A stretch of DNA of 51,608 bases from an uncultured Anaerolineaceae bacterium (GTDB lineage Bacteria > Chloroflexota > Limnocylindria > Limnocylindrales > CSP1-4). This document shows positions 1 to 51,608 of the stretch, piece by piece. The stretch is from assembly GCA_964529245.1 (NCBI GenBank), contig CAZGUS010000003.1, positions 1 to 51,608 on the forward strand, read 5' to 3'. Position numbers and translations under genes: made by a program. How positions within the stretch are numbered: the first letter of the stretch is position 1; every line of letters starts with the position of its first letter. The notes below the pieces were generated by a model. It did no database searches. It was not told the origin of the DNA and worked only from the letters and a program-made list of their open reading frames with translations.

Positions 1-12
1 CCGGCGGCCCCC

Positions 13-537
13 GTGGCGCCCGTTGTGCCGGCGGCCCCGCCGCTCGCCGCGCCGCTCGCGGCAGCCGCGCCGGCCACGCCGATCGCGCCGCCATCGCCCT
101 ACGCCCGGCCCGCGCGCCCCGCCGACGAGACGCTCGTCGACGACAGCCTGGCCGACGCCGACGCATTTGCCGACGAGGAGCCCGAGGACGCCGAACCTGA
201 CGAGGACCAGCCGAAACTCTCGCTGGCCGAGCGCATCAAGCGGACACCCCCCGCGCTCGTCATCCTCACCCTCGCCGCAATCGGCTCGACCGGATTCCTG
301 GGCTACGAGCTCGAGCGCCGCACCGCCCCGATCGCCGTCCTGAGCTCGGGCGCGTTCGTCGCCGGCCTCTGCTACGTTGCTATTTCGATCGTGTGCGGCG
401 TCGCGACCTACAGGGCCGGCTCCGACGGTCGCACCCTGCGGGCGTTCGTGCTGGCCTTCATCGGCGGCACGGCGGCCATCATTGCCTTCGCCTCCTTCGC
501 CGGCGGCCTCGTGCTCGTTCTGGCCCTGGGCTTCTGA
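13..537 (+). CDS. hypothetical membrane protein with a Pro/Ala-rich acidic N-terminus and several C-terminal TM helices; the frame stays open to the left window edge, so it may be 5'-truncated
   Basis: 174-aa ORF. Hydrophobic segments ALVILTLAAIGSTGFLGY, VLSSGAFVAGLCYVAISIVCGVA and AFVLAFIGGTAAIIAFASFAGGLVLVLAL. No family recognised. Confidence 0.5.
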   Translation: MAPVVPAAPPLAAPLAAAAPATPIAPPSPYARPARPADETLVDDSLADADAFADEEPEDAEPDEDQPKLSLAERIKRTPPALVILTLAAIGSTGFLGYELERRTAPIAVLSSGAFVAGLCYVAISIVCGVATYRAGSDGRTLRAFVLAFIGGTAAIIAFASFAGGLVLVLALGF

Positions 538-621
538 GCCGCCGCGGCTCCGGCCGGCCCTCCTCCGCCTCGCCCGGCGCCGCGCCGACCGCATCCCCTG
601 GTACACTCCCGTTCGCGCCGC

Positions 622-698
622 GCCCCCATCGTCTAGAGGCCCAGGACACGACCCTTTCAAGGTTGAGATCACCGGTTCGAATCCGGTTGGGGGTACCA
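622..698 (+). tRNA. tRNA-Glu (anticodon TTC), CCA encoded
   Basis: Cloverleaf read by eye. Acceptor GCCCCCA/TGGGGGT (G1-U72 wobble). D stem GTCT/GGAC. Anticodon stem CGACC/GGTTG with loop CTTTCAA (TTC at 656-658). T arm ACCGG-TTCGAAT-CCGGT. Discriminator A at 695, CCA at 696-698. Confidence 0.93.
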
Positions 699-955
699 AT
701 CCCGCTGTTGTTCGAAGAACGGCCTGGCCGGCGGCGTCCACACGACCTGCCTCATGTCCCGGTCGCCCACGACGACCCGTCCGAACGCGATCCGACGGAG
801 TTCCTCCCGCCTTACCCGTGACGCCGCGGCCTTGGCCGAAAGGCAGGGGCCTGGAGCGCCCGGAAGCCGGCCGGGGTAGATCGCCGATCCCTGGGTGGCG
901 GATGTGGGCCTTCCTGTCGGGGCTCAGTGGACCCTTGGGTTGAAAACGGTACGCC

Positions 956-2158
956 TCAACCGCAGGAAAGAAGCCCGTAGTTTGCCTTGGCTTCAAGAAC
1001 CTGGAGGGCGGCCGCGTCGACCTGGGTCGCGAAGAGCGTGTCCGACCGGGCTCGACTCAGGACGGCCGCGGCCATCTCAGCTGCCGGGTCGACGCCTCCG
1101 ACGAGGATCAGGTCCCCGCCCGCCCCGATGAATTCGGTCGCTCGGATGCCGGGGGCGAGAGAGGAGACGGCGGCCGTCGCTCCGAGATCGTCGGAGACGA
1201 CCACGCCCTTGAAGCCGAGCCGGCCACGCAACAGCGTCTGGATGATCGTCGAGGAGAAGGCGGCCTGGTGATCGGGATCGATGAGCGCATAGGTCGCGAG
1301 CGAGACCATCACCAGGGGCGCCCCGGCCTCTATGCCGGTCTCGAAGGCCGCCAGATACGCGTCGTTGGACGTGGTTGCGGAGTCGACCACTCCGGCGGTC
1401 GTGTCCGTGTTGCCGGCGACTCGCCCCAGGCCCGGGAAGTGCTTCAGCGTGGTGGCGACGCCGGCGTGGGCCATGCCACGTACCACCGCCGCGCCGTGGT
1501 CGCCGACGGTCGTGGGGTCGTGGCCGTATTCGCGCTGCAACGCCCCGATCGGTTCGTTGATCGCGTCCGACCCGGGCGGCACCACGTCCATGACCGGTCC
1601 GAGATCGAGATTGACCCCAGCAGCCAGCAGCTCCTGGCCCCATGTGGCTGCGTCTGCCTGAAGAGTCGCAGTCGGTATCTGGCCCTGAACGAGGGCCGAT
1701 GGGATCCTGTCGAAGCCCGGGCCGCTCAGGCGCTGGACCTGCCCGCCTTCCTGATCGGCCGCAACGAAGAAGCCGACACCGTCGGTATTCGCGCCGGTCG
1801 CGAGTGCCTGGATGGAACTCGTAAGCGTCCGAACGCCGGCGACTCCACCGGTTCGTGAGTTGACCAGATACGTCGACCCGATGTGGTTGGTCTCGATGGC
1901 GGATGTCTCGGCAGCCGAAAGGCGATCGCCTTGGATTCCGAGCACGAAGAGCTGCCCAACTCGTTGTTCTTCGGTCATGTTGGCCAGGGCGTCCGGGGCG
2001 CAGGTGGCCGAGCTCTCGCGTGTCGGACTCGAGCCGTCCGTGGCGCCCGGCCCGGTAGACGTCGGAACCGTCGTCGTCGCGCACGACGCGGTCACGATCG
2101 CTGCCAGACAAAGCGGAAGGGATCGCCACGCCCACGTGGGGAGCCATGATCGTGCCAT
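956..2158 (-). CDS. glycoside hydrolase family 3 beta-N-acetylhexosaminidase-like lipoprotein (NagZ/LpqI-like)
   Basis: GH3 N-terminal domain motifs ADQEGGQVQRL and KHFPGLGRVAGNTD. Lipobox-like signal LCLAAIVTASC. ATG at 2158; the ORF track starts two codons upstream at TTG 2164. Confidence 0.85.
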   Translation of the reverse strand: MARSWLPTWAWRSLPLCLAAIVTASCATTTVPTSTGPGATDGSSPTRESSATCAPDALANMTEEQRVGQLFVLGIQGDRLSAAETSAIETNHIGSTYLVNSRTGGVAGVRTLTSSIQALATGANTDGVGFFVAADQEGGQVQRLSGPGFDRIPSALVQGQIPTATLQADAATWGQELLAAGVNLDLGPVMDVVPPGSDAINEPIGALQREYGHDPTTVGDHGAAVVRGMAHAGVATTLKHFPGLGRVAGNTDTTAGVVDSATTSNDAYLAAFETGIEAGAPLVMVSLATYALIDPDHQAAFSSTIIQTLLRGRLGFKGVVVSDDLGATAAVSSLAPGIRATEFIGAGGDLILVGGVDPAAEMAAAVLSRARSDTLFATQVDAAALQVLEAKANYGLLSCG

Positions 2159-2278
2159 CGCCAAAGGTTAGGCGATCCCCCGCTCGGGCTTACGATTCGA
2201 CAAGGGGCGGGCTATCGGAGGCCGACACGACGGCTTGATCGTGGTGCGGCCGCCTCTGCGCAAATGGGTCGGCGCGAC

Positions 2279-2866
2279 CTACGGCAAGCCGGCGACTCGC
2301 GGGGCTGGGGAGCAGATCGCGAGCGCGTGTCCCTTCACGGATGAAATTGTGATCGGCCCGAACATCCTCGAGTCATTCGAAGAAGAGCGGTTGTCCCCGA
2401 GCACGAACAGGTCCGCGGGACCGAGCTGCCAGCTCGACGTCCCCGCCATTGCCTCGGTCTTCGTGCCTGCCGAGAGGTAGGGTTCGTCGACCGCCTGACC
2501 GTTGATCTCCACGGCACCGTCCGCGAGGTCCACCTTCTCCCCAGGCAACCCGACGATGCGCTTGATGAACAGGCCGGGGGAGCCATCCGGGCTGCCGAAC
2601 GTGACAATCTGGCCTCGGTGGAAGTCGGCGGCGGCCGACGGCGCCGTCCCTACCAGGACAAGGTCGCCCGTGGCGAGAGTGGGGATCATGGAAATGCCCT
2701 GGTTTGACAGCTGTGTCGATCCGGCCGGCCTGTTGGCGCAGACCGAAGCCGCGTCGTGTGAGCCCGAAGCCCCGGACGCCGGGGTGCCCGTTTGGGTCGG
2801 TGCCGAGCCACAGGCTGCCATGGCGACGGGCACAAACAGCAACAGTGCCAGGTGGTTTCGCCCCAC
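2279..2866 (-). CDS. lepB: signal peptidase I (S26 family), with an unusual lipobox-like N-terminus
   Basis: Catalytic Ser box SMIPTLATGD, Lys box FIKRIVGLPGEKV and GDNRSSSNDSR box. GTG start at 2866. N-terminus LALLLFVPVAMAACGS. Confidence 0.85.
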   Translation of the reverse strand: MGRNHLALLLFVPVAMAACGSAPTQTGTPASGASGSHDAASVCANRPAGSTQLSNQGISMIPTLATGDLVLVGTAPSAAADFHRGQIVTFGSPDGSPGLFIKRIVGLPGEKVDLADGAVEINGQAVDEPYLSAGTKTEAMAGTSSWQLGPADLFVLGDNRSSSNDSRMFGPITISSVKGHALAICSPAPRVAGLP

Positions 2867-3071
2867 ATCGACCTCACTTGGGTGCCGCTCAGCCGCCTGA
2901 TTGGCAGCTTGAAGGCACCCTGGCCCAAATCGTCACGGTGAGGGTCGCTCGCGTCAATGGCCCGGTCCGGCCTCGACGCTAAGACTAGGTCACTCGTGGC
3001 CGGGGTGGCCGTGTGCTCGCCGAGCGCCACGCCACCAGCCCCCGGGCTGTCACGAGCACCGCACCTGGACT

Positions 3072-3611
3072 CTACCGGGCTTGCTCCACACGAAAGACCG
3101 GCACGTCGGCAGATACGCCGGCGAAGTCCTCGATCGGCGCGGACGGATCGACCGTGATATGCGGGCGCGCACCCACCGCTCGAGCGAGGTAGGCCTTCAG
3201 GATTGCCGGACGCTCCGGGACAGGGACCTCCACCAGGCGCACCGGAGTGCGGGTACCGTGGCGGAAGACGGCGTGGCCGCCGGCTGCTCGGACGTTGCCG
3301 ACCCATGGGGACTGCTCCCCGAGCATCGAGACGACGTAGCGTTCGCCGTAGTGTTCGCCCAGAACGATGGGGACCGCGCGGACCTTACCGCTCCGACTTC
3401 CTACTGTCTCGAGCGTCACCATGTATGACGGCGTGAGCCCGCGGTCGGAGAGAGCTACCCAGAAGCTGCCGAACAGGCGTCCGGCCCGATTGGGGCGGCC
3501 GTCGGAGTAGAAGAGGCGATTGCCGCGACGGTACGCGTCGGTGCGGTGGTAGAGGGCGTAGGCAAGAACCGTCGCCCCAAGGGCGAGTACCGCGGTGCGT
3601 CGAAGTCTCAT
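3072..3611 (-). CDS. nitroreductase-family deazaflavin (F420)-dependent oxidoreductase-like protein (DUF385) with an N-terminal TM anchor
   Basis: ATG at 3611 gives MRLRRTAVLALGATVLAYALY followed by TLETVGSRSGKVRAVPIVLGE...SPWVGNVRAAGGHAVF, the DUF385 pattern. The upstream part of the 382-aa ORF is Arg/Gly-rich and overlaps the better 3731-4300 gene. Confidence 0.7.
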   Translation of the reverse strand: MRLRRTAVLALGATVLAYALYHRTDAYRRGNRLFYSDGRPNRAGRLFGSFWVALSDRGLTPSYMVTLETVGSRSGKVRAVPIVLGEHYGERYVVSMLGEQSPWVGNVRAAGGHAVFRHGTRTPVRLVEVPVPERPAILKAYLARAVGARPHITVDPSAPIEDFAGVSADVPVFRVEQAR

Positions 3612-3730
3612 ACGAGGAATTCTCTCACTCCAATCGTCGTCGGCGTCGCTCCGGATGGGACACCAAGGTGAGCCCAATGGACCGGGGCCAATCCCAGGGC
3701 TGGCAAGACCGGGGTGACGGCCGGCGGGGA

Positions 3731-4300
3731 TCAGGCCCCAAGTTTCTTGTCCAACTCCAGCATCAGATTTGCCGGCGCGTCCAGGTGCAGCGTGACGCCG
3801 ATGTCTCCACGGTCCTCGGGGCCGCGATCCCACCCACCCGCCAGCGACACGTGGCAGGCGGTCACCTTCCCCATGGATGCCACTCGGTCGATGACCGGCC
3901 GATACCGTGCAGCATCTTCTTGGGAAAGATAGCCAACCTTCCCCCAGGGCTGGCCCGACCTCGTCGGGACGATCACGACTCTGACCGCATCGGGGCCCGG
4001 CGCGCTCGACGGCTCCGGCAGGAGGGTCGCGACCTGATCGGGGTTTCGGGCGCCATTGGTGGTCCGGCCACCGGCGATGCTCTCCAAGATGTCCTGGTAG
4101 CGAGAATCGCCCGAAACCTCGACTGTCGCCTTGTCCTTGGGCTGGAACACCACTGCAGCCAACTTGGCGTTGAAGGATTCCCCGACCGGCCAGGTCGTGA
4201 TCGGGCCGGGCGGCGGCCACTGCTCTGCGTCTGGCACGGAAGCCGCCCGCCCGCTGTTACTCACCAACCGTCTCAAGAACCCCATACCGAGCGCTGCCAC
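3731..4300 (-). CDS. hypothetical protein, HIRAN-like domain (tentative)
   Basis: 189-aa ORF with high third-position G+C. Pattern VSGDSRYQDIL ... LLPEPSSAPGPDAVRVVI ... KVGYLSQEDAARYRPVI ... CHVSLAGG resembles standalone bacterial HIRAN proteins. Confidence 0.55.
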   Translation of the reverse strand: MAALGMGFLRRLVSNSGRAASVPDAEQWPPPGPITTWPVGESFNAKLAAVVFQPKDKATVEVSGDSRYQDILESIAGGRTTNGARNPDQVATLLPEPSSAPGPDAVRVVIVPTRSGQPWGKVGYLSQEDAARYRPVIDRVASMGKVTACHVSLAGGWDRGPEDRGDIGVTLHLDAPANLMLELDKKLGA

Positions 4301-4587
4301 CTTCGTGCGGGTCTAACGCTCACAACATACGCCTTCTGCACGGGTCGGGTCGCCGCGACGGAGCCGCGCCCAGGAGGCTCGTTGCTCGCCGTCCCATCAG
4401 CACTGGTGCTCCCGCAAACGGCTGCGTGGTCGCGTCGCCGATTAGGTCGATTGCCTTCGCCGCTCTCGCCAAGCTGAAGCCGAGTGCGCCACAACAAGTG
4501 TCGGGAAGCCGTCCGCTTGACAGTGCGACCGTCGAGAGCTACGGCGCCACCGCTGGCCCGCCGGCTTCGCACTACCGAGATGCCCGC

Positions 4588-5394
4588 ATGTTGCTTTCCG
4601 ACCTCCATCCCGCGGTCTACGAAGCCCGCGTCGCGCAGCTCCGACTCGCCCGTCAGCTTTCGGATCGGCACATGCGGTTCGCGGCGCGGCAGGATCCCGA
4701 TCCTCTGCCCCACGTCCTGGTTCGCCACTCGTCCGTCCTCCGCCGGAAACTCGGCGACGCAGACCCGCGGCTGCAGGAGACCAAGATCGTCAACCTCGGG
4801 CTCGCGGTCCGCCCCGTGGATGGCCTCGTGCTCGACCCGGGAGAAGTCTTCTCGTTCTGGAACCGGGTCGGCGAGCCGTCGGCCCGTCGGGGTTTCGTCG
4901 ATGGCCTAGTGCTCGCGCGCGGCCAGGTCCGCGTCGCCACCGGCGGCGGCCTGTGCCAGCTGTCGAACCTGCTGTACTGGATGGCCCTGCACGCGCCGTT
5001 CGAGGTCGTCGAGCACAATCGTCACGGCTTCGACGCATTCCCGGACGACCGGCGCGTGCTGCCCTTCGGCAGCGGGGCGACCGTCTTCTTCAACTACGGC
5101 GACCTGCGGCTGCGGAACCCGACCGACATGTCGCTCCAGCTGCGCGTCTGGCTGACCGACACCGAGCTGTGCGGCCAGATCCGCGCCGACCGACCGTGGC
5201 CGCTTTCGTACCACGTGCAGGAGCGCGAGCACCGGTTCGTCCACGACCCGGACGGGCGCGTGTTCAGGGAGAACGAGATCTGGCGTCGCACGGTGGACCG
5301 GACTACGGGCCGCACGCTGAGCGAAGAGCGGATCACCGCGAACCGCGCGCTTGTCACATACGACGTGCCCGCGTCGAGGTTCAGTCACGCGTGA
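4588..5394 (+). CDS. VanW family protein
   Basis: VanW core EVFSFWNRVGEPSARRGFVDGLVL...GGGLCQLSNLLYWMALHAP...HNRHGFD...GSGATVFFNYGDLRLRN. ATG at 4588 preferred; the frame is open from 4426 (alternative start). A TTGACA lies at 4517-4522. Confidence 0.75.
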   Translation: MLLSDLHPAVYEARVAQLRLARQLSDRHMRFAARQDPDPLPHVLVRHSSVLRRKLGDADPRLQETKIVNLGLAVRPVDGLVLDPGEVFSFWNRVGEPSARRGFVDGLVLARGQVRVATGGGLCQLSNLLYWMALHAPFEVVEHNRHGFDAFPDDRRVLPFGSGATVFFNYGDLRLRNPTDMSLQLRVWLTDTELCGQIRADRPWPLSYHVQEREHRFVHDPDGRVFRENEIWRRTVDRTTGRTLSEERITANRALVTYDVPASRFSHA

Positions 5395-5512
5395 TCGCGA
5401 GCGAATGACATTCTGAACTCGGAGCGCCGGCGGAACCTGGCGGTATGGAGCAAATAGTCCGGTAGTCCGTAACAGTGCCCCCGACCGCCTCCGGAGCTGC
5501 CGAGGCCAAACC

Positions 5513-5779
5513 CTATGCTTGACCGGAGGAGCGTTGGCCGACGAGCAGCCGGTAGGCCGCCACCACCAGCACGCCACCGATGACAGCGACGACGATGCTT
5601 TCGAGGTTGATGCCGGTGACGTCAGCGATTCCCAGGACCGTGCCGGCCAGATAGCCGCCGACGACGGCACCGACGATGCCCAGGATGATCGTGGCGATGA
5701 CGCCTTCCGAACCACCCATGATCATGTTCGTGATGAACCCGACGATCGCCCCGAGGACGATCCAAGCGATGATGCCCAT
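5513..5779 (-). CDS. GlsB/YeaQ/YmgE family (transglycosylase-associated) stress membrane protein
   Basis: 88 aa from ATG 5779: MGIIAWIVLGAIVGFITNMIMGG...GIVGAVVGGYLAG. GAGGAAG-type RBS upstream. The rest of the 194-aa track ORF overlaps csbD and is rejected. Confidence 0.85.
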   Translation of the reverse strand: MGIIAWIVLGAIVGFITNMIMGGSEGVIATIILGIVGAVVGGYLAGTVLGIADVTGINLESIVVAVIGGVLVVAAYRLLVGQRSSGQA

Positions 5780-5811
5780 GGTGACGCTTCCTCTATTGGA
5801 CACTGCCAGTG

Positions 5812-5834
5812 GACGAGGGACGATTGCCCTCGTC
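5812..5834 (-). terminator. perfect 8-bp GC-rich hairpin between csbD and the YeaQ/GlsB gene (terminator, attenuator or processing site; no U-tract)
   Basis: GACGAGGG (5812-5819) / 7-nt loop / CCCTCGTC (5827-5834). On the minus strand it lies 38 nt after the csbD stop and 33 nt before the next ATG. Confidence 0.35.
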
Positions 5835-5871
5835 TTCCAGATCAGGCCGGCGGATGCATGCCATTCGCGAC

Positions 5872-6057
5872 TTATCGCCGGTTCGAAGGGTTCCGGCCGG
5901 CGTTCTGGATGTCGGCCACGCTCTGCTGAGCACTGCCTTCCACCTGCTTGACCTTGCCCTTGGCTTCCTCGCGCCTGTCGCCGGTCAACTTGCCGAGACC
6001 TTCCTCGATTTGACCCTTGGCCTTGTTGGTAGTGCCCTTGGCGTGCAAATCGGTCAT
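5872..6057 (-). CDS. CsbD family general-stress protein
   Basis: 61 aa: KGTTNKAKGQIEEGLGKLTGDRREEAKGKVKQVEG, typical CsbD. RBS GAAGGAG lies 7 nt upstream of the ATG. Confidence 0.85.
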   Translation of the reverse strand: MTDLHAKGTTNKAKGQIEEGLGKLTGDRREEAKGKVKQVEGSAQQSVADIQNAGRNPSNRR

Positions 6058-6234
6058 TTCGGTGCTCCTTCAGTCGTGGCCTCTCAAAGTCGAGCACGAG
6101 ATTCCCATGCCCGATCTCCGAGCCTAGACTCGATCCGGCAGGGTTTCGAGGATGGGAACCCTCCCAGTCGGCCGAGGTCGACGCGCATCCATGGCCTCAG
6201 CGCCGAGCGTTACATCCTCGGGCGGGCCCTCGAG

Positions 6235-7035
6235 CTAGGCGTCGTCCGGATCCAGCACCCATGCCAGGTCGTGGTCCAACGGTGCGAGTAAGGGATTCAG
6301 CGTTGGGTCGAGGAACGCGTGCGCGGCTTCCAACAGCGGAAAGCAATCGTTCTCGACTTCCGCCGCCCTGCGCAACTCGGTCTCCAGGCAGGCCCTGACT
6401 TCGAACACGTTTCTGACGGCCAGCCCGGCGATTGCCTCCCAGCGTGTGTCCAGGTCCGGATCTTCGATGCGAGCCCAGAAGGCCGAGCGGATTTCGGGGG
6501 AGTCATCCTGACGAAGCCTCGCCAGCCCGAAGGTCGACCATTCGCGGACATCGGCGTCGACGTCGGTCATCAGACCCATGAGCGTCGGGACCACTTCGGC
6601 CCCCGGTCGTCCCCCGAGTGCACAAGCGACCGAATGGCGGACCTCAGCGCTGGGATGTCCTGCCAGTCTGACCAGGAGCGGGACGGCGACGTCGTCGGCC
6701 TGATGGCCGGCAGCGGAAGCCGCCGAAACCAGAACCCCAACCGGTCGGTCCGGGGTGAGGCAGTCGCGGATGATCCGCCTGGCGTCCTCCTGGCACACCC
6801 GCTCGGGAGTGCCGAACTGCGAGAGCATGTCGAGTCCGTCGCAGACGCGTCTCGGGTCGGTCGACCGGCACAACTCCGCGGCGAGATCGAAGGTTGCCCG
6901 GCTGCCTCTGCCGTGGAGTTCGGCGATCGCACGCCAGCGCTGGTCAGAGTCGATGTCCTCTGCGTCGAGAACTCGCCGGACCAGTTCGCTGTCAGCGAGC
7001 CGCTTCAGGTCGTCGAGAATTGGTGGATCGGTCAT
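6235..7035 (-). CDS. HEAT-repeat protein
   Basis: 266-aa helical protein with repeated D..VR..A..ALG-type units (SAEVRHSVACALGG, DADVREWSTFGLAR, DLDTRWEAIAGLA). ATG at 7035. Confidence 0.6.
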   Translation of the reverse strand: MTDPPILDDLKRLADSELVRRVLDAEDIDSDQRWRAIAELHGRGSRATFDLAAELCRSTDPRRVCDGLDMLSQFGTPERVCQEDARRIIRDCLTPDRPVGVLVSAASAAGHQADDVAVPLLVRLAGHPSAEVRHSVACALGGRPGAEVVPTLMGLMTDVDADVREWSTFGLARLRQDDSPEIRSAFWARIEDPDLDTRWEAIAGLAVRNVFEVRACLETELRRAAEVENDCFPLLEAAHAFLDPTLNPLLAPLDHDLAWVLDPDDA

Positions 7036-7161
7036 GGCAGCGGTCGATGATAGCGTCGGAGCCCTGCCGGACTAACGCTCGTCGCCGGCGACACCACGGG
7101 CGCCAAGACGCAGGTCATCGTCGATATCAGGGGTTATTACGAGTAGGCTCCGGAGACGCAA

Positions 7162-7196
7162 GGGGCCGGGCCCCGAAGACCTCGGTCCCCGGCCCC
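7162..7196 (-). terminator. GC-rich hairpin 18 nt downstream of the aldo/keto reductase stop (candidate intrinsic terminator without a clear U-tract)
   Basis: GGGGCCGGG (7162-7170) pairs with CCCGGCCCC (7188-7196). An inner CCGA/TCGG stem closes a 5-nt loop. Confidence 0.5.
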
Positions 7197-7213
7197 GTTC
7201 TCGGCCTCCTGCC

Positions 7214-8239
7214 TCAGGCTTCGCTGGACGCCGCCCAGAGGTTGATCCCGCTCTCCGTCGCGTAGCGGTCGATTTCGGCTAGCTCGGCCGGGGAGAACTC
7301 CAGGTTGCCGAGCGCGGCGAGGTTCTCGTCGAGCTGGACAACACTGCCCGCTCCGATGACCGCCGAGGTCACTCGCGGGTCGCGCAGCGTCCAGGCGAGC
7401 GCCATCTGCGCCAGGCTCTGTCCACGGCGTTTCGCGATCCCGGCGAGCGCACGCACCTTGGCCAGAATGTCGTCGCCGAGGAAATCGGGCGAAAGGGAGC
7501 CACCGGCCGCGGCCCGCGAGCCTGCCGGTACGCCGCCGAGGTACTTGCCGGTCAGCAGCCCTTGGGCGAGGGGCGAGAAGACGATACAGCCGGCCCCTTC
7601 CTCGCCGAGAGCGTCGAGCAGACCGCCCTCGATCCAGCGGTTGAGCATCGAGTAGGACGGCTGGGCGATGGTCAGCGGCGTGCCGAGCTTACGAAGGATG
7701 GCCGCAGCCTCTCGCGTGTGCGTGGGCGAGTACGACGAGATCCCGGCATAGAGGGCCTTGCCCTGCCGGACCGCGGCGTCGAGGGCGGCCATCGTCTCCT
7801 CGAGCGGCGTCTCGGGGTCGTAGCGGTGGGAGTAGAAGATGTCGACGTAGTCGAGGCCCATCCGGCCGAGGCTCTGGTCGAGGCTCGCAAGAAGGTACTT
7901 GCGCGAGCCCCAGTTCCCGTATGGTCCGGGCCACATGTCGTAGCCGGCCTTGGTGCTGACGATCAGCTCATCCCGGTAGCCGCGCAGGTCGGTGGCGAGG
8001 ATTCGACCGAAGTTCTCTTCCGCCGAGCCGTAAGGCGGGCCGTAGTTGTTGGCCAGGTCGAAATGGGTGATGCCCTGGTCGAAGGCGCGGCGGAGGACGG
8101 CACGCTGGCTGTCGATCGGCCGGGCGTGCCCGAAGTTCTGCCACAGTCCGACCGAGATCGCGGGCAACTGGAGCCCGCTCCGCCCGGATCGCCGGTACTG
8201 CATAGCGTCGTAGCGAGTGGCTGCAGGAACGTACGTCAT
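7214..8239 (-). CDS. aldo/keto reductase, YghZ/L-glyceraldehyde-3-phosphate reductase-like (Kv-beta type)
   Basis: MQYRRSGRSGLQLPAISVGLWQNFG...GITHFDLANNYGPPYGSAEENFG...DIFYSHRYD...GKALYAGISSY. 341 aa, typical length. Confidence 0.9.
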   Translation of the reverse strand: MTYVPAATRYDAMQYRRSGRSGLQLPAISVGLWQNFGHARPIDSQRAVLRRAFDQGITHFDLANNYGPPYGSAEENFGRILATDLRGYRDELIVSTKAGYDMWPGPYGNWGSRKYLLASLDQSLGRMGLDYVDIFYSHRYDPETPLEETMAALDAAVRQGKALYAGISSYSPTHTREAAAILRKLGTPLTIAQPSYSMLNRWIEGGLLDALGEEGAGCIVFSPLAQGLLTGKYLGGVPAGSRAAAGGSLSPDFLGDDILAKVRALAGIAKRRGQSLAQMALAWTLRDPRVTSAVIGAGSVVQLDENLAALGNLEFSPAELAEIDRYATESGINLWAASSEA

Positions 8240-8401
8240 AGTCCCATTATGTCCCTCCCCGCCGGCATGCGGCGAGGGCGGTCCGGCAGCCGATCCCGCA
8301 GCCGTCCCACTGGCAATGTGTCAGGGCCGGCCTCAATTCGGCGCGGCCCGCGCATACTGTCAGGCGTCCCATTGCACGTCAGCAAGAGGTGGACCGTGGC
8401 G

Positions 8402-9109
8402 ATGTTCTGCACGCAGTGTGGCGCCGCCCTGGCCGGCGAAGCCAGGTTCTGTGTCAGTTGCGGCGCTCCCGTCGGACCGCAGGTGGCACCCGCTCCCAGC
8501 GACTCGACTGCGCCGCCTTTCGTGGCCGCTGCAGCGGCCGGCGGCGCCGCCGAACCGGCCATCTCGCAGACGTTCGTGCTCAACCAGAAGCTGATCTCAC
8601 TGACCGGCGATCTATGGATCGACGAGTCCAACGGGAATCACGCCTTCGAGGTGTCAGGCAAGCTCGTGGCGCTCCGGCGCTCGCTGCTCCTCAAGGACAC
8701 ATCTGGGCGGGAGCTGTACGAGATCAACAAGTCGCTCGCGCACGTCCACACGACCTTCGAGGTCAAACAGGGCGACAAGGTCGTTGCGACGATCCAGAAG
8801 GCCCTGATGGCAATGTTTGGCGAGAAATTCACGATCACGGCGGCCGACGGCGGGCAGATGAAGGTCATCGGCAACTGGGCGGGTCGCGAATTCCACGTCC
8901 AGAAGGACGGCACCGACGTCATCGTCGCCTCGCGCCAGTTCTTCACGATCCACGACGCCTACGGCATCCAGGTCGCACCAGGGTTCGAAGCCCCGTTCGC
9001 CCTGGCGATCGTGGTTGCCCTGGAGCAGATCGAGAAGGAGGAGGGCCACGAGTCGTCGCCGCTCGGCGGCATGCTGGGCGGGGGCCTGGGCGGGCTCTTC
9101 GGCGGCTAG
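8402..9109 (+). CDS. zinc-ribbon fused to a LURP-one-related/YxjI-like (Tubby C-terminal-like fold) domain, with a Gly-rich tail
   Basis: ATG 8402 after AAGAGGTGG. N-terminus MFCTQCGAALAGEARFCVSCGAP (CxxC-x11-CxxC). Then FVLNQKLISLTGDLWIDESNGNHAFEVSGK...YEINKSL...FTITAADGGQMKVIGNWAGREFHVQKDG...FFTIHDAYGIQVAPG. The upstream 280 codons of the track ORF are antisense to the AKR gene. Confidence 0.75.
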   Translation: MFCTQCGAALAGEARFCVSCGAPVGPQVAPAPSDSTAPPFVAAAAAGGAAEPAISQTFVLNQKLISLTGDLWIDESNGNHAFEVSGKLVALRRSLLLKDTSGRELYEINKSLAHVHTTFEVKQGDKVVATIQKALMAMFGEKFTITAADGGQMKVIGNWAGREFHVQKDGTDVIVASRQFFTIHDAYGIQVAPGFEAPFALAIVVALEQIEKEEGHESSPLGGMLGGGLGGLFGG

Positions 9110-9282
9110 GCCGAACCGGAGTTAGCGCGACGTTGACGAGGCCGCCTGGCGGGGCCGGGAGCCGCGGGGTTTGGGCAGGATCGTACGGGCGCCGCCGCCT
9201 TCTGTGTACCACGAGCGTGTAGGATTCGAAGCCGGAGGGGTGGTCGAACTAGTGGGGGTACACGACTCGAGGAGGTGGCTGG

Positions 9283-10224
9283 GTGATGCGCATCGGCAGG
9301 TCTGTTCTGGCCACTGTGGCGGGGCTCGCCCTCATCGTCGCCGGTTGTTCCGGTGGCGGCGCAGCTTCGCCGGCGGCATCCCCGGCGCCATCAACGGCCG
9401 CGCGCGCGACCGCCGCCGTCGCCACACCCACGCCGGCCGATCCGGACGCGCTGTTCGATCTGGCCATCGCGGAGGGGCCTGCATGGAAGTCGTTCCACCT
9501 CGACATTGAAGTCGGCGGCACCGTCACGGCCGCGGCCCTCAAGGCCACCGGCAACCCCAGCTGGGCGAACCTCAAGACCAGCAAGAGTCTCGATGGCTTC
9601 ACGATCGAAGGCGACATGGACCCCGTCCACCTGGCGGCCGACCTCGCCATATCGGTGCCGAACATGACCGCTGCCGGCGGCGCGCCGACAACCGTGACCT
9701 TGATCGTCATAGACCCGCTGCTGTACATCAAGTTGAGTTCGGCGGGGCCCAAGTACCGCGAGACGAAGCTGGGCACGCTCACCGGCGATCTCGGTTATAA
9801 GGTCGCCATTCCGACTCCGGGCGGCTCCTCCCTCGTGGGCATCGCCGACGACGTGTCGAACCTGCGCAAGGCGCTGGAGGCGGCAAAAGTCACGCCCACC
9901 CTCGTGGGCATCGACCAGGTCGGAGGCAGGGACGCCTATCACATCGCCCTGGCGGTGTCGCTCGACACGATCGACGCAGACATAGCCTCCGCGGCGGCTG
10001 CGGTGAAGGAGAAGGCCATGGCGACCTTCCTGCGGCAGGTGAAGATCGACTCGGCTTCGGCCGCCATCTGGATCTACACGGACAGCCACCAGCTCGCCCG
10101 GGTACAGATTGCCGGCACCTCGTCGGAGGTCGGGAGCCTCAGCTTCAACATGACCCTGACCAACTTCGATCAGCCGGTCACAATCACGGCCCCGCCCGCG
10201 AGCGAGATCGCGGCAGGTCGGTAG
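9283..10224 (+). CDS. putative lipoprotein (possibly LolA/LppX-like fold, tentative)
   Basis: GGAGG RBS at 9271. Signal plus lipobox MMRIGRSVLATVAGLALIVAGCSGGG. 313 aa, Ala/Thr-rich mature part. Confidence 0.7.
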   Translation: MMRIGRSVLATVAGLALIVAGCSGGGAASPAASPAPSTAARATAAVATPTPADPDALFDLAIAEGPAWKSFHLDIEVGGTVTAAALKATGNPSWANLKTSKSLDGFTIEGDMDPVHLAADLAISVPNMTAAGGAPTTVTLIVIDPLLYIKLSSAGPKYRETKLGTLTGDLGYKVAIPTPGGSSLVGIADDVSNLRKALEAAKVTPTLVGIDQVGGRDAYHIALAVSLDTIDADIASAAAAVKEKAMATFLRQVKIDSASAAIWIYTDSHQLARVQIAGTSSEVGSLSFNMTLTNFDQPVTITAPPASEIAAGR

Positions 10225-10425
10225 GTCGCCTCCGCGGGCCCACCGGACCCAGGTTCGTGTGCATGGGAGTCGAGACGCCTTCAGCGGCAGTGACAGCCGG
10301 ACCCGTGGCTGAGCCCGGTCGCCCTCGCCGGACATCAATTGCGACGGCGGCGCGGTGTTTGTCCGGCGCCAGGGACACGACCTGGAACCTCGGCGTGCGC
10401 GCGACGGCGGCTCGCTCGACTGGAA

Positions 10426-10454
10426 TTGACGTGCCTCGTCGGCCCGATCACAGT
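10426..10454 (+). promoter_or_regulatory. candidate sigma-70-type promoter upstream of the Kelch lipoprotein gene
   Basis: TTGACG (10426-10431) - 17 nt - CACAGT (10449-10454), about 85 nt upstream of GTG 10538. Sequence match only. Confidence 0.3.
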
Positions 10455-10537
10455 CATCTGTCGCGTGCCGTCTGAGGACGTGGCCTACGCGAGGGGGCGA
10501 AGCCTGCACCAGACGGCGAAGGGAGGGGCTGACAGCA

Positions 10538-11770
10538 GTGAATACAGTCGAGTCTCTACACGACCGACCGCGAATCGGGCGGCTGATGGGCACGGTGTAC
10601 TTGCTCGCGGCGACTGGTCTCATGGGCGGCTGCGCCACGGGCGTGGCCTCCCCCTCGCCGACAACCGGGGCTCTGCCCTCTCCGATGCCGAGCGCATCGA
10701 CGCAGGCCATGCCCTTACCCTCCGCGACGCCGAGGCCCAGCGCCGCCCTAACCGGCACTTTCAACCCGACCGGCTCGATGACCACGCCACGGGCTGGCCA
10801 AACCGACACGCTGCTTGCCGACGGCCGCGTCCTCATCACCGGCGGCGCGGAGGACAACTCGGCCGAGCTATACGACCCGGCGATCGGCACCTTCAGGCCG
10901 ACCGGCTCGATGACCGTGGCGCGGAGTGGCCAAACGGCAACGCTGCTGCAGGACGGCCGTGTTCTCATCGCCGGAGGGCTCGTGCTGAAGGTCCTGGCAT
11001 CGGCCGAGCTCTACGACCCGTCGACCGGCACCTTCAGCCCCACCGGGTCGATGGCGACGGCCCTCGAGAACGCCACCGCGACCTTGCTTCTCGACGGCCG
11101 CGTTCTGATCGTCGGGGGCGATCACGCCATTCCCGGCGGCAACGGCATCGAGGCCGTCGCTTCTGCCGAGTTGTATGACCCAACGACGGGCAAGTTCAGC
11201 CGGACAGGGTCGATGAGCACGCCGCGAGATGGTCAAACCGAAACGCTGCTTCGTGACGGCCGCGTCCTCATCGCCGGCGGCCAGAACCAGACCGGCGAGC
11301 CGCTGTCGACGGCCGAGCTATACGACCCGACGGCCGGGACATTCACGGCCACAGGCTCGATGCCCACCGGTCGCATGCAGCACACCGCCACCCTGCTATC
11401 CGACGGCCGAGTCCTGATCGCTGGCGGTACGGAGGGCAACTCGGCCGAGCTATACGACCCGGCGACCGGCACGTTCCGCTCGACCGGCTCGATGATCACG
11501 GGGCCGAATGGGGGCCAAACCGCGACGTTGCTGCAAGACGGTCGCGTTCTGGTCGCCGGTGGGTACCAGAACGGCTCCAACCTATTCACGGCCGAGCTGT
11601 ACGACCCGGCGACAGGCACCTTTAGCGTCACCGGCTCGATGAGCGTGCCGCGGACATGGCCAACCGCAACGTTGCTCAAGGACGGCCGGGTGCTCGTTGC
11701 CGGCGGCGACGACTCCAACGGGGCGGCGCTCACCACGGCCGAGGTCTACGATCCGATGACAGGCGCATGA
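10538..11770 (+). CDS. seven-bladed Kelch-repeat beta-propeller protein, probable lipoprotein
   Basis: GGGAGG RBS at 10521. Signal LLAATGLMGGCATG. Seven units of the form TGTFxxTGSMxxxRxxxTATLLxDGRVLIAGG...SAELYDP. Confidence 0.8.
   Translation: MNTVESLHDRPRIGRLMGTVYLLAATGLMGGCATGVASPSPTTGALPSPMPSASTQAMPLPSATPRPSAALTGTFNPTGSMTTPRAGQTDTLLADGRVLITGGAEDNSAELYDPAIGTFRPTGSMTVARSGQTATLLQDGRVLIAGGLVLKVLASAELYDPSTGTFSPTGSMATALENATATLLLDGRVLIVGGDHAIPGGNGIEAVASAELYDPTTGKFSRTGSMSTPRDGQTETLLRDGRVLIAGGQNQTGEPLSTAELYDPTAGTFTATGSMPTGRMQHTATLLSDGRVLIAGGTEGNSAELYDPATGTFRSTGSMITGPNGGQTATLLQDGRVLVAGGYQNGSNLFTAELYDPATGTFSVTGSMSVPRTWPTATLLKDGRVLVAGGDDSNGAALTTAEVYDPMTGA
10751..11767 (+). repeat. seven in-frame tandem Kelch-blade coding repeats (about 132-162 bp each)
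   Basis: Recurring ...GCCGAGCTATACGACCCG...ACCGGCTCGATG...GACGGCCGCGTCCTCATCGCCGGCGG... at DNA level, and TGSM/DGRVLIAGG/AELYDP at protein level. Confidence 0.85.
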
Positions 11771-11966
11771 GCCCGACCGACGCGTGAGCACGTATCAGGC
11801 ATGGTGCCACCCGCTCACCCCTGCCCATCCGAAAGCGTCATGCTCCCCGACTCCAGCATCGATGGGGTGCCGAGGATAGCCGGTCGAAAACCCCGGCCGC
11901 GGGCCCGACGGCGGCCTTCATTCTGGGAATTGCCGTACCATCCGGGGCCCGGAGGTCTGCGAGTCC

Positions 11967-13145
11967 GTGCGTTTGCCATTCGGCGTCCATGTCCCGTCGC
12001 TGTTCAAGACTCCAACCGGAGCCGCGCTGCTGTCTTTCTTGATGCCCGGCCTCGGGCAGGCATCGGCGGGGTCTCGGGTTCGCGGCGCGATCATCGCGAT
12101 CCCAGCACTGGCGTTCCTGGGCCTTGTCGCGCTGGTCCTCGTCTACGATCGCGGCTTGCTTTCCGGTGCGCCCCAAGACCAGAGGTGGGTGACGAGCCTT
12201 CTGGCTCTGGACGCGACTTTGTTCGTCTACCGCATGTGGGCCGTCCTCGACGCATGCCTGCTGGCCGCCCGGAGGAGGCGACCCGACACGTTCCAGATCG
12301 TCGGACCGCCGAACAAATGGCTTGTCGGCGTAGGCGTCGGCGTCCTTCTGGTGGGCATCGTCGGGGTTCACGCGGCGGTGGCCGAAGTCGACCTGACCTG
12401 GCAGCATGCTCTCGACTGCAAGACCGGAGCGGCGCCGTGCTGGTTCGACATCTCCTACCCACAGTGCGGCCGCCCCTTCCCCGGCGACGCCGAGTTCGGG
12501 ATCGTGGGCGTCAACCACGGGATCGATTTCAGCGCCAACGCGTGCCTGGGCGCGGGCGACGCCCCCTCCGAGCTCACGTGGGCGGGAATCAAGGGCCAGC
12601 TCTACGCCAACACCGGTGACCCCGGATCCGCGCTTTCCTCGCGCTGGCCGACGTCGCAAACGACCCCGCGCCAGTGCAACACGTCACCGGTGCCGGGACC
12701 GGATACTGCGGATTGCGCCTACGACTACGGCTGGAACGCGGCCGCCGATGCCTACAAGACGGCGGCCGGCGCCTATGTCTCGCTGGGCCTGGCTTCACCG
12801 GGCGCGACCGATACGCCGTCCCCGAAGGTGTGGTGGCTCGACGTCGAGATCAACAACAGCTGGCAGACGGACGTCACCCTCAACGTGGCCGATCTGGAGG
12901 GCGCGGTGGCGTATCTCCAATCGACGAACCCGGCCGGCATCGGTTTCTATTCGACTCAATATCAGTGGCACCAGATCACCGGCGGCACGCTCGTCTTCTC
13001 GGCTTATCCGAGCTGGGTGGCCGGTGCCGGATCCGCGCCGCAGGCGGTAGCCGACTGCAGCCCGATGGGCTTCACCGGCGGCCGCGTCGCGATGGTCCAG
13101 TATCACGCCGGCGACTTCGACGCGGACTACCTCTGCCCCCGGTAG
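11967..13145 (+). CDS. membrane-anchored glycoside-hydrolase-like protein (GH25/DUF1906 TIM-barrel superfamily, tentative)
   Basis: N-terminal TM region LSFLMPGLGQASAGSRVRGAIIAIPALAFLGLVALVLV plus two more helices. C-terminal FDISYPQCG...FGIVGVNHG...VWWLDVEINNSW...GIGFYSTQYQWHQITGG resembles GH25/Rv2525c-like domains. Confidence 0.65.
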   Translation: MRLPFGVHVPSLFKTPTGAALLSFLMPGLGQASAGSRVRGAIIAIPALAFLGLVALVLVYDRGLLSGAPQDQRWVTSLLALDATLFVYRMWAVLDACLLAARRRRPDTFQIVGPPNKWLVGVGVGVLLVGIVGVHAAVAEVDLTWQHALDCKTGAAPCWFDISYPQCGRPFPGDAEFGIVGVNHGIDFSANACLGAGDAPSELTWAGIKGQLYANTGDPGSALSSRWPTSQTTPRQCNTSPVPGPDTADCAYDYGWNAAADAYKTAAGAYVSLGLASPGATDTPSPKVWWLDVEINNSWQTDVTLNVADLEGAVAYLQSTNPAGIGFYSTQYQWHQITGGTLVFSAYPSWVAGAGSAPQAVADCSPMGFTGGRVAMVQYHAGDFDADYLCPR

Positions 13146-13701
13146 CGAGGACGTCGCGCCGCTCATCCAGGTCTCGCCCGGCGATTCCCGCACCGAGGCA
13201 ACTGTTGAAGAACCTAAATGGCGCGCCTAGGATGGCCCTCCCAGTTGCCCGGAAGGCACTTTGGGCGATCTCGAAAAGAGTCGTCCGGAAAGGCAGATGG
13301 CGATCTCAATGCAGATCGGCATCGGATCGGTCGCACGCAACCGCCGCGGGCAGGACCCCTGCCCGGCCCAGGTACGAGCAATGGCCCTCTGGCCGAGGCT
13401 CGATCGACGCTCGCTGTCGCGCTGTGGCTGCGATCCCTCTCGCATCGCCAACTACGTCTCGCATCGGACAAGAATGCCCGCCACCGCGATCGAGGCGCTC
13501 ATCAGTGAGTCGCCAAACGTCGAAACGAGCGCGGAGCGCCACGCCGTCGAGGAGACGCGACGCCCCTGAGTCGGGCCGCCGGCGCGAGTTGACGGCCGAA
13601 GGCCCGGACCGAGGCGGTCGCCGCAACGGCGATTGACGCGGGGCGGAAGGCTCTGCAAGACTCGGCGCCTGGCGACTGCTATCAACCACAACCGGTGCCA
13701 C

Positions 13702-14652
13702 GTGAGCGATCGACTGCGGGACGCGTCCGAGACGGTCCTCGTCTGCCTGCCCGACGGACCCGAACGGGACAACCTCGGCGAACTGCCTTCGAACGTCGAA
13801 GTCGTCCTCCTCACCCGAGAGTCCGCCCGGCTGCCGGACCTCGGCCGCGTGCAGTTCCTGGTCCCGGCCGACTGGGCGAGACAGCCCGTGCTCGCCGAGC
13901 TGGGCGCCATGAAGCGGCTGCAGGTAATCCAGACGACAAGCGCCGGCGTCGATTGGCTGCGCGGGCGCGTGCCCGAGGGCGTGGTCGTGTGCAACGCTCG
14001 GGGCGTCTACGACGGACCGATGGCGGAGTGGGTCGTCGGCGCGATCCTGGCGATGCAGCGAGGCCTGATCGGCGCCCGCGACGGACAGCTGGCGAAGGAG
14101 TGGCGAGCCCTGGAGACGGACGAGCTCGGCGGCCGTCGGGTCGTCATCCTCGGCTTCGGGTCCATCGGGGTGGCTGTGGCCGAGCGGCTGCGGCCCTTCG
14201 GCGTGGAGATCGTCGGCGTGGGCAGGACCCGACGGGACGGCGTCCTCGGGCTCGACGACCTGGACAAGGTGCTCCCCACGGCGGACATCCTGATCGATCT
14301 GCTGCCGCTAACGTCCGAAACGGCCGGCCTCCTGGACGCCCGCCGCCTCGGGTTGCTACCCGCCGGGGCGCTCCTGGTGAATGCCGGGCGCGGCTCGACG
14401 GTGGACACCCCGGCCCTGGCCGATGCCGTTCAGAGGGGCCGACTGCGGGCTGCCCTGGACGTCACCGATCCCGAGCCGCTCCCGCCGGACCACCCGCTGT
14501 GGCGGCTTCCCGGTGTCCTGATCACCCCGCACGTTGGCGGCGACTCGCGCCGATCGCCGGCCCGTGCGTATGCCCTGGTCGGCGACCAGATCCGGCGGTT
14601 CGCGGGCGGCGAGACGCTCGAGAACCAGGTGCCGCCCCATCTCCTGCGGTGA
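13702..14652 (+). CDS. NAD-dependent D-isomer-specific 2-hydroxyacid dehydrogenase
   Basis: Rossmann motif GRRVVILGFGSIGVAVAERLRPFGVEIVG. Catalytic region LLVNAGRGSTVD...AALDVTDPEPLP...HPLW...VLITPHVGG. GTG at 13702 preferred over TTG at 13633. Confidence 0.85.
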   Translation: MSDRLRDASETVLVCLPDGPERDNLGELPSNVEVVLLTRESARLPDLGRVQFLVPADWARQPVLAELGAMKRLQVIQTTSAGVDWLRGRVPEGVVVCNARGVYDGPMAEWVVGAILAMQRGLIGARDGQLAKEWRALETDELGGRRVVILGFGSIGVAVAERLRPFGVEIVGVGRTRRDGVLGLDDLDKVLPTADILIDLLPLTSETAGLLDARRLGLLPAGALLVNAGRGSTVDTPALADAVQRGRLRAALDVTDPEPLPPDHPLWRLPGVLITPHVGGDSRRSPARAYALVGDQIRRFAGGETLENQVPPHLLR

Positions 14653-14770
14653 CGGTCGGCCCGACCCCGCCGCCGGCAATCGGCCAGAATGCGATACGAC
14701 GTCGGCCGTCGGCACGACCGACGACATCGACTCGAACTGTGCCCATCGCCCCTGCCGCTCGGAGTGAGAC

Positions 14771-16069
14771 GTGTCCGTCCGCGGATCCGCCGCGCAATCG
14801 ATAGGGAACCGCCTGGGGCTCCTGCGCCAGGTCGACTTCCGGCGCCTCTGGGTCGGCGAGACGATCAGTCAATTCGGGTCGCAGGTGAGCATGCTGGCGA
14901 TCCCATACATCGCCACGGTCCTGCTCAAGGCCACCGCCTTCGAGGTGGCCCTGCTCGGAGCCATCGAGTTCCTGCCGTTTCTTCTGTTCACGCTCCCCGC
15001 CGGCGCCTGGGTGGACAGGATGCGGCGCCGCCCGATCCTTATCTCCGGCGACCTGGTGCGGCTGGTCGCGCTCGGCACGATCCCGTTCGCCTGGGGGCTC
15101 GGAGAGCTGACGATCTGGCAGCTCTACGTGGTGGCGTTCGTGACCGGGATCGCGACCGTCTTCTTCGACGTCGCCTACCAGTCGTACCTGCCCGCGCTCG
15201 TGAGCCGCGACTCGCTCGTCGAGGGCAACGCCAAGCTCCAGGCGAGCGAGGCCGCCGCGCAGGTCGTCGGGCCGGGGCTCGGTGGAGGGCTGATCAGCGT
15301 CGTCGGAGCGCCGTTCGCGATCATCGCCGACGCGCTCAGCTACTTCGCCTCGGCCGTCTTCGTGGCGCTCATCAGACGCCCGGAACCGCACCCCGAGGCG
15401 GACCGGCTCGCGGCCGGCCTGGCTCGAGAGCCGCTGCGGCGCCAGATCGCCGAGGGGCTCCGCTTCGTGCTCCACAACCCGAACCTGCGGGCGATCGCCG
15501 CGGCGACCTCGTCGTCGAACCTCTTCAGCAACGTGGTCTACGCGATCATGCCGATCTACCTCTACCGAGAGCTCGGGCTGAGCGCCGCGACCGTGGGCGT
15601 GATCTTCGGAATCGGATCGCTCGGGGCTCTGGGCGGGGCGATGGCCGCCAACCAGATCGCCGCCCGCATTGGCCTCGGGCGGACGATCATCGGCTCGATC
15701 GCGTTGGGCGGGCCGGCCATGCTGCTGCTGCCGTTCGCGCCGCACGACTCGCCGGTCGTATGGCTCGTGGCGTCGGTCGCCATCGGGAGCTTCGGCTCCG
15801 TCGTCTACAACGTCAACCAGGTGAGCTTCCGCCAGGCCATAAGCCCGACCGCCATCCAGGGCAGGATGAACGCCACGATGCGCTTCATCGTGTGGGGCAC
15901 GATCCCGCTGGGCTCGATCGTCGGCGGTGTGCTCGGCACGGTCGTGGGCGTGCATTCGGCCATCTGGATCGGCGCTTTCGGATCCTGCCTGCCGTTCCTG
16001 TGGGTGCTGTTCTCGCCGGTGCGGTCGCTGCGCACCATGCCGGAGCCGCTCGCCGACGCCGCCGGCTGA
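14771..16069 (+). CDS. MFS transporter (EntS/MFS_3-like)
   Basis: 432 aa, about 12 TM helices. N-terminus FRRLWVGETISQFGSQVSMLAIPYIA and loop PAGAWVDRMRRRP are typical. GGAG RBS 7 nt upstream of GTG. Confidence 0.85.
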   Translation: MSVRGSAAQSIGNRLGLLRQVDFRRLWVGETISQFGSQVSMLAIPYIATVLLKATAFEVALLGAIEFLPFLLFTLPAGAWVDRMRRRPILISGDLVRLVALGTIPFAWGLGELTIWQLYVVAFVTGIATVFFDVAYQSYLPALVSRDSLVEGNAKLQASEAAAQVVGPGLGGGLISVVGAPFAIIADALSYFASAVFVALIRRPEPHPEADRLAAGLAREPLRRQIAEGLRFVLHNPNLRAIAAATSSSNLFSNVVYAIMPIYLYRELGLSAATVGVIFGIGSLGALGGAMAANQIAARIGLGRTIIGSIALGGPAMLLLPFAPHDSPVVWLVASVAIGSFGSVVYNVNQVSFRQAISPTAIQGRMNATMRFIVWGTIPLGSIVGGVLGTVVGVHSAIWIGAFGSCLPFLWVLFSPVRSLRTMPEPLADAAG

Positions 16070-16108
16070 GTCCGAGTGCGTGCCTCTGGTCAGACGCGCG
16101 GTTCTTCT

Positions 16109-16468
16109 CTAGCCGCGGAAGTCGGGCCGGTCGAGCACTCGCAGCCAGGTACCGTCCGGCTGGCGCCGCACGACCTGGGCTCTGGCGCCGGCCTCGTCGA
16201 GCGCCGGGGTCGCCGTCAGCGCCAGGTCGCCCACATGGAGAGTGGGCAGCGGCCGCTCCTGGCGGAAAGTCGGCCTGGCCGCGAGCATCTTCTCGTAGAG
16301 AGCCTGGATCGCCGCTCGTCCCACCGTCGCCTGCCCGGGCGGGAAGGCCACCACCGCATCGGGCTCGTAGAGACCGGCCAACCCCTCCGCGTCCCCGGCA
16401 TTCCCGAGTTCGACGAAGAGCCGGGTGAGGTCCTCCGGGCTGGTTGCTCGCTCACGTTCTGTAGTCAT
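16109..16468 (-). CDS. NTF2-fold SnoaL/DUF4440-like protein
   Basis: 119 aa: LFVELGNAGDAEGLAGLYEPDAVVAFPPGQATVGRAAIQALYEKM...RRQPDGTWL. Start overlaps the pirin stop by 4 bp (ATGA). Confidence 0.7.
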   Translation of the reverse strand: MTTERERATSPEDLTRLFVELGNAGDAEGLAGLYEPDAVVAFPPGQATVGRAAIQALYEKMLAARPTFRQERPLPTLHVGDLALTATPALDEAGARAQVVRRQPDGTWLRVLDRPDFRG

Positions 16469-17514
16469 CGCGTTGCCTCGTCTTCCTTGCCGGTGCCGGC
16501 GAGATCGCCGTCCCCGTGCCGCCCGGATTCGACGATCGTCGTCGGCGCATTGTGGACGGCGGTGGTGGCGGGGATCGTGCCGAGGCGGCCGGCCTGGTAG
16601 TCGGCCATGGCCGCCATGATCTCCTCGCGCGTGTTCATCACGAACGGCCCCATCCAGGCGACCGGTTCGCGGATGGGGCGGCCGCCCAGAATCAGGATGT
16701 CGAGATTCGGGCTCCGGCTTTCCTGCATGGGGAGCGCGGAGACGGTGATCGCGTCACCGGGTCCGAAGAGCGCGAGCTGGCCGGTCTGGATCGGCCGCGC
16801 CTCCACTCCGACCGTGCCGTGCCCGGCCATGTCGTAGACGAGCGCGTTGTAGTCGGCCCGCCACGGCAGCGACAGGCGCGCGCCCGGACTCAGGGTCGCG
16901 TGGACCAGCGTCATCGGCGTGTAGGTGGAGCCGGGCCCCAAATGACCGGCGACCTCGCCGGCGATGATCCGGACGAGGACGCCGCCGTCGGGCGAGGACG
17001 CGAGCGCGACTTCGCTCGCCCGCAGGTCCTGGTAGCGGGGCGGAGACCATTTCTGCGCCGCCGGCAGGTTCACCCACAGCTGGAATCCGTGGAACAGGCC
17101 GCCGCTCGTGACGAGCCATTCGGGCGGCTTCTCGATGTGGAGAATGCCGGCGCCGGCGGTCATCCATTGCGTGTCGCCGTTCGTAATCACGCCCCCGCCG
17201 CCGTTGGAATCGTTGTGCTCGAAGGTCCCGTCGATCATATAGGTCACGGTCTCGAAGCCGCGGTGCGGGTGCCAGGGGGTGCCTTTCGGCTCCCCGGGCG
17301 CGTACTCGACCTCGCCCATCTGGTCGAGGTGGACGAACGGATCGAGGTCGGCGAGGTCGACGCCGGCGAAAGCCCGCCGCACCGGGAAGCCCTCCCCTTC
17401 GAGCCCGTGCGGCGCGGTCGTCAGGCTGCGCACGGGACGCATCCGGGTTGCGGTTGGGTCGGGCTCCGGGATCCGGGGCAGGACGGTGATGTCCGGGACG
17501 GTGATGGCGGGCAT
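16465..17514 (-). CDS. pirin family (bicupin) protein
   Basis: From ATG 17514: GFPVRRAF...DPFVHLDQMG...PWHPHRGFETVTYMIDGTFEHNDSNG...GDTQWMTAGAGILHIE. The upstream 78 codons of the track ORF are Arg/Pro-rich and discarded. Confidence 0.85.
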   Translation of the reverse strand: MPAITVPDITVLPRIPEPDPTATRMRPVRSLTTAPHGLEGEGFPVRRAFAGVDLADLDPFVHLDQMGEVEYAPGEPKGTPWHPHRGFETVTYMIDGTFEHNDSNGGGGVITNGDTQWMTAGAGILHIEKPPEWLVTSGGLFHGFQLWVNLPAAQKWSPPRYQDLRASEVALASSPDGGVLVRIIAGEVAGHLGPGSTYTPMTLVHATLSPGARLSLPWRADYNALVYDMAGHGTVGVEARPIQTGQLALFGPGDAITVSALPMQESRSPNLDILILGGRPIREPVAWMGPFVMNTREEIMAAMADYQAGRLGTIPATTAVHNAPTTIVESGRHGDGDLAGTGKEDEATR

Positions 17515-17828
17515 TGGTTCGATCCTCGTTTGGCCGGGTGCCAGACGCATCGGAGCGCGCGGCAGAACGATCATGGGCTCCGACCGGCGCGCCGGTGCTC
17601 GGCGAACCGGCCGGGAACCGCCTGGTGATGCCGAGCCCGCCGGTGCTACCGGATGTAGCCGGGTGGCAGCCCACGGGGGCGGTCGACGATCGGGCCGCAG
17701 GCGCCTATCGCCCGTCGTTCGGGCGACCGTCGCCGCGTTCCCGGCCACCGTGGCGGCAGGCCGGCCTGTAGCATCACCCCTGCGTCCGTGTCGTGCCCGT
17801 CGAGGCTCACCAAGAGAGGCGGTTGGAA

Positions 17829-18086
17829 ATGCCGATGCTCGGCTGGCTGCACCGTTACGTCACGCTCACGACGACGCGTGGGCTCAAGCCCACCGACGTC
17901 CCGGACGTATACAAGGTCAAGATCTACGTCGGTAGTCGCCCGACCATGAGCAAAGTCGACGCCGCCGCCGTCAAGGAGATCGTCAAGTTCCAGCAGGAAG
18001 CTGGATATGCCTCCTACGAGATCAAGGGCCGGCGCTACATCTTCTTCCCGTCCGCCTACGAGTACACGGTCCAGCTCAGCCACTGA
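17829..18086 (+). CDS. small hypothetical protein (85 aa)
   Basis: AAGAGAGG RBS before ATG 17829. High third-position G+C. Sequence MPMLGWLHRYVTLTTTRGLKPTDVPDVYKVKIYVGSRPTMSKVDAAAVKEIVKFQQEAGYASYEIKGRRYIFFPSAYEYTVQLSH. No family recognised. Confidence 0.5.
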   Translation: MPMLGWLHRYVTLTTTRGLKPTDVPDVYKVKIYVGSRPTMSKVDAAAVKEIVKFQQEAGYASYEIKGRRYIFFPSAYEYTVQLSH

Positions 18087-18156
18087 CATAGCGGCCGCGG
18101 GGCGGTTGGTCGGCGCGGCGCACGGCGGGTCGGCAATGGGATCCCGCCGCTTCCGC

Positions 18157-18729
18157 CTACAGCAGCTGGCTGACCAGGGCCTCGAGTTGGGCAAGCGTCG
18201 CGGGAGTGGCGGTGGCCGTGATGGCAACTAGATTCTTGCCCTTGGTCGCGACCACGCCCTCGTTGTCCTTCCCGCCGTTGAGGGACTGGGTGAACGAACG
18301 AGCCTGATCGCCGACGCCGGACACGGTCGCGTACGGCACCGGGTACTTGGCGCTGAACAGCGAGATGGCCGACGGGTCGATGTTCGAGATCAGTTCGATG
18401 ATCACGTTGAGGCCCACGCCCGCGTACTCACACGCGACGCCGGTCGCGCCGGCGGGAAGCTGCGTCCCACCGCCGCCCTGGACCGAGACCGGATTCGGCA
18501 GGGTTATCCCCAGGGCGGAGCCGACCGTGGCGCCGCTGGGGCAGCTCCCCGCCGCCGCCGTCACCGTCAGGCTGGGCGGTGTGATCGCCGTCGCGCCTGC
18601 GGTCGCGGCCGCAGTCGCCGCGGGGGTCAAGACGGTAGCAGGAGTGCCTCCGCCGGAGCTCCCACAGGCCGAGATGGTCACGCCGAAGACGAGTGCGGTT
18701 ACCGCCAACCAACGAGGGCCGTGCGACAC
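18157..18729 (-). CDS. putative lipoprotein
   Basis: GGAAGGAGG RBS 7 nt before GTG 18729. Signal plus lipobox VSHGPRWLAVTALVFGVTISACGSSGGG. 190 aa. Confidence 0.7.
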   Translation of the reverse strand: MSHGPRWLAVTALVFGVTISACGSSGGGTPATVLTPAATAAATAGATAITPPSLTVTAAAGSCPSGATVGSALGITLPNPVSVQGGGGTQLPAGATGVACEYAGVGLNVIIELISNIDPSAISLFSAKYPVPYATVSGVGDQARSFTQSLNGGKDNEGVVATKGKNLVAITATATPATLAQLEALVSQLL

Positions 18730-18911
18730 GTGAGAGCCTCCTTCCGAGAAGAGCGCGTCCCCGAATCGGGCCGAAAGGCCGTGATGGGGGCAATCCCCGG
18801 CACGGCGTAGGCTACTCGATCCACATTTCCGCGCCAGGATTCGACAGGTGTGTCGCGACCAGGGCTCGTTGATGGCCGGCGACGTCACCCGAGCCGACCG
18901 GATTGGCGACG

Positions 18912-19415
18912 CTACACGTGGCGAAGCGGCTGAACGGGCAGCTTGAGGACGCGGTCGTTGTTCCCGAAGAGGCGCGCGAACAGCGACGGGACCCACCAGC
19001 GCAGGAAGTAGAGCTTGCAGCCCAGGCAGTAGCCGGTGGTCGCGAGCAGCGTCTGGAGCCCGGCCACGGCGGCGGCGAGAGTCCAGCCGACCAGGGGCAG
19101 TCCGGCCGCGAAGGCAACACTGCCTATCGCCAGGAAGATGCCTCCGAGCGCCTGGGCGAACCTGGGCGGGTACTCGTGCTCCGGCTCGGTCGGGCCGAGG
19201 CGGAGCGTCGTCTTGATCAACCGCCACGGCCGGCCGGGAAGGAACAGGCGCGTGCCAAAGGCCGAGGAAATCAAGAGGTTGAGGCCCACCAGAGCCGCCA
19301 GCCAGAACTGGCCGGCCACGATGGCGACGGCGAGAAGAACGGCCGACAGACCTGCCCCGAAACGTTGACCGCGTGGATCGATGTAGCGGGCGGGCGGCGT
19401 AAGTGACGAAGACAC
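18912..19415 (-). CDS. DUF4395 family membrane protein
   Basis: 167 aa: IDPRGQRFGAGLSAVLLAVA, four hydrophobic helices, TTGYCLGCKLYF motif. Confidence 0.65.
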   Translation of the reverse strand: MSSSLTPPARYIDPRGQRFGAGLSAVLLAVAIVAGQFWLAALVGLNLLISSAFGTRLFLPGRPWRLIKTTLRLGPTEPEHEYPPRFAQALGGIFLAIGSVAFAAGLPLVGWTLAAAVAGLQTLLATTGYCLGCKLYFLRWWVPSLFARLFGNNDRVLKLPVQPLRHV

Positions 19416-19784
19416 AGGGGACTCCAGCTCAGAGGTTGGGGGACGCCAGAAGGCGTCGGCGAAGTGGAAACGCGAGGCCCGGCTGGAGGTGGGCCGCCGT
19501 CTCTAGTGACGAAGCGCGTGCCCTGCCGCCGCCGGCCCTCGCCGGCGACAGATACAGGGCTCTCCCTCGTGGAGGCGCAGCAGTTCGTCAGTCATGAATC
19601 GACGTTACAGGAGCGGGGCCGCGGACGGCGCGCCTGCGGTGCGTGTATCGCGGAGTGATCCCTCGGCCGCGAGTCTCCGCCCGGCTCGCGGGACGGGCAT
19701 TCCCTTTCCGCCGAGCCGTCGCCACCCTTGATCGGCTAAGGCCTGGCCGCCGAATGGAGCCGAGCCATCCCGCATGGAGTCAGC

Positions 19785-20588
19785 ATGGCCGCCACCACTC
19801 CCGCCTCAGGCCTGGCGAAGGTCAACGGCGTCGAGCTTGCCTATCAGATCCACGGCGCCGGGAAGCCGCTGGTTCTGATACACGGCGGGTTCGGCGCAGT
19901 CGAGATGTTCGGCCCCAATGTCGCGGCGCTGGCGGCCGGCCGTCAGGTCATCGGAGTCGATCTGCAATCGCATGGACGGAGTCCGGCCGCCGACCGTCCG
20001 ATGCGCTTCGAAACGATGGCCGACGACGTCGCGGCCCTGGTCCGCTATCTGGGCTTCGAGCAGGCCGACGTCATGGGCTTTTCGCTCGGCGGCGGAGTGG
20101 CTCTGCGGACGGCGATCCAGCACCCGGAGTCGGTCCGCAAGCTCGTTCTCGTTTCCGCGCCGTACAAGCGCGCCGGATGGCATCCCGAGATGGTCGCCGC
20201 ATTCGACCAGATGGGTCCCGAGTTCGCGGAGCCGATGAAGCAGACGCCGATGTACGCGCTCTACCGCGACATCGCGCCGCGGGTCGAGGACTGGCCCGTC
20301 CTGGCCGCCCAGCTGACGGAGCTGCTCAAGCTCGACTACGACTGGACCGAAGAGGTCCGCCGCCTGTCCATGCCGGTCCTGATTGTCGCCGGCGATGCCG
20401 ACGGCCTGCCGCCTCGCCACGCCGGGGACTTCTTCGAGCTCCTCGGCGGCGGAAAGCGCGACGCAGTCTGGGATCGCTCGGGAATGACCAAACACGCCCT
20501 GGCTATCCTGCCGCGCCTGACCCACTACGACATCGACGTCGCGCCGCTGCTCGCGAGCACCGTAGCCACGTTCCTGGACGCCGCGTAG
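19785..20588 (+). CDS. alpha/beta-fold hydrolase
   Basis: LVLIHGGFG oxyanion region, nucleophile elbow MGFSLGGGVA, C-terminal acid/His region IVAGDADG...LTHYD. GGAG RBS. Confidence 0.85.
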   Translation: MAATTPASGLAKVNGVELAYQIHGAGKPLVLIHGGFGAVEMFGPNVAALAAGRQVIGVDLQSHGRSPAADRPMRFETMADDVAALVRYLGFEQADVMGFSLGGGVALRTAIQHPESVRKLVLVSAPYKRAGWHPEMVAAFDQMGPEFAEPMKQTPMYALYRDIAPRVEDWPVLAAQLTELLKLDYDWTEEVRRLSMPVLIVAGDADGLPPRHAGDFFELLGGGKRDAVWDRSGMTKHALAILPRLTHYDIDVAPLLASTVATFLDAA

Positions 20589-20601
20589 GCCCCGCTCGGG
20601 G

Positions 20602-20829
20602 TCAGCGCACTTCGGGGGTCTGGGAGCCGAGGAAGGCCTCGAGCTGGGACACGGCGACCCGGAGCGCGTCGTTGTCGCGACTCCAGATCTGCCAGTTAGC
20701 GCGGGTTCGCTCCGACCAGCCGAAGAGAAGCCCCGGCGCTCGGTCGAAGGCCTGGAGAAAAGCTCGCGATTCGGTGTTTCGGGTTGCGACCACCCGAGCA
20801 GTTAGACGCTGGAACTCGACGACATCCAT
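20602..20829 (-). CDS. small hypothetical protein (75 aa) immediately downstream of hoxW
   Basis: GGGAGG 4 nt upstream of ATG 20829. Predicted helical. No family recognised. Confidence 0.45.
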   Translation of the reverse strand: MDVVEFQRLTARVVATRNTESRAFLQAFDRAPGLLFGWSERTRANWQIWSRDNDALRVAVSQLEAFLGSQTPEVR

Positions 20830-20922
20830 GAAACCTCCCGCGGCGGATAGATTGACAGTGGCTCCACTGTACTCCCGGCGCGCCGAGCGGCCGGCGCTGC
20901 GTCGCCGGCGAGCGGCAGTCCT

Positions 20923-21390
20923 CTAGCGGCGTCCGTGCTCCACCACGATCGCCACGACCGCTTCGATGACGGCCGGAAGCGCTCGCTCCACGTCCGGCGA
21001 CAGGCCGTCGCCGACATCCATGGAAGCCGCGCCCACGCTCACGACGAACATCGGCGCCGCCGCGCCGTAGAGCTCGGCCGCCAGCGCCCCCAGAGTTGCG
21101 GGCGAGACATGATGGGACGAGGCCGAGCCCGCATCGGGCGTCGGCTCGACCTGCCGGACCGAGATGGCGCCGGGCGCTTCGGTGCTGGCGTCGATCAGGA
21201 CGACGACCGAAGCGGTGCTGATATCGAGCGCCAGCTCGGGCGTCAGCTGGTGCTGCGAGAGCACCCGCGCCCCCGCGAGCCGGGGATCGTCGGCCAGCAG
21301 CTCGGCCGCCCGGCGGCCCAGGCCGTCGTCGCCGCGGAGTGAATTGCCGTAGCCGACGATCAGGATTTCGCGGGGCAGATCACCTGGCAA
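20923..21390 (-). CDS. hoxW: [NiFe] hydrogenase maturation endopeptidase
   Basis: ILIVGYGNSLRGDDGLGRRAAELL and VVLIDA motifs of the HycI/HoxW/HybD family. TTG start overlaps the hoxH end by 11 nt. Confidence 0.8.
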   Translation of the reverse strand: MPGDLPREILIVGYGNSLRGDDGLGRRAAELLADDPRLAGARVLSQHQLTPELALDISTASVVVLIDASTEAPGAISVRQVEPTPDAGSASSHHVSPATLGALAAELYGAAAPMFVVSVGAASMDVGDGLSPDVERALPAVIEAVVAIVVEHGRR

Positions 21391-22801
21391 GGTCGTCCAG
21401 GACGGCGCCGTCGGGCCCGAGGAGCTGGATCTGGAGCGCCATATGGCCGAGGGCGTGGGTCGAGCAGCTGAGGCACGGGTCGTAGCAGCGAATGACCGCC
21501 TCCACCCGATTGAGCATCGGCTCCTCGATCTTGTCGCCCTTCACGTAGTGGCGAGCCACCTGGGCGACGGCGCGGTTCATGGCCATGTTGTTGTGACCCG
21601 TGGCGATGATCAGGTTGGCCCACAGCACGATGCCGTCGTCGTCCACCTTGTAGTGGTGCATCAGCGTACCGCGGGGCGCCTCGGAGACGCCGATGCCCTC
21701 GTTGCGGTTGACCTCTGCTCGCGAACGGACGTGCGTCGACAGGATGTCGGGGCCGCGCAGGATCTCCTCGATCTTCTCGATTGAGTACAACGTGTCGATC
21801 AGGCGGGCGTAGTGGTAATGGAACGACGAACCGGCGACGCGACCGACACGGCCGCGGAAGCGGTCCAGCTCCTCGTCCGCGCGCGGCGTGCCCATGCGCT
21901 CGGCGACGTTGATGCGGGCAAGCGGACCGACGCGATAGATGCCGTCCGGGTAGCCCATAGCCTTCCAGTAAGTCGACTTGAGGTACGACCAGGGCTCCAC
22001 GGTCTCGCCGATATAGTCGTTGAAATCGTGCGGATCGATCCGATCGGCGAGAGCCTTGCCGTCGGCGTCGATGACGCGCAGCCAGCCGTCGTAATGGTCG
22101 ACGTTGCCGTGGCGGTCGACGAGGGCCATGAACGCCGACCGGAAGTTGCCCATCGTGGCGGCTTCTTCCTCCCAGCGCAGCATGTCCGTCTTGTACCAGG
22201 CTATGGCCCGCTCGACGATCGCGATTGCTTCCGGCACCCCGGCCAGGATCCGGTCGCGGACCTCCGGGGTCAGCGGATGGGCGACGCCGCCCGGAACGAT
22301 CCACTCCGGGTGGATGCGCTTGCCGCCCAGCCATTCGATGATCTGCTGGCCCCACTTGCGGAGCTCGATGCCGTCCCTGGCGAGCTGCGGATTCTCTCGC
22401 GCCACGCCGATGATGTTGCGCTTGGCCGGCTCGGCGTCAAAACCGAAGAGCAGGTCCGGCGCAGAAAGGTGGAAGAACGACAGGGCGTTCGACTGCACGA
22501 TCTGGCCCAGGTTGATCACTCGCCGCAGGTCCGCCCCGGTGGGCGGCGGCTCGACGGCCAGGATGTCGTCGACCGCCTTGGACGAGGCGATCAAGTGGCT
22601 GACCGGGCAGATGCCGCAGATCCGCGACATGATCGCGGGCATCTCGTGGACGGGGCGGCCCTGGGTGATGCGCTCGAATCCACGGAACTGAGTCACGTGG
22701 AAATGGGCGTCGACGACCTCGCCGCGCTTGTCGAGCTGGATCGTGATCTTGGAGTGGCCTTCGATCCTGGTGATCGGATCGATGACGATGGTTCGGCTCA
22801 T
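21380..22801 (-). CDS. hoxH: bidirectional NAD(P)-linked [NiFe] hydrogenase large subunit (group 3d type)
   Basis: N-terminal ITRIEGHSKITI and RICGICPVSH (L1 Ni-binding cysteines). C-terminal DPCLSCSTH followed by a 24-aa cleavable extension. 473 aa. GGGAG RBS. Confidence 0.95.
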   Translation of the reverse strand: MSRTIVIDPITRIEGHSKITIQLDKRGEVVDAHFHVTQFRGFERITQGRPVHEMPAIMSRICGICPVSHLIASSKAVDDILAVEPPPTGADLRRVINLGQIVQSNALSFFHLSAPDLLFGFDAEPAKRNIIGVARENPQLARDGIELRKWGQQIIEWLGGKRIHPEWIVPGGVAHPLTPEVRDRILAGVPEAIAIVERAIAWYKTDMLRWEEEAATMGNFRSAFMALVDRHGNVDHYDGWLRVIDADGKALADRIDPHDFNDYIGETVEPWSYLKSTYWKAMGYPDGIYRVGPLARINVAERMGTPRADEELDRFRGRVGRVAGSSFHYHYARLIDTLYSIEKIEEILRGPDILSTHVRSRAEVNRNEGIGVSEAPRGTLMHHYKVDDDGIVLWANLIIATGHNNMAMNRAVAQVARHYVKGDKIEEPMLNRVEAVIRCYDPCLSCSTHALGHMALQIQLLGPDGAVLDDLAR

Positions 22802-22813
22802 GTTCGGCTCCCG

Positions 22814-23344
22814 TCAGCGACCGAACCGGGCCCCGGCCACGTCAGGGACGCGACCGGCCAGCAGGTCATCGAGCAAGTTGTATATGAGGTCGGCGGAAGG
22901 CGGGCAGCCCGGCAGGAAGACGTCGACCTTCACCAAGCGGTGGACGGGCGTCGAGATCGGCAGCAGCTTGGGCACGATCTGGGACGGCAGCTGCGGGTTC
23001 ATGGTCACGTTTTCGATGTAGGCCCGGTCGAGCAGCGGCCCCGTCCCAATCGGGTTGCGCATGCCCGGGACGTTCGATGTGACGGCGCAGTCGCCGAACG
23101 CGACCAGCGTTTTCGTGCGCTCGCGGACCAGCTTGATCTTGTGGAGGTCCTCTTCGCTGGAGACGGCGCCCTCGACAAGGCAGACGTCGACGTTCTCCGG
23201 GAACTCCTTGAAGTCGACAAGAGGACCGTAGACGAGGTCGGCTCGTTCGAAGATGTCGAGCAGGCGCTCGTCAAGATCGATCAGCGACATATGGCAGCCG
23301 GAACAGCCATCGAGCCAGACGGTGGCGACCCGAGGCTTGCTCAC
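22814..23344 (-). CDS. hoxY: [NiFe] hydrogenase small subunit (group 3 type, single proximal cluster)
   Basis: From GTG 23344: [21 protein letters not shown]...[16 protein letters not shown]...VFLPGCPP. 176 aa. GTGA overlap with hoxU. Confidence 0.9.
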
Positions 23345-24057
23345 TGCCCACGCTCCTCTTCCACGACCTTGAGCCACGGCAGGAAGGGCCGCTGCCTCTT
23401 GCTGCCCGACGCCACCGCTCGACCCTTTTCGAAGAGGGCGCCGGTGGGGCAGACCTGAACGCATTTGCCGCAACTGGTGCAGGTGGTCGATTCGCCCCAC
23501 GGGATGCCCATGTCCGTCTGGACGCGGGTCTCGAGGCCGCGATGCATGACGTCCCAGGTGTGCGCGCCTTCGATTTCGTCGCACACCCGAACGCAGCGCA
23601 GGCAGAGGATGCAGCGGTTGTGGTCGATGGCGAAGAGCCGGTGGCTGGCGTCGATGTCGACCTTGGGGCTGATCCGCGGCAGGTCGAAGTGGGTCAACTC
23701 GAGCTCGGCGGCCAGGTCCTGCAGCTCGCAGTGGTTGTTGGCCACGCAGACCGCGCAGACGTGATTGCGTTCGACGAAGAGCATCTCCGTCACAGCGCGG
23801 CGGTATTCCTGGAGCCTCTCGGAGTGCGCCGTGACCTCCATGCCCTCGGTTACTTTGGTCACGCAGGCGGCCGTGAGCTTGGGCGAACCTGCGATCTCGA
23901 CCATGCACAGGCGGCAGGCGCCGCGATCGTGGATGCCTTCGAGGTGGCAGAGGCCGGGGATGTTGATCCCGTTCTCCTCGGCCACTTCCATCACTGTCTG
24001 GCCTTCCGAACCGGCGACATCCTTGCCGTCGATGCGGAAGGTGAAGACGGTCGTCAT
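23341..24057 (-). CDS. hoxU: hydrogenase diaphorase Fe-S subunit (NuoG N-terminal-like)
   Basis: 2Fe-2[20 protein letters not shown], then [21 protein letters not shown] and [15 protein letters not shown] clusters. 238 aa. ATGA overlap with hoxF. Confidence 0.9.
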
Positions 24058-25709
24058 GCCATCACCTCCGGCCGAGTGATCGTGCAGACGCCGGCGGGAC
24101 AGACCTTGTCGACTATGTGGGCCATGTACTCATCCCGGAAGTAGCGCAGCGTGCTGAAGATCGGGTTTGGGGCTCCCTGGCCGAGTCCGCACAGAGCCGT
24201 CTTCTGGATGATGCCGGCCAGCCGTTCGAGCTGAGCCAGATCCTCCAGCGTGGCCTCGCCGCGCGTGATCAGGTCGAGGAGCATGTACAGCTGGGTCGTG
24301 CCGACGCGGCACGGGACGCATTTGCCGCAGGACTCCTCGCGGCAGAAATCCTGGAAGTACTTGGCGACGTCGACCATGCAGGACGTGTCGTCCATCACGA
24401 TCAAGCCGCCCGATCCCATGAATGAGCCGACTTCGATGAGCGACTCGTAGCTCACCGGCATGTCGAGGAACTGGGCCGGAATGCATCCGCCCGACGGGCC
24501 GCCTGTCTGGACTGCCTTGAACGGCCGGCCATCGATGAGGCCGCCGCCGATGTCGTAGACGATCTCGCGCAAGGTCGTGCCCATCGGGACCTCGATCAGG
24601 CCGGTGTTCACGATTCGACCCGCCAGGGCGAAGACCTTCGTGCCCTTGCTCTTCCCGGGGCCGTACTCGGAGAACCACTCGGCGCCCTTGCGCAGGATCG
24701 TCGGGACGTTGGCGTACGTCTCCACGTTGTTGATCAGGGTGGGGCAATCCCACAGGCCCTGGACCGCCGGGTAGGGCGGCCGGGGTCGCGGCGTCCCGCG
24801 CCGGCCCTCGATCGATGCGATCAGGGCGGTCTCTTCGCCGCATACGAACGCGCCGGCGCCGAGACGGATCTGGACGTCGAAGTTGAACGAGGTGTCGGCG
24901 ATGTTGGCGCCAAGCAGTCCGGCGCGCTGGGCCAGACGGATCGCGGTGCGGAGGCGGGCCACGGCCAGCGGGTACTCCGCGCGGCAGTAGATGAAGCCCT
25001 CGGTGGCATGGACGGCAAAGGCCGCGATGGTCATGCCCTCGAGGATCCGGAAGGGGTCGCTTTCGAGGACGCTGCGGTCCATGAACGCGCCGGGGTCGCC
25101 CTCGTCGGCGTTGCACACGACGTATTTCTGGGTTCCCTGGGCCTTCGCCACCGTTGTCCACTTGAGGCCGGTGGGGTAACCGGCGCCGCCGCGGCCGCGC
25201 AGACCGCTGGCGGTGATGGTCTCGCGGACCTCCGTGGACGTCATCTCGTGAAGCACACGGTTGAGGGCTTCGTAGCCGCCGCGGGCCTGGTAGTCCTCGA
25301 GGCTCTCCGGATCGATCCGGCCGAGGTTCTCGGTCACGACGCGGAGCTGCTTCTCGAAGAAGGCGCCCTGGGGCTGGCGAGTGTCGGTCGGCTTGACCTT
25401 CTTGAGGGCGGTCACGATACCGTCGACGTTGTCCGGGGTGACTCTCTCGAAGAGCTGGCCGGTCTCGTTGATCTCGACAAGGGGGCCGGCGGCACACAAT
25501 CCCAGGCAGCCGACGCGCTTGATGGCCACGTCGGTCATGCCGGCCGCGGCGGTCAGCTCGCCCAGACGAGCGGTTATCTCGTGGGCCTGGGCCGACATGC
25601 AGCTGGCGGCCTCGCAGACGTAAGCCGACGCGCGGACCGGGCCGTCATGGTTGTCAGTGGCATTGGCGCGGCGGTGGGTCGGTCGCGCCGCGGCGGGCAT
25701 CTCGCTCAC
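24054..25709 (-). CDS. hoxF: hydrogenase diaphorase NAD(P)H/FMN-binding subunit (NuoF-like with N-terminal thioredoxin-like 2Fe-2S domain)
   Basis: [45 protein letters not shown] and [11 protein letters not shown] motifs. N-terminal CEAASCMS...[13 protein letters not shown] overlap with hoxE; GGAGG RBS. Confidence 0.93.
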
Positions 25710-26197
25710 ATCGCCTCCAGCTCTGCAATGAGCTCAGTTGCGCCGACATGGCCTCTGACGTCGCCGTCGACGATGACGGCCGGGGCCAGGCTGCAGGCGC
25801 CCAGGCATCGGGCGGTCAGCAGGGAGACCTTGCCGTCGGCGGTCGTCTCTTTGGGCTTTACGTGCAGAGCGTCTTCCAGGCCGTTCAGGATCTGCTTCGC
25901 GCCGTTGATGTAGCAGGCCGTTCCGGTGCAGACGACGCAGGTGTGCTTGCCTTGCGGTTTGAGAGTGAAGAAGGAATAGAACGTCGCGACCCCGTAGACC
26001 CGGGAGTGGGGCACGCCAAGGGTGTCGCCGACGTAGTTCAGCGTGTCGGTGTCCAGGTACCCGAAGGCCTCCTGGGCGGCGTGGAGAGCCTCGATCAGCG
26101 CCGCGGGGCGGTCGCCCAGGCGGCGCATGCGTGTCTCCACGATCTTCCAGCGCTTGTCGTCGGTTGGCGCGGTTGGCTTGGCGTGCAGGACGGGCAT
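25706..26197 (-). CDS. hoxE: hydrogenase diaphorase 2Fe-2S subunit (NuoE-like)
   Basis: VATFYSFF...[10 protein letters not shown]...[20 protein letters not shown] 26197 sits 7 nt after GGAGG (ATG 26203 also possible). The track ORF from 26290 has no better signal. Confidence 0.85.
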
Positions 26198-26292
26198 TGC
26201 CATCCCTCCAGTGCGATGGGCAGCGAGCGCCGACAGAAGCCGCTCCGGCGCGTTTCGCGCAGTCGGAACGGGAACCTCCGAGCGGCGCAAGG

Positions 26293-26298
26293 ATCATA
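26293..26298 (-). promoter_or_regulatory. -10-like hexamer TATGAT upstream of hoxE
   Basis: Reverse complement of ATCATA at 26293-26298, about 95 nt upstream of the hoxE ATG in the 262-bp gap after the GGDEF-EAL gene. No clear -35. Confidence 0.25.
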
Positions 26299-26459
26299 CG
26301 AAGCCGGATCGACCGCCCCCCGGGCCGCACCGCCCGACTCCGGGGGCCGTATCTCCCGTGTCCCGGCGGGCCGGTGAGCCCTGCAGCGGGCCGATTGTGT
26401 GGACTTGGGCCGGCGGGTGGGGCAGCGCGACCGGACTCGAAGCCGTCTCGACCGCCCGA

Positions 26460-29351
26460 TCAGATGAGGGGCACCTCCACCTTCGGCGGCGCGCCCGGCC
26501 GGATCGGCCGGATCGGCGGAAGTCTCCGCGCGTTTCTGTGCATCCTGCCTCTTGCGCGCTTCGAAGCAACCTGGACGGCGAAGACGGGTCCCGTCTTGCC
26601 GGCGACCAGGGCTGCCATCTCGTCCGGCTCGAGAGGCGGCGAGAAGACGTAGCCCTGGCCGAGCTCGCAGCCGAGGTCCTGCAGACGCCGGAGCTCGGTC
26701 GGAGTGTCGATGCCTTCGGCCACGGTGGTCAGGTTGAGCGCGCGCCCGATCTCGACCATAGCGTGGACGACGCCCGCGCCCCGACCGGGCTCGTCGAGCG
26801 GCGTCACGAACGACTGGCCGATCCTGATGTGGGTGATCGGGAACTGCTCCAGGTAAGCCAGCGACGAATACCCGGTCCCAAAGTCGTCGATGGCGATCTG
26901 GACGCCGAGCGCTCGGATGGCGTGGAGCCGCTCCAGCGAGGCGGAGCTGTCCTGCATCAGCATGCTCTCCGAGAGCCCGAGGGTCACCCAACTCGGGGTC
27001 GCGCTGGCATGTGCCATCGCCGCCTGAACGGTCCAGGCGAGCTGTGGGTCCGCGACCTGGTGAGCGCACAGCCCGATCGACACCCGGGGCACGCGGCCGG
27101 GCGACAGGGCGGCCCATCGCGCGGCTTCGGCACACGCGGTTCTCAGGACCCATGTGCCTATCTCCTCGATCAGGCCCGCCTCCTCGGCAAGCGGCACGAT
27201 CACGTCCGAGGCGATCGGCCCACGGGTCGGGTGGTCCCATCGGAGGAGGGCCTCGGCCCCGACCAGGTCACCGGTCCGCAGGTCGACGATCGGCTGGTAG
27301 GTCAGCGTGAACTCAGTCTGGTCGAGGGCCCTGCGCAACTCCGACTCGAGCTTGAACGGGGTCTGCGCCGCATCGTGCATGGCCGGATCGAACAGGGCGA
27401 CCCGATCGCCGCCCTTGTTCCGCGCCACCGATCGTGCGGTCGCGGCTCGTCGCAGCAGGCTGCCCGCGTCGACTTCGGCCAGGCGGGCGGTTGCCACGCC
27501 CACACTGCCGGTAAGGTGGATCGGATGGCCGGCGATCTCAACAGTTGCGCGGATGGCTGCGAGGATGCGTTCGGCTGTGGCCAGGCCGCCGTCCGGCGTC
27601 GATTGAGGGTCGATCAGGACCCCGAACTCGTCGCCGCCCAGCCGGCCGCAGGTGTCGCCGACGCCGATGCAGGTGCGCAGCCGGCGAGCGACCTCCTGGA
27701 GCGCCTGATCCCCAACGGTGTTCCCGAAGCTCTCATTGACGTGCCTGAAACCATCCAGGCCGAGCGAGAGGACGGTGGTCCTTCGTTGGGTTCCGACGGC
27801 GCCGGCGAGAGCTTGCCCCACCCGGTCGCGAAGCAGAGTGCGGTTCGGCAGGTCGGTCAGCAGGTCGTGCAGGGCCACCTGGGTTAGTTGCGCTTCGAGC
27901 GTCTTGCGCTCTCTTACGTCGCGGGTCGTGAGCACGATCTGACCGACGGCGGGGTCGTCCAGCAGGTTCACCGCGATCGTCTCCACCTGGCGCCAGACGC
28001 CGGTGGCGTCCCAAAGCCGCCACTCGATCGGCTGCGTGACCGACCGTCGGGCGGCCACGTCCGCGATGAACGCCTCGGCGCGTCCGGCGTCGTCGGCGTG
28101 GACGAAGCGCGAAATCGGGCGGCCCACGAGCCTGGCGGCGTCGACTCCGAGAACGCGCGCGACTGCCGGCGGAGCGTCCGTCACGACGCCGGCTCGGTCG
28201 ACCAGCACCACGACATCGGACGTGTTCGCCGCCAGGGTCCGGAATCGCTCCTCCGACTCCCGACGTGCCTGCTGGGCCACCAGCCGACCGTTGTCGCGCA
28301 GGACCAGTTCCTGGCGCACCAGAACCACCGCCGTCAGCACGACGGCTCCGTACAGGACTTCGATCAACTCGCCGGTGACGCGGTCCATGGCCAGGCCCAC
28401 GAGAACCGAGTAGCCGGCGGCGAGGGCGACGTAGGGGAGAGCCAGGAGCCAGCGGCTCATGGTGTTGGCGCGACCGTCGGTCGAGGCCGCTGGATGAGCC
28501 TGGAAGTACCCGGCCAGGGCCACGAGGACGGTGGAACTCAAGTAGATGATGTCCGGCCAGCGTTCCAGGCCGAATGCTCCCGTCAGGTTGAGCTGCCCGT
28601 AACCCACGTCGGCCACGAACATGAGCCCCAGTCCGCCGACGAGCGAGACGAGCGCCCGAGAGTCGATCTCCGGCGGGTGGCGGAGCGCGGTGGCCGCGAC
28701 GCCGAAGAGAAGGACGAGGTCACCGATCGGATAACCGAGCGCGAGCGCCGCAGTGATCGGGTTCGGATCCAGCGATTCGAGGACGGGCCTGAACAGCGTG
28801 TGCCATACGACGATTCCGCCGCCGATGACGACGATCAAGGAGTCGATCGTGAGCCGCAGAGTGTCTCGACGCGCGCTGGAGGCACGCTGGAACATGAATA
28901 GCGCGGCGACCACGATCGGGTAATAGGAGACGTAGGCGAGGTCGGCCAGCGAGGGTGAATCGGTGCTCGCGCCGGTCAGATCGAGCCAGGCCCAGATCCC
29001 GTCGCCCGCGGCGTAGACGAGCATGGCGACGGCGAGCACGGCCCAGCCGAGGCGAACGCGGCGGCCGTCGATGCTGAGGGCGGCCCGCAGCACGATCACG
29101 GCGGCCAGAACGTCCAGCGCGGATTCGCCCAGATCGGCCACCGCCCGACGTGCGGCAGGGTCCCCCAGGCCGGAGGCCAGCCACAGGGCGGCGAAGGCCC
29201 AGATGGCGGCGGCGAAGCCCATCAGAGTTCGATCGAGGACGAGTCTTCTGGTGAGTCGCAGGTCGGATCCGGTATCGACAGAGGGCCGCAAGCGGGGTCG
29301 TTTCGCGGGAGCTACGGGCGCTCGCGATGAGCTATTGAGGACTCGGGTCAT
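26460..29351 (-). CDS. membrane sensor diguanylate cyclase/phosphodiesterase: about 10 TM helices, PAS, GGDEF, EAL
   Basis: ATG 29351 (MTRVLNSS). About 10 hydrophobic helices. PAS-like ERFRTLAANTSDVVVLVD. RLGGDEFGVLI (GGDEF). EALLRW, DDFGTGYSSL and EGIDT...QGY (EAL). The 91 upstream codons of the track ORF are Arg-rich and discarded. Confidence 0.9.
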   Translation of the reverse strand: MTRVLNSSSRAPVAPAKRPRLRPSVDTGSDLRLTRRLVLDRTLMGFAAAIWAFAALWLASGLGDPAARRAVADLGESALDVLAAVIVLRAALSIDGRRVRLGWAVLAVAMLVYAAGDGIWAWLDLTGASTDSPSLADLAYVSYYPIVVAALFMFQRASSARRDTLRLTIDSLIVVIGGGIVVWHTLFRPVLESLDPNPITAALALGYPIGDLVLLFGVAATALRHPPEIDSRALVSLVGGLGLMFVADVGYGQLNLTGAFGLERWPDIIYLSSTVLVALAGYFQAHPAASTDGRANTMSRWLLALPYVALAAGYSVLVGLAMDRVTGELIEVLYGAVVLTAVVLVRQELVLRDNGRLVAQQARRESEERFRTLAANTSDVVVLVDRAGVVTDAPPAVARVLGVDAARLVGRPISRFVHADDAGRAEAFIADVAARRSVTQPIEWRLWDATGVWRQVETIAVNLLDDPAVGQIVLTTRDVRERKTLEAQLTQVALHDLLTDLPNRTLLRDRVGQALAGAVGTQRRTTVLSLGLDGFRHVNESFGNTVGDQALQEVARRLRTCIGVGDTCGRLGGDEFGVLIDPQSTPDGGLATAERILAAIRATVEIAGHPIHLTGSVGVATARLAEVDAGSLLRRAATARSVARNKGGDRVALFDPAMHDAAQTPFKLESELRRALDQTEFTLTYQPIVDLRTGDLVGAEALLRWDHPTRGPIASDVIVPLAEEAGLIEEIGTWVLRTACAEAARWAALSPGRVPRVSIGLCAHQVADPQLAWTVQAAMAHASATPSWVTLGLSESMLMQDSSASLERLHAIRALGVQIAIDDFGTGYSSLAYLEQFPITHIRIGQSFVTPLDEPGRGAGVVHAMVEIGRALNLTTVAEGIDTPTELRRLQDLGCELGQGYVFSPPLEPDEMAALVAGKTGPVFAVQVASKRARGRMHRNARRLPPIRPIRPGAPPKVEVPLI

Positions 29352-29466
29352 GCATGACGCCGGAGCCTCGGGGAGTGGTTCTTGATTGAACCTCGAGACC
29401 AATCGAGGATCTCCGCATGCCACGGCGCCGAACAGGTGCCAGAGGTCCCTCCCGGGTGCGTCTATT

Positions 29467-29486
29467 TGGTATCCGCCTGGTATCCG
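29467..29486. promoter_or_regulatory. direct repeat TGGTATCCG-N2-TGGTATCCG (11-bp phasing) in the nifJ / GGDEF-EAL divergent intergenic region; candidate transcription-factor site
   Basis: Exact 9-mers at 29467-29475 and 29478-29486, unusually A/T-containing for this DNA, about 115 bp from the GGDEF-EAL start and 360 bp from the nifJ start. Confidence 0.35.
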
Positions 29487-29845
29487 GGCCGGGGTCAACG
29501 CGTGCCGCCTGGGTGGACGAGCCCGCCGCCGCGGGGCCGACCGACGCCCGTGGCGGGGCGCAGCGGCCCGGCCTGCCGGCGATCGTCGATCGTCGGAATC
29601 CGCTCGGTCTCGGGCCAGTGGCACCGGTCGGCACGGCCGTCTCGGGCCCGCTGGTATCGATCAGAGGGGCCGAAGGGCCTGCCCCGATGGCGGCACGGAC
29701 GGATATGATCGAACAACAGCGCGCCATGGGCGCACGACCACGCATTCCCTTCCAGCCAGGCTTGGGAACGTGCCGCATTCGAGTTCGTGTTCCGTCGGGC
29801 GGCCTCGCCGCCATGAGGAAGGCACGACCCAGGGAGATTCGACGA

Positions 29846-32800
29846 ATGGATCAGCGGTGGGAGTGTCTCGACGGTAACGAAGCGGCCGCCCGGGTCGCTT
29901 ACAAGGTGAGCGAGGTCATCTCGATCTTCCCGATCACGCCGGCCTCGCCGATGGCGGAGCATGCCGACGACTGGGCGGCTGCGGGCAAGCCGAACCTGTG
30001 GGGCAAGGTCCCGGACGTGGTCGAAATGCAGTCCGAGGGCGGCGCCGCGGGCGCGATGCACGGCGCACTTCAGAAGGGCGCACTGGCCACGACCTTCACG
30101 GCGTCCCAGGGCCTCCTGCTCATGATCCCGAACATGTTCAAGATCGCCGGCGAGCTGACCCCCGCGGTCATCCACGTCGCGGCTCGAACTCTCGCAACCC
30201 ACGCGCTGTCGATCTTCGGCGACCACAGCGACGTGATGCATGCCCGGGCGACGGGCTGGGCGATGCTGGCCGCTGGCTCGGTCCAGGAAGCCCACGACTT
30301 TGCCCTGGTCTCCCACGCCGCGACGCTCCGGTCGCGAGTCCCGTTCCTCCACTTCTTCGACGGCTTCCGGACATCCCACGAAGTCAACAAGATCGTGGTC
30401 CTAGAAGACGACGACATGCGGGCCCTGATCCGCGATGAGGACGTCCTGGCCTTCCGCAGCCGCGGCCTCACGCCGAACGCCCCGGTCGTGCGCGGCACCG
30501 CCCAGAACCCCGATGCCTTCTTCCAGGCCCGCGAGGCCTCGAACCCCTACTACCTGGCGCTGCCCGGCATCGTCAAGGAAGTGATGGACGAGTTCGCCGC
30601 CCGGACCGGCCGCCGCTACGGGCTGGTCGACTACCACGGCGCCCCGGACGCCGAGCGCGTGATCGTCGTGATGGGATCCGCCGTCGGCGCCGTCGAGGAA
30701 ACCGTCGATGCGCTCGTGGCCGCGGGCCAGAAGGTCGGCGTCCTGAAGGTGCGGCTGTTCCAGCCGTTCCCGATCGACGAGTTCGTCGCGGCGCTGCCCT
30801 CGACGGTGCGCGCCATCGCCGTCCTGGACCGGACCAAGGAGCCCGGCGCGGTAGGCGAGCCGCTCTACCTCGAGGTCGTGGCCGCCATCTCCGAGCGCAT
30901 GGACAGCGAGAAGCCGCCGTTCAAGACCGTCCCTAGGATCATCGGCGGGCGCTACGGCCTGTCCTCGAAGGAAGTCACGCCTTCGATGATCAAGCCCATC
31001 TTCGATGAGCTCTCCGCCGCGAAGGCCAGGAAGCACTTCACGATCGGCATCTACGACGACGTCACCCACCTCAGCCTGCCGATCGACACCGAGTTCCACC
31101 ACGCCCGACCGGCCGGCGAAGTCCAGGCCATGTTCTTCGGGCTCGGCTCGGACGGCACCGTCGGCGCCAACAAGTCGTCGGTGAAGATCATCGGCGAGGG
31201 CACCGACCTCTTCGCCCAGGGCTACTTCGTCTACGACTCCAAGAAGTCGGGCTCGGTCACCGTGTCCCACCTGCGATTCGGTCCCAAGCCGATCCGCTCC
31301 GCCTACCTCGTCGAGGGCGCGGACTTCGTCGCCTGCCACCAGTTCGGCCTCCTCGAGCGGACGAAGATCGTCGAGTTCGCCAAGCACGGGGCAACGTTCC
31401 TGCTCAACTCACCGTACGGCCCGGACGAAGTCTGGGATCAGCTCCCGAAGACGGTCCAGCAGCAGATGGTCGACAAGGCCATCGACCTGTGGGTGATCGA
31501 TGCCTTCGCCGTCGCCGAAGAAGTTGGCATGGGCAACCGCATCAACACGGTCATGCAGCCCTGCTTCTTCCATCTCGCCGGCGTTCTGCCCCCGGAAGAG
31601 GCGATCTCGCGTATCAAGAAGTTCACCCAGAAGACCTACGCCAAGCGCGGCCAGGCGGTCGTCGACCGCAACTTCGCGGCGATCGACATGTCGATCGGGC
31701 GGCTCGGCCACGTCAAGCTCGGGAAGGCGACGAGCAACCGCTCGCTGATGTTCTCGGTACCGGACACCGCCCCGGACTTCGTCAAGAAGGTGACCGCGGT
31801 GCTGATGGCCGGCGACGGCGACATGCTGCCGGTCAGCGCGTTCCCGGTCGACGGAACGTTCCCGACGGGCACCACCAAGTACGAGAAGCGCGCCATCGCC
31901 CAGTCGATCCCTGTGTGGGATCCGTCTATCTGCATCGACTGCGGCAAGTGCGCCATGGTCTGCCCGCACGCCACAATCCGGATGAAGGTGTTCCCGACCG
32001 CCGCGGCGGCGAATGCCCCGGCCGGCTATCTCACCAAGGAGTTCAAGTCCCGTGAGCTGCCGGATCATCTGATCACCATCCAGGTCGCCCCGGACGACTG
32101 CACCGGCTGCGGCGTCTGCGTCGACGTTTGCCCGGCCAAGAGCAAGACCGACTCGAGCCACAAGGCCATCAATATGGAGCCGGTCGAGGACCACGCCGAC
32201 GCCGAGCGCCCCAACTGGGACTTCTTCCTCTCCATCCCGCAGCTCGACCGCAACCTGCTGGCCCACGACACAGTGAAGGGATCCCAGGTCCTCGAGCCCC
32301 TCTTCGAGTTCTCCGGCGCGTGCTCCGGCTGCGGCGAGACGCCGTACCTGCGCCTCGTCAGCCAGCTCTTCGGCGACCGCATGATCGTGGCCAATGCCAC
32401 GGGCTGCACCTCGATCTACGGCGCCAACCTGCCGACCACGCCCTGGACGGTGAACGCCGCCGGACGCGGGCCGGCCTGGAACAACTCCCTCTTCGAGGAC
32501 AACGCCGAGTTCGGTCTGGGCATGCGCCTCGCGCTCGACGCCCAGAACGACCACGCTCGGGGGCTGTTGACTCGCCTGGCTGCTGTGGTCGGCGAGGACC
32601 TCGTTCGCGAGCTTCTCGAGAGCGCCCAGAACACCGAACCGGAGATCGACCTCCAGCGCGCCCGAGTGGCGCGGCTGCGGGAAAAGCTGTCGGGCGTGAA
32701 CGGCGCACACCGCGCCGAGGCCCAGCACCTGCTGGCGCTGGCGAACGACCTCGTCCGCCATGGAATCTGGATCGTCGGCGGCGACGGCTGGGCTTACGAC

Positions 32801-33484
32801 ATCGGCTTCGGCGGCCTCGATCAGGTCCTGAGCTCGGGTCGAAACGTCAACATCCTCGTCCTCGACACGGAGGTCTACTCCAACACCGGCGGCCAGGCGT
32901 CGAAGTCGACGCCGCGCGGCGCGGTGGCGAAGTTCGCCGCGGCCGGCAAGTCCACCGGCAAGAAGGACCTCGGCGCGATCGCCCGGGCCTACGGCAACGT
33001 CTACGTGGCCCAGATCGCGATGGGCGCAAACGACGCGCAGACCACGAAGGCACTGCTCGAAGCGGACGCCTGGCCGGGAACGTCGCTCGTGATCGCCTAC
33101 AGCACGTGCATCGCTCACGGCATCGACATGTCGACCTCGATGTCCCATCAGAAGGACGCCGTCAAGAGCGGTTACTGGCCGCTCTACCGCTACCAGCCCA
33201 GCGAAAACGAAGGCGGGCAGCCGTTCAAGCTCGACTCGAGCGCACCGTCCATACCGGTCAAGGAGTTCGTGGCGAGCGAGACCCGCTACGCCATCCTGGC
33301 CCGCACGAACCCCGAACGGGCGGCCGAGCTGGCCGAGCTGGCTCAGGCCGACACGGACGAGCGGCGGCGCTATTACGAACAGCTGGCCGGCATCCACCAG
33401 ACCGTCCCGCACCTCGACGAGGCCGATCTCGAAGCGGCCGTCGCCGCAGCAGCCGCCGCCGGGCGCGGCGTCGAGGAGGAGTAG
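29846..33484 (+). CDS. nifJ: pyruvate:ferredoxin (flavodoxin) oxidoreductase, single-polypeptide type
   Basis: AGGGAG RBS then MDQRWECLDGNEAAARVAYKVSEVISIFPITPASPMAE, the conserved PFOR N-terminus. Ferredoxin domain CIDCGKCAMVCPHA / CTGCGVCVDVCPA. TPP site GGDGWAYDIGFGGLD. 1212 aa. Confidence 0.95.
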   Translation: MDQRWECLDGNEAAARVAYKVSEVISIFPITPASPMAEHADDWAAAGKPNLWGKVPDVVEMQSEGGAAGAMHGALQKGALATTFTASQGLLLMIPNMFKIAGELTPAVIHVAARTLATHALSIFGDHSDVMHARATGWAMLAAGSVQEAHDFALVSHAATLRSRVPFLHFFDGFRTSHEVNKIVVLEDDDMRALIRDEDVLAFRSRGLTPNAPVVRGTAQNPDAFFQAREASNPYYLALPGIVKEVMDEFAARTGRRYGLVDYHGAPDAERVIVVMGSAVGAVEETVDALVAAGQKVGVLKVRLFQPFPIDEFVAALPSTVRAIAVLDRTKEPGAVGEPLYLEVVAAISERMDSEKPPFKTVPRIIGGRYGLSSKEVTPSMIKPIFDELSAAKARKHFTIGIYDDVTHLSLPIDTEFHHARPAGEVQAMFFGLGSDGTVGANKSSVKIIGEGTDLFAQGYFVYDSKKSGSVTVSHLRFGPKPIRSAYLVEGADFVACHQFGLLERTKIVEFAKHGATFLLNSPYGPDEVWDQLPKTVQQQMVDKAIDLWVIDAFAVAEEVGMGNRINTVMQPCFFHLAGVLPPEEAISRIKKFTQKTYAKRGQAVVDRNFAAIDMSIGRLGHVKLGKATSNRSLMFSVPDTAPDFVKKVTAVLMAGDGDMLPVSAFPVDGTFPTGTTKYEKRAIAQSIPVWDPSICIDCGKCAMVCPHATIRMKVFPTAAAANAPAGYLTKEFKSRELPDHLITIQVAPDDCTGCGVCVDVCPAKSKTDSSHKAINMEPVEDHADAERPNWDFFLSIPQLDRNLLAHDTVKGSQVLEPLFEFSGACSGCGETPYLRLVSQLFGDRMIVANATGCTSIYGANLPTTPWTVNAAGRGPAWNNSLFEDNAEFGLGMRLALDAQNDHARGLLTRLAAVVGEDLVRELLESAQNTEPEIDLQRARVARLREKLSGVNGAHRAEAQHLLALANDLVRHGIWIVGGDGWAYDIGFGGLDQVLSSGRNVNILVLDTEVYSNTGGQASKSTPRGAVAKFAAAGKSTGKKDLGAIARAYGNVYVAQIAMGANDAQTTKALLEADAWPGTSLVIAYSTCIAHGIDMSTSMSHQKDAVKSGYWPLYRYQPSENEGGQPFKLDSSAPSIPVKEFVASETRYAILARTNPERAAELAELAQADTDERRRYYEQLAGIHQTVPHLDEADLEAAVAAAAAAGRGVEEE

Positions 33485-33486
33485 TC

Positions 33487-34512
33487 GTGTCCGTCGATCT
33501 GCGCACTCGCTATCTCGGTCTCGACCTTCGCTCGCCGATCGTCGCGTCCGCCTCCCCGGCAACGGGCGAGCTGGAAACGACCCAATTGCTCGACGAGGCC
33601 GGCGTCGGCGCCATCGTCCTCCCGTCGCTGTTCGAGGAAGAGATCCTCAACGACGAGATCCAGCTCAATCGCTCCCTCGAAACAGGAGCCGGCCAGTTCG
33701 CCGAGGCCCTCGAGTACTTTCCCACCGTCGACTCTCTACCCGGTGTCGGCGAGCGCTACCTGGCCCGCCTGTCGCAGATCAAGGCGCAGTCGACGGTGCC
33801 GGTCATCGCCAGCCTCAACGCCACTACGGCCGGCGGGTGGGTCCGCTACGCGAAGCTGATGCAGGATGCCGGCGCCGATGCGCTGGAGCTCAATCTCTAT
33901 CGCGTCGCCGCGGACCCGGCCAGGACTGCCGAGGAAATGGATGCGGCAGACCTGGACCTGATCGCCGCGGTGCGAGCCTCGGTCACGATTCCGCTGGCCG
34001 TGAAACTCAGCCCGTATTACTCGGCCTTCGCCAGCTTCGCGGGCGCGGCGATCGGGCGCGGCGCCGACGGGTTGGTCCTGTTCAACCGCTTCTACCAGCC
34101 CGACCTGGACCTCGAGACCCTCGACGTGGTCAACCGGGTCGAATTGAGCAGGCCATCGGAGATTCGGCTGCCGCTGCGCTGGATCGCGATACTCCGACCG
34201 CAGCTGGGCGCGAAGGTATCGCTGGCGGCCAGCTCCGGAGTCCATTCGGGTTCGGACGTCGTCAAGCAGCTGCTGGTCGGCGCGGACGTGGCCATGATGA
34301 CCTCGGCGTTGCTGCGCCACGGACCGGGGCATGTTCGGACGGTCGAACAGGAGCTCCGCGGTTGGATGGAGGAGCACGAGTACGAGTCCGTCACCCAGCT
34401 CCGTGGCAGCGTCAGCCAGGCGACCGCGCACAATCCCGCGGCCTACGAGCGGGCCAACTACATGCAAACGCTCCACTCGTGGTCGACGCCGCCGGAGGCG
34501 GCGCGGGCCTAG
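33487..34512 (+). CDS. dihydroorotate dehydrogenase-like flavoprotein (PyrD-fold TIM barrel, function unassigned)
   Basis: GTG 33487, 2 nt after the nifJ stop. YLGLDLRSPIVASASP, GAIVLPSLFEE, ADALELNLY, IPLAVKLSP, GADGLVLFNRF, SSGVHSGSDVVKQLLVGADVAMMTSA. 341 aa. Confidence 0.85.
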   Translation: MSVDLRTRYLGLDLRSPIVASASPATGELETTQLLDEAGVGAIVLPSLFEEEILNDEIQLNRSLETGAGQFAEALEYFPTVDSLPGVGERYLARLSQIKAQSTVPVIASLNATTAGGWVRYAKLMQDAGADALELNLYRVAADPARTAEEMDAADLDLIAAVRASVTIPLAVKLSPYYSAFASFAGAAIGRGADGLVLFNRFYQPDLDLETLDVVNRVELSRPSEIRLPLRWIAILRPQLGAKVSLAASSGVHSGSDVVKQLLVGADVAMMTSALLRHGPGHVRTVEQELRGWMEEHEYESVTQLRGSVSQATAHNPAAYERANYMQTLHSWSTPPEAARA

Positions 34513-34515
34513 CCC

Positions 34516-34899
34516 CTAGGGCCGCCCGAACGCCTTCCTCGCCCCCGGCGTCAGCAGATACCACAGCGCGACTGCGGCAATGACGATGGTGAGGATGTGG
34601 CGGGCGGGTTCGAACTGGCGAAGACCGATCACCGCAAGCACGATCACCACGATTTCCAGCACGACACCGAGAGTCCACGCCCAGGGTCGGAGCGTCCAGG
34701 CGCCGTAGGCGAGGACCAGTTCCAGCACTCCCACGGCGACGAGTACGAGCGCGATCAGACGTTCGCCGCCGTGCAGCCGCGGCAACCAGGCGATCCCTTC
34801 CGAAGCGCTCCACCAGGCGCCGGCCGCTACCAGAGCAAGGACGCCGAGAACGGCTGCGGCAATCGCCAGCACGGCAACGCCTGTCGGACGCTGTTGCAT
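34516..34899 (-). CDS. hypothetical 4-TM membrane protein
   Basis: 127 aa, four clear hydrophobic helices. No family recognised. Confidence 0.6.
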   Translation of the reverse strand: MQQRPTGVAVLAIAAAVLGVLALVAAGAWWSASEGIAWLPRLHGGERLIALVLVAVGVLELVLAYGAWTLRPWAWTLGVVLEIVVIVLAVIGLRQFEPARHILTIVIAAVALWYLLTPGARKAFGRP

Positions 34900-35127
34900 C
34901 TGCGGAACCTCACGCGATTGGGCCGGAGCCGCCGCAAGCGCGGCATGGCGCCATTCTCGCGGCGTGGTCTCCGGCGCGCCACCGACGCCTTGTTCCGGAA
35001 TGTAAGACGAGTGTCAGGCCGCCCGCGGCCGGCGGCGCTCGAAGATCGTCGTGGGCTGGGCCCCGCTCCCGGCAGTCCCCAGGGCGGCGGGTCGAGCGCG
35101 GGCCCGCGTCGGCCCTTGCGGTCGGCG

Positions 35128-35553
35128 TTACCTCGTCAAGGCCAGCGCCGTGGCGAGGGCCAGCCACGGTATCAAAAGGATGGCCAGCAAAGCCGCCAGT
35201 GACAGGTGCGGCTTGCCCGCGGCGACGATCGCGAGGACGCCCAACGGAATCAGCACGTAGCCGATAACGGGCACTGGCGCGGCCAGGAACAGGCAGGAGA
35301 TCGCGGCGCCGTAGAGGAGCGTCTGTCCGAGTCGCCATCCCGTCGCCAAGAGCGCCGCCCCGGCCAGCGTCGCTGCGGCGAGGGCCCCGAACAGCACCCA
35401 CAGCATCGTCTCACGCGGGCTGTTGCCGCCGTTGACGCTGCCGTAGCTGCCGCGGAAGGCCTGAATGGCCACGACGCCGATGAGGACCGCGGCCACACAG
35501 GCCGGGATCACCGCCTTGAGCGGGCGCTTGCTGTCCGGTCCGACGATATGCAT
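35128..35553 (-). CDS. hypothetical 4-TM membrane protein
   Basis: 141 aa, four hydrophobic helices. No family recognised. Confidence 0.6.
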   Translation of the reverse strand: MHIVGPDSKRPLKAVIPACVAAVLIGVVAIQAFRGSYGSVNGGNSPRETMLWVLFGALAAATLAGAALLATGWRLGQTLLYGAAISCLFLAAPVPVIGYVLIPLGVLAIVAAGKPHLSLAALLAILLIPWLALATALALTR

Positions 35554-35792
35554 CCGGCGACCTGGCTTCCCTCGGACCCTGGGCTTGCTCCTATCGCTGC
35601 CCTAACAGTAGCATCGCCCTGACGCCGACGGCCACGGACGGACGGTGCCGGGACGAGCCGGCTGGGGCGCCATTTCAGGATTTATGGAGTGTCGCGGTGT
35701 ATGAATGCCCGGCACAACGCGGGCGCCGCGCCCGCTTCGCAGGTTTGTTGCTCTCCCGCCGAACGGCTGGGCGGCAAAGAGAGGTGTTTCAC

Positions 35793-36806
35793 ATGAAGGC
35801 TGCCATCTCGCGCTGGCGACTCGTCCCGCTCGTCGGGGCGCTTCTCTTCGCCGGCGTTGCCTCCGTCGCGTTTGCCCTGGGCGTCTCCTCCGGAGGGTCG
35901 AACGCCGCGTTCGCGGCGCAGGCGACGACCATTCCCGATCATCCCGAACTCGGTCCCGGCTGGACGGCACCCGGAGGGTTCCAGGGCGCCGCCGGCCAGG
36001 TAGCCATCACCATCACGAAGATCGACGGCACCGACCTTTCGCTGCAGACGACCGACGGCTGGACCCGGACGATCGACGCGACCGGCGCCACGATCACGAG
36101 TAGCGGGCAGACGATCGCGCTGACGGATCTGAAGGTCGGCGACCAGATCAACTTCCGTGAGGCTCGCCAGTCCGACGGCTCATACAAGATCACGACGATC
36201 ACGGTCATGTTGCCCACGGCGACGGGCACCGTTACGGCGGTCAGTTCGGGCTCGGTGACCATCACTCAGGTCGGGGGCGCCTCGAAGACGCTCACCCTGA
36301 CCGGAGCCACTACGTACACCGAGGCCGGCGCCACGGTCAGTTCGTCCGCGGTCGTCGTCGGAGCCCGGATCTCAGCCCAGGGCACGGTCGACTCGGCCGG
36401 CAACTTCATCGCCACGGCGGTGACGATCGCGCCGGCCTCCGTCCAGGGAACGGTAGCGAGCAAGACCGCAACGACGATCGTGGTGACGACCGCGGCCGGC
36501 AAGACGGTCACGCTCGACGTCTCGTCTGCGACGAAGTACACCGTCCGAGGCGTCTCGGCGCCGACTCTTGCCGACGTCGCCGTCGGCGACCGGATCGAGG
36601 CCCAGGGCACGCTCAACACCGACGGCTCGCTCACCGCGACGATGGTGCAGTCGGGCCCGAACGATCAGCCCGGTTTCGGCGGCCCCGGCGGTGGGTTCGG
36701 CCCCGGTGGGGCCGGCCGCGGCTTCGGCGGCGCGGGCGGCTTCGGCGGACGCATGGGCCATCCGTACCCGGCGCCGTCGGCCTCGCCGACTGCCCCGGGC
36801 GTCTAG
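35793..36806 (+). CDS. secreted DUF5666-repeat protein with Gly-rich C-terminus
   Basis: AAGAGAGG RBS. Signal MKAAISRWRLVPLVGALLFAGVASVAFALG. Four units of the type GTVTAVSSGSVTITQVGGASKTLTLTGATTYT...VVVGARISAQGT. Tail GFGGPGGGFGPGGAGRGFGGAGGFGG. Confidence 0.7.
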   Translation: MKAAISRWRLVPLVGALLFAGVASVAFALGVSSGGSNAAFAAQATTIPDHPELGPGWTAPGGFQGAAGQVAITITKIDGTDLSLQTTDGWTRTIDATGATITSSGQTIALTDLKVGDQINFREARQSDGSYKITTITVMLPTATGTVTAVSSGSVTITQVGGASKTLTLTGATTYTEAGATVSSSAVVVGARISAQGTVDSAGNFIATAVTIAPASVQGTVASKTATTIVVTTAAGKTVTLDVSSATKYTVRGVSAPTLADVAVGDRIEAQGTLNTDGSLTATMVQSGPNDQPGFGGPGGGFGPGGAGRGFGGAGGFGGRMGHPYPAPSASPTAPGV

Positions 36807-36932
36807 CGGCCCTCGACCCGGAAGAAGTGGAGCCGCTCGTGCGGCCCACTCGTTGCGGTCGGTCAGGTCCGGCGGCCGGGCCGACCCCGACGGCCGTTTG
36901 ACCGTTCTCCGGGCGCGCCCACAGACTCAACC

Positions 36933-38639
36933 ATGGTCTTGCTCGTAGTCGTCGCCTTCATCGCCGGGTTCGTCACCGCGGTCTCGCCGTGCGTGCTGCC
37001 GATCCTGCCGATCGTGCTGGCGACCGGAGCCGACGGCGACAGGCGCCGGCCGTATCTCGTGATCGCCGGCCTCATCGCCAGCTTCGCGTTCTTCACTCTT
37101 GCCAGCGTGAAGATCATCCAGGCCTTGAACCTTCCCAGTTCGACGCTCCGCGACGTGGCCATCGTCGTCATCGCCCTCTTCGGGCTGACGCTCCTCGTGC
37201 CCGCTCTGGCGGTTGCCTGGGAGCGCGCCACGAACCGCATTCCGGCGGTCGGCGCAAGCCTGGCGCGGCCGGGAGCGGCCGGCGGGCTGATCACCGGCGT
37301 GGGACTCGGCCTGGTGTGGACTCCCTGCGCCGGCCCGATTCTCGGTGCCATCACCAGCCTGGCTGTCACTCAGCCGGGCTCGACGGCGACGCTGTTGCTT
37401 GTCGTCTCGTATTCGATCGGCGCCGGGCTGCCGCTGCTGGCCATCGCCCTGGGCGGGCGCGCCGCGCTGGCGCGGCTCCACCTTCGGTCCGCGTCGGCGC
37501 GGGCCGGCAAGGTATTCGGCGTCCTCGTCCTCGCGACCGCCGGCCTGATGGCGGTTGGCGCCGACACGGCCATCCCGGCCGATCTCACCAACGCCCTGCC
37601 GGACTGGACCAACACGCTCCAGACGCTCGAACGATCGAACCCGGTGCAGTCCGCTCTCGGCGGCCTCGGAGTCGGCTCGGGCCCCAGCGGCGTCCCCGGT
37701 TCGGATCTGGCTGCCGGCCCTGCCGCTCCGGAATTCACCGGCATAGACCACTGGCTCAACTCTCCGCCTCTCACCATGGCGAGCCTGCGCGGCAAGGTGG
37801 TCCTGGTCGACTTCTGGACCTACTCCTGCATCAACTGCATCCGGACGCTGCCGTACGTCGAGGGCTGGTATCAGAAGTACGGTCCCGACGGGTTCGTCGT
37901 CGTCGGGGTGCATACGCCGGAATTCGCCTTCGAGCATGACACGGCCAACGTCGCGGCCGCGATCAGCCGCTTCGGGATCACCTACCCGGTAGCCCAGGAC
38001 AACGAGTACACCACCTGGACGGCGTACAACAACGAGTACTGGCCGGCCGACTACCTGATCGACGCCACGGGACACATCCGCGCCACTCATTTCGGCGAGG
38101 GCGACTACGTGCAGTCCGAGGACGAGATCCGCAGCCTGCTGACCGAGGCGGGGCAGGCGGCCCTGCCCACCCCGGCGACCTCGGCGGCCGCGCCGCCGTT
38201 CATCGCGGACGAGACGCCCGAGACCTATCTCGGCACCGATCGGGCAGTCTCGATGGCCGGCCCGGGTCAGCCGCCCGCGGGGAAGGGCCAGTTCTCCTTC
38301 CCGAGCCAGCTGCCGGACAACGAGTTCGCGGTCTCGGGGACCTTCGACTTCCAGCCCCAGTACGTCGTAGCCTCGAACACCGGCGACAAGCTCGAGCTCT
38401 CCTTCATGGCTCGAGACGTCTACCTGGTGATGGCCGCCGACACGCCGGTGCAGGCCACCGTCACCGTCACCGGCGCACAGGCCGGCGTCACGGAGGACGT
38501 CGCCGCCGATGGGACATTCGTCATCGGGCAGGCCCGCCTCTACCACCTGGTCCATCTCGATACGGCGAGCGCGGGCGTGGTGACCATCACCTTCAACGGG
38601 CCCGGCGCCCGCGCCTACGCCTTCACCTTCGGCGGCTGA
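36933..38639 (+). CDS. dipZ: DipZ-like protein: CcdA/DsbD-type thiol-disulfide transporter fused to a thioredoxin-fold domain and a C-terminal beta domain
   Basis: TM Cys motifs VSPCVLPILP and TPCAGPILG. Redoxin domain GKVVLVDFWTYSCINCIRTLPYV...VVGVHTPEFAFE. 568 aa. Confidence 0.88.
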   Translation: MVLLVVVAFIAGFVTAVSPCVLPILPIVLATGADGDRRRPYLVIAGLIASFAFFTLASVKIIQALNLPSSTLRDVAIVVIALFGLTLLVPALAVAWERATNRIPAVGASLARPGAAGGLITGVGLGLVWTPCAGPILGAITSLAVTQPGSTATLLLVVSYSIGAGLPLLAIALGGRAALARLHLRSASARAGKVFGVLVLATAGLMAVGADTAIPADLTNALPDWTNTLQTLERSNPVQSALGGLGVGSGPSGVPGSDLAAGPAAPEFTGIDHWLNSPPLTMASLRGKVVLVDFWTYSCINCIRTLPYVEGWYQKYGPDGFVVVGVHTPEFAFEHDTANVAAAISRFGITYPVAQDNEYTTWTAYNNEYWPADYLIDATGHIRATHFGEGDYVQSEDEIRSLLTEAGQAALPTPATSAAAPPFIADETPETYLGTDRAVSMAGPGQPPAGKGQFSFPSQLPDNEFAVSGTFDFQPQYVVASNTGDKLELSFMARDVYLVMAADTPVQATVTVTGAQAGVTEDVAADGTFVIGQARLYHLVHLDTASAGVVTITFNGPGARAYAFTFGG

Positions 38640-38664
38640 TTCCGGCGAGCCGGCGCATCGGGCG

Positions 38665-39363
38665 GTGAGTTTCGGTCGCGTCGGCGGGTCGCCAGCGTAT
38701 AGACTGGCCGCGTCGGAGCGGAGTGGATTAGGGAGGGTTAGTTACGGTGGTGATGGGTCGCGGCCGCCGCCGGGCACCGCTGTGGCGGCGGTGAGCATCT
38801 ACGACGAGCCGCCGCCGTACGTGACCCCGCGGCGTCGGCAGACCCAAAGAGCCCTGAACATCGCCCTGGCCGTAGCCATCGTCGTCGGCGCCACCGTCGT
38901 GTCCGTGGCCGTGGTCCGGGTCAGCGTGGAAGCGGTGATGGGCCAGTGCGCTCCGCCGTGGCTGACCGGCACCGACCCGCAGCTCTGCCTCAGCGCTCAG
39001 GTCAGCCAGGGGACGCTGAGCGTGACCGGCGGCACCAGCCTGGCCGATGGAGCGGTCGTCCAGATATGGGCGGACGACTACGGCACCGGATCCGACCAAC
39101 ACTGGGGCGCCGACCCGGTGAACGTCACGGTCGCGGGCGGGAGTTTCGGCGAGAGCTTCGACGTGTCGAGCTGGGGGCCGGGCACGATCACGGTGACCGC
39201 CTTCTTCGAGATCGGGGCGGGCCAGCCGCAGGCACTGGTCGACCGCTACGGCGCCGACGGCGAACGGCTGAATGGGCCCGATGTGAGGCTCGACCTGAGC
39301 AGCGGCAACCCGGATACTCAGGCCGTCCAGGTGTCGACCAACGTGGATCTATCGGCCGGGTAG
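38665..39363 (+). CDS. hypothetical single-pass membrane protein with an extracytoplasmic beta-rich domain
   Basis: TM ALNIALAVAIVVGATVVSVAVV, then Cys pair CAPPWLTGTDPQLC. Start uncertain: GTG 38665, 26 nt after dipZ, or GTG 38791. Confidence 0.5.
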   Translation: MSFGRVGGSPAYRLAASERSGLGRVSYGGDGSRPPPGTAVAAVSIYDEPPPYVTPRRRQTQRALNIALAVAIVVGATVVSVAVVRVSVEAVMGQCAPPWLTGTDPQLCLSAQVSQGTLSVTGGTSLADGAVVQIWADDYGTGSDQHWGADPVNVTVAGGSFGESFDVSSWGPGTITVTAFFEIGAGQPQALVDRYGADGERLNGPDVRLDLSSGNPDTQAVQVSTNVDLSAG

Positions 39364-39559
39364 CCGGCATGGTTCGCCGGGGAGACTTTCGGACTCGTGG
39401 TTCGGCCGCGACGATCGGCCTCGCTGGCTCGATCTGTCCATTGCGTCTTCCGGCAGGCCGCCGGAACATGACACGGATCGCGCCGTGTCGCGTCCTGCCG
39501 GCAGCTCGGGGCGGCACTGGTGGGCTACCGACTTTCGAGTTCCGGACGGGAGGCGTGAA

Positions 39560-42500
39560 GTGACTTCGATGCGCAGGGTCCTGCCGTTGGCGGCGCTGCT
39601 TGCGATCGTCACCATGAGCGCTCCCACGGGCGCCGCCGCGTCGGCTCAGGCCGCTCCGGCCGGCGGCGCCGGTTCTCAGGCCGCTCCGGCCGGCGGCGCT
39701 GACGCGGTCGGCCTGACCGGCACGCTGCGGCTGGCAATCGCCGACGACTTCTCGGGCGGGCAGTCGCAAACGCTGTACTCCATCGACAACGCCGCCGGAT
39801 CCACGCCGATCACCATCACCGGAGCCGGCGCCGACGAACTCGACGGCGCGTTGGTCCGAGTCTCCGGCCGCCGTCAGGCCGACGGCAGCGTCGCGGTCGC
39901 CGCGGGCCAGATCGTGGTCGTGAAGACCGCCGCCGAGAACCCGGACGCGGCCGGCCTCGGCTTCCGATTCGGGTCGGGCGGCGCCTTGCCGGCCGTGCCC
40001 GCCAGCCAGAGCGTGGCCGTGGTAATCGCCGACTACACGGACCTGGCCGGCTGGCCGGTCACGGTGGCCGATGCGCAGCAGACATTTACCGGCTCGACGG
40101 CGTCGGTCCACAGTTACTTCGAGGCGACCTCGCGCGGCCGCTTCAGCACCACGGCAACCGTGCTGGGGCCGTGGCATCTGGGCATCGCCCAATGCGCCGG
40201 CGGCAACACGAGCTGGTCGCTCAGCGCCACCGTGGCCGCTGCCGCGAGCCAGGCAACGGCACATGGATACAACCTCAACTCGTACGACCACGTAGTGATC
40301 TGGACGAAGGCGCCGTGCAAGCTGGGCTGGGCCGGTATCGGCCAGATGCCCGGCAAGTACGTGCAGATCGACATGGACTGGGCCACATACACCGGCGACG
40401 AGCCGGCAGTCACGACCATGGTCGCTTCGCACGAACTCGGGCACAACCTCGGCCTGGATCACTCGAACGGCCTGGGATGCTTCGACGGCCTGGGCAACCA
40501 GGTCGAACTCGGCAGCGCCTGCCTGGATTACGAGTACCTCGACGAGTACACGACGATGGGCATGGCCGGCGCTTCCGATCACGCTCTGCTCGACGCCGAC
40601 CGCCTCGAGTCCCTGGGCTGGCTGGCTGCCGGTGAGTCTCAGGACGTGACCGGCGTGGGCACCTATTCCCTTGTGCCGGTCTATTCGAGCTCGCCGGGAG
40701 TGCGCTTGCTGCGCATCGCAAGACCGACGCCCGTGCTGGGCGGGGGCCTGTCGGGCGCATGGACGCTGGAGCTGCGATCGACCCTCGTCGGGGCCGCGTG
40801 GGATCAGTTCGCCGCATCGACGTATTCGCCCGTCACGACCGGCGTGACCGTCAGGTATTCGGAGGGCTTCGGCCAGTCCGGCATCTCCGGCCAGAGCTAT
40901 CTGGTCGACTCCGTACCCGACGCCGTGAACTCCAACACCCCCGACTTCTGGGATGCGCCCTTCGAACCCGGCGCAACCTTCAGCGACCCGACCGGCGGCT
41001 TCACCATCACTGTGGACTCCGTCAACGGATCCGGCGCCAGCGTCACCATCGGCGACACTCAGGCGCCGACCGCGCCGCTCTCGCTCGAGGCGACCGCCCT
41101 GCCCACCGGCGGCGCGGAGCTCGACTGGCAGGCAGCGTCGGACAACCTTGGCCTGGCCGGCTATCGGGTCTATCGCGGCGGCACCTTCCTGGCCACGGTC
41201 CCGGCCGGCACACTGACATACGAGGATCCGCCGGCCGGCGTGGGCGGGTTCCAAAGCTACTCCGTGACCGCGGTCGACACCGCCGGCCTGGAGGGTCCGG
41301 CCGCGACCGCGAGCGCGAGCCTGCTTCCGCCGCCGAGCGCGCCGCAGTCGCCGACTGCCACGGCCGGCAACGGCGCCGCGCTGGTGAGATGGAGCCCGCC
41401 GGTCTCCGGGGCGCCGATCACCGCGTACACCGTCACCTCGAACCACGGCCAGATGTGCGCCACGACCGGCGCACTCAGCTGCATCGTGGGCGGTCTCACC
41501 AACAACACCTCGTACACCTTCACAGTCACGGCCACCAACATGGTCGGGACGGGCCCGGCCTCGAGCGCGACCGCCGCCGTGACGCCGCTGCCGGTGCCGG
41601 GCCGCCCCACCGGCGTGTCGGGCGTCCCCGGCGACACGACCGTCGTTGTCTCCTGGGCCGCCCCCGCCGACCAGGGTTCGAGCTCGGTGAGCGCGTATAC
41701 GGTCACTTCCTCGCCGGGCAACTTCAGCTGCTCCCCGAACCCGGGCAACCTCTTCTGCACCGTCGGCGGGCTGGCCGACGGCGTGCCCTACTCGTTCACG
41801 GTCACCGCAACCAACGACCTGGGCACGGGTCTGCCGTCCGATCCGTCGCCACCGATAACGCCGCGCACCCGCCCCGACGCTCCCGTCGACGTCGTCGCGC
41901 TGGGCTCGAACCGTTCGGCCCTCGTCTCGTGGGGATCGCCTCCGTTCAACGGCGGGAGCCCCGTCCTTTCCTACGACGTCGTCTCCACGCCCGATTCTCT
42001 GACCTGCCATACGACCGGAGCGCGTTCCTGCACGATCTCGGGGCTGACCAACAGAGTCACGTACACGTTCTCCGTCACCGCCACGAACGTGGCCGGCACC
42101 AGCGATCCGTCCGCGGCCTCGCCCGGCGCGATGCCGCTTGCCGGAGCCACGTACGTGCCTATCACTCCGAACCGACTCGTCGATTCGCGCGCCGGCACGC
42201 GTCTCGGGCTCACGGCCTCGTTGAGCAACAAGGTCCCGGTCTCGTTCCAGGTAACCGGCCGTTCGGCCGATCCGAGCCTCGACATTCCAACCGGCGCGGT
42301 CGCCGTTACCGGCAACCTGACCGTGGTCGATCAAGGCTCGTACGGCTACCTGAGCCTGACTCCCGCCAGGCCCGTCGGAACCCCGGCCACATCGACGCTC
42401 AACTTCCCCGCCGGAGACACTCGGGCCAACGCCGTCACGGTTCCACTTGGCGCGGGCGGAACGCTGTGGGTCACGTTCGTGGGCGTCTCCGGCAAGAAGG

Positions 42501-43354
42501 CCGACGTGATATTCGACGTGACCGGCTATTTCGCCGGCAACTCGGCCGGCGCGACCTATCTGCCGCTCACGCCGAACAGGATCCTGGACTCGCGCAGCCC
42601 GACGAGACTCGGGATGCCGGCGTCGCTCACCTCGGGCACGCCGGCGAGCTTCCAGGTGACGGGGCTCTCGGCCGATCCTGAGCTGAACGTTCCGTCCGGC
42701 GCGGTCGCCGTCGTCGGCAACCTCACTGCCGTAAACGAGGCCGCGGGCGGTTACTTCAGCCTGACGCCCGCCAGTCCGGCAGGCCTTCCCGGAACCTCGA
42801 CCATCAACTTCCCGGCCGGCGACACGCGGGCCAACGCGGTGACCGTTCCGCTCGGAGCGGGCGGCGTGCTGTGGGTCACCTTCGAAGGCAAGGTCGGTTC
42901 GCACGCGGACGTGATATTCGACGTGACCGGCTACTTCGTTCCGGACACGAGCGGCGCTACCTACGTCGTCCTCACGCCGAACCGCCTGGTCGACTCCCGT
43001 GCGGGGACCCGCCTGGGGCTGGCGGCGTCGCTGACGTCGAAGGCCCCGGCCGAGTTCGAGGTCACCGGTCGATCGGGCAACGCGGCCCTGAACGTCCCCT
43101 CGGACGCGGTCGCCGTCACGGGCAACCTGACCGCCGTCGGCGCGACTTCAGGCGGCTATTTCGCCCTGACCCCGGACGACCCGGGCGGGACGCCCGCGAC
43201 GTCGACGCTCAACTTCCCCAGGGGCGACACGCGAGCCAATGCGGTCACGATCCCGCTGGGAAGCGGTGGCGGACTGTGGGTCACGTTCGTCGGCGCCACG
43301 GGAACCCACGCCGACGCCGTCTTCGACGTGTCCGGCTACTTCACGATGGGCTGA
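39560..43354 (+). CDS. large secreted multidomain zinc metalloprotease: signal peptide, metzincin-type catalytic domain, 4 FN3 domains, 3 copies of an unassigned 135-aa module
   Basis: GGGAGG RBS at 39548, GTG 39560 (ATG 39569 alternative). Signal MRRVLPLAALLAIVTMSAPTGAAASAQA. HELGHNLGLDH at 40430-40462 (HExxHxxGxxH). FN3 signatures (W..P.....I..Y.V......C...SC.V.GLTN...Y.F.V.A.N..G.G). Confidence 0.85.
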   Translation: MTSMRRVLPLAALLAIVTMSAPTGAAASAQAAPAGGAGSQAAPAGGADAVGLTGTLRLAIADDFSGGQSQTLYSIDNAAGSTPITITGAGADELDGALVRVSGRRQADGSVAVAAGQIVVVKTAAENPDAAGLGFRFGSGGALPAVPASQSVAVVIADYTDLAGWPVTVADAQQTFTGSTASVHSYFEATSRGRFSTTATVLGPWHLGIAQCAGGNTSWSLSATVAAAASQATAHGYNLNSYDHVVIWTKAPCKLGWAGIGQMPGKYVQIDMDWATYTGDEPAVTTMVASHELGHNLGLDHSNGLGCFDGLGNQVELGSACLDYEYLDEYTTMGMAGASDHALLDADRLESLGWLAAGESQDVTGVGTYSLVPVYSSSPGVRLLRIARPTPVLGGGLSGAWTLELRSTLVGAAWDQFAASTYSPVTTGVTVRYSEGFGQSGISGQSYLVDSVPDAVNSNTPDFWDAPFEPGATFSDPTGGFTITVDSVNGSGASVTIGDTQAPTAPLSLEATALPTGGAELDWQAASDNLGLAGYRVYRGGTFLATVPAGTLTYEDPPAGVGGFQSYSVTAVDTAGLEGPAATASASLLPPPSAPQSPTATAGNGAALVRWSPPVSGAPITAYTVTSNHGQMCATTGALSCIVGGLTNNTSYTFTVTATNMVGTGPASSATAAVTPLPVPGRPTGVSGVPGDTTVVVSWAAPADQGSSSVSAYTVTSSPGNFSCSPNPGNLFCTVGGLADGVPYSFTVTATNDLGTGLPSDPSPPITPRTRPDAPVDVVALGSNRSALVSWGSPPFNGGSPVLSYDVVSTPDSLTCHTTGARSCTISGLTNRVTYTFSVTATNVAGTSDPSAASPGAMPLAGATYVPITPNRLVDSRAGTRLGLTASLSNKVPVSFQVTGRSADPSLDIPTGAVAVTGNLTVVDQGSYGYLSLTPARPVGTPATSTLNFPAGDTRANAVTVPLGAGGTLWVTFVGVSGKKADVIFDVTGYFAGNSAGATYLPLTPNRILDSRSPTRLGMPASLTSGTPASFQVTGLSADPELNVPSGAVAVVGNLTAVNEAAGGYFSLTPASPAGLPGTSTINFPAGDTRANAVTVPLGAGGVLWVTFEGKVGSHADVIFDVTGYFVPDTSGATYVVLTPNRLVDSRAGTRLGLAASLTSKAPAEFEVTGRSGNAALNVPSDAVAVTGNLTAVGATSGGYFALTPDDPGGTPATSTLNFPRGDTRANAVTIPLGSGGGLWVTFVGATGTHADAVFDVSGYFTMG
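39645..39699 (+). repeat. 30-bp-period tandem duplication (25-bp perfect core CTCAGGCCGCTCCGGCCGGCGGCGC, two copies)
   Basis: Copies at 39645-39669 and 39675-39699. They encode AQAAPAGGA twice, just after the signal peptide of the metalloprotease. Confidence 0.8.
41057..42139 (+). repeat. four tandem fibronectin type III domain coding units (about 270 bp each)
   Basis: Protein-level repeats ending ...YSVTAVDTAGLEG, ...YTFTVTATNMVGTG, ...YSFTVTATNDLGTG, ...YTFSVTATNVAGTS. Confidence 0.8.
42143..43351 (+). repeat. three tandem 405-bp (135-aa) coding repeats of an unassigned domain
   Basis: Units start at 42143, 42548 and 42953 (GATY[VL]P[IL]TPNR[LI][VL]DSR ... FQVTG ... P.GAVAV.GNLT ... GY[LF]SLTP ... 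TSTLNFP.GDTRANAVT.PLG.GG.LWVTF ... DV.FDV.GYF). Confidence 0.9.
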
Positions 43355-43381
43355 CGTCGGCGGGCTGACTTCGGCCGGCGC

Positions 43382-43633
43382 TCAGGGTCGGCCGCGCTCC
43401 GTCTTGCGCGTTCGGGGCCGGGCCTGCGGCGTTCCCGACTGGGGCGCCGGCTTCTCCGGGCGCGCCGTCTCGCCCGGCTCGACTTCGTCCGCGCGCCGCC
43501 GTTGGACATCGAGCACCTGCTTGAACTGCTTTGCCAGCCCGGTGCGCATGCCGGCCCGCGATTGCGCCTCCGCGTCTCTGTCCCGCCGCCGTTTCCGGGC
43601 CGCCTCGGCGGGCGGGAGCTCGTTCTCGTCCAT
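43382..43633 (-). CDS. small basic hypothetical protein (83 aa)
   Basis: ORF with coding-like third-position G+C, Arg/Glu-rich, weak RBS. Low confidence. Confidence 0.35.
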   Translation of the reverse strand: MDENELPPAEAARKRRRDRDAEAQSRAGMRTGLAKQFKQVLDVQRRRADEVEPGETARPEKPAPQSGTPQARPRTRKTERGRP

Positions 43634-43684
43634 TCAATCCGACTCTCGATCTCGCTGCGGGCGCCGGACCATGTTTGAGCGACC

Positions 43685-43693
43685 TGCTACGAT
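43685..43693 (+). promoter_or_regulatory. extended -10-like element TGCTACGAT, positioned for a leaderless or near-leaderless transcript of the 43703 ORF
   Basis: TGn-TAnnnT pattern ends 9 nt before ATG 43703. There is no convincing Shine-Dalgarno sequence in between. Confidence 0.3.
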
Positions 43694-43702
43694 CCGGACC
43701 AG

Positions 43703-44080
43703 ATGGAACTCTACGGCGTCCGCATCCCCACCATCGTCAGCGACAACGTGGCCGTCCGCTGTGCCGGCTGCGGCGAGATCATCGAAGGCACGCCCTGGCG
43801 TGTGAGCATCCTCGATGTCGTGGCTCCCGAGGCGCCGGTATCCTGGACGGAGACGGCCGCCCTGAACCCGGGCCCGTTCGAGTTCCACAGCGAGCCGAGC
43901 CATGTGCGGGCGTGGATGTCCAAGCGTGGGCTGCTCTTCTGCCGCCGCTCCCGAATCCGCGAGATCATGAGGCCGGTGTGGCTGCCCGTCGAGCCGCGCC
44001 GGTTGGGTCTATGCGACGGACTCCATCGCGACGATCACGAGTTTGTGGACCCGGCCGCCGTCGCGGCCGATCGAAGCTGA
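43703..44080 (+). CDS. hypothetical protein (125 aa) immediately upstream of galU
   Basis: High third-position G+C. One CxxC (RCAGCGE). Stop lies 6 nt before the galU ATG. Extended -10-like TGCTACGAT ends 9 nt upstream of the ATG. Confidence 0.5.
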   Translation: MELYGVRIPTIVSDNVAVRCAGCGEIIEGTPWRVSILDVVAPEAPVSWTETAALNPGPFEFHSEPSHVRAWMSKRGLLFCRRSRIREIMRPVWLPVEPRRLGLCDGLHRDDHEFVDPAAVAADRS

Positions 44081-44086
44081 GGGCAA

Positions 44087-44965
44087 ATGCGAGTACGCAA
44101 GGCCGTCTTTCCCGTGGCGGGTTGGGGAACCCGCTTTCTACCGGCAACCAAGGCCCTTCCCAAGGAGATGCTCCCGCTCGTTGACAAACCCGTCATCCAG
44201 TACGCCGTCGAGGAGGCGGTCGCGGCCGGCATCGAGCAGGTCATCATCGTCACCAGCAGCCAGAAGCGCGCGATCGAGGATCACTTCGACCTGAACCTGG
44301 AGCTCGAGCAGCTGCTCGAGTCGCGCGGCGACATCGAGATGCTCCGCCAGATCCGGGCCATCTCGGACCTGGCTCAGATCTCCTACGTTCGCCAGAAGGA
44401 ACAGCTCGGACTGGGCCACGCGGTTCTTGTGGCAAAGGAGCTGGTCGGCCACGAACCGTTCGCGGTGATCCTCCCGGACGACGTGGTGGTGGGCGAGCGG
44501 CCCTGCATCGGCCAGTTGATCCACGCCTATCTCCAGACACATTCATCGGTCGTGGGCGTGGCCGAAGTGCCCCATGAGGAGACAGGCCGCTACGGCATCA
44601 TCGACGGGCACCTCGCGGACGGCGGCCTCGACCCGCGCCTCTACAAGGTGTCGGGCCTGGTCGAGAAGCCGGATCCGGCGGTGGCACCCTCGAATCTCGG
44701 CATCATCGGCCGCTACGTACTGACTCCCAAGATCTTCGACAAGCTCGAGCAAACCCAGCCCGGCGCCGGCGGTGAGATCCAGCTGACGGACGCGATCGAA
44801 GCCTTGATGCAGGAACAGGACGTCTACGGGTATGCCGTCGAGGGCAAGCGTTACGACGCCGGCACCACAATGGGCTGGCTGAAAGCGTCCGTCGAGTTGG
44901 CGATGCAGCGTCAGGACATCGGTGACGAGTTCCGGCGATACTTGCAGGGGCTCGACCTTAGCTAG
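44087..44965 (+). CDS. galU: UTP--glucose-1-phosphate uridylyltransferase
   Basis: KAVFPVAGWGTRFLPATKALPKEMLPLVDKPVIQY, VRQKEQLGLGHAV and VEKP motifs. 292 aa. Confidence 0.93.
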   Translation: MRVRKAVFPVAGWGTRFLPATKALPKEMLPLVDKPVIQYAVEEAVAAGIEQVIIVTSSQKRAIEDHFDLNLELEQLLESRGDIEMLRQIRAISDLAQISYVRQKEQLGLGHAVLVAKELVGHEPFAVILPDDVVVGERPCIGQLIHAYLQTHSSVVGVAEVPHEETGRYGIIDGHLADGGLDPRLYKVSGLVEKPDPAVAPSNLGIIGRYVLTPKIFDKLEQTQPGAGGEIQLTDAIEALMQEQDVYGYAVEGKRYDAGTTMGWLKASVELAMQRQDIGDEFRRYLQGLDLS

Positions 44966-44974
44966 TCTTCCCGT

Positions 44975-44995
44975 CGGACCGGCCTCGCCGGTCCG
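44975..44995 (+). terminator. GC-rich hairpin 10 nt after the galU stop (candidate terminator; a T-run follows only about 37 nt later)
   Basis: CGGACCGGC / CTC / GCCGGTCCG, a 9-bp perfect stem with a 3-nt loop. TATTTTG at 45030-45036. Confidence 0.5.
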
Positions 44996-45049
44996 GGGCA
45001 GTCGATCAAACTCCGGGACAAACCGGAGCCGGTATTTTGAGGAATTTCT

Positions 45050-46966
45050 GTGGCCGAGATCGGACAGGTAATCGGGGGGCGCTACCGGCTCCTGGAGCTG
45101 CGCGGGGAGGACGCCGTCTCGACGGTCTTCCGCGCCAGCGATGCCGAGAATGGCCGAGTCGTGGCTGTCAGGTGGCTTCGCCCCGAGCTCGGCGCCGATC
45201 CGGACTTCATGGCCGAGTTCCGGCTGGCGATGCGCGCGGCGGCCGGCCTGGAGCAGCCCAACCTCGTGGCCATCTACGACTTCGGGGTTGAGGGCAAAGA
45301 CGCCTTCGTAGTCACCGAGTTTGTGGACGGGCAGGAGCTGGGCTCGCTACTGGCGCGGAACGGCCCCGTTCCGCCGCGGAGGGCGGCCAGCGTCGCAAGC
45401 GTGGTCGCCGAGGCGGTGGCCGCGGCCCACGAGCGTGGCATCGTCCACGGCGGCGTTCGGTCGGGCAGCGTGCTCGTCACCCGCGATGGGCAGATCAAGC
45501 TCGCCGACCTCGGGCTCGCGCGCGCCCTGGCCGAGTCGTCGATGCGGCCGGCGCTCTCCGTAGAGGAGGCCTGGTATCAGAGCCCCGAACAGGCCAGGGG
45601 TCGGCGCGCCACCGACGCGTCGGACATCTACGCGCTGGGCGTGCTGCTGTTCGAGCTGCTCACCGGCCGAGGGCCATGGGACGGCGTCACCGCCGACGCG
45701 ATCGCGAAGGCCAGGCTGGCCGATCCGAACCCCGCGCCGTCCGACTTCCAGGGTGGCCTACCGGCCGAGCTGGAAGCCATCGTACGCAGGGCCATGGCCA
45801 CCGACCCGACGCGGCGATTCGACTCGGCCGGGACGCTCGCGACGGCGCTCGACGACGTGATCGCTCGGCTCGACGCCCTGCTCTCGATGCAGTCGGACGA
45901 CGACGTCGACGATGCGCCGGCGGTGCCCACCACCACCTACGTGACCCCCGAAACCGAATTCGTGGCCCCGCCTTACTCCCGTCCCGGCGCCGCGCCGGCC
46001 GATCCCACGCTCGTGTCTCCCCCGATCCCGCCCGTGCCGGTGGTGCCGCCCGTAGTCGTGCCGCCGGTATTGCCGGTCCCGCCGGCGGCGCCGCCGGTTC
46101 GCCGCCCCAACCCGACGGCGCACGTGGTGTACGCCCCCGATGCCTACGCCGACGACGCGGCGGCCGAGGACGACTTCGGCGCCGCGGCCCGCGGGCGAAG
46201 CGGCTACTCTCCCGACGGGCTGGCAAACCGCGTGACCCGCCGCATCAATCCGATCGAGCCCGATGCGGAGGAGTTCGAGGAGGAGGCGAACCCCGTCAGC
46301 ACCTGGGCCTGGGTCGCCGGCTTCCTGGCGCTCTTCCTGGTCACTCTGATCGGATTGACGATCTACCTGCTCATCAGCCGCGGATCCTCGGGCGGCACCG
46401 TTTACGCTCCCGATCTGGTGAACGTTTCGTACAGCGTCGCCGAGCAGACCGCCCAGGCCGCCGGACTGCAGATCTCGGTGTCGGCCACAGCGACCAACGA
46501 CGGCACACAAACCGATCAGACGATCGTGTCCCAGAACCCTGCATCCGGGGCCGCCATGAGCGCCGGCGGCACCATCTACGTGGTTGTCGTCAGCGGCACG
46601 GCCACGGTCGTAGTGCCCGACGTTCGCGATCTGACCGAGAGCGACGCGCTCAACGCCCTCGCGTCGGCAGGCCTGACCGCGGGCGACCGAACCGAGGCGT
46701 ACGATCCGACGATCCCGGAGGGTCAGGTCGTCAGCAGCAACCCGAAGGTGGGCTTGACGGTCCTGAAGGGTTCGCCGGTCGACTACGTCGTCTCGATGGG
46801 CCCGCAGCCGTCGCCCTCGCCGACCGACTCCGCGACGCCTTCGCCCAGCCCCACTCCGACCCCGACCCCGGCGCCCACTCCGACCCCGACCCCGGCGCCC
46901 ACTCCGACCCCGACCCCGACTCCGACTCCGACCCCCACCAAGGCGCCGACGGCCAGCCCCTCGTAG
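45050..46966 (+). CDS. PknB-like membrane protein with a degenerate (pseudo)kinase domain, one TM helix, 2 PASTA domains and a Pro/Thr-repeat tail
   Basis: GAGGA RBS 6 nt before GTG. Kinase fold retained (SPEQARG, SDIYALGVLLFELLTG) but catalytic motifs are altered (see finding). TM WAWVAGFLALFLVTLIGLTIYLLI. PASTA units VYAPDLVNVSY...IVSQNPASG and VVVPDVRDLTE...VVSSNPKVG. Confidence 0.85.
   Translation: MAEIGQVIGGRYRLLELRGEDAVSTVFRASDAENGRVVAVRWLRPELGADPDFMAEFRLAMRAAAGLEQPNLVAIYDFGVEGKDAFVVTEFVDGQELGSLLARNGPVPPRRAASVASVVAEAVAAAHERGIVHGGVRSGSVLVTRDGQIKLADLGLARALAESSMRPALSVEEAWYQSPEQARGRRATDASDIYALGVLLFELLTGRGPWDGVTADAIAKARLADPNPAPSDFQGGLPAELEAIVRRAMATDPTRRFDSAGTLATALDDVIARLDALLSMQSDDDVDDAPAVPTTTYVTPETEFVAPPYSRPGAAPADPTLVSPPIPPVPVVPPVVVPPVLPVPPAAPPVRRPNPTAHVVYAPDAYADDAAAEDDFGAAARGRSGYSPDGLANRVTRRINPIEPDAEEFEEEANPVSTWAWVAGFLALFLVTLIGLTIYLLISRGSSGGTVYAPDLVNVSYSVAEQTAQAAGLQISVSATATNDGTQTDQTIVSQNPASGAAMSAGGTIYVVVVSGTATVVVPDVRDLTESDALNALASAGLTAGDRTEAYDPTIPEGQVVSSNPKVGLTVLKGSPVDYVVSMGPQPSPSPTDSATPSPSPTPTPTPAPTPTPTPAPTPTPTPTPTPTPTKAPTASPS
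46849..46940 (+). repeat. 24-bp tandem repeat (CCCACTCCGACCCCGACCCCGGCG, about 3.8 copies) encoding PTPTPTPA units
   Basis: Perfect copies start at 46849 and 46873, with a degenerate extension from 46897. Lies in the C-terminal tail of the PASTA protein. Confidence 0.85.
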
Positions 46967-47033
46967 GTCCGAATCTCCCGCCGTCGAATCGCCTGCGGGC
47001 CGGTCGCCCCAAACTCGGCGTCGACCGGACCGC

Positions 47034-48239
47034 TCAGGTGGTGGTCAGCGATGTGGTCGCCTGGATCTGATCGCCGGACGCGGTGCTGACCAGCACCGTC
47101 GCAGCGCCGACGCCCGGCGTCGCCCCTGAGATCGTCACCTTCCACGTGGCCGTACCGGTCTGATCCGTGATCAGCTGGGGCGAGACGATCGGTCCCAGAC
47201 CGGCCACGGACACGGTGAACGTGACCTGCGCTCCCGCCAGCGGACCGCCGTTGGAAGAGGTGGCGTGCGCCGTGAGCCTTATCGTCGTGGGTCCTTTGGC
47301 CCCGAACCTGGCGGGCGATACCGACAGATGTGCCCCCAGTGATCCGAACGCTCGTTTGACGGTCAGCTGAGCCGTGCTCACGTTCCCGGCCTGATCGGTA
47401 GCCGTGATCGCGATGGAGTTCGATCCCGCGACCAGGCCTACCGTTATTGCGAACAGGCCGTCCGGCCCGACAACCTTGCTGCTCAGCTCGCCGCCCGGAG
47501 CCTGCTTGTTGCGGACCGTCACCGTGGCGCCGGGGTCGGTCTTGCCGGAGATGACGGCCGAGCTGCCGGATTGCGTGCTGCCGTCGGCCGGCGAACCGAT
47601 GGACAGTTTGGGCGGTACCGTGTCGAGGATGTAGACGACCTCCGGCGACGGCTGACCCTCCACGCTGGGGGTCACGAGCGCAGCGGCAAAGGTGTTGGTG
47701 CCCTCGGCCAGCGGGACGGCGGGCGTGCTGAAATGCGCGGTCGCGCCGACGTTGACCAACGCGACCTGGCTTCGCGTCCCACTCGAGGCGATGGCGTAGA
47801 CCCTCACGCTGTAGCCCGTCTTGCCGACGGCCGCCGCGGGAACGCTGCCCGACAGGGAAATCGTGGGCTGGTTCGTGTAGCCGCCGTTCGAGGGCGCGTC
47901 GAGGACCGGTGTGTCGAGGGCCACGCCCGAAGGCGCCACGGTCGCCGGCGCCTGGGACGAGACCTTCGAGATGGCGCCGTCGAACGCCTGCGCGACCTGG
48001 CCGACCACACTGACAAGGATGTTTCCACCCACGATCAGCATCGCGACGCCCATCACCAGGAACAGCGCGATCACGCCGATGCCGATCGGCGCCGGAACGC
48101 CCTTGCTGGTCCGGACCGGTCGATATCGGCGAACCAGGTTGCTTGCTGGAGCGGAGGCCCTTATCTGATGGGTTCGGAGCCGGTCGCCCGACGGCGGCAG
48201 GGGTCGAACGTGGGCCGCTCGGCGTTCTCGCATCGGCAT
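47034..48239 (-). CDS. single-pass membrane protein with tandem bacterial Ig-like (Big) domains
   Basis: TM IGIGVIALFLVMGVAMLIVGG. Thr/Ser/Val/Gly-rich beta-sandwich-like repeats (TNTFAAALVTPS, NSIAITATDQAGNVS). The alternative 490-aa frame is Arg/Gly-rich. Confidence 0.7.
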   Translation of the reverse strand: MPMRERRAAHVRPLPPSGDRLRTHQIRASAPASNLVRRYRPVRTSKGVPAPIGIGVIALFLVMGVAMLIVGGNILVSVVGQVAQAFDGAISKVSSQAPATVAPSGVALDTPVLDAPSNGGYTNQPTISLSGSVPAAAVGKTGYSVRVYAIASSGTRSQVALVNVGATAHFSTPAVPLAEGTNTFAAALVTPSVEGQPSPEVVYILDTVPPKLSIGSPADGSTQSGSSAVISGKTDPGATVTVRNKQAPGGELSSKVVGPDGLFAITVGLVAGSNSIAITATDQAGNVSTAQLTVKRAFGSLGAHLSVSPARFGAKGPTTIRLTAHATSSNGGPLAGAQVTFTVSVAGLGPIVSPQLITDQTGTATWKVTISGATPGVGAATVLVSTASGDQIQATTSLTTT

Positions 48240-48555
48240 GGCTCCATTGTCGCATCAGTCGGGTGTAGTCCGGGGCGGCAGTTTCTCGCTTGCCTGTTGC
48301 CCGCCGCCGCCGACTACCCCTTTGAACGGCCAGCCCGCCCGCCGCGTGACGAGCGTGCGCATTGCGGGCGGATGGATGTACTCTGCTGCAGAGAGCGGAC
48401 TTTCAGGAGTGTTCGCTACGGTACGAGGCTTACTGGTGGAGGCTCGCAACCCCAGGCCCAATCGGCCCCGCACCCCTGACGCCGGCGCCGCCGGTCGCCA
48501 GGAAACTCGTGTGGGACCAGACCTGGCGCCGTTGCGAAGCGGCCCCCAGCCGACG

Positions 48556-48936
48556 ATGAACGGGCGGTTCGGCCCGCGACCAACGGCGTCTTTCCCGGCT
48601 TCGAGCCGGACGGCGAGCCGAACCCTGCCGGTCATCACCCACCGCGAAACCGCTCAGCCCAGCCGCTACCCTTCGATGCCCGGCGTCCGATCCGGCTTTG
48701 GGCTGCCGAACCTGCGCCGCAACGTCTGCCCGCACTTCTACATGACCGGCAGCCGCGGCGCGATCCCGATCCAGGCCCCGCATCTTCTGAAGGCACTCAT
48801 CCGCCAGGAGCAGAACGTCTCGCGCTGCCAGCTGCGCGGCGGCGTTCACCTCGAGCAGGGCTATGTGAACGACGTCTGCCTTACGCCGCGATTCAACCAG
48901 TGCGTCTTCTACGAAGACGAACTGACGAAGGATTGA
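48556..48936 (+). CDS. small Cys-containing hypothetical protein ending at the folC start
   Basis: The C-terminal 80 codons have strong third-position G+C bias (RNVCPHFYMTG...RCQLRGG...DVCLTPRFNQCVFYEDELTKD). Start uncertain (ATG 48556 or ATG 48676). No family recognised. Confidence 0.45.
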   Translation: MNGRFGPRPTASFPASSRTASRTLPVITHRETAQPSRYPSMPGVRSGFGLPNLRRNVCPHFYMTGSRGAIPIQAPHLLKALIRQEQNVSRCQLRGGVHLEQGYVNDVCLTPRFNQCVFYEDELTKD

Positions 48937-50375
48937 CCAGGCGCATCGCCCGCTCTCGCCCGACCCTCGGCTACCCGGAGGCGCTCGCGGCTCTCGAGTC
49001 GCGCGGCCGGTTTGGGATTCACCTGGGGCTGGCCAGGACGCGGGCGCTCCTGGCAGCGCTCGACCACCCGGAGCGTTCCTTTCGCGGCGCGCTGATCGCC
49101 GGAACCAATGGCAAGGGCAGCGTCCTGGCCATGGTCGCCGCCGCGCTCCAGGCTGCCGGCTACCGGACCGGGGCCACTCCCAAGCCCCACCTGGTCACCT
49201 ATCGCGAGCGGCTGCAGATCGACGGCCTGCCGGTTGATCCCGAGACCTTCGGTCGCGTCGCCGGCGACGTGCTGGCGCTCGCCGACCGCGTTGCCCGGCG
49301 CCACGGCGAGCCGACGGAGTTCGAACTGCTGACGGCGATAACGTTCCGCTGGTTCGCCGAGGCCGGCATCGATCTGGCGGTCGTCGAAGTCGGCCTCGGA
49401 GGGCGGCTCGACGCCACCCACGCCTGGGACGGCGGCGTGGCAGTGGTGACGAACGTCTCGCTCGACCACATGGACCGGCTGGGTTCGACGGTCGAAGCGA
49501 TCGCACACGAGAAGGCGGCGATCATCATGCGCGGCGACGAAGCGGTGACGGGCGCCTGGGGCGGGGCCCTCGGGGTGGTCCGGCGTCGCAGCCGCCGCGT
49601 CGCGGCCCCGCTCCGGGTCGTGGCGCCGGCGCCGTTGCTCGGATTTGATCGGGACGGGATCGAGGTCGAGCTCGGGCGACTCGGATCGGTTCGCGTGGCG
49701 CTCAGGGGCCGCCATCAGGCCGCGAACGCGGCGGTCGCCGACGCCACGCTGGATGCGCTCGAGACGGCCGGCATCGCTCGAGTCGGCCCCGACGCTCGTC
49801 GGGCGGGGTACGCGTCGGTGCGCTGGCCGGGGCGGCTGGAGTTGGTCGAGGTCGCGGGCCGGGAAGTCATCCTGGACGGCGCCCACAACCCGGCCGGGGC
49901 GGCGACCCTCGCCCAAGCTCTCGACGACCTGGCGCCGTTCATGGCACCCGGCCGCCCGACCCTCGTCGTGGCGGTGATGGCCGACAAAGACGTGGATGGA
50001 GTCCTGGGCGCCATGGCCGGCGCCGGCCTGCTCCGGGATGCTCGAGTGATCTGCACTGCCCCGGCGGGCGGCCGCGCCCTTCCGCCCGAGCAGCTCGCCG
50101 CCCGCTGGGCAGCCGCGGCGGCCGCGGCGGCCCAGCGTGGTTCCGGCACCGGCCGGCCCGGCACCGGTGATTCCGGGGTCGAGTCCATCGCCGAGCCCCG
50201 AGCTGCGCTGGATGCGGCGATGAGCAGTGGTTCCGGCCCCGTGATCGTCGCCGGCTCCCTCTACCTCGTCGGGGCGGCGCGGGCCATACTCGTTGCCGAC
50301 CCGCGTCTGGTGCCCGATCCGGCGCCGGCGCCGTCCGCCGTATCGCCCTCACCGCCGGAGGATCCGCCTCGATGA
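48933..50375 (+). CDS. folC: bifunctional folylpolyglutamate synthase/dihydrofolate synthase
   Basis: P-loop IAGTNGKGS, HLVTYRERL, EVGLGGRLDATH, DGAHNPAG. TTG 48933 overlaps the upstream stop (ATTGA); GTG 48900 is an alternative. Confidence 0.88.
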   Translation: MTRRIARSRPTLGYPEALAALESRGRFGIHLGLARTRALLAALDHPERSFRGALIAGTNGKGSVLAMVAAALQAAGYRTGATPKPHLVTYRERLQIDGLPVDPETFGRVAGDVLALADRVARRHGEPTEFELLTAITFRWFAEAGIDLAVVEVGLGGRLDATHAWDGGVAVVTNVSLDHMDRLGSTVEAIAHEKAAIIMRGDEAVTGAWGGALGVVRRRSRRVAAPLRVVAPAPLLGFDRDGIEVELGRLGSVRVALRGRHQAANAAVADATLDALETAGIARVGPDARRAGYASVRWPGRLELVEVAGREVILDGAHNPAGAATLAQALDDLAPFMAPGRPTLVVAVMADKDVDGVLGAMAGAGLLRDARVICTAPAGGRALPPEQLAARWAAAAAAAAQRGSGTGRPGTGDSGVESIAEPRAALDAAMSSGSGPVIVAGSLYLVGAARAILVADPRLVPDPAPAPSAVSPSPPEDPPR

Positions 50376-51244
50376 GCGCCGCCCCGCCGCTCCCGCCGAC
50401 TCGCATCGGCCCGACCGCGTTCGAGTGGGGAAGCCGCACCTACGTCATGGGAATCGTGAACGTCACGCCCGACTCGTTCTCCGGCGACGGCCTGCTGGCG
50501 GCCCGCGCGGGCGACGCCGGAGCTGCGACCGATGCGGCCGTCGCGCAGGCGCGGCGCATGGTCGAAGAGGGCGCCGACATCCTGGACGTCGGCGGGGAGT
50601 CGACGCGGCCGGGCCACGCGCCCGTCTCTTCGGCCGACGAAACCGCCCGCGTCGTGCCCGTCATCGCCGCGATTCGCGCCGCGCTGCCGGGCATCCCGAT
50701 CAGCGTCGACACCAGCAAGGCCCGCGTCGCCGAGGCGGCCCTCGACGCCGGGGCCGTGCTGCTCAACGACGTCTGGGGGGTTGGGCGCGACGACGCCATG
50801 GCCCGCCTCGCCGGGGAGCGGCGCGTTCCGCTCGTCGTCATGCACTATCGCGAGACCGCCCAGTACGCCGACTTCGTGGCCGAGCTCCTGGCCGATCTGC
50901 GCGCGGCACTCGACAGGGCCCGGAGGGCCGGCGTCGCGCGCGAGAACCTGATCGTCGACCCGGGCTTCGGCTTCGGCAAGACGCCGGAGCACAATCTCGA
51001 GGTCATGCGCCACCTGCCCGAGCTGCGCGAGCTCGGCTTCCCCGTCCTTCTGGGCACCTCGCGCAAGTCGACCCTGGGCCGCGTCCTCGGCGGAGTCCCG
51101 CCGGAGGAGCGTTTGGAGGCCACGCTCGCCACAACCGCGCTCGGCATTGCCGGAGGCGTGGACATGATCCGCGTCCACGACGTCCTGGCCAACGTTCGGG
51201 CCGCTCGCATGAGCGACGCCATAGTTCGAGGAGTTGTCCAGTGA
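50372..51244 (+). CDS. folP: dihydropteroate synthase
   Basis: MGIVNVTPDSFSGDG, DILDVGGESTRPG, ISVDT, LLNDV, DPGFGFGKT, RVHDV. ATGA overlap with folC. Confidence 0.93.
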   Translation: MSAAPPLPPTRIGPTAFEWGSRTYVMGIVNVTPDSFSGDGLLAARAGDAGAATDAAVAQARRMVEEGADILDVGGESTRPGHAPVSSADETARVVPVIAAIRAALPGIPISVDTSKARVAEAALDAGAVLLNDVWGVGRDDAMARLAGERRVPLVVMHYRETAQYADFVAELLADLRAALDRARRAGVARENLIVDPGFGFGKTPEHNLEVMRHLPELRELGFPVLLGTSRKSTLGRVLGGVPPEERLEATLATTALGIAGGVDMIRVHDVLANVRAARMSDAIVRGVVQ

Positions 51245-51608
51245 CCGATCGAATCGTCCTGACGAACATGATCTTCGACGGCAGGCATGGCGTGGGTGAA
51301 GCCGAACGGTCGACCTCCCAGCCGTTCGAAGTCGACGTCGAGGTCCACCTGGACACCCGGCCGGCCGGGCTGGCCGACGACCTGTCGCGAACGGTCGACT
51401 ACCGCGACGTATTCGAGATCTGCCGTTCGGTCGTCGAGGGCCGGAGCCGCCAGCTGATCGAGACGCTGGCCGAGTCGATCGCGGCGGAGGTGCTGGAGCG
51501 CTCGGCGCCCGCGGGAGCCACTGAAGTGGTGGTCCGTATCCGCAAGCCTCAGGCGCCGCTTCCCGGCCGGTTCGACCACGCCGCCGTCGAGATCACGCGC
51601 CGCCGCGA
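51241..51608 (+). CDS. folB: dihydroneopterin aldolase (3' end cut by the window edge)
   Basis: GTG 51241 overlaps the folP stop (GTGA). DRIVLTNMIFDGRHGVGEAERSTSQPFEVDVEV...DYRDVFE...LIETLAE. No stop before position 51608. Confidence 0.85.
   Translation, partial: MTDRIVLTNMIFDGRHGVGEAERSTSQPFEVDVEVHLDTRPAGLADDLSRTVDYRDVFEICRSVVEGRSRQLIETLAESIAAEVLERSAPAGATEVVVRIRKPQAPLPGRFDHAAVEITRRR

Follow-up and report, generated by a model that had tools for sequence, protein, structure and literature searches.

The locus lies in the genome of an uncultured, non-photosynthetic soil/peat bacterium of the Limnocylindrales group (Chloroflexota-related), within a window (the whole stretch of DNA that was analysed) of 51,608 nucleotides. 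All ten genes called by the first-pass annotation were recovered, at the same coordinates or a few codons off, and the locus is composed as follows:

20602..20829, minus strand: 75-aa ORF following hoxW, restricted to this lineage and perhaps not a genuine gene
20923..21390, minus strand: hoxW, hydrogenase maturation endopeptidase (TIGR00072, 85 bits, cut-off 47)
21380..22801, minus strand: hoxH, [NiFe] hydrogenase large subunit, group 3d type (PF00374; PF27537 'HoxH', precomputed)
22814..23344, minus strand: hoxY, hydrogenase small subunit (PF01058 Oxidored_q6, E = 1.4e-27)
23341..24057, minus strand: hoxU, diaphorase Fe-S subunit (NF005745 HoxU, 362 bits, cut-off 333)
24054..25709, minus strand: hoxF, FMN/NAD(P)H-binding diaphorase subunit (2Fe-2S_thioredx, Complex1_51K, SLBB, NADH_4Fe-4S)
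25706..26197, minus strand: hoxE, diaphorase [2Fe-2S] subunit (NF005747 HoxE, 225.1 bits, cut-off 224)
26293..26341, minus strand: conserved promoter-like element of hox, within the 262 bp that precede hoxE
26460..29222, minus strand: membrane sensor for c-di-GMP turnover, 920 aa (~9-TM N-terminal domain, PAS, GGDEF, EAL)
29223..29845, no strand: spacer from which the GGDEF-EAL gene and nifJ diverge, presumably with both promoters inside
29846..33484, plus strand: nifJ, single-chain pyruvate:ferredoxin/flavodoxin oxidoreductase (PFOR) (TIGR02176, 1746 bits, cut-off 911)
33487..34512, plus strand: DHOD-like FMN flavoprotein, PRK07565 family (NF005741, 424 bits, cut-off 303)

Four independent assemblies (L001, L002, L003, L005) share the order nifJ / GGDEF-EAL gene / hox, which excludes an artefact of assembly. 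The arrangement is bordered by unrelated genes (alpha/beta hydrolase, DUF4395, pirin, MFS transporter, small membrane proteins, DsbD-like protein), and these flanks share no synteny with relatives. No hyp genes were found in the window. The 75-aa ORF matches no Pfam or NCBIfam model, has homologues solely in contigs of the same population and shows a GC3 of 0.76, below that of the neighbouring genes; HypC was considered as its identity and rejected, the product not being HypC-like.

The hoxEFUYHW genes form an operon for a cytoplasmic, NAD(P)-linked, group-3d-type bidirectional [NiFe] hydrogenase and a maturation protease. HoxH carries the motifs RICGIC (residue 60) and DPCLSC (residue 441), the latter followed by a C-terminal extension of 26 aa that is predicted to be a cleavable tail, and among PDB entries it matches 7T2R_D and 5XF9_D best. 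HoxF is best matched by 7T2R_B, whose final ~60 residues have no counterpart in it, and HoxE measures 163 aa in the gene calls of independent assemblies. The hox genes had been described as joined by overlaps throughout. Direct reading bears this out for hoxE/hoxF (GTGA), hoxF/hoxU (ATGA), hoxU/hoxY (GTGA) and hoxH/hoxW (11 bp, given a TTG start for hoxW), but hoxY and hoxH do not overlap, being separated by a 12-nt gap with a GGGAG ribosome-binding site.

Upstream of hoxE, the promoter-like element consists of GAGTCGGGCGGTGCGGCC (26340-26323) and a -10-like TATGAT (26298-26293), and sits ~96 nt before the hoxE ATG. It keeps the same distance from hoxE in ~28 related loci regardless of the upstream gene, and all of these share the T, A and final T of the hexamer. 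The region shows no conserved RNA structure, and an Rfam search returned no match to a c-di-GMP riboswitch or other family. The hox genes would have a conserved promoter of their own in the gap before hoxE. Copies of the element are absent upstream of both nifJ and the GGDEF-EAL gene, which speaks against the single shared control region originally envisaged for the locus. The spacer at 29223..29845 showed no sequence conservation with the nifJ upstream regions of relatives, and a promoter scan of it gave no consensus promoter.

On the other strand, NifJ has the domains POR_N, PFOR_II, POR, EKR, 2x[4Fe-4S] and TPP_C, and its gene is followed after a 2-nt gap by the DHOD-like gene. Of 80 species genomes, 75 gave informative loci, and in 67 of these nifJ is followed immediately by the DHOD-like gene; the flavoprotein that the first-pass annotation left unassigned thus belongs with nifJ. 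The pair is conserved in more than 10 phyla, including Chloroflexota, Actinomycetota, Acidobacteriota, Cyanobacteriota, Bacteroidota/Ignavibacteriota, Pseudomonadota and Verrucomicrobiota. A GltD-like gene precedes nifJ in 4/80 loci and in Methylovirgula pHY1 and is absent here. True dihydroorotate dehydrogenase was rejected as the identity of the flavoprotein, since models of true DHOD score far under their cut-offs. An Arg occupies the position of the catalytic base, a position that is variable across the family, and the protein is predicted to be an FMN TIM-barrel protein without the DHOD catalytic base. In DHOD-1B and dihydropyrimidine dehydrogenase, the FMN domains exchange electrons with Fe-S clusters. 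Our guess at a role alongside PFOR is that the DHOD-like protein would most likely be its redox partner, swapping electrons with Fe-S clusters. This uncharacterised partner of PFOR is the most interesting remainder of the locus.

The relationship between nifJ and hox was assessed in 160 loci (80 hox contigs and 80 nifJ loci). The nifJ/DHOD-like unit adjoins hox in 17 of the 80 hox contigs, spread over several phyla and three orientations (7 divergent, 3 colinear upstream, 7 colinear downstream), and in 5 of the 80 nifJ loci, from other phyla. Five loci (L126, L127, L129, L141, L142), whose nifJ genes are 80-88% identical, have nifJ and hoxE directly divergent over 150-280 bp with no gene between, and in four others (L048, L146, L158, L166) the DHOD-like gene directly precedes hoxE. 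The survey thereby adds divergent and colinear nifJ-DHOD-like-hox arrangements from Chloroflexota-related, acidobacterial, verrucomicrobial and other genomes. One could argue that genome shuffling produced even the nifJ-hox neighbourhood and that it is functionally meaningless: the locus flanks lack synteny to relatives, the genes upstream of hoxE are highly variable, and 75/80 nifJ loci have no hox within 10 kb. However, the recurrence in 17/80 hox contigs, in three orientations and several phyla, points to repeated independent juxtaposition of nifJ and hox; together with the DHOD-like genes placed immediately before hoxE and the published biochemical and regulatory coupling of the two enzymes (PMC11368403), it leaves wholly chance adjacency with next to no credibility. 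The original proposal that PFOR and Hox belong together is upheld by these counts.

The gene between the two units encodes a sensor with PAS (PAS_4), GGDEF (1.5e-31) and EAL (2.7e-65) Pfam matches. Its domain description of 10TM-PAS-GGDEF-EAL holds for the PAS, GGDEF and EAL domains, but the N-terminal domain has ~9 hydrophobic segments; this ~320-aa, 9-TM input domain matches no family model. Translation most likely starts at ATG 29222, with an upstream alternative at 29351, because four independent gene calls agree and every ortholog alignment begins near residue 60. The spacer to nifJ is therefore ~623 bp, in place of the 495 bp given with the start at 29351.

The first-pass annotation had suggested that this sensor belongs to the system and that the pyruvate-to-H2 module could be gated by a second messenger; as a dedicated gate, the sensor would respond to redox, O2 or membrane state and switch the module via c-di-GMP. 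The sensor gene shares its strand with hox, ends 262 bp before hoxE and diverges from nifJ; no terminator was recognised in the gap to hoxE, and transcripts may read through it. The GGDEF, EAL and DDFGTG motifs show no disruption in the sensor and are retained by its orthologs. In the relative with the most similar ortholog (L176; sensor 82% and HoxE 85% identical), the sensor gene lies 4.6 kb from hoxE, so that two lineages have some sensor-hoxE neighbourhood link; in L176 it is divergent to hoxE, with four genes between, and sits within a c-di-GMP signalling cluster. In L012, the gene directly upstream of hoxE encodes a hybrid histidine kinase whose N-terminal membrane domain is of the same type, but such input modules are very common (4158 cluster representatives), and finding one in two hox neighbours is therefore weak evidence.

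Against such a gate, none of the 160 surveyed loci contains an ortholog of the sensor, and the nifJ-hoxE gap of relatives is free of genes. Two relatives closer by Hox identity (L096, L097; HoxF 93-94%) have no sensor within 2.5 and 7.9 kb, respectively. Full-length orthologs with 50-82% identity occur across Limnocylindrales, and of the six looked up, five are in unrelated neighbourhoods (L177-L181; signalling or miscellaneous contexts). In addition, hox retains its own conserved promoter, the window holds neither a c-di-GMP riboswitch nor a PilZ gene, and no paper connecting c-di-GMP with Hox was found in the literature. Conservation of the four-part adjacency in related genomes was the preset neighbourhood test; the adjacency is not conserved, and by the standard that the annotation had set for it the c-di-GMP-gated system is not supported. 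We regard such a gate as highly improbable. More probably, the sensor serves c-di-GMP signalling in this bacterial group at large and came to lie between nifJ and hoxE in this lineage only, by local rearrangement and not as a conserved control switch; it would have no regulatory tie to the pathway.

What was directly observed (which genes are present, how they are conserved, and that hox has a promoter element to itself) makes it likely that three independently evolving units (hoxEFUYHW, nifJ with the DHOD-like gene, and the sensor) happen to adjoin in one Limnocylindrales population. We infer cooperation of PFOR and Hox because a cyanobacterial system with this property, whose known regulators are LexA, cyAbrB and SigE, has been published. 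Under low oxygen, PFOR would oxidise pyruvate to acetyl-CoA and CO2 while reducing ferredoxin or flavodoxin, the HoxEFU diaphorase would take low-potential electrons from the PFOR carriers and/or NAD(P)H, and HoxYH would discharge them as H2. Release of H2 would allow oxidised carriers to be regenerated and ATP to be made from acetyl-CoA. The route may also be able to run in reverse.

Both group 3d enzymes and PFOR can work in either direction, which would permit a H2-driven assimilation module in which Hox oxidises H2 to yield NAD(P)H and reduced ferredoxin and PFOR acts as pyruvate synthase. Subunits of 7T2R are the closest solved-structure matches of HoxH and HoxF, and the acetyl-CoA synthetase genes that adjoin hox in two relatives (L009, L107) could supply acetyl-CoA from acetate. 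However, HoxF lacks the C-terminal ~60 residues of 7T2R_B, and the ADP-forming acetyl-CoA synthetase encoded beside nifJ in L018 and beside hox in L009 fits the formation of acetate and ATP from pyruvate. Moreover, the cyanobacterial DHOD-like gene lies among fermentation genes (ldh, adh, ppsA, pfk), and the experimentally studied system is a fermentative valve (PMC11368403). Operation mainly in the uptake direction thus appears unlikely, and electrons would probably flow from pyruvate to H2.

Among known systems, the sensor resembles membrane PAS-GGDEF-EAL enzymes (DosP- and DibA-type phosphodiesterases) in its tandem GGDEF-EAL, PAS input and intact catalytic motifs, but every NCBIfam equivalog score is far under its cut-off (DibA 388 vs 980; DosP 306 vs 857). 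The top solved-structure matches of HoxH (525 bits) and HoxF (670 bits) are 7T2R/7T30, which we take to be NiFe-HydABCSL, the reversible electron-bifurcating enzyme of Acetomicrobium mobile; 7T2R ranks ahead of the Hydrogenophilus NAD-reducing hydrogenase 5XF9 for both subunits. The extra C-terminus of 7T2R_B is presumably an additional ferredoxin-like cluster domain, and because HoxF lacks it, bifurcation is not proposed for the Hox enzyme here.

The PFOR of Propionibacterium is flanked by GltD/NfnB-like and DHOD-like genes, the latter co-transcribed and co-regulated with PFOR and proposed as part of a PFOR-linked redox complex (McCubbin et al. 2020, PMC7650540). The DHOD-like gene is adjacent to PFOR in both cases, but Propionibacterium has the GltD-like gene, and no hydrogenase is involved there. 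A link between PFOR and Hox is already on record for Synechocystis (PMC11368403), and as early as 2010 the co-occurrence of nifJ and hox was noted, some genomes having the two clustered (Barz et al. 2010, PMC2974642). The linkage of nifJ to hydrogenase genes is shared by Arthrospira maxima and Synechococcus WH 5701, which belong to another phylum; nifJ lies by hox/hyp genes there, and this was interpreted as Hox disposing of PFOR electrons from fermentation (PMC2974642).

In Synechocystis sp. PCC 6803, the ferredoxin used by Hox comes chiefly from PFOR, and the transcription unit TU3296 (sll0741 nifJ, sll0743, sll0744 'DHOD') is co-induced with hox in microoxia (PMC11368403). While its hox operon (sll1220-1226) and nifJ unit occupy separate chromosomal sites, the two units are here divergent and 3.6 kb apart, with the GGDEF-EAL gene between them, in a non-photosynthetic host; a hypothetical gene separates nifJ from the DHOD-like gene in Synechocystis, in contrast to the 2-nt gap here. 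Both organisms nevertheless possess the same five Hox subunits and protease, a single-chain PFOR and the same DHOD-like gene downstream of nifJ, in Synechocystis within one transcription unit.

G+C content is ~68% and uniform along the window, and codon-position G+C picked out the real reading frames. On the minus strand these are, in order of coordinate, a 75-aa ORF, hoxW, hoxH, hoxY, hoxU, hoxF and hoxE, followed after a 262-bp gap by the gene for a PAS-GGDEF-EAL membrane protein (the sensor); the plus strand carries, divergent from the sensor gene, nifJ and then, 2 nt past the nifJ stop codon, the gene for a dihydroorotate dehydrogenase-like (DHOD-like) flavoprotein. The first-pass annotation had reported these genes in this order, and direct inspection of the window and of four independent metagenome assemblies confirmed that the observation is real. 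Since gene order is identical in all four assemblies, the locus is not a chimera. Reading of the junctions bore out the GTGA/ATGA overlaps and the 11-bp overlap of hoxH with hoxW; hoxY and hoxH, previously counted in the same series of overlaps, are instead separated by 12 nt. Position 29222 is the most likely start of the sensor gene (920 aa), because independent gene calls chose it and alignments with orthologs cover the longer frame only from about residue 60 onward.

Homologues at 83-93% identity carry the names Candidatus Limnocylindrales or Chloroflexota. The genes flanking the locus have no relation to redox metabolism, no flank synteny with relatives was found, and a plasmid megablast of the locus returned partial nifJ matches only. 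A tRNA gene (622-695, plus strand) was the sole Rfam match at the gathering threshold in the whole window. Two further genes on the plus strand, unrelated to the locus finding, encode a 1289-aa protein (39485-43354), which contains fibronectin-III repeats and weakly matches a reprolysin-type metalloprotease, and a PASTA-domain Ser/Thr protein kinase (45050-46966).

The first-pass annotation had proposed that the c-di-GMP sensor gates a single pyruvate-to-H2 system, made up of hox, the sensor gene, nifJ and the DHOD-like gene around one control region. This four-part adjacency was sought in a nifJ-centred survey of 80 loci, one per species genome, from many phyla (flanks of up to 10 kb per side, tblastn with all ten proteins of the locus) and in a hoxF-centred survey of 80 metagenome contigs (HoxF identity 60-94%). 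It was present in none of the 80 hox contigs and none of the 80 nifJ loci, an outcome that the annotation itself had named as refuting its proposal; the four-part cluster was found only in contigs of the window's own population. GGDEF/EAL similarity in four of the 80 nifJ loci consisted of generic domain matches at 29-34% identity. No sensor ortholog was present in the 80 hoxF-centred contigs, including those with the closest HoxF, L096 (94% identity, 2.5 kb of upstream sequence available) and L097 (93%, 7.9 kb). The upstream neighbours of hoxE in other relatives include genes for an MFS transporter, a glyoxalase, a PLP enzyme, an acetyl-CoA synthetase, a URO-D homologue, an EamA transporter and a hybrid histidine kinase.

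When the neighbourhoods of six sensor orthologs were looked up, five lay in unrelated places: one (L178) is clustered with a sigma factor gene, further PAS/GAF/EAL genes and a weak match to FlaG, and the other four are in miscellaneous contexts. The exception was contig L176, where the closest sensor ortholog (82% identity) and a hoxE with 85% identity to the window copy lie 4.6 kb apart. The two genes are divergent with four genes between them, and no nifJ was present in the 17.9 kb of this contig examined.

The sensor comprises approximately nine transmembrane segments, one PAS domain, a GGDEF domain and an EAL domain. Its motifs are intact (GGDEF at residue 572, EALLR at 700 and DDFGTG at 822, with EGID replacing EGVE), and the sequence read just upstream of GGDEF contains no RxxD inhibitory site. 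On these motifs the sensor is predicted to be a catalytically competent GGDEF-EAL enzyme. Full-length orthologs at 50-82% identity occur throughout Limnocylindrales; among 120 orthologs, GGDEF is retained in 103, EAL in 95 and DDFGTG in 110. The N-terminal domain (28272-29222, minus strand; ~320 aa, ~9 transmembrane segments) is covered by neither a Pfam nor an NCBIfam model. It has matches in 4158 cluster representatives (1339 of them with E <= 1e-10), where it is invariably N-terminal and fused to GGDEF, PAS-GGDEF-EAL, histidine-kinase or hybrid-kinase outputs, and on this similarity it constitutes a large unmodelled family of putative membrane sensor inputs.

A related domain occurs beside hox in a Limnocylindrales MAG (GCA_049521175.1, loci L012-L015) that shares 90% HoxH identity with the window. 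Here a 968-aa hybrid histidine kinase (3293-6199, minus strand) is divergent from hoxE and consists of a membrane domain, 31% identical to that of the sensor, followed by two PAS, HisKA, HATPase and REC domains. The notion that this membrane domain, shared by sensor and kinase, is a hox-specific sensor was rejected given the very large, modular family to which it belongs; the position of the kinase upstream of hoxE is weak evidence for such a role because the domain is so common.

A block in the hoxE gap has aligned counterparts, equally far from the start codon, ahead of hoxE in ~28 related Limnocylindria loci, whatever the upstream gene. The following features were delimited:

26340-26323, minus strand: conserved GAGTCGGGnnnnGCGGCC, from the alignment of hoxE upstream regions
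26298-26293, minus strand: TATGAT/TATCAT hexamer, ~25 nt downstream of the GAGTCGGGnnnnGCGGCC block
26293-26341, minus strand: promoter-like element upstream of hoxE, comprising GAGTCGGGnnnnGCGGCC and a TAnnnT -10 box

Bases 1, 2 and 6 of the hexamer are invariant, as expected of a sigma-70 -10 box. An RNA element or riboswitch in the hoxE leader was considered and rejected: the leader matched nothing in Rfam even at E <= 10, and RNAalifold applied to 29 aligned hoxE leaders gave three pairs and no covariation. Because neither conserved RNA structure nor an Rfam match was found, we read the block as a DNA promoter/operator rather than a riboswitch, that is, as the putative promoter of the hox operon itself together with a putative upstream protein-binding site. 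A consensus promoter/terminator scan was uninformative in sequence of 68% G+C.

No copy of the hox element is present upstream of nifJ or the sensor gene, which argues against an operator shared by the three, and the nifJ upstream regions of relatives gave no alignment. It follows that hox is not controlled from the divergent spacer (29223-29845), which is common to nifJ and the sensor gene only. The single control region of the first-pass annotation is thus replaced by an arrangement in which hox has its own predicted, conserved promoter within the 262-bp gap. This gap also holds a 20-nt direct repeat (26438-26457 and 26299-26318, 90% identical). The copy at 26438-26457 adjoins the sensor gene stop codon; it is a degenerate version of the stretch that immediately precedes the -10 box, and may be the scar of a rearrangement that placed the sensor gene there. 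It was the sole repeat found in a search for insertion footprints around the sensor gene, which turned up neither repeats on its flanks nor IS elements nor remnants of synteny.

If c-di-GMP controlled the locus, the sensor might, for example, detect membrane redox state, and a c-di-GMP-binding transcription factor might act at the hox or nifJ promoters. Recruitment of the sensor to the hox neighbourhood in the window lineage and in L176, coupling c-di-GMP (sessile versus motile life) to fermentative pyruvate-to-H2 metabolism, would connect c-di-GMP with a [NiFe] hydrogenase or PFOR for the first time; we consider it very improbable. No c-di-GMP riboswitch was detected in the whole window at Rfam gathering thresholds, no PilZ domain was present among the window proteins scanned, and our literature search found no paper tying c-di-GMP to Hox. 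Equally slim is the chance of a residual, lineage-specific regulatory tie, for which L176 and gene orientation would be the grounds. The surveyed neighbourhoods point to the sensor gene being a lineage-specific neighbour, and for this reason it would be wrong to count the locus among new redox systems gated by a second messenger. The regulatory discovery does not stand. What survives of the first-pass interpretation is the pairing of PFOR with Hox and a flavoprotein partner, which is supported and known in outline; the c-di-GMP gate, the single control region and the undescribed system are not supported.

The hox genes are translationally coupled and supply a HoxE/HoxF/HoxU diaphorase module together with HoxY and HoxH. 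HoxH matches PF00374 and, among precomputed assignments, PF27537 (HoxH), and contains the Ni-Fe ligand motifs RICGIC (residue 60) and DPCLSC (residue 441), the latter followed by STH and then a 26-residue tail for HoxW to remove. HoxU scores 362 bits against NF005745 (cut-off 333), HoxE 225.1 bits against NF005747 (cut-off 224), and HoxF has NuoF-type domains and an N-terminal 2Fe-2S domain. These family matches are strong, and both the motifs and the operon content fit a putative group 3d NAD(P)-linked bidirectional [NiFe] hydrogenase (Hox). The best PDB matches of HoxH are 7T2R_D and then the NAD-reducing hydrogenase 5XF9_D, ahead of group 3c Mvh/Vhu and group 3a Frh; for HoxH and HoxF alike the closest solved structures are 7T2R subunits, with the Hydrogenophilus NAD-reducing enzyme next. 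We take 7T2R to be an electron-bifurcating NiFe-HydABCSL. The alignment of HoxF with 7T2R_B spans chain residues 5-537 of 597, and the window protein (551 aa) stops 8 residues past the match. In contrast to the Bfu-type NiFe-HydABCSL, the window HoxF therefore lacks the last ~60 residues of 7T2R_B, presumably an extra C-terminal cluster domain. For want of this part the reading as a bifurcating hydrogenase was dropped, and bifurcation is not inferred. The Chloroflexi supergroup is reportedly rich in group 3d hydrogenases (bioRxiv 10.1101/2021.08.23.457424).

NifJ is a single-chain PFOR (TIGR02176, 1746 bits against a cut-off of 911, residues 7-1181), with POR_N, PFOR_II, POR, EKR, two Fer4 and TPP_enzyme_C domains in one polypeptide. 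Across the nifJ-centred survey, hox lay within 10 kb of nifJ in five of the 80 loci (L031, L041 from Chlorogloeopsis PCC 6912, L048, L050 and L067). Among the 80 hoxF-centred contigs, nifJ adjoined hox in 17, amounting to ~13 distinct arrangements once near-duplicates were removed: nifJ was divergent upstream in seven, colinear upstream in three (nifJ, DHOD-like gene, hoxE) and colinear downstream of hoxW in seven. Five contigs (L126, L127, L129, L141 and L142) have nifJ and hoxE divergent over 150-280 bp with no gene between, their nifJ being 80-88% identical to that of the window, and the window looks like this direct arrangement with the sensor gene added mid-way.

The electron donors of Synechocystis Hox are NADH, ferredoxin and flavodoxin, with reduced ferredoxin coming mainly from PFOR in microoxia, and a transient induction of hox coincides with that of the nifJ unit (PMC11368403). 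Barz et al. found nifJ in every hox-bearing cyanobacterium, and nifJ and hox clustered in two genomes (PMC2974642). The repeated juxtapositions in differing orientations extend the PFOR-Hox link to other phyla: known from a few cyanobacteria, it was met again, variously arranged, in genomes that include Chloroflexota-related, acidobacterial and verrucomicrobial ones. This half of the interpretation was already known in outline, and the addition made by the survey is modest but useful. The gene arrangements support the view that Hox may serve soil and sediment bacteria generally as a sink for PFOR electrons.

Genes for acetyl-CoA synthetases were observed near nifJ and hox. An ADP-forming acetyl-CoA synthetase-GNAT fusion gene lies immediately upstream of nifJ in five of the 80 loci (L018 and four others), and a gene of this type is also found a few kb upstream of hoxE in survey locus L009 (grouped with L010). 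In L009 and L107 a gene for an AMP-forming acetyl-CoA synthetase immediately precedes hox. The ADP-forming neighbours, like the nifJ-hox juxtapositions, extend the PFOR-Hox link to other phyla, and the two together fit a route in which PFOR converts pyruvate to acetyl-CoA, acetyl-CoA yields acetate and ATP, and H2 serves, via Hox, as the sink for PFOR electrons. We infer that flux in the window organism runs from pyruvate toward H2.

The DHOD-like protein belongs to the NF005741/PRK07565 subfamily (424 bits against a cut-off of 303, residues 3-333), and its plasmid homologues bear the same RefSeq name. It falls far below all true DHOD models (best 70 bits, cut-off 269), and its best solved relative, the DHOD 1B PyrD subunit, matches with 35 bits only. 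True DHODs have a catalytic base in the active-site loop, Cys in class 1 and Ser in class 2. Arg139 aligns with the Cys of the 1EP1_A loop ELNISCPN, which we take to be the DHOD 1B catalytic base; the equivalent position is variable (Y/H/F/S/A/L) among 69 family members. With Arg at the catalytic Cys position and scores below the cut-offs, a true dihydroorotate dehydrogenase of class 1A, 1B or 2 is ruled out. The family keeps FMN-site-like motifs and a family-specific FNRFxQPD motif. An AlphaFold2 model built from close homologues only (mean pLDDT 53) was too poor to refine the role of the protein.

Among 75 loci with enough downstream sequence, 67 (~89%; more than 10 phyla) have the DHOD-like gene immediately after nifJ and in the same orientation, with a gap of at most 300 nt in 64 of those 67. 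Four Limnocylindria-like nifJ loci (nifJ 78-81% identity) have the DHOD-like gene and neither hox nor the sensor gene. It stands immediately before hoxE in four lineages (L048, L146, L158 and L166), of which L166 has it co-oriented with hox and nifJ divergent. On two cyanobacterial plasmids it is found among fermentation genes: in Stanieria (L185) beside ldh, ppsA and adh, with nifJ not adjacent, and on Acaryochloris pREB4 (L182/L184), which adds hyp and hox genes, beside pfk and hypD and ~31 kb upstream of hoxE, with no annotated nifJ in the ~69 kb examined. These plasmid contexts and the positions before hoxE suggest that the DHOD-like protein may be linked to the fermentative/H2 pathway, not to PFOR alone.

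Taken together, gene neighbourhood and sequence motifs point to the DHOD-like protein as a probable PFOR-associated FMN redox partner. We give an even chance to its being an obligate redox partner of single-chain PFOR across bacteria, a proposal both more probable and less radical than c-di-GMP coupling. As a PFOR companion without the DHOD catalytic base it is a well-defined target for biochemistry, and the item of the locus most worth following up. In Synechocystis the gene is sll0744, which lies in the nifJ transcription unit and is co-induced with hox; the Propionibacterium gene shares a transcript with that of PFOR, and a complex has been hypothesised. A gene for a GltD/NfnB-like NAD(P)-binding Fe-S flavoprotein joins the nifJ/DHOD-like pair in only a few lineages: it immediately precedes nifJ, which the DHOD-like gene follows, in L025 and three other nifJ loci and in L183 (Methylovirgula pHY1). 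This trio is arranged as in Propionibacterium, and resembles a split dihydropyrimidine-dehydrogenase-like module around PFOR.

Follow-up and report, generated by a model that had tools for sequence, protein, structure and literature searches.

A conserved PASTA-domain receptor pseudokinase, probably non-catalytic, at the locus of the active PASTA kinase in Candidatus Limnocylindrales

The window, by which we mean the whole stretch of DNA analysed (51,608 nucleotides of contig CAZGUS010000003.1), carries a gene for a PASTA-domain protein flanked by a galU-like gene on one side and by genes for an Ig-like membrane protein and a folC-like enzyme on the other (Table 1), within a locus of the shared order galU, kinase, Ig-like (reverse strand), folC, folP, folB, HtrA, HK and RR. 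The GTG start of the gene is kept at all orthologous loci, and a terminator-like hairpin is found upstream, at 45011-45028, in a region where such sites are no commoner than expected from shuffled sequence. From the N- to the C-terminus the protein comprises a complete Hanks kinase fold, a disordered linker, one transmembrane helix, two PASTA units and a Pro/Thr-rich (PT) tail. The reading frame and the PknB fold signature (SPEQARG, DASDIYALG and RRAMATDPTRRF in the kinase domain) had been pointed out in an initial annotation, whose quoted coordinates proved exact throughout, and the Pfam Pkinase profile (PF00069) matches residues 18-257 with an E-value of 4.2e-31 and 108.8 bits, against a cut-off of 31.7. 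The PASTA profile (PF03793) matches two stretches (1.3e-20, 73.5 bits, cut-off 23.2), in agreement with the two PASTA units and the PT-repeat stretch read earlier from the letters, the latter being a 24-nt repeat present 4.1 times at 46850-46947. In the AF2 model the pseudokinase domain has a pLDDT above 95, and Foldseek aligns it with PknA, PknB and Stk1 at TM scores of 0.82-0.89.

Table 1. Features of the pseudokinase gene and its neighbours (positions in the window).
Feature	Position	Strand	Remarks
galU-like gene (UTP-glucose-1-phosphate uridylyltransferase), upstream syntenic neighbour	44087..44965	+	94-98% identical in orthologous loci
Shine-Dalgarno-like GAGGA	45039..45043	+	6 nt 5' of the GTG start, read from sequence
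Whole ORF, PASTA receptor pseudokinase	45050..46966	+	638 aa + stop, GTG start
Pseudokinase domain, residues ~10-270, full Hanks fold	45077..45859	+	Pfam Pkinase, PknB alignment, AF2, Foldseek, dN/dS
Degenerate G-loop LRGEDAVST	45098..45124	+	LRGEDAVS = residues 17-24 (45098-45121)
R41 (AGG) for the beta3 VAIK Lys (PknB K40)	45170..45172	+	within VAVRWL, residues 38-43
alphaC segment E56-F-R-L-A60	45215..45229	+	EFRLAMRAAAG = residues 56-66
Catalytic loop HGGVRSGS for HRDxKPxN	45446..45469	+	residues 133-140
DLG (DFG equivalent)	45506..45514	+	residues 153-155; PknB D156-F-G to D153-L-G
Pro-rich intracellular juxtamembrane linker, predicted disordered	45875..46297	+	residues ~276-416
Linker motif RRPNPTAHVVYAPDAYA (first RRxNP + YxxDxYA), conserved	46100..46150	+	
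RRINP motif directly before the TM helix	46238..46252	+	invariant in HGG clade
Single transmembrane helix, residues ~418-444	46301..46381	+	W419 and W421 invariant
PASTA unit 1, residues ~449-515	46394..46594	+	Pfam PASTA; AF2 pLDDT >90
PASTA unit 2, residues ~517-583	46598..46798	+	Pfam PASTA; AF2 pLDDT >90
Extracellular Pro/Thr-rich C-terminal tail	46802..46963	+	
Ig-like (Glucodextran_B/Big_6/Big_1) membrane protein, convergent neighbour	47034..48239	-	adjoins kinase/pseudokinase at every locus examined
folC (folylpolyglutamate synthase-like), downstream syntenic neighbour, then folP	48900..50375	+	

The catalytic residues were mapped by phmmer alignment to M. tuberculosis PknB (3f61; E-value 6.5e-47), and also against 120 homologues. 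In the G-loop, PknB G18-F-G20-G21 is replaced by G19-E-D21-A22, with D21 taking the place of the second Gly of GxGxxG. Among the 16 sequences that share the HGG form of the catalytic loop (the HGG clade), D21 never varies and E20 hardly does. The beta3 Lys is exchanged for R41, and the alphaC Glu (PknB E59) for A60. A shifted alphaC Glu at E56 was considered and ruled out, since this residue aligns with the C-helix Arg typical of bSTKs and constitutes a charge reversal. The PknB catalytic loop H-R137-D138-V-K140-P-A-N143 reads H-G-G-V-R-S-G-S, so that the HRD Arg and Asp, the loop Lys and the Asn are all gone, and D153, which together with G155 is invariant in the HGG clade, is the sole catalytic-triad residue left. 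Apart from the charge reversal at E56, these departures, from the degenerate G-loop to the DLG in which the Asp alone is kept, had been anticipated in the initial annotation, and they hold against PknB, where the alignment restores neither Lys, Asp nor Asn at a catalytic position. Of the six canonical elements for catalysis or ATP binding, this alignment shows the kinase domain to lack five. We would guess that a D21-R41 or D21-R137 salt bridge forms in the putative ATP pocket.

Both activation-loop Thr are also absent (PknB T171/T173 to M/P), and with the HRD Arg and the C-helix Arg missing too, the phospho-switch apparatus has been dismantled as a unit. The 20 switch sites comprise every catalytic element, the Arg to E56 exchange and an EQ to RR exchange at positions 185/186. 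According to the bSTK atlas, a pseudokinase has lost at least one of the VAIK Lys, HRD Asp and DFG Asp; here both the VAIK Lys and the HRD Asp are substituted, and the substitution is conserved among orthologues. The protein has the architecture of the Stk1/PknB-family PASTA Ser/Thr kinases described by NF033483 (kinase domain, one transmembrane helix, extracellular PASTA repeats) but not their intact catalytic residues (R41, A60, G135 and S140, with only D153 kept), and it scores 352.3 bits, below the equivalog cut-off of 450. In public records these proteins are named 'serine/threonine protein kinase', a label that is misleading as an annotation.

The same degraded motifs occur in 16 homologue clusters with 53-81% identity, from Candidatus Limnocylindrales (Chloroflexota) MAGs. 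None of the 16 HGG-clade members has kept the HRD Asp, and the beta3 Lys is lost in 13 and retained in three (P0005-P0007). Position 140, the site of the catalytic-loop Asn, varies freely between S, T, R and K. Dozens of columns, among them D21, H133, G135, R137, D153 and RRINP, are invariant down to 53% identity. In the dead kinase domain dN/dS is 0.10-0.26, lower than elsewhere in the protein (0.27-0.79 in the linker and 0.16-0.40 in the transmembrane and PASTA region), and for one active orthologue pair it is 0.087. Conservation of the substitutions in orthologues, raised earlier as a check, is thus borne out: shared by 16 clusters and under purifying selection, they lie far beyond chance or sequencing error. 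By these measures on the aligned sequences, the degraded kinase domain is a conserved state and not decay. The group in which the dead form is conserved consists of peat and soil Chloroflexota.

Of the loci with this shared gene order, four carry an active kinase (L007, L009, L013, L014), one an HGD form (L012) and seven the HGG form (the window, which is L010, with L001-L005 and L008). The active PASTA kinases of sister lineages, with HRDVKPGN and three PASTA units, fill the same slot between galU and the Ig-like gene and folC, and by its position the gene is therefore the orthologue of the active PASTA kinase of the lineage and not an extra paralogue. A duplication followed by decay was considered and ruled out, as both closely related active subclades occupy this slot in other genomes. 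In a neighbour-joining tree the HGG clade is monophyletic (100/100), joins the HGD forms (100/100) and is nested within the active Limnocylindrales kinases (96/100). Its stem is accelerated, with 36% identity to outgroup PASTA kinases versus 48%. The sister degenerate branches differ in what they have lost, P0017 being without the DFG Asp, P0145 having HAS, and the HGD forms lacking APE. In the representative search, the HGG clade formed one 50% cluster accompanied by two sister degenerate representatives, P0152 and P0145; giant multi-PASTA, multi-kinase proteins dominated this search. A tblastn search of the window, with the kinase and PASTA parts as queries, matched the gene itself and no second kinase or PASTA gene, and Pfam scans of 30 further ORFs turned up neither FHA, PP2C nor kinase domains; candidate partners of these kinds (FHA, PP2C or another kinase) are absent from the window and from the 20-kb loci.

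The loss of catalytic residues is accompanied by changes in architecture. The dead clade has two PASTA units and the active orthologues three, from which we take the two-PASTA state to be a derived trait linked to kinase death; the PT tail corresponds to the linker that leads to the third unit in active orthologues, this unit being absent here. The distance from the end of the kinase domain to the transmembrane helix is 141-167 aa in the dead clade and 74-140 aa in active orthologues. An RRINP/RRxNP motif precedes the helix in 16/16 HGG-clade members compared with 0/19 active or HGD relatives, while the YxxDxYA part of the linker motif is also found in active orthologues. The view of RRxNP as a wholly new gain had to be softened, given weaker precursors in P0020 and the HGD forms.

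The reading we favour, and hold to be reasonably probable as a whole, is that of a selectively maintained receptor pseudokinase that arose in place and acts as a non-catalytic receptor or scaffold. It would have originated in situ from the single PASTA Ser/Thr kinase of Candidatus Limnocylindrales, between galU and the Ig-like protein and folC. The common ancestor of the degenerate branches would have lost the alphaC Glu and the HRD Arg and dropped the third PASTA unit; later, on the HGG branch, the catalytic Asp, the loop Lys and Asn, and the second G-loop Gly (in favour of an invariant Asp) would have been lost, followed in most members by the beta3 Lys. From the residues present, we infer that canonical phosphate transfer is impossible for this protein and that ATP-Mg is probably not bound normally, while it would still work as a cell-wall receptor. 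The two PASTA units may bind or localise to peptidoglycan or lipid-II-type ligands, and the rigid dead kinase domain, with its juxtamembrane motifs (two RRxNP and YxxDxYA), may offer cytoplasmic partners a platform for docking or allostery. The protein most likely acts as a non-catalytic receptor or scaffold, with scaffolding or allostery as the presumed mechanism.

A first alternative, which we consider unlikely, is that the protein works together with a separate, active Hanks kinase from another part of the genome as its allosteric co-receptor, much as HER3 does with EGFR, the dead domain dimerising with the partner and activating or inhibiting it upon contact of the PASTA units with ligand. 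The intact and highly constrained kinase fold is consistent with such a role, and R11 and D77, which correspond to the salt-bridge pair R10/D76 of the PknB N-lobe dimer, are invariant in the HGG clade. Dead/live pairings do occur, as seen from proteins of other bacteria in which HGD-type degenerate and canonical kinase domains stand in tandem (P0207, P0214, P0248, P0272, P0274). However, L33, the hydrophobic residue at the core of the back-to-back dimer interface of PknB and one whose mutation disrupts the dimer (the aligned structures are L33D/E mutants), is the polar N34 here and N, S, Q or K across the clade, and the active orthologues have Leu; this makes the allosteric-dimer version weaker, even with R11/D77 invariant. 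Moreover, the window and the loci contain no second kinase, and every closely related active kinase sampled is an orthologue from another genome and not a paralogue.

Some 'pseudokinases' (WNK, CASK, SelO) have proved to be active by unusual routes. An atypical enzyme in which relocated residues support phosphoryl transfer or another nucleotide-dependent reaction, as in WNK or SelO, is nevertheless very unlikely here. Some nucleotide or metal binding is possible, judging from the invariant D153 and G155, the beta3 Lys in three members and an adenine pocket that no bulky residue obviously fills; newly invariant charged residues (D21, E56, R137 and R186) also cluster around the former active site. 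Against activity, five elements were lost together, the Asn site at position 140 varies freely, and the invariant acidic residue in place of the second G-loop Gly should repel phosphates. The differing losses in sister branches are the pattern expected once catalysis is no longer selected.

The PASTA repeats of StkP are reported to recruit or restrain a wall hydrolase, and the protein could likewise function through its ectodomain only, with the cytoplasmic domain as a passive folded anchor. The PASTA units are well conserved and confidently folded, and the ectodomain was remodelled from three to two units alongside kinase death. This proposal is nonetheless improbable in the extreme, since one would expect a passive anchor to become smaller or to drift, whereas constraint in this protein is strongest in the kinase domain, and the cytoplasmic half has fixed invariant residues and juxtamembrane motifs that are specific to the clade. 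Finally, the reading as a decaying pseudogene or a sequencing or assembly artefact, suggested by frameshifted C-termini in the PT-rich tail of P0004, P0006 and P0008 and by fragmented neighbouring genes at one locus (L008), is refuted by reading frames intact over 601-648 aa in the window, L001-L005 and L008, by an identical protein recorded on two metagenome contigs assembled independently in two samples, by dN/dS values far below 1 and by the invariant columns.

PASTA kinases serve as the model for the way in which growth, division and antibiotic tolerance are tied to the state of the cell wall in monoderm bacteria, a model that presupposes ligand-induced phosphorylation. For the receptor pseudokinase proposed here, the lineage has retained the receptor, the fold and the locus and discarded catalysis, after which strong purifying selection followed, indicating that PASTA receptors can serve an important function that does not depend on kinase activity. 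The clade offers a natural experiment separating scaffolding from catalysis in PknB/StkP-type proteins, and, for the study of pseudoenzyme evolution, a rare series in which the active, HGD/HAS and HGG forms of one orthologous locus stand for successive steps. More tentatively, and here we are inclined to doubt, the only PASTA receptor of the Limnocylindrales lineage, and possibly its only cell-wall-linked Hanks-type signaller, might be catalytically dead and relay peptidoglycan status without phosphorylation. If so, it would be the first bacterial receptor kinase pathway turned wholesale non-catalytic, the successive steps of the conversion would be preserved in the HRD, HGD/HAS and HGG forms found at a single locus, and the pseudokinase would have replaced its active ancestor at the same locus instead of arising from a spare copy. 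The initial annotation knew of no characterised PASTA pseudokinase, and our search of bioRxiv and of 8 million papers in PMC, which included the 2025 atlas and a bacterial pseudokinase review, with the survey of Kwon et al. 2019 outside its scope, likewise found none described. A PASTA-linked Chloroflexota clade would thus be added to the bacterial pseudokinase families, among which PASTA is absent in the sources searched.

Among known systems, the window protein shares its architecture with the canonical PASTA kinases (M. tuberculosis PknB, B. subtilis PrkC, S. pneumoniae StkP and S. aureus Stk1; NF033483, or 'KAPD' of the bSTK atlas), and PknB is its best match in both sequence and fold. In contrast to them, it is without the second G-loop Gly, the beta3 Lys, the alphaC Glu, the HRD Arg/Asp, the loop Lys/Asn and the activation-loop Thr, and has two PASTA units instead of three, a longer linker and the RRxNP motifs.

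The pseudokinase domain of M. tuberculosis MviN (Rv3910) is phosphorylated by PknB and recruits FhaA (PMC12599244), and MviN and the actinobacterial ActPs3 family provide a likeness as membrane-tethered bacterial pseudokinases that act as docking platforms and are tied to peptidoglycan synthesis. However, in MviN the pseudokinase domain is joined to a flippase of the MurJ type and to a carbohydrate-binding domain outside the cell, whereas the window protein has PASTA units and no MurJ; in ActPs3 the DFG Asp is lost and an activation-loop deletion of ~40 residues is common, whereas here D153 is kept and the segment has full length, which places the protein outside the ActPs3/MviN family. A docking mode like that of MviN, through phospho-Thr in TxxI/V contexts of the linker (RRPNPT, VTRRI), was downgraded, since these Thr are not invariant in the clade, which weakens an MviN/FhaA-type version of the platform. 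ActPs2, also actinobacterial, has the conserved beta3 Lys-to-Arg exchange (R41 here) and a transmembrane helix C-terminal to the domain, but it differs in an HRD Asp-to-Asn exchange, a DFG deletion, insertions of 32 aa between beta3 and alphaC and of ~250 aa in the activation loop, and no reported PASTA, whereas the window protein has Asp-to-Gly, a DLG and no insertions relative to PknB.

The eukaryotic receptor pseudokinases (HER3/ErbB3, EphB6 and plant receptor-like proteins) follow the same logic of a ligand-binding ectodomain, one transmembrane helix and a dead kinase that signals through partners, and EphB6 shares, with KSR1, the beta3 Lys-to-Arg exchange seen here. They are of independent origin, have other ectodomains and coexist with active paralogues, whereas here the dead form has replaced the active orthologue in situ. 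YukC/EssB of type VIIb secretion is likewise a single-pass membrane protein of bacteria, and its cytoplasmic pseudokinase fold serves as a scaffold, but it is a component of a secretion machine, is without PASTA units and is highly divergent in sequence from Hanks kinases.

In a residue alignment to PknB of M. tuberculosis, the G-loop G18-F-G20-G21-M-S reads G19-E20-D21-A22-V-S in the pseudokinase, K40 is replaced by R41 (AGG codon at 45170-45172) and E59 by A60, and the catalytic loop H-R137-D138-V-K140-P-A-N143 reads H133-G-G-V-R137-S-G-S140. D156-F-G is present as D153-L-G, the activation-loop T171 and T173 are M and P, and SPEQARG and the C-lobe motifs are still found. Five of the six catalytic or ATP-binding elements are lost, and the fold is intact. 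Pfam assigns Pkinase to residues 18-257 (4.2e-31, 108.8 bits) and two stretches to PASTA (1.3e-20), and the best NCBIfam model is the PASTA-kinase equivalog NF033483, with 352 bits, below the 450-bit cut-off. Among solved structures the pseudokinase comes closest to PknB (E 6.5e-47), S. pneumoniae StkP and PknA (kinase domains in each case). An AlphaFold2 model, built from a 68-sequence alignment, has pLDDT >95 in the kinase domain, >90 in both PASTA units and <50 in residues 285-416, and its top Foldseek matches are PknB, PknA and Stk1 (target-normalised TM scores 0.82-0.89). The initial annotation had described this ORF as a PASTA receptor with a catalytically dead kinase domain. Its motifs and coordinates were all exact when re-read in the sequence, its interpretation is essentially right, and the dead-kinase observation stands because the PknB alignment puts no Lys, Asp or Asn back at the catalytic positions.

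A search of 5.8 billion proteins retrieved 709 relatives, and scoring the catalytic columns in the best 120 of these gave three groups, named here after their catalytic-loop motif. P0001-P0015 (49-81% identity to the query) all have H-G/A-G-x-R-S/A, a G-E-D-type G-loop and no alphaC Glu (HGG forms); P0016 and P0017 have HGD-x-R/Q-P-x-N (HGD forms); and from P0018 onward, among these 120, the relatives are canonical (GQGGMAT, VAVK, QEAQ, HRDVKPGN, DFG). In a 16-sequence alignment of the HGG group the many invariant columns include D21, H133, G135, R137, D153, G155 and PEQ179-181, together with the juxtamembrane RR351/352-x-[N/D]-P and R397-R-I-N-P401 and the TM tryptophans. When the window gene was codon-aligned with six orthologous loci, Nei-Gojobori dN/dS in the kinase domain came to 0.10-0.26 for the closer genomes (dS 0.22-0.74), against 0.27-0.79 in the linker and 0.16-0.40 in TM plus PASTA; no other part of the protein is therefore as well conserved as the dead domain. 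For an active orthologue pair the kinase-domain value is 0.087. Retention of the substitutions in orthologues, proposed as a check in the initial annotation, is borne out, the dead motifs being common to the HGG group and under purifying selection. In P0004, P0006 and P0008 the C-termini turn Arg/His-rich and out-of-frame-looking within or after PASTA-2 or the PT region, likely through frameshift errors in repetitive PT-coding DNA.

In a neighbour-joining tree of kinase domains the HGG forms are a single clade (100/100), with the HGD forms as its sister group (100/100), and this degenerate group as a whole lies on long branches nested within active Limnocylindrales kinases (96/100). Identity to outgroup PASTA kinases drops from 48% in active forms to 36% in HGG forms, pointing to rapid change along the stem and a later return of constraint. 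The group is narrow: when 1.84 billion representatives clustered at 50% identity were searched exhaustively by HMM, the HGG clade was reduced to a single one (P0003), and the sole other degenerate relatives were P0152 (HGD) and P0145, whose HASMRPDN motif marks a third branch. All three branches have lost the alphaC Glu (Gln or Ala) and the HRD Arg. The HGG branch additionally lacks the catalytic Asp, Pro and Asn, P0145 has Ser for Asp, P0017 lacks the DFG Asp and the HGD forms lack APE, a scatter that would be expected when selection keeps the fold and no longer catalysis. The same search returned tandem proteins (P0207, P0214, P0248, P0272, P0274) in which a degenerate N-terminal domain (HGDLRPAN or HGNLCAAN, degraded G-loop) precedes a canonical HRDVKPxN domain, resembling, in bacteria, the pseudokinase-kinase arrangement of JAK; Pfam confirmed two Pkinase stretches in P0207.

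Twenty positions are fixed differently between 13 HGG and 17 active orthologues. They fall in the G-loop (20, 21, 24), the C-helix (56, 59, 62), the catalytic loop (134, 135, 137, 138) and after APE (E-Q to R-R at 185/186), with a few core positions. The change at 56 (R to E) is a charge reversal of the C-helix arginine singled out in the bSTK atlas as a bacterial hallmark. HGG forms have lost the HRD Arg, the C-helix Arg and both activation-loop Thr, so that the entire phospho-activation switch is dismantled. PASTA stretches number three in all intact active orthologues and two, plus the PT tail, in all degenerate forms. From the kinase-domain end to the TM helix there are 141-167 aa in HGG versus 74-140 aa in active forms, and the two RRxNP motifs occur in 16/16 HGG versus 0/19 other sequences, weaker precursors being found in P0020 (ARPNPGARVPYAPDAYA) and HGD forms (VRRAQPVEPEPE).

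The related loci come from Chloroflexota/Candidatus Limnocylindrales MAGs of fen, peat, permafrost and Danish soils, and the window is most of a 56.7-kb contig. Five MAG species keep the order large secreted fn3/metallopeptidase-like protein, 125-aa ORF, galU, pseudokinase, Ig-like membrane protein (opposite strand), folC. Active-kinase loci read galU - kinase - Ig-like(-) - folC - folP - folB - HtrA - histidine kinase - response regulator - L25. Since the nearest canonical kinases (P0032, P0018, P0034, P0020, representing both active subclades), the HGD form P0016 and the distant HGG form P0009 all fill this slot, the pseudokinase is, by position, orthologous to the PASTA kinase of the lineage and no degenerate spare copy. 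Beyond the initial annotation, then, the dead state is an ancient and conserved one on which selection acts, the dead form took the active kinase's place at its own locus, and as the kinase died one PASTA unit was lost and the juxtamembrane motifs became fixed.

Features of the window (G+C ~69%) and of three active-kinase loci
Feature	Location	Strand	Remarks
Type I signal peptidase (S26)	2279-2866	-	envelope-related
VanW-like protein	4426-5394	+	envelope-related
NAD-linked bidirectional [NiFe] hydrogenase-like cluster	21380-26290	-	
PAS-GGDEF-EAL protein	26460-29624	-	1054 aa
Pyruvate:ferredoxin oxidoreductase (PFOR)	29417-33484	+	1355 aa as listed
Secreted protein	39485-43354	+	1289 aa; weak M11/M12-type metallopeptidase matches, three fn3, three ~130-aa C-terminal repeats
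125-aa ORF	43703-44080	+	no Pfam match
Hairpin CTCCGG-GACAAA-CCGGAG then CCGGTATTTT	45011-45037	+	between galU and pseudokinase RBS
GAGGA	45039-45043	+	ahead of pseudokinase GTG start
Pseudokinase ORF	45050-46966	+	638 aa, GTG start
Ig-like membrane protein	47034-48239	-	Glucodextran_B/Big_6/Big_1
Small ORF, 100-119 aa	L009 11849-12154; L013 12054-12356; L014 11985-12344	all -	no Pfam match

The secreted protein lies upstream of galU in the HGG loci (window, L002-L005), with EamA and other genes there instead in active loci; the 125-aa ORF directly precedes galU, in pseudokinase loci and HGD loci alike (called as a gene in L008, L010, L011 and L012). In all loci examined, active or dead, the gene for the Ig-like protein, possibly a functional partner on the outer face, converges on the kinase or pseudokinase gene. 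The small ORF separates the two genes in three active loci and is absent from pseudokinase loci, where the gap is only ~70 nt. The hairpin is terminator-like, such sites being no commoner in the region than in shuffled sequence. In L008, the P0009 locus (contig_26264 of ERZ25039554), the pseudokinase is intact and its neighbours are fragmented (galU 141 aa, folC pieces, folP 229 aa), probably through indel errors of long-read assembly rather than biology. Elsewhere in the window, the hydrogenase-like cluster encodes a NiFeSe_Hases large subunit, a NuoG-like Fe-S protein, a Nuo51-like FMN subunit and a 2Fe-2S thioredoxin-like subunit. The PAS-GGDEF-EAL and PFOR ORFs overlap head-to-head by ~200 nt and the first PFOR Pfam match starts at residue 160, so the true PFOR start probably lies further downstream.

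We infer that the pseudokinase does not catalyse phosphotransfer, and ATP-Mg binding seems unlikely because the Gly that lies over the phosphates has become an invariant Asp and the Lys-Glu pair is missing. Most likely, it is a non-catalytic receptor. PASTA units of PknB, PrkC and StkP bind wall-derived ligands or target the protein to wall-synthesis sites; those of the pseudokinase probably do the same, and the dead domain with the conserved juxtamembrane motifs would form a docking or allosteric surface. A HER3-like partnership with another kinase is supported by the invariance of R11 and D77 (PknB R10 and D76) and weakened by the replacement of PknB L33 by N34. The candidate Thr residues in the juxtamembrane motifs vary within the clade, which weakens the case for an MviN-type scaffold and nothing more. 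Decay or artefact is excluded by the conserved columns, the low dN/dS and the identical protein assembled from two independent samples. Neither another intact Hanks kinase nor FHA or PP2C genes were found in the window or in the 20-kb loci.

Members of the clade are named merely 'serine/threonine protein kinase' in databases, and a full-text literature search for PASTA with pseudokinase, whose scope did not extend to Kwon et al. 2019, found no description of a PASTA-linked pseudokinase. Seven families of bacterial pseudokinases (ActPs1-3, GLW, CP1, DYD, DLHK) are defined in the 2025 bacterial STK atlas and the accompanying review, in which the PASTA family (KAPD) counts as canonical. As the search found no such protein and none of the seven families fits, we class ours as a Hanks-fold protein of PASTA architecture that fails the catalytic tests for PASTA kinases and is, by the operational definition, a pseudokinase. 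The case, from an uncultured lineage, is clear and testable and has apparently not been described before, and its output mechanism is one that we infer. ActPs2 shares the Lys to Arg replacement, but its HRD Asp is Asn, its DFG motif is deleted and it carries two large insertions. In ActPs3/MviN, which is tied to MurJ, the DFG Asp is absent along with much of the activation loop, and CP1 is cytosolic and occurs with COG3899.
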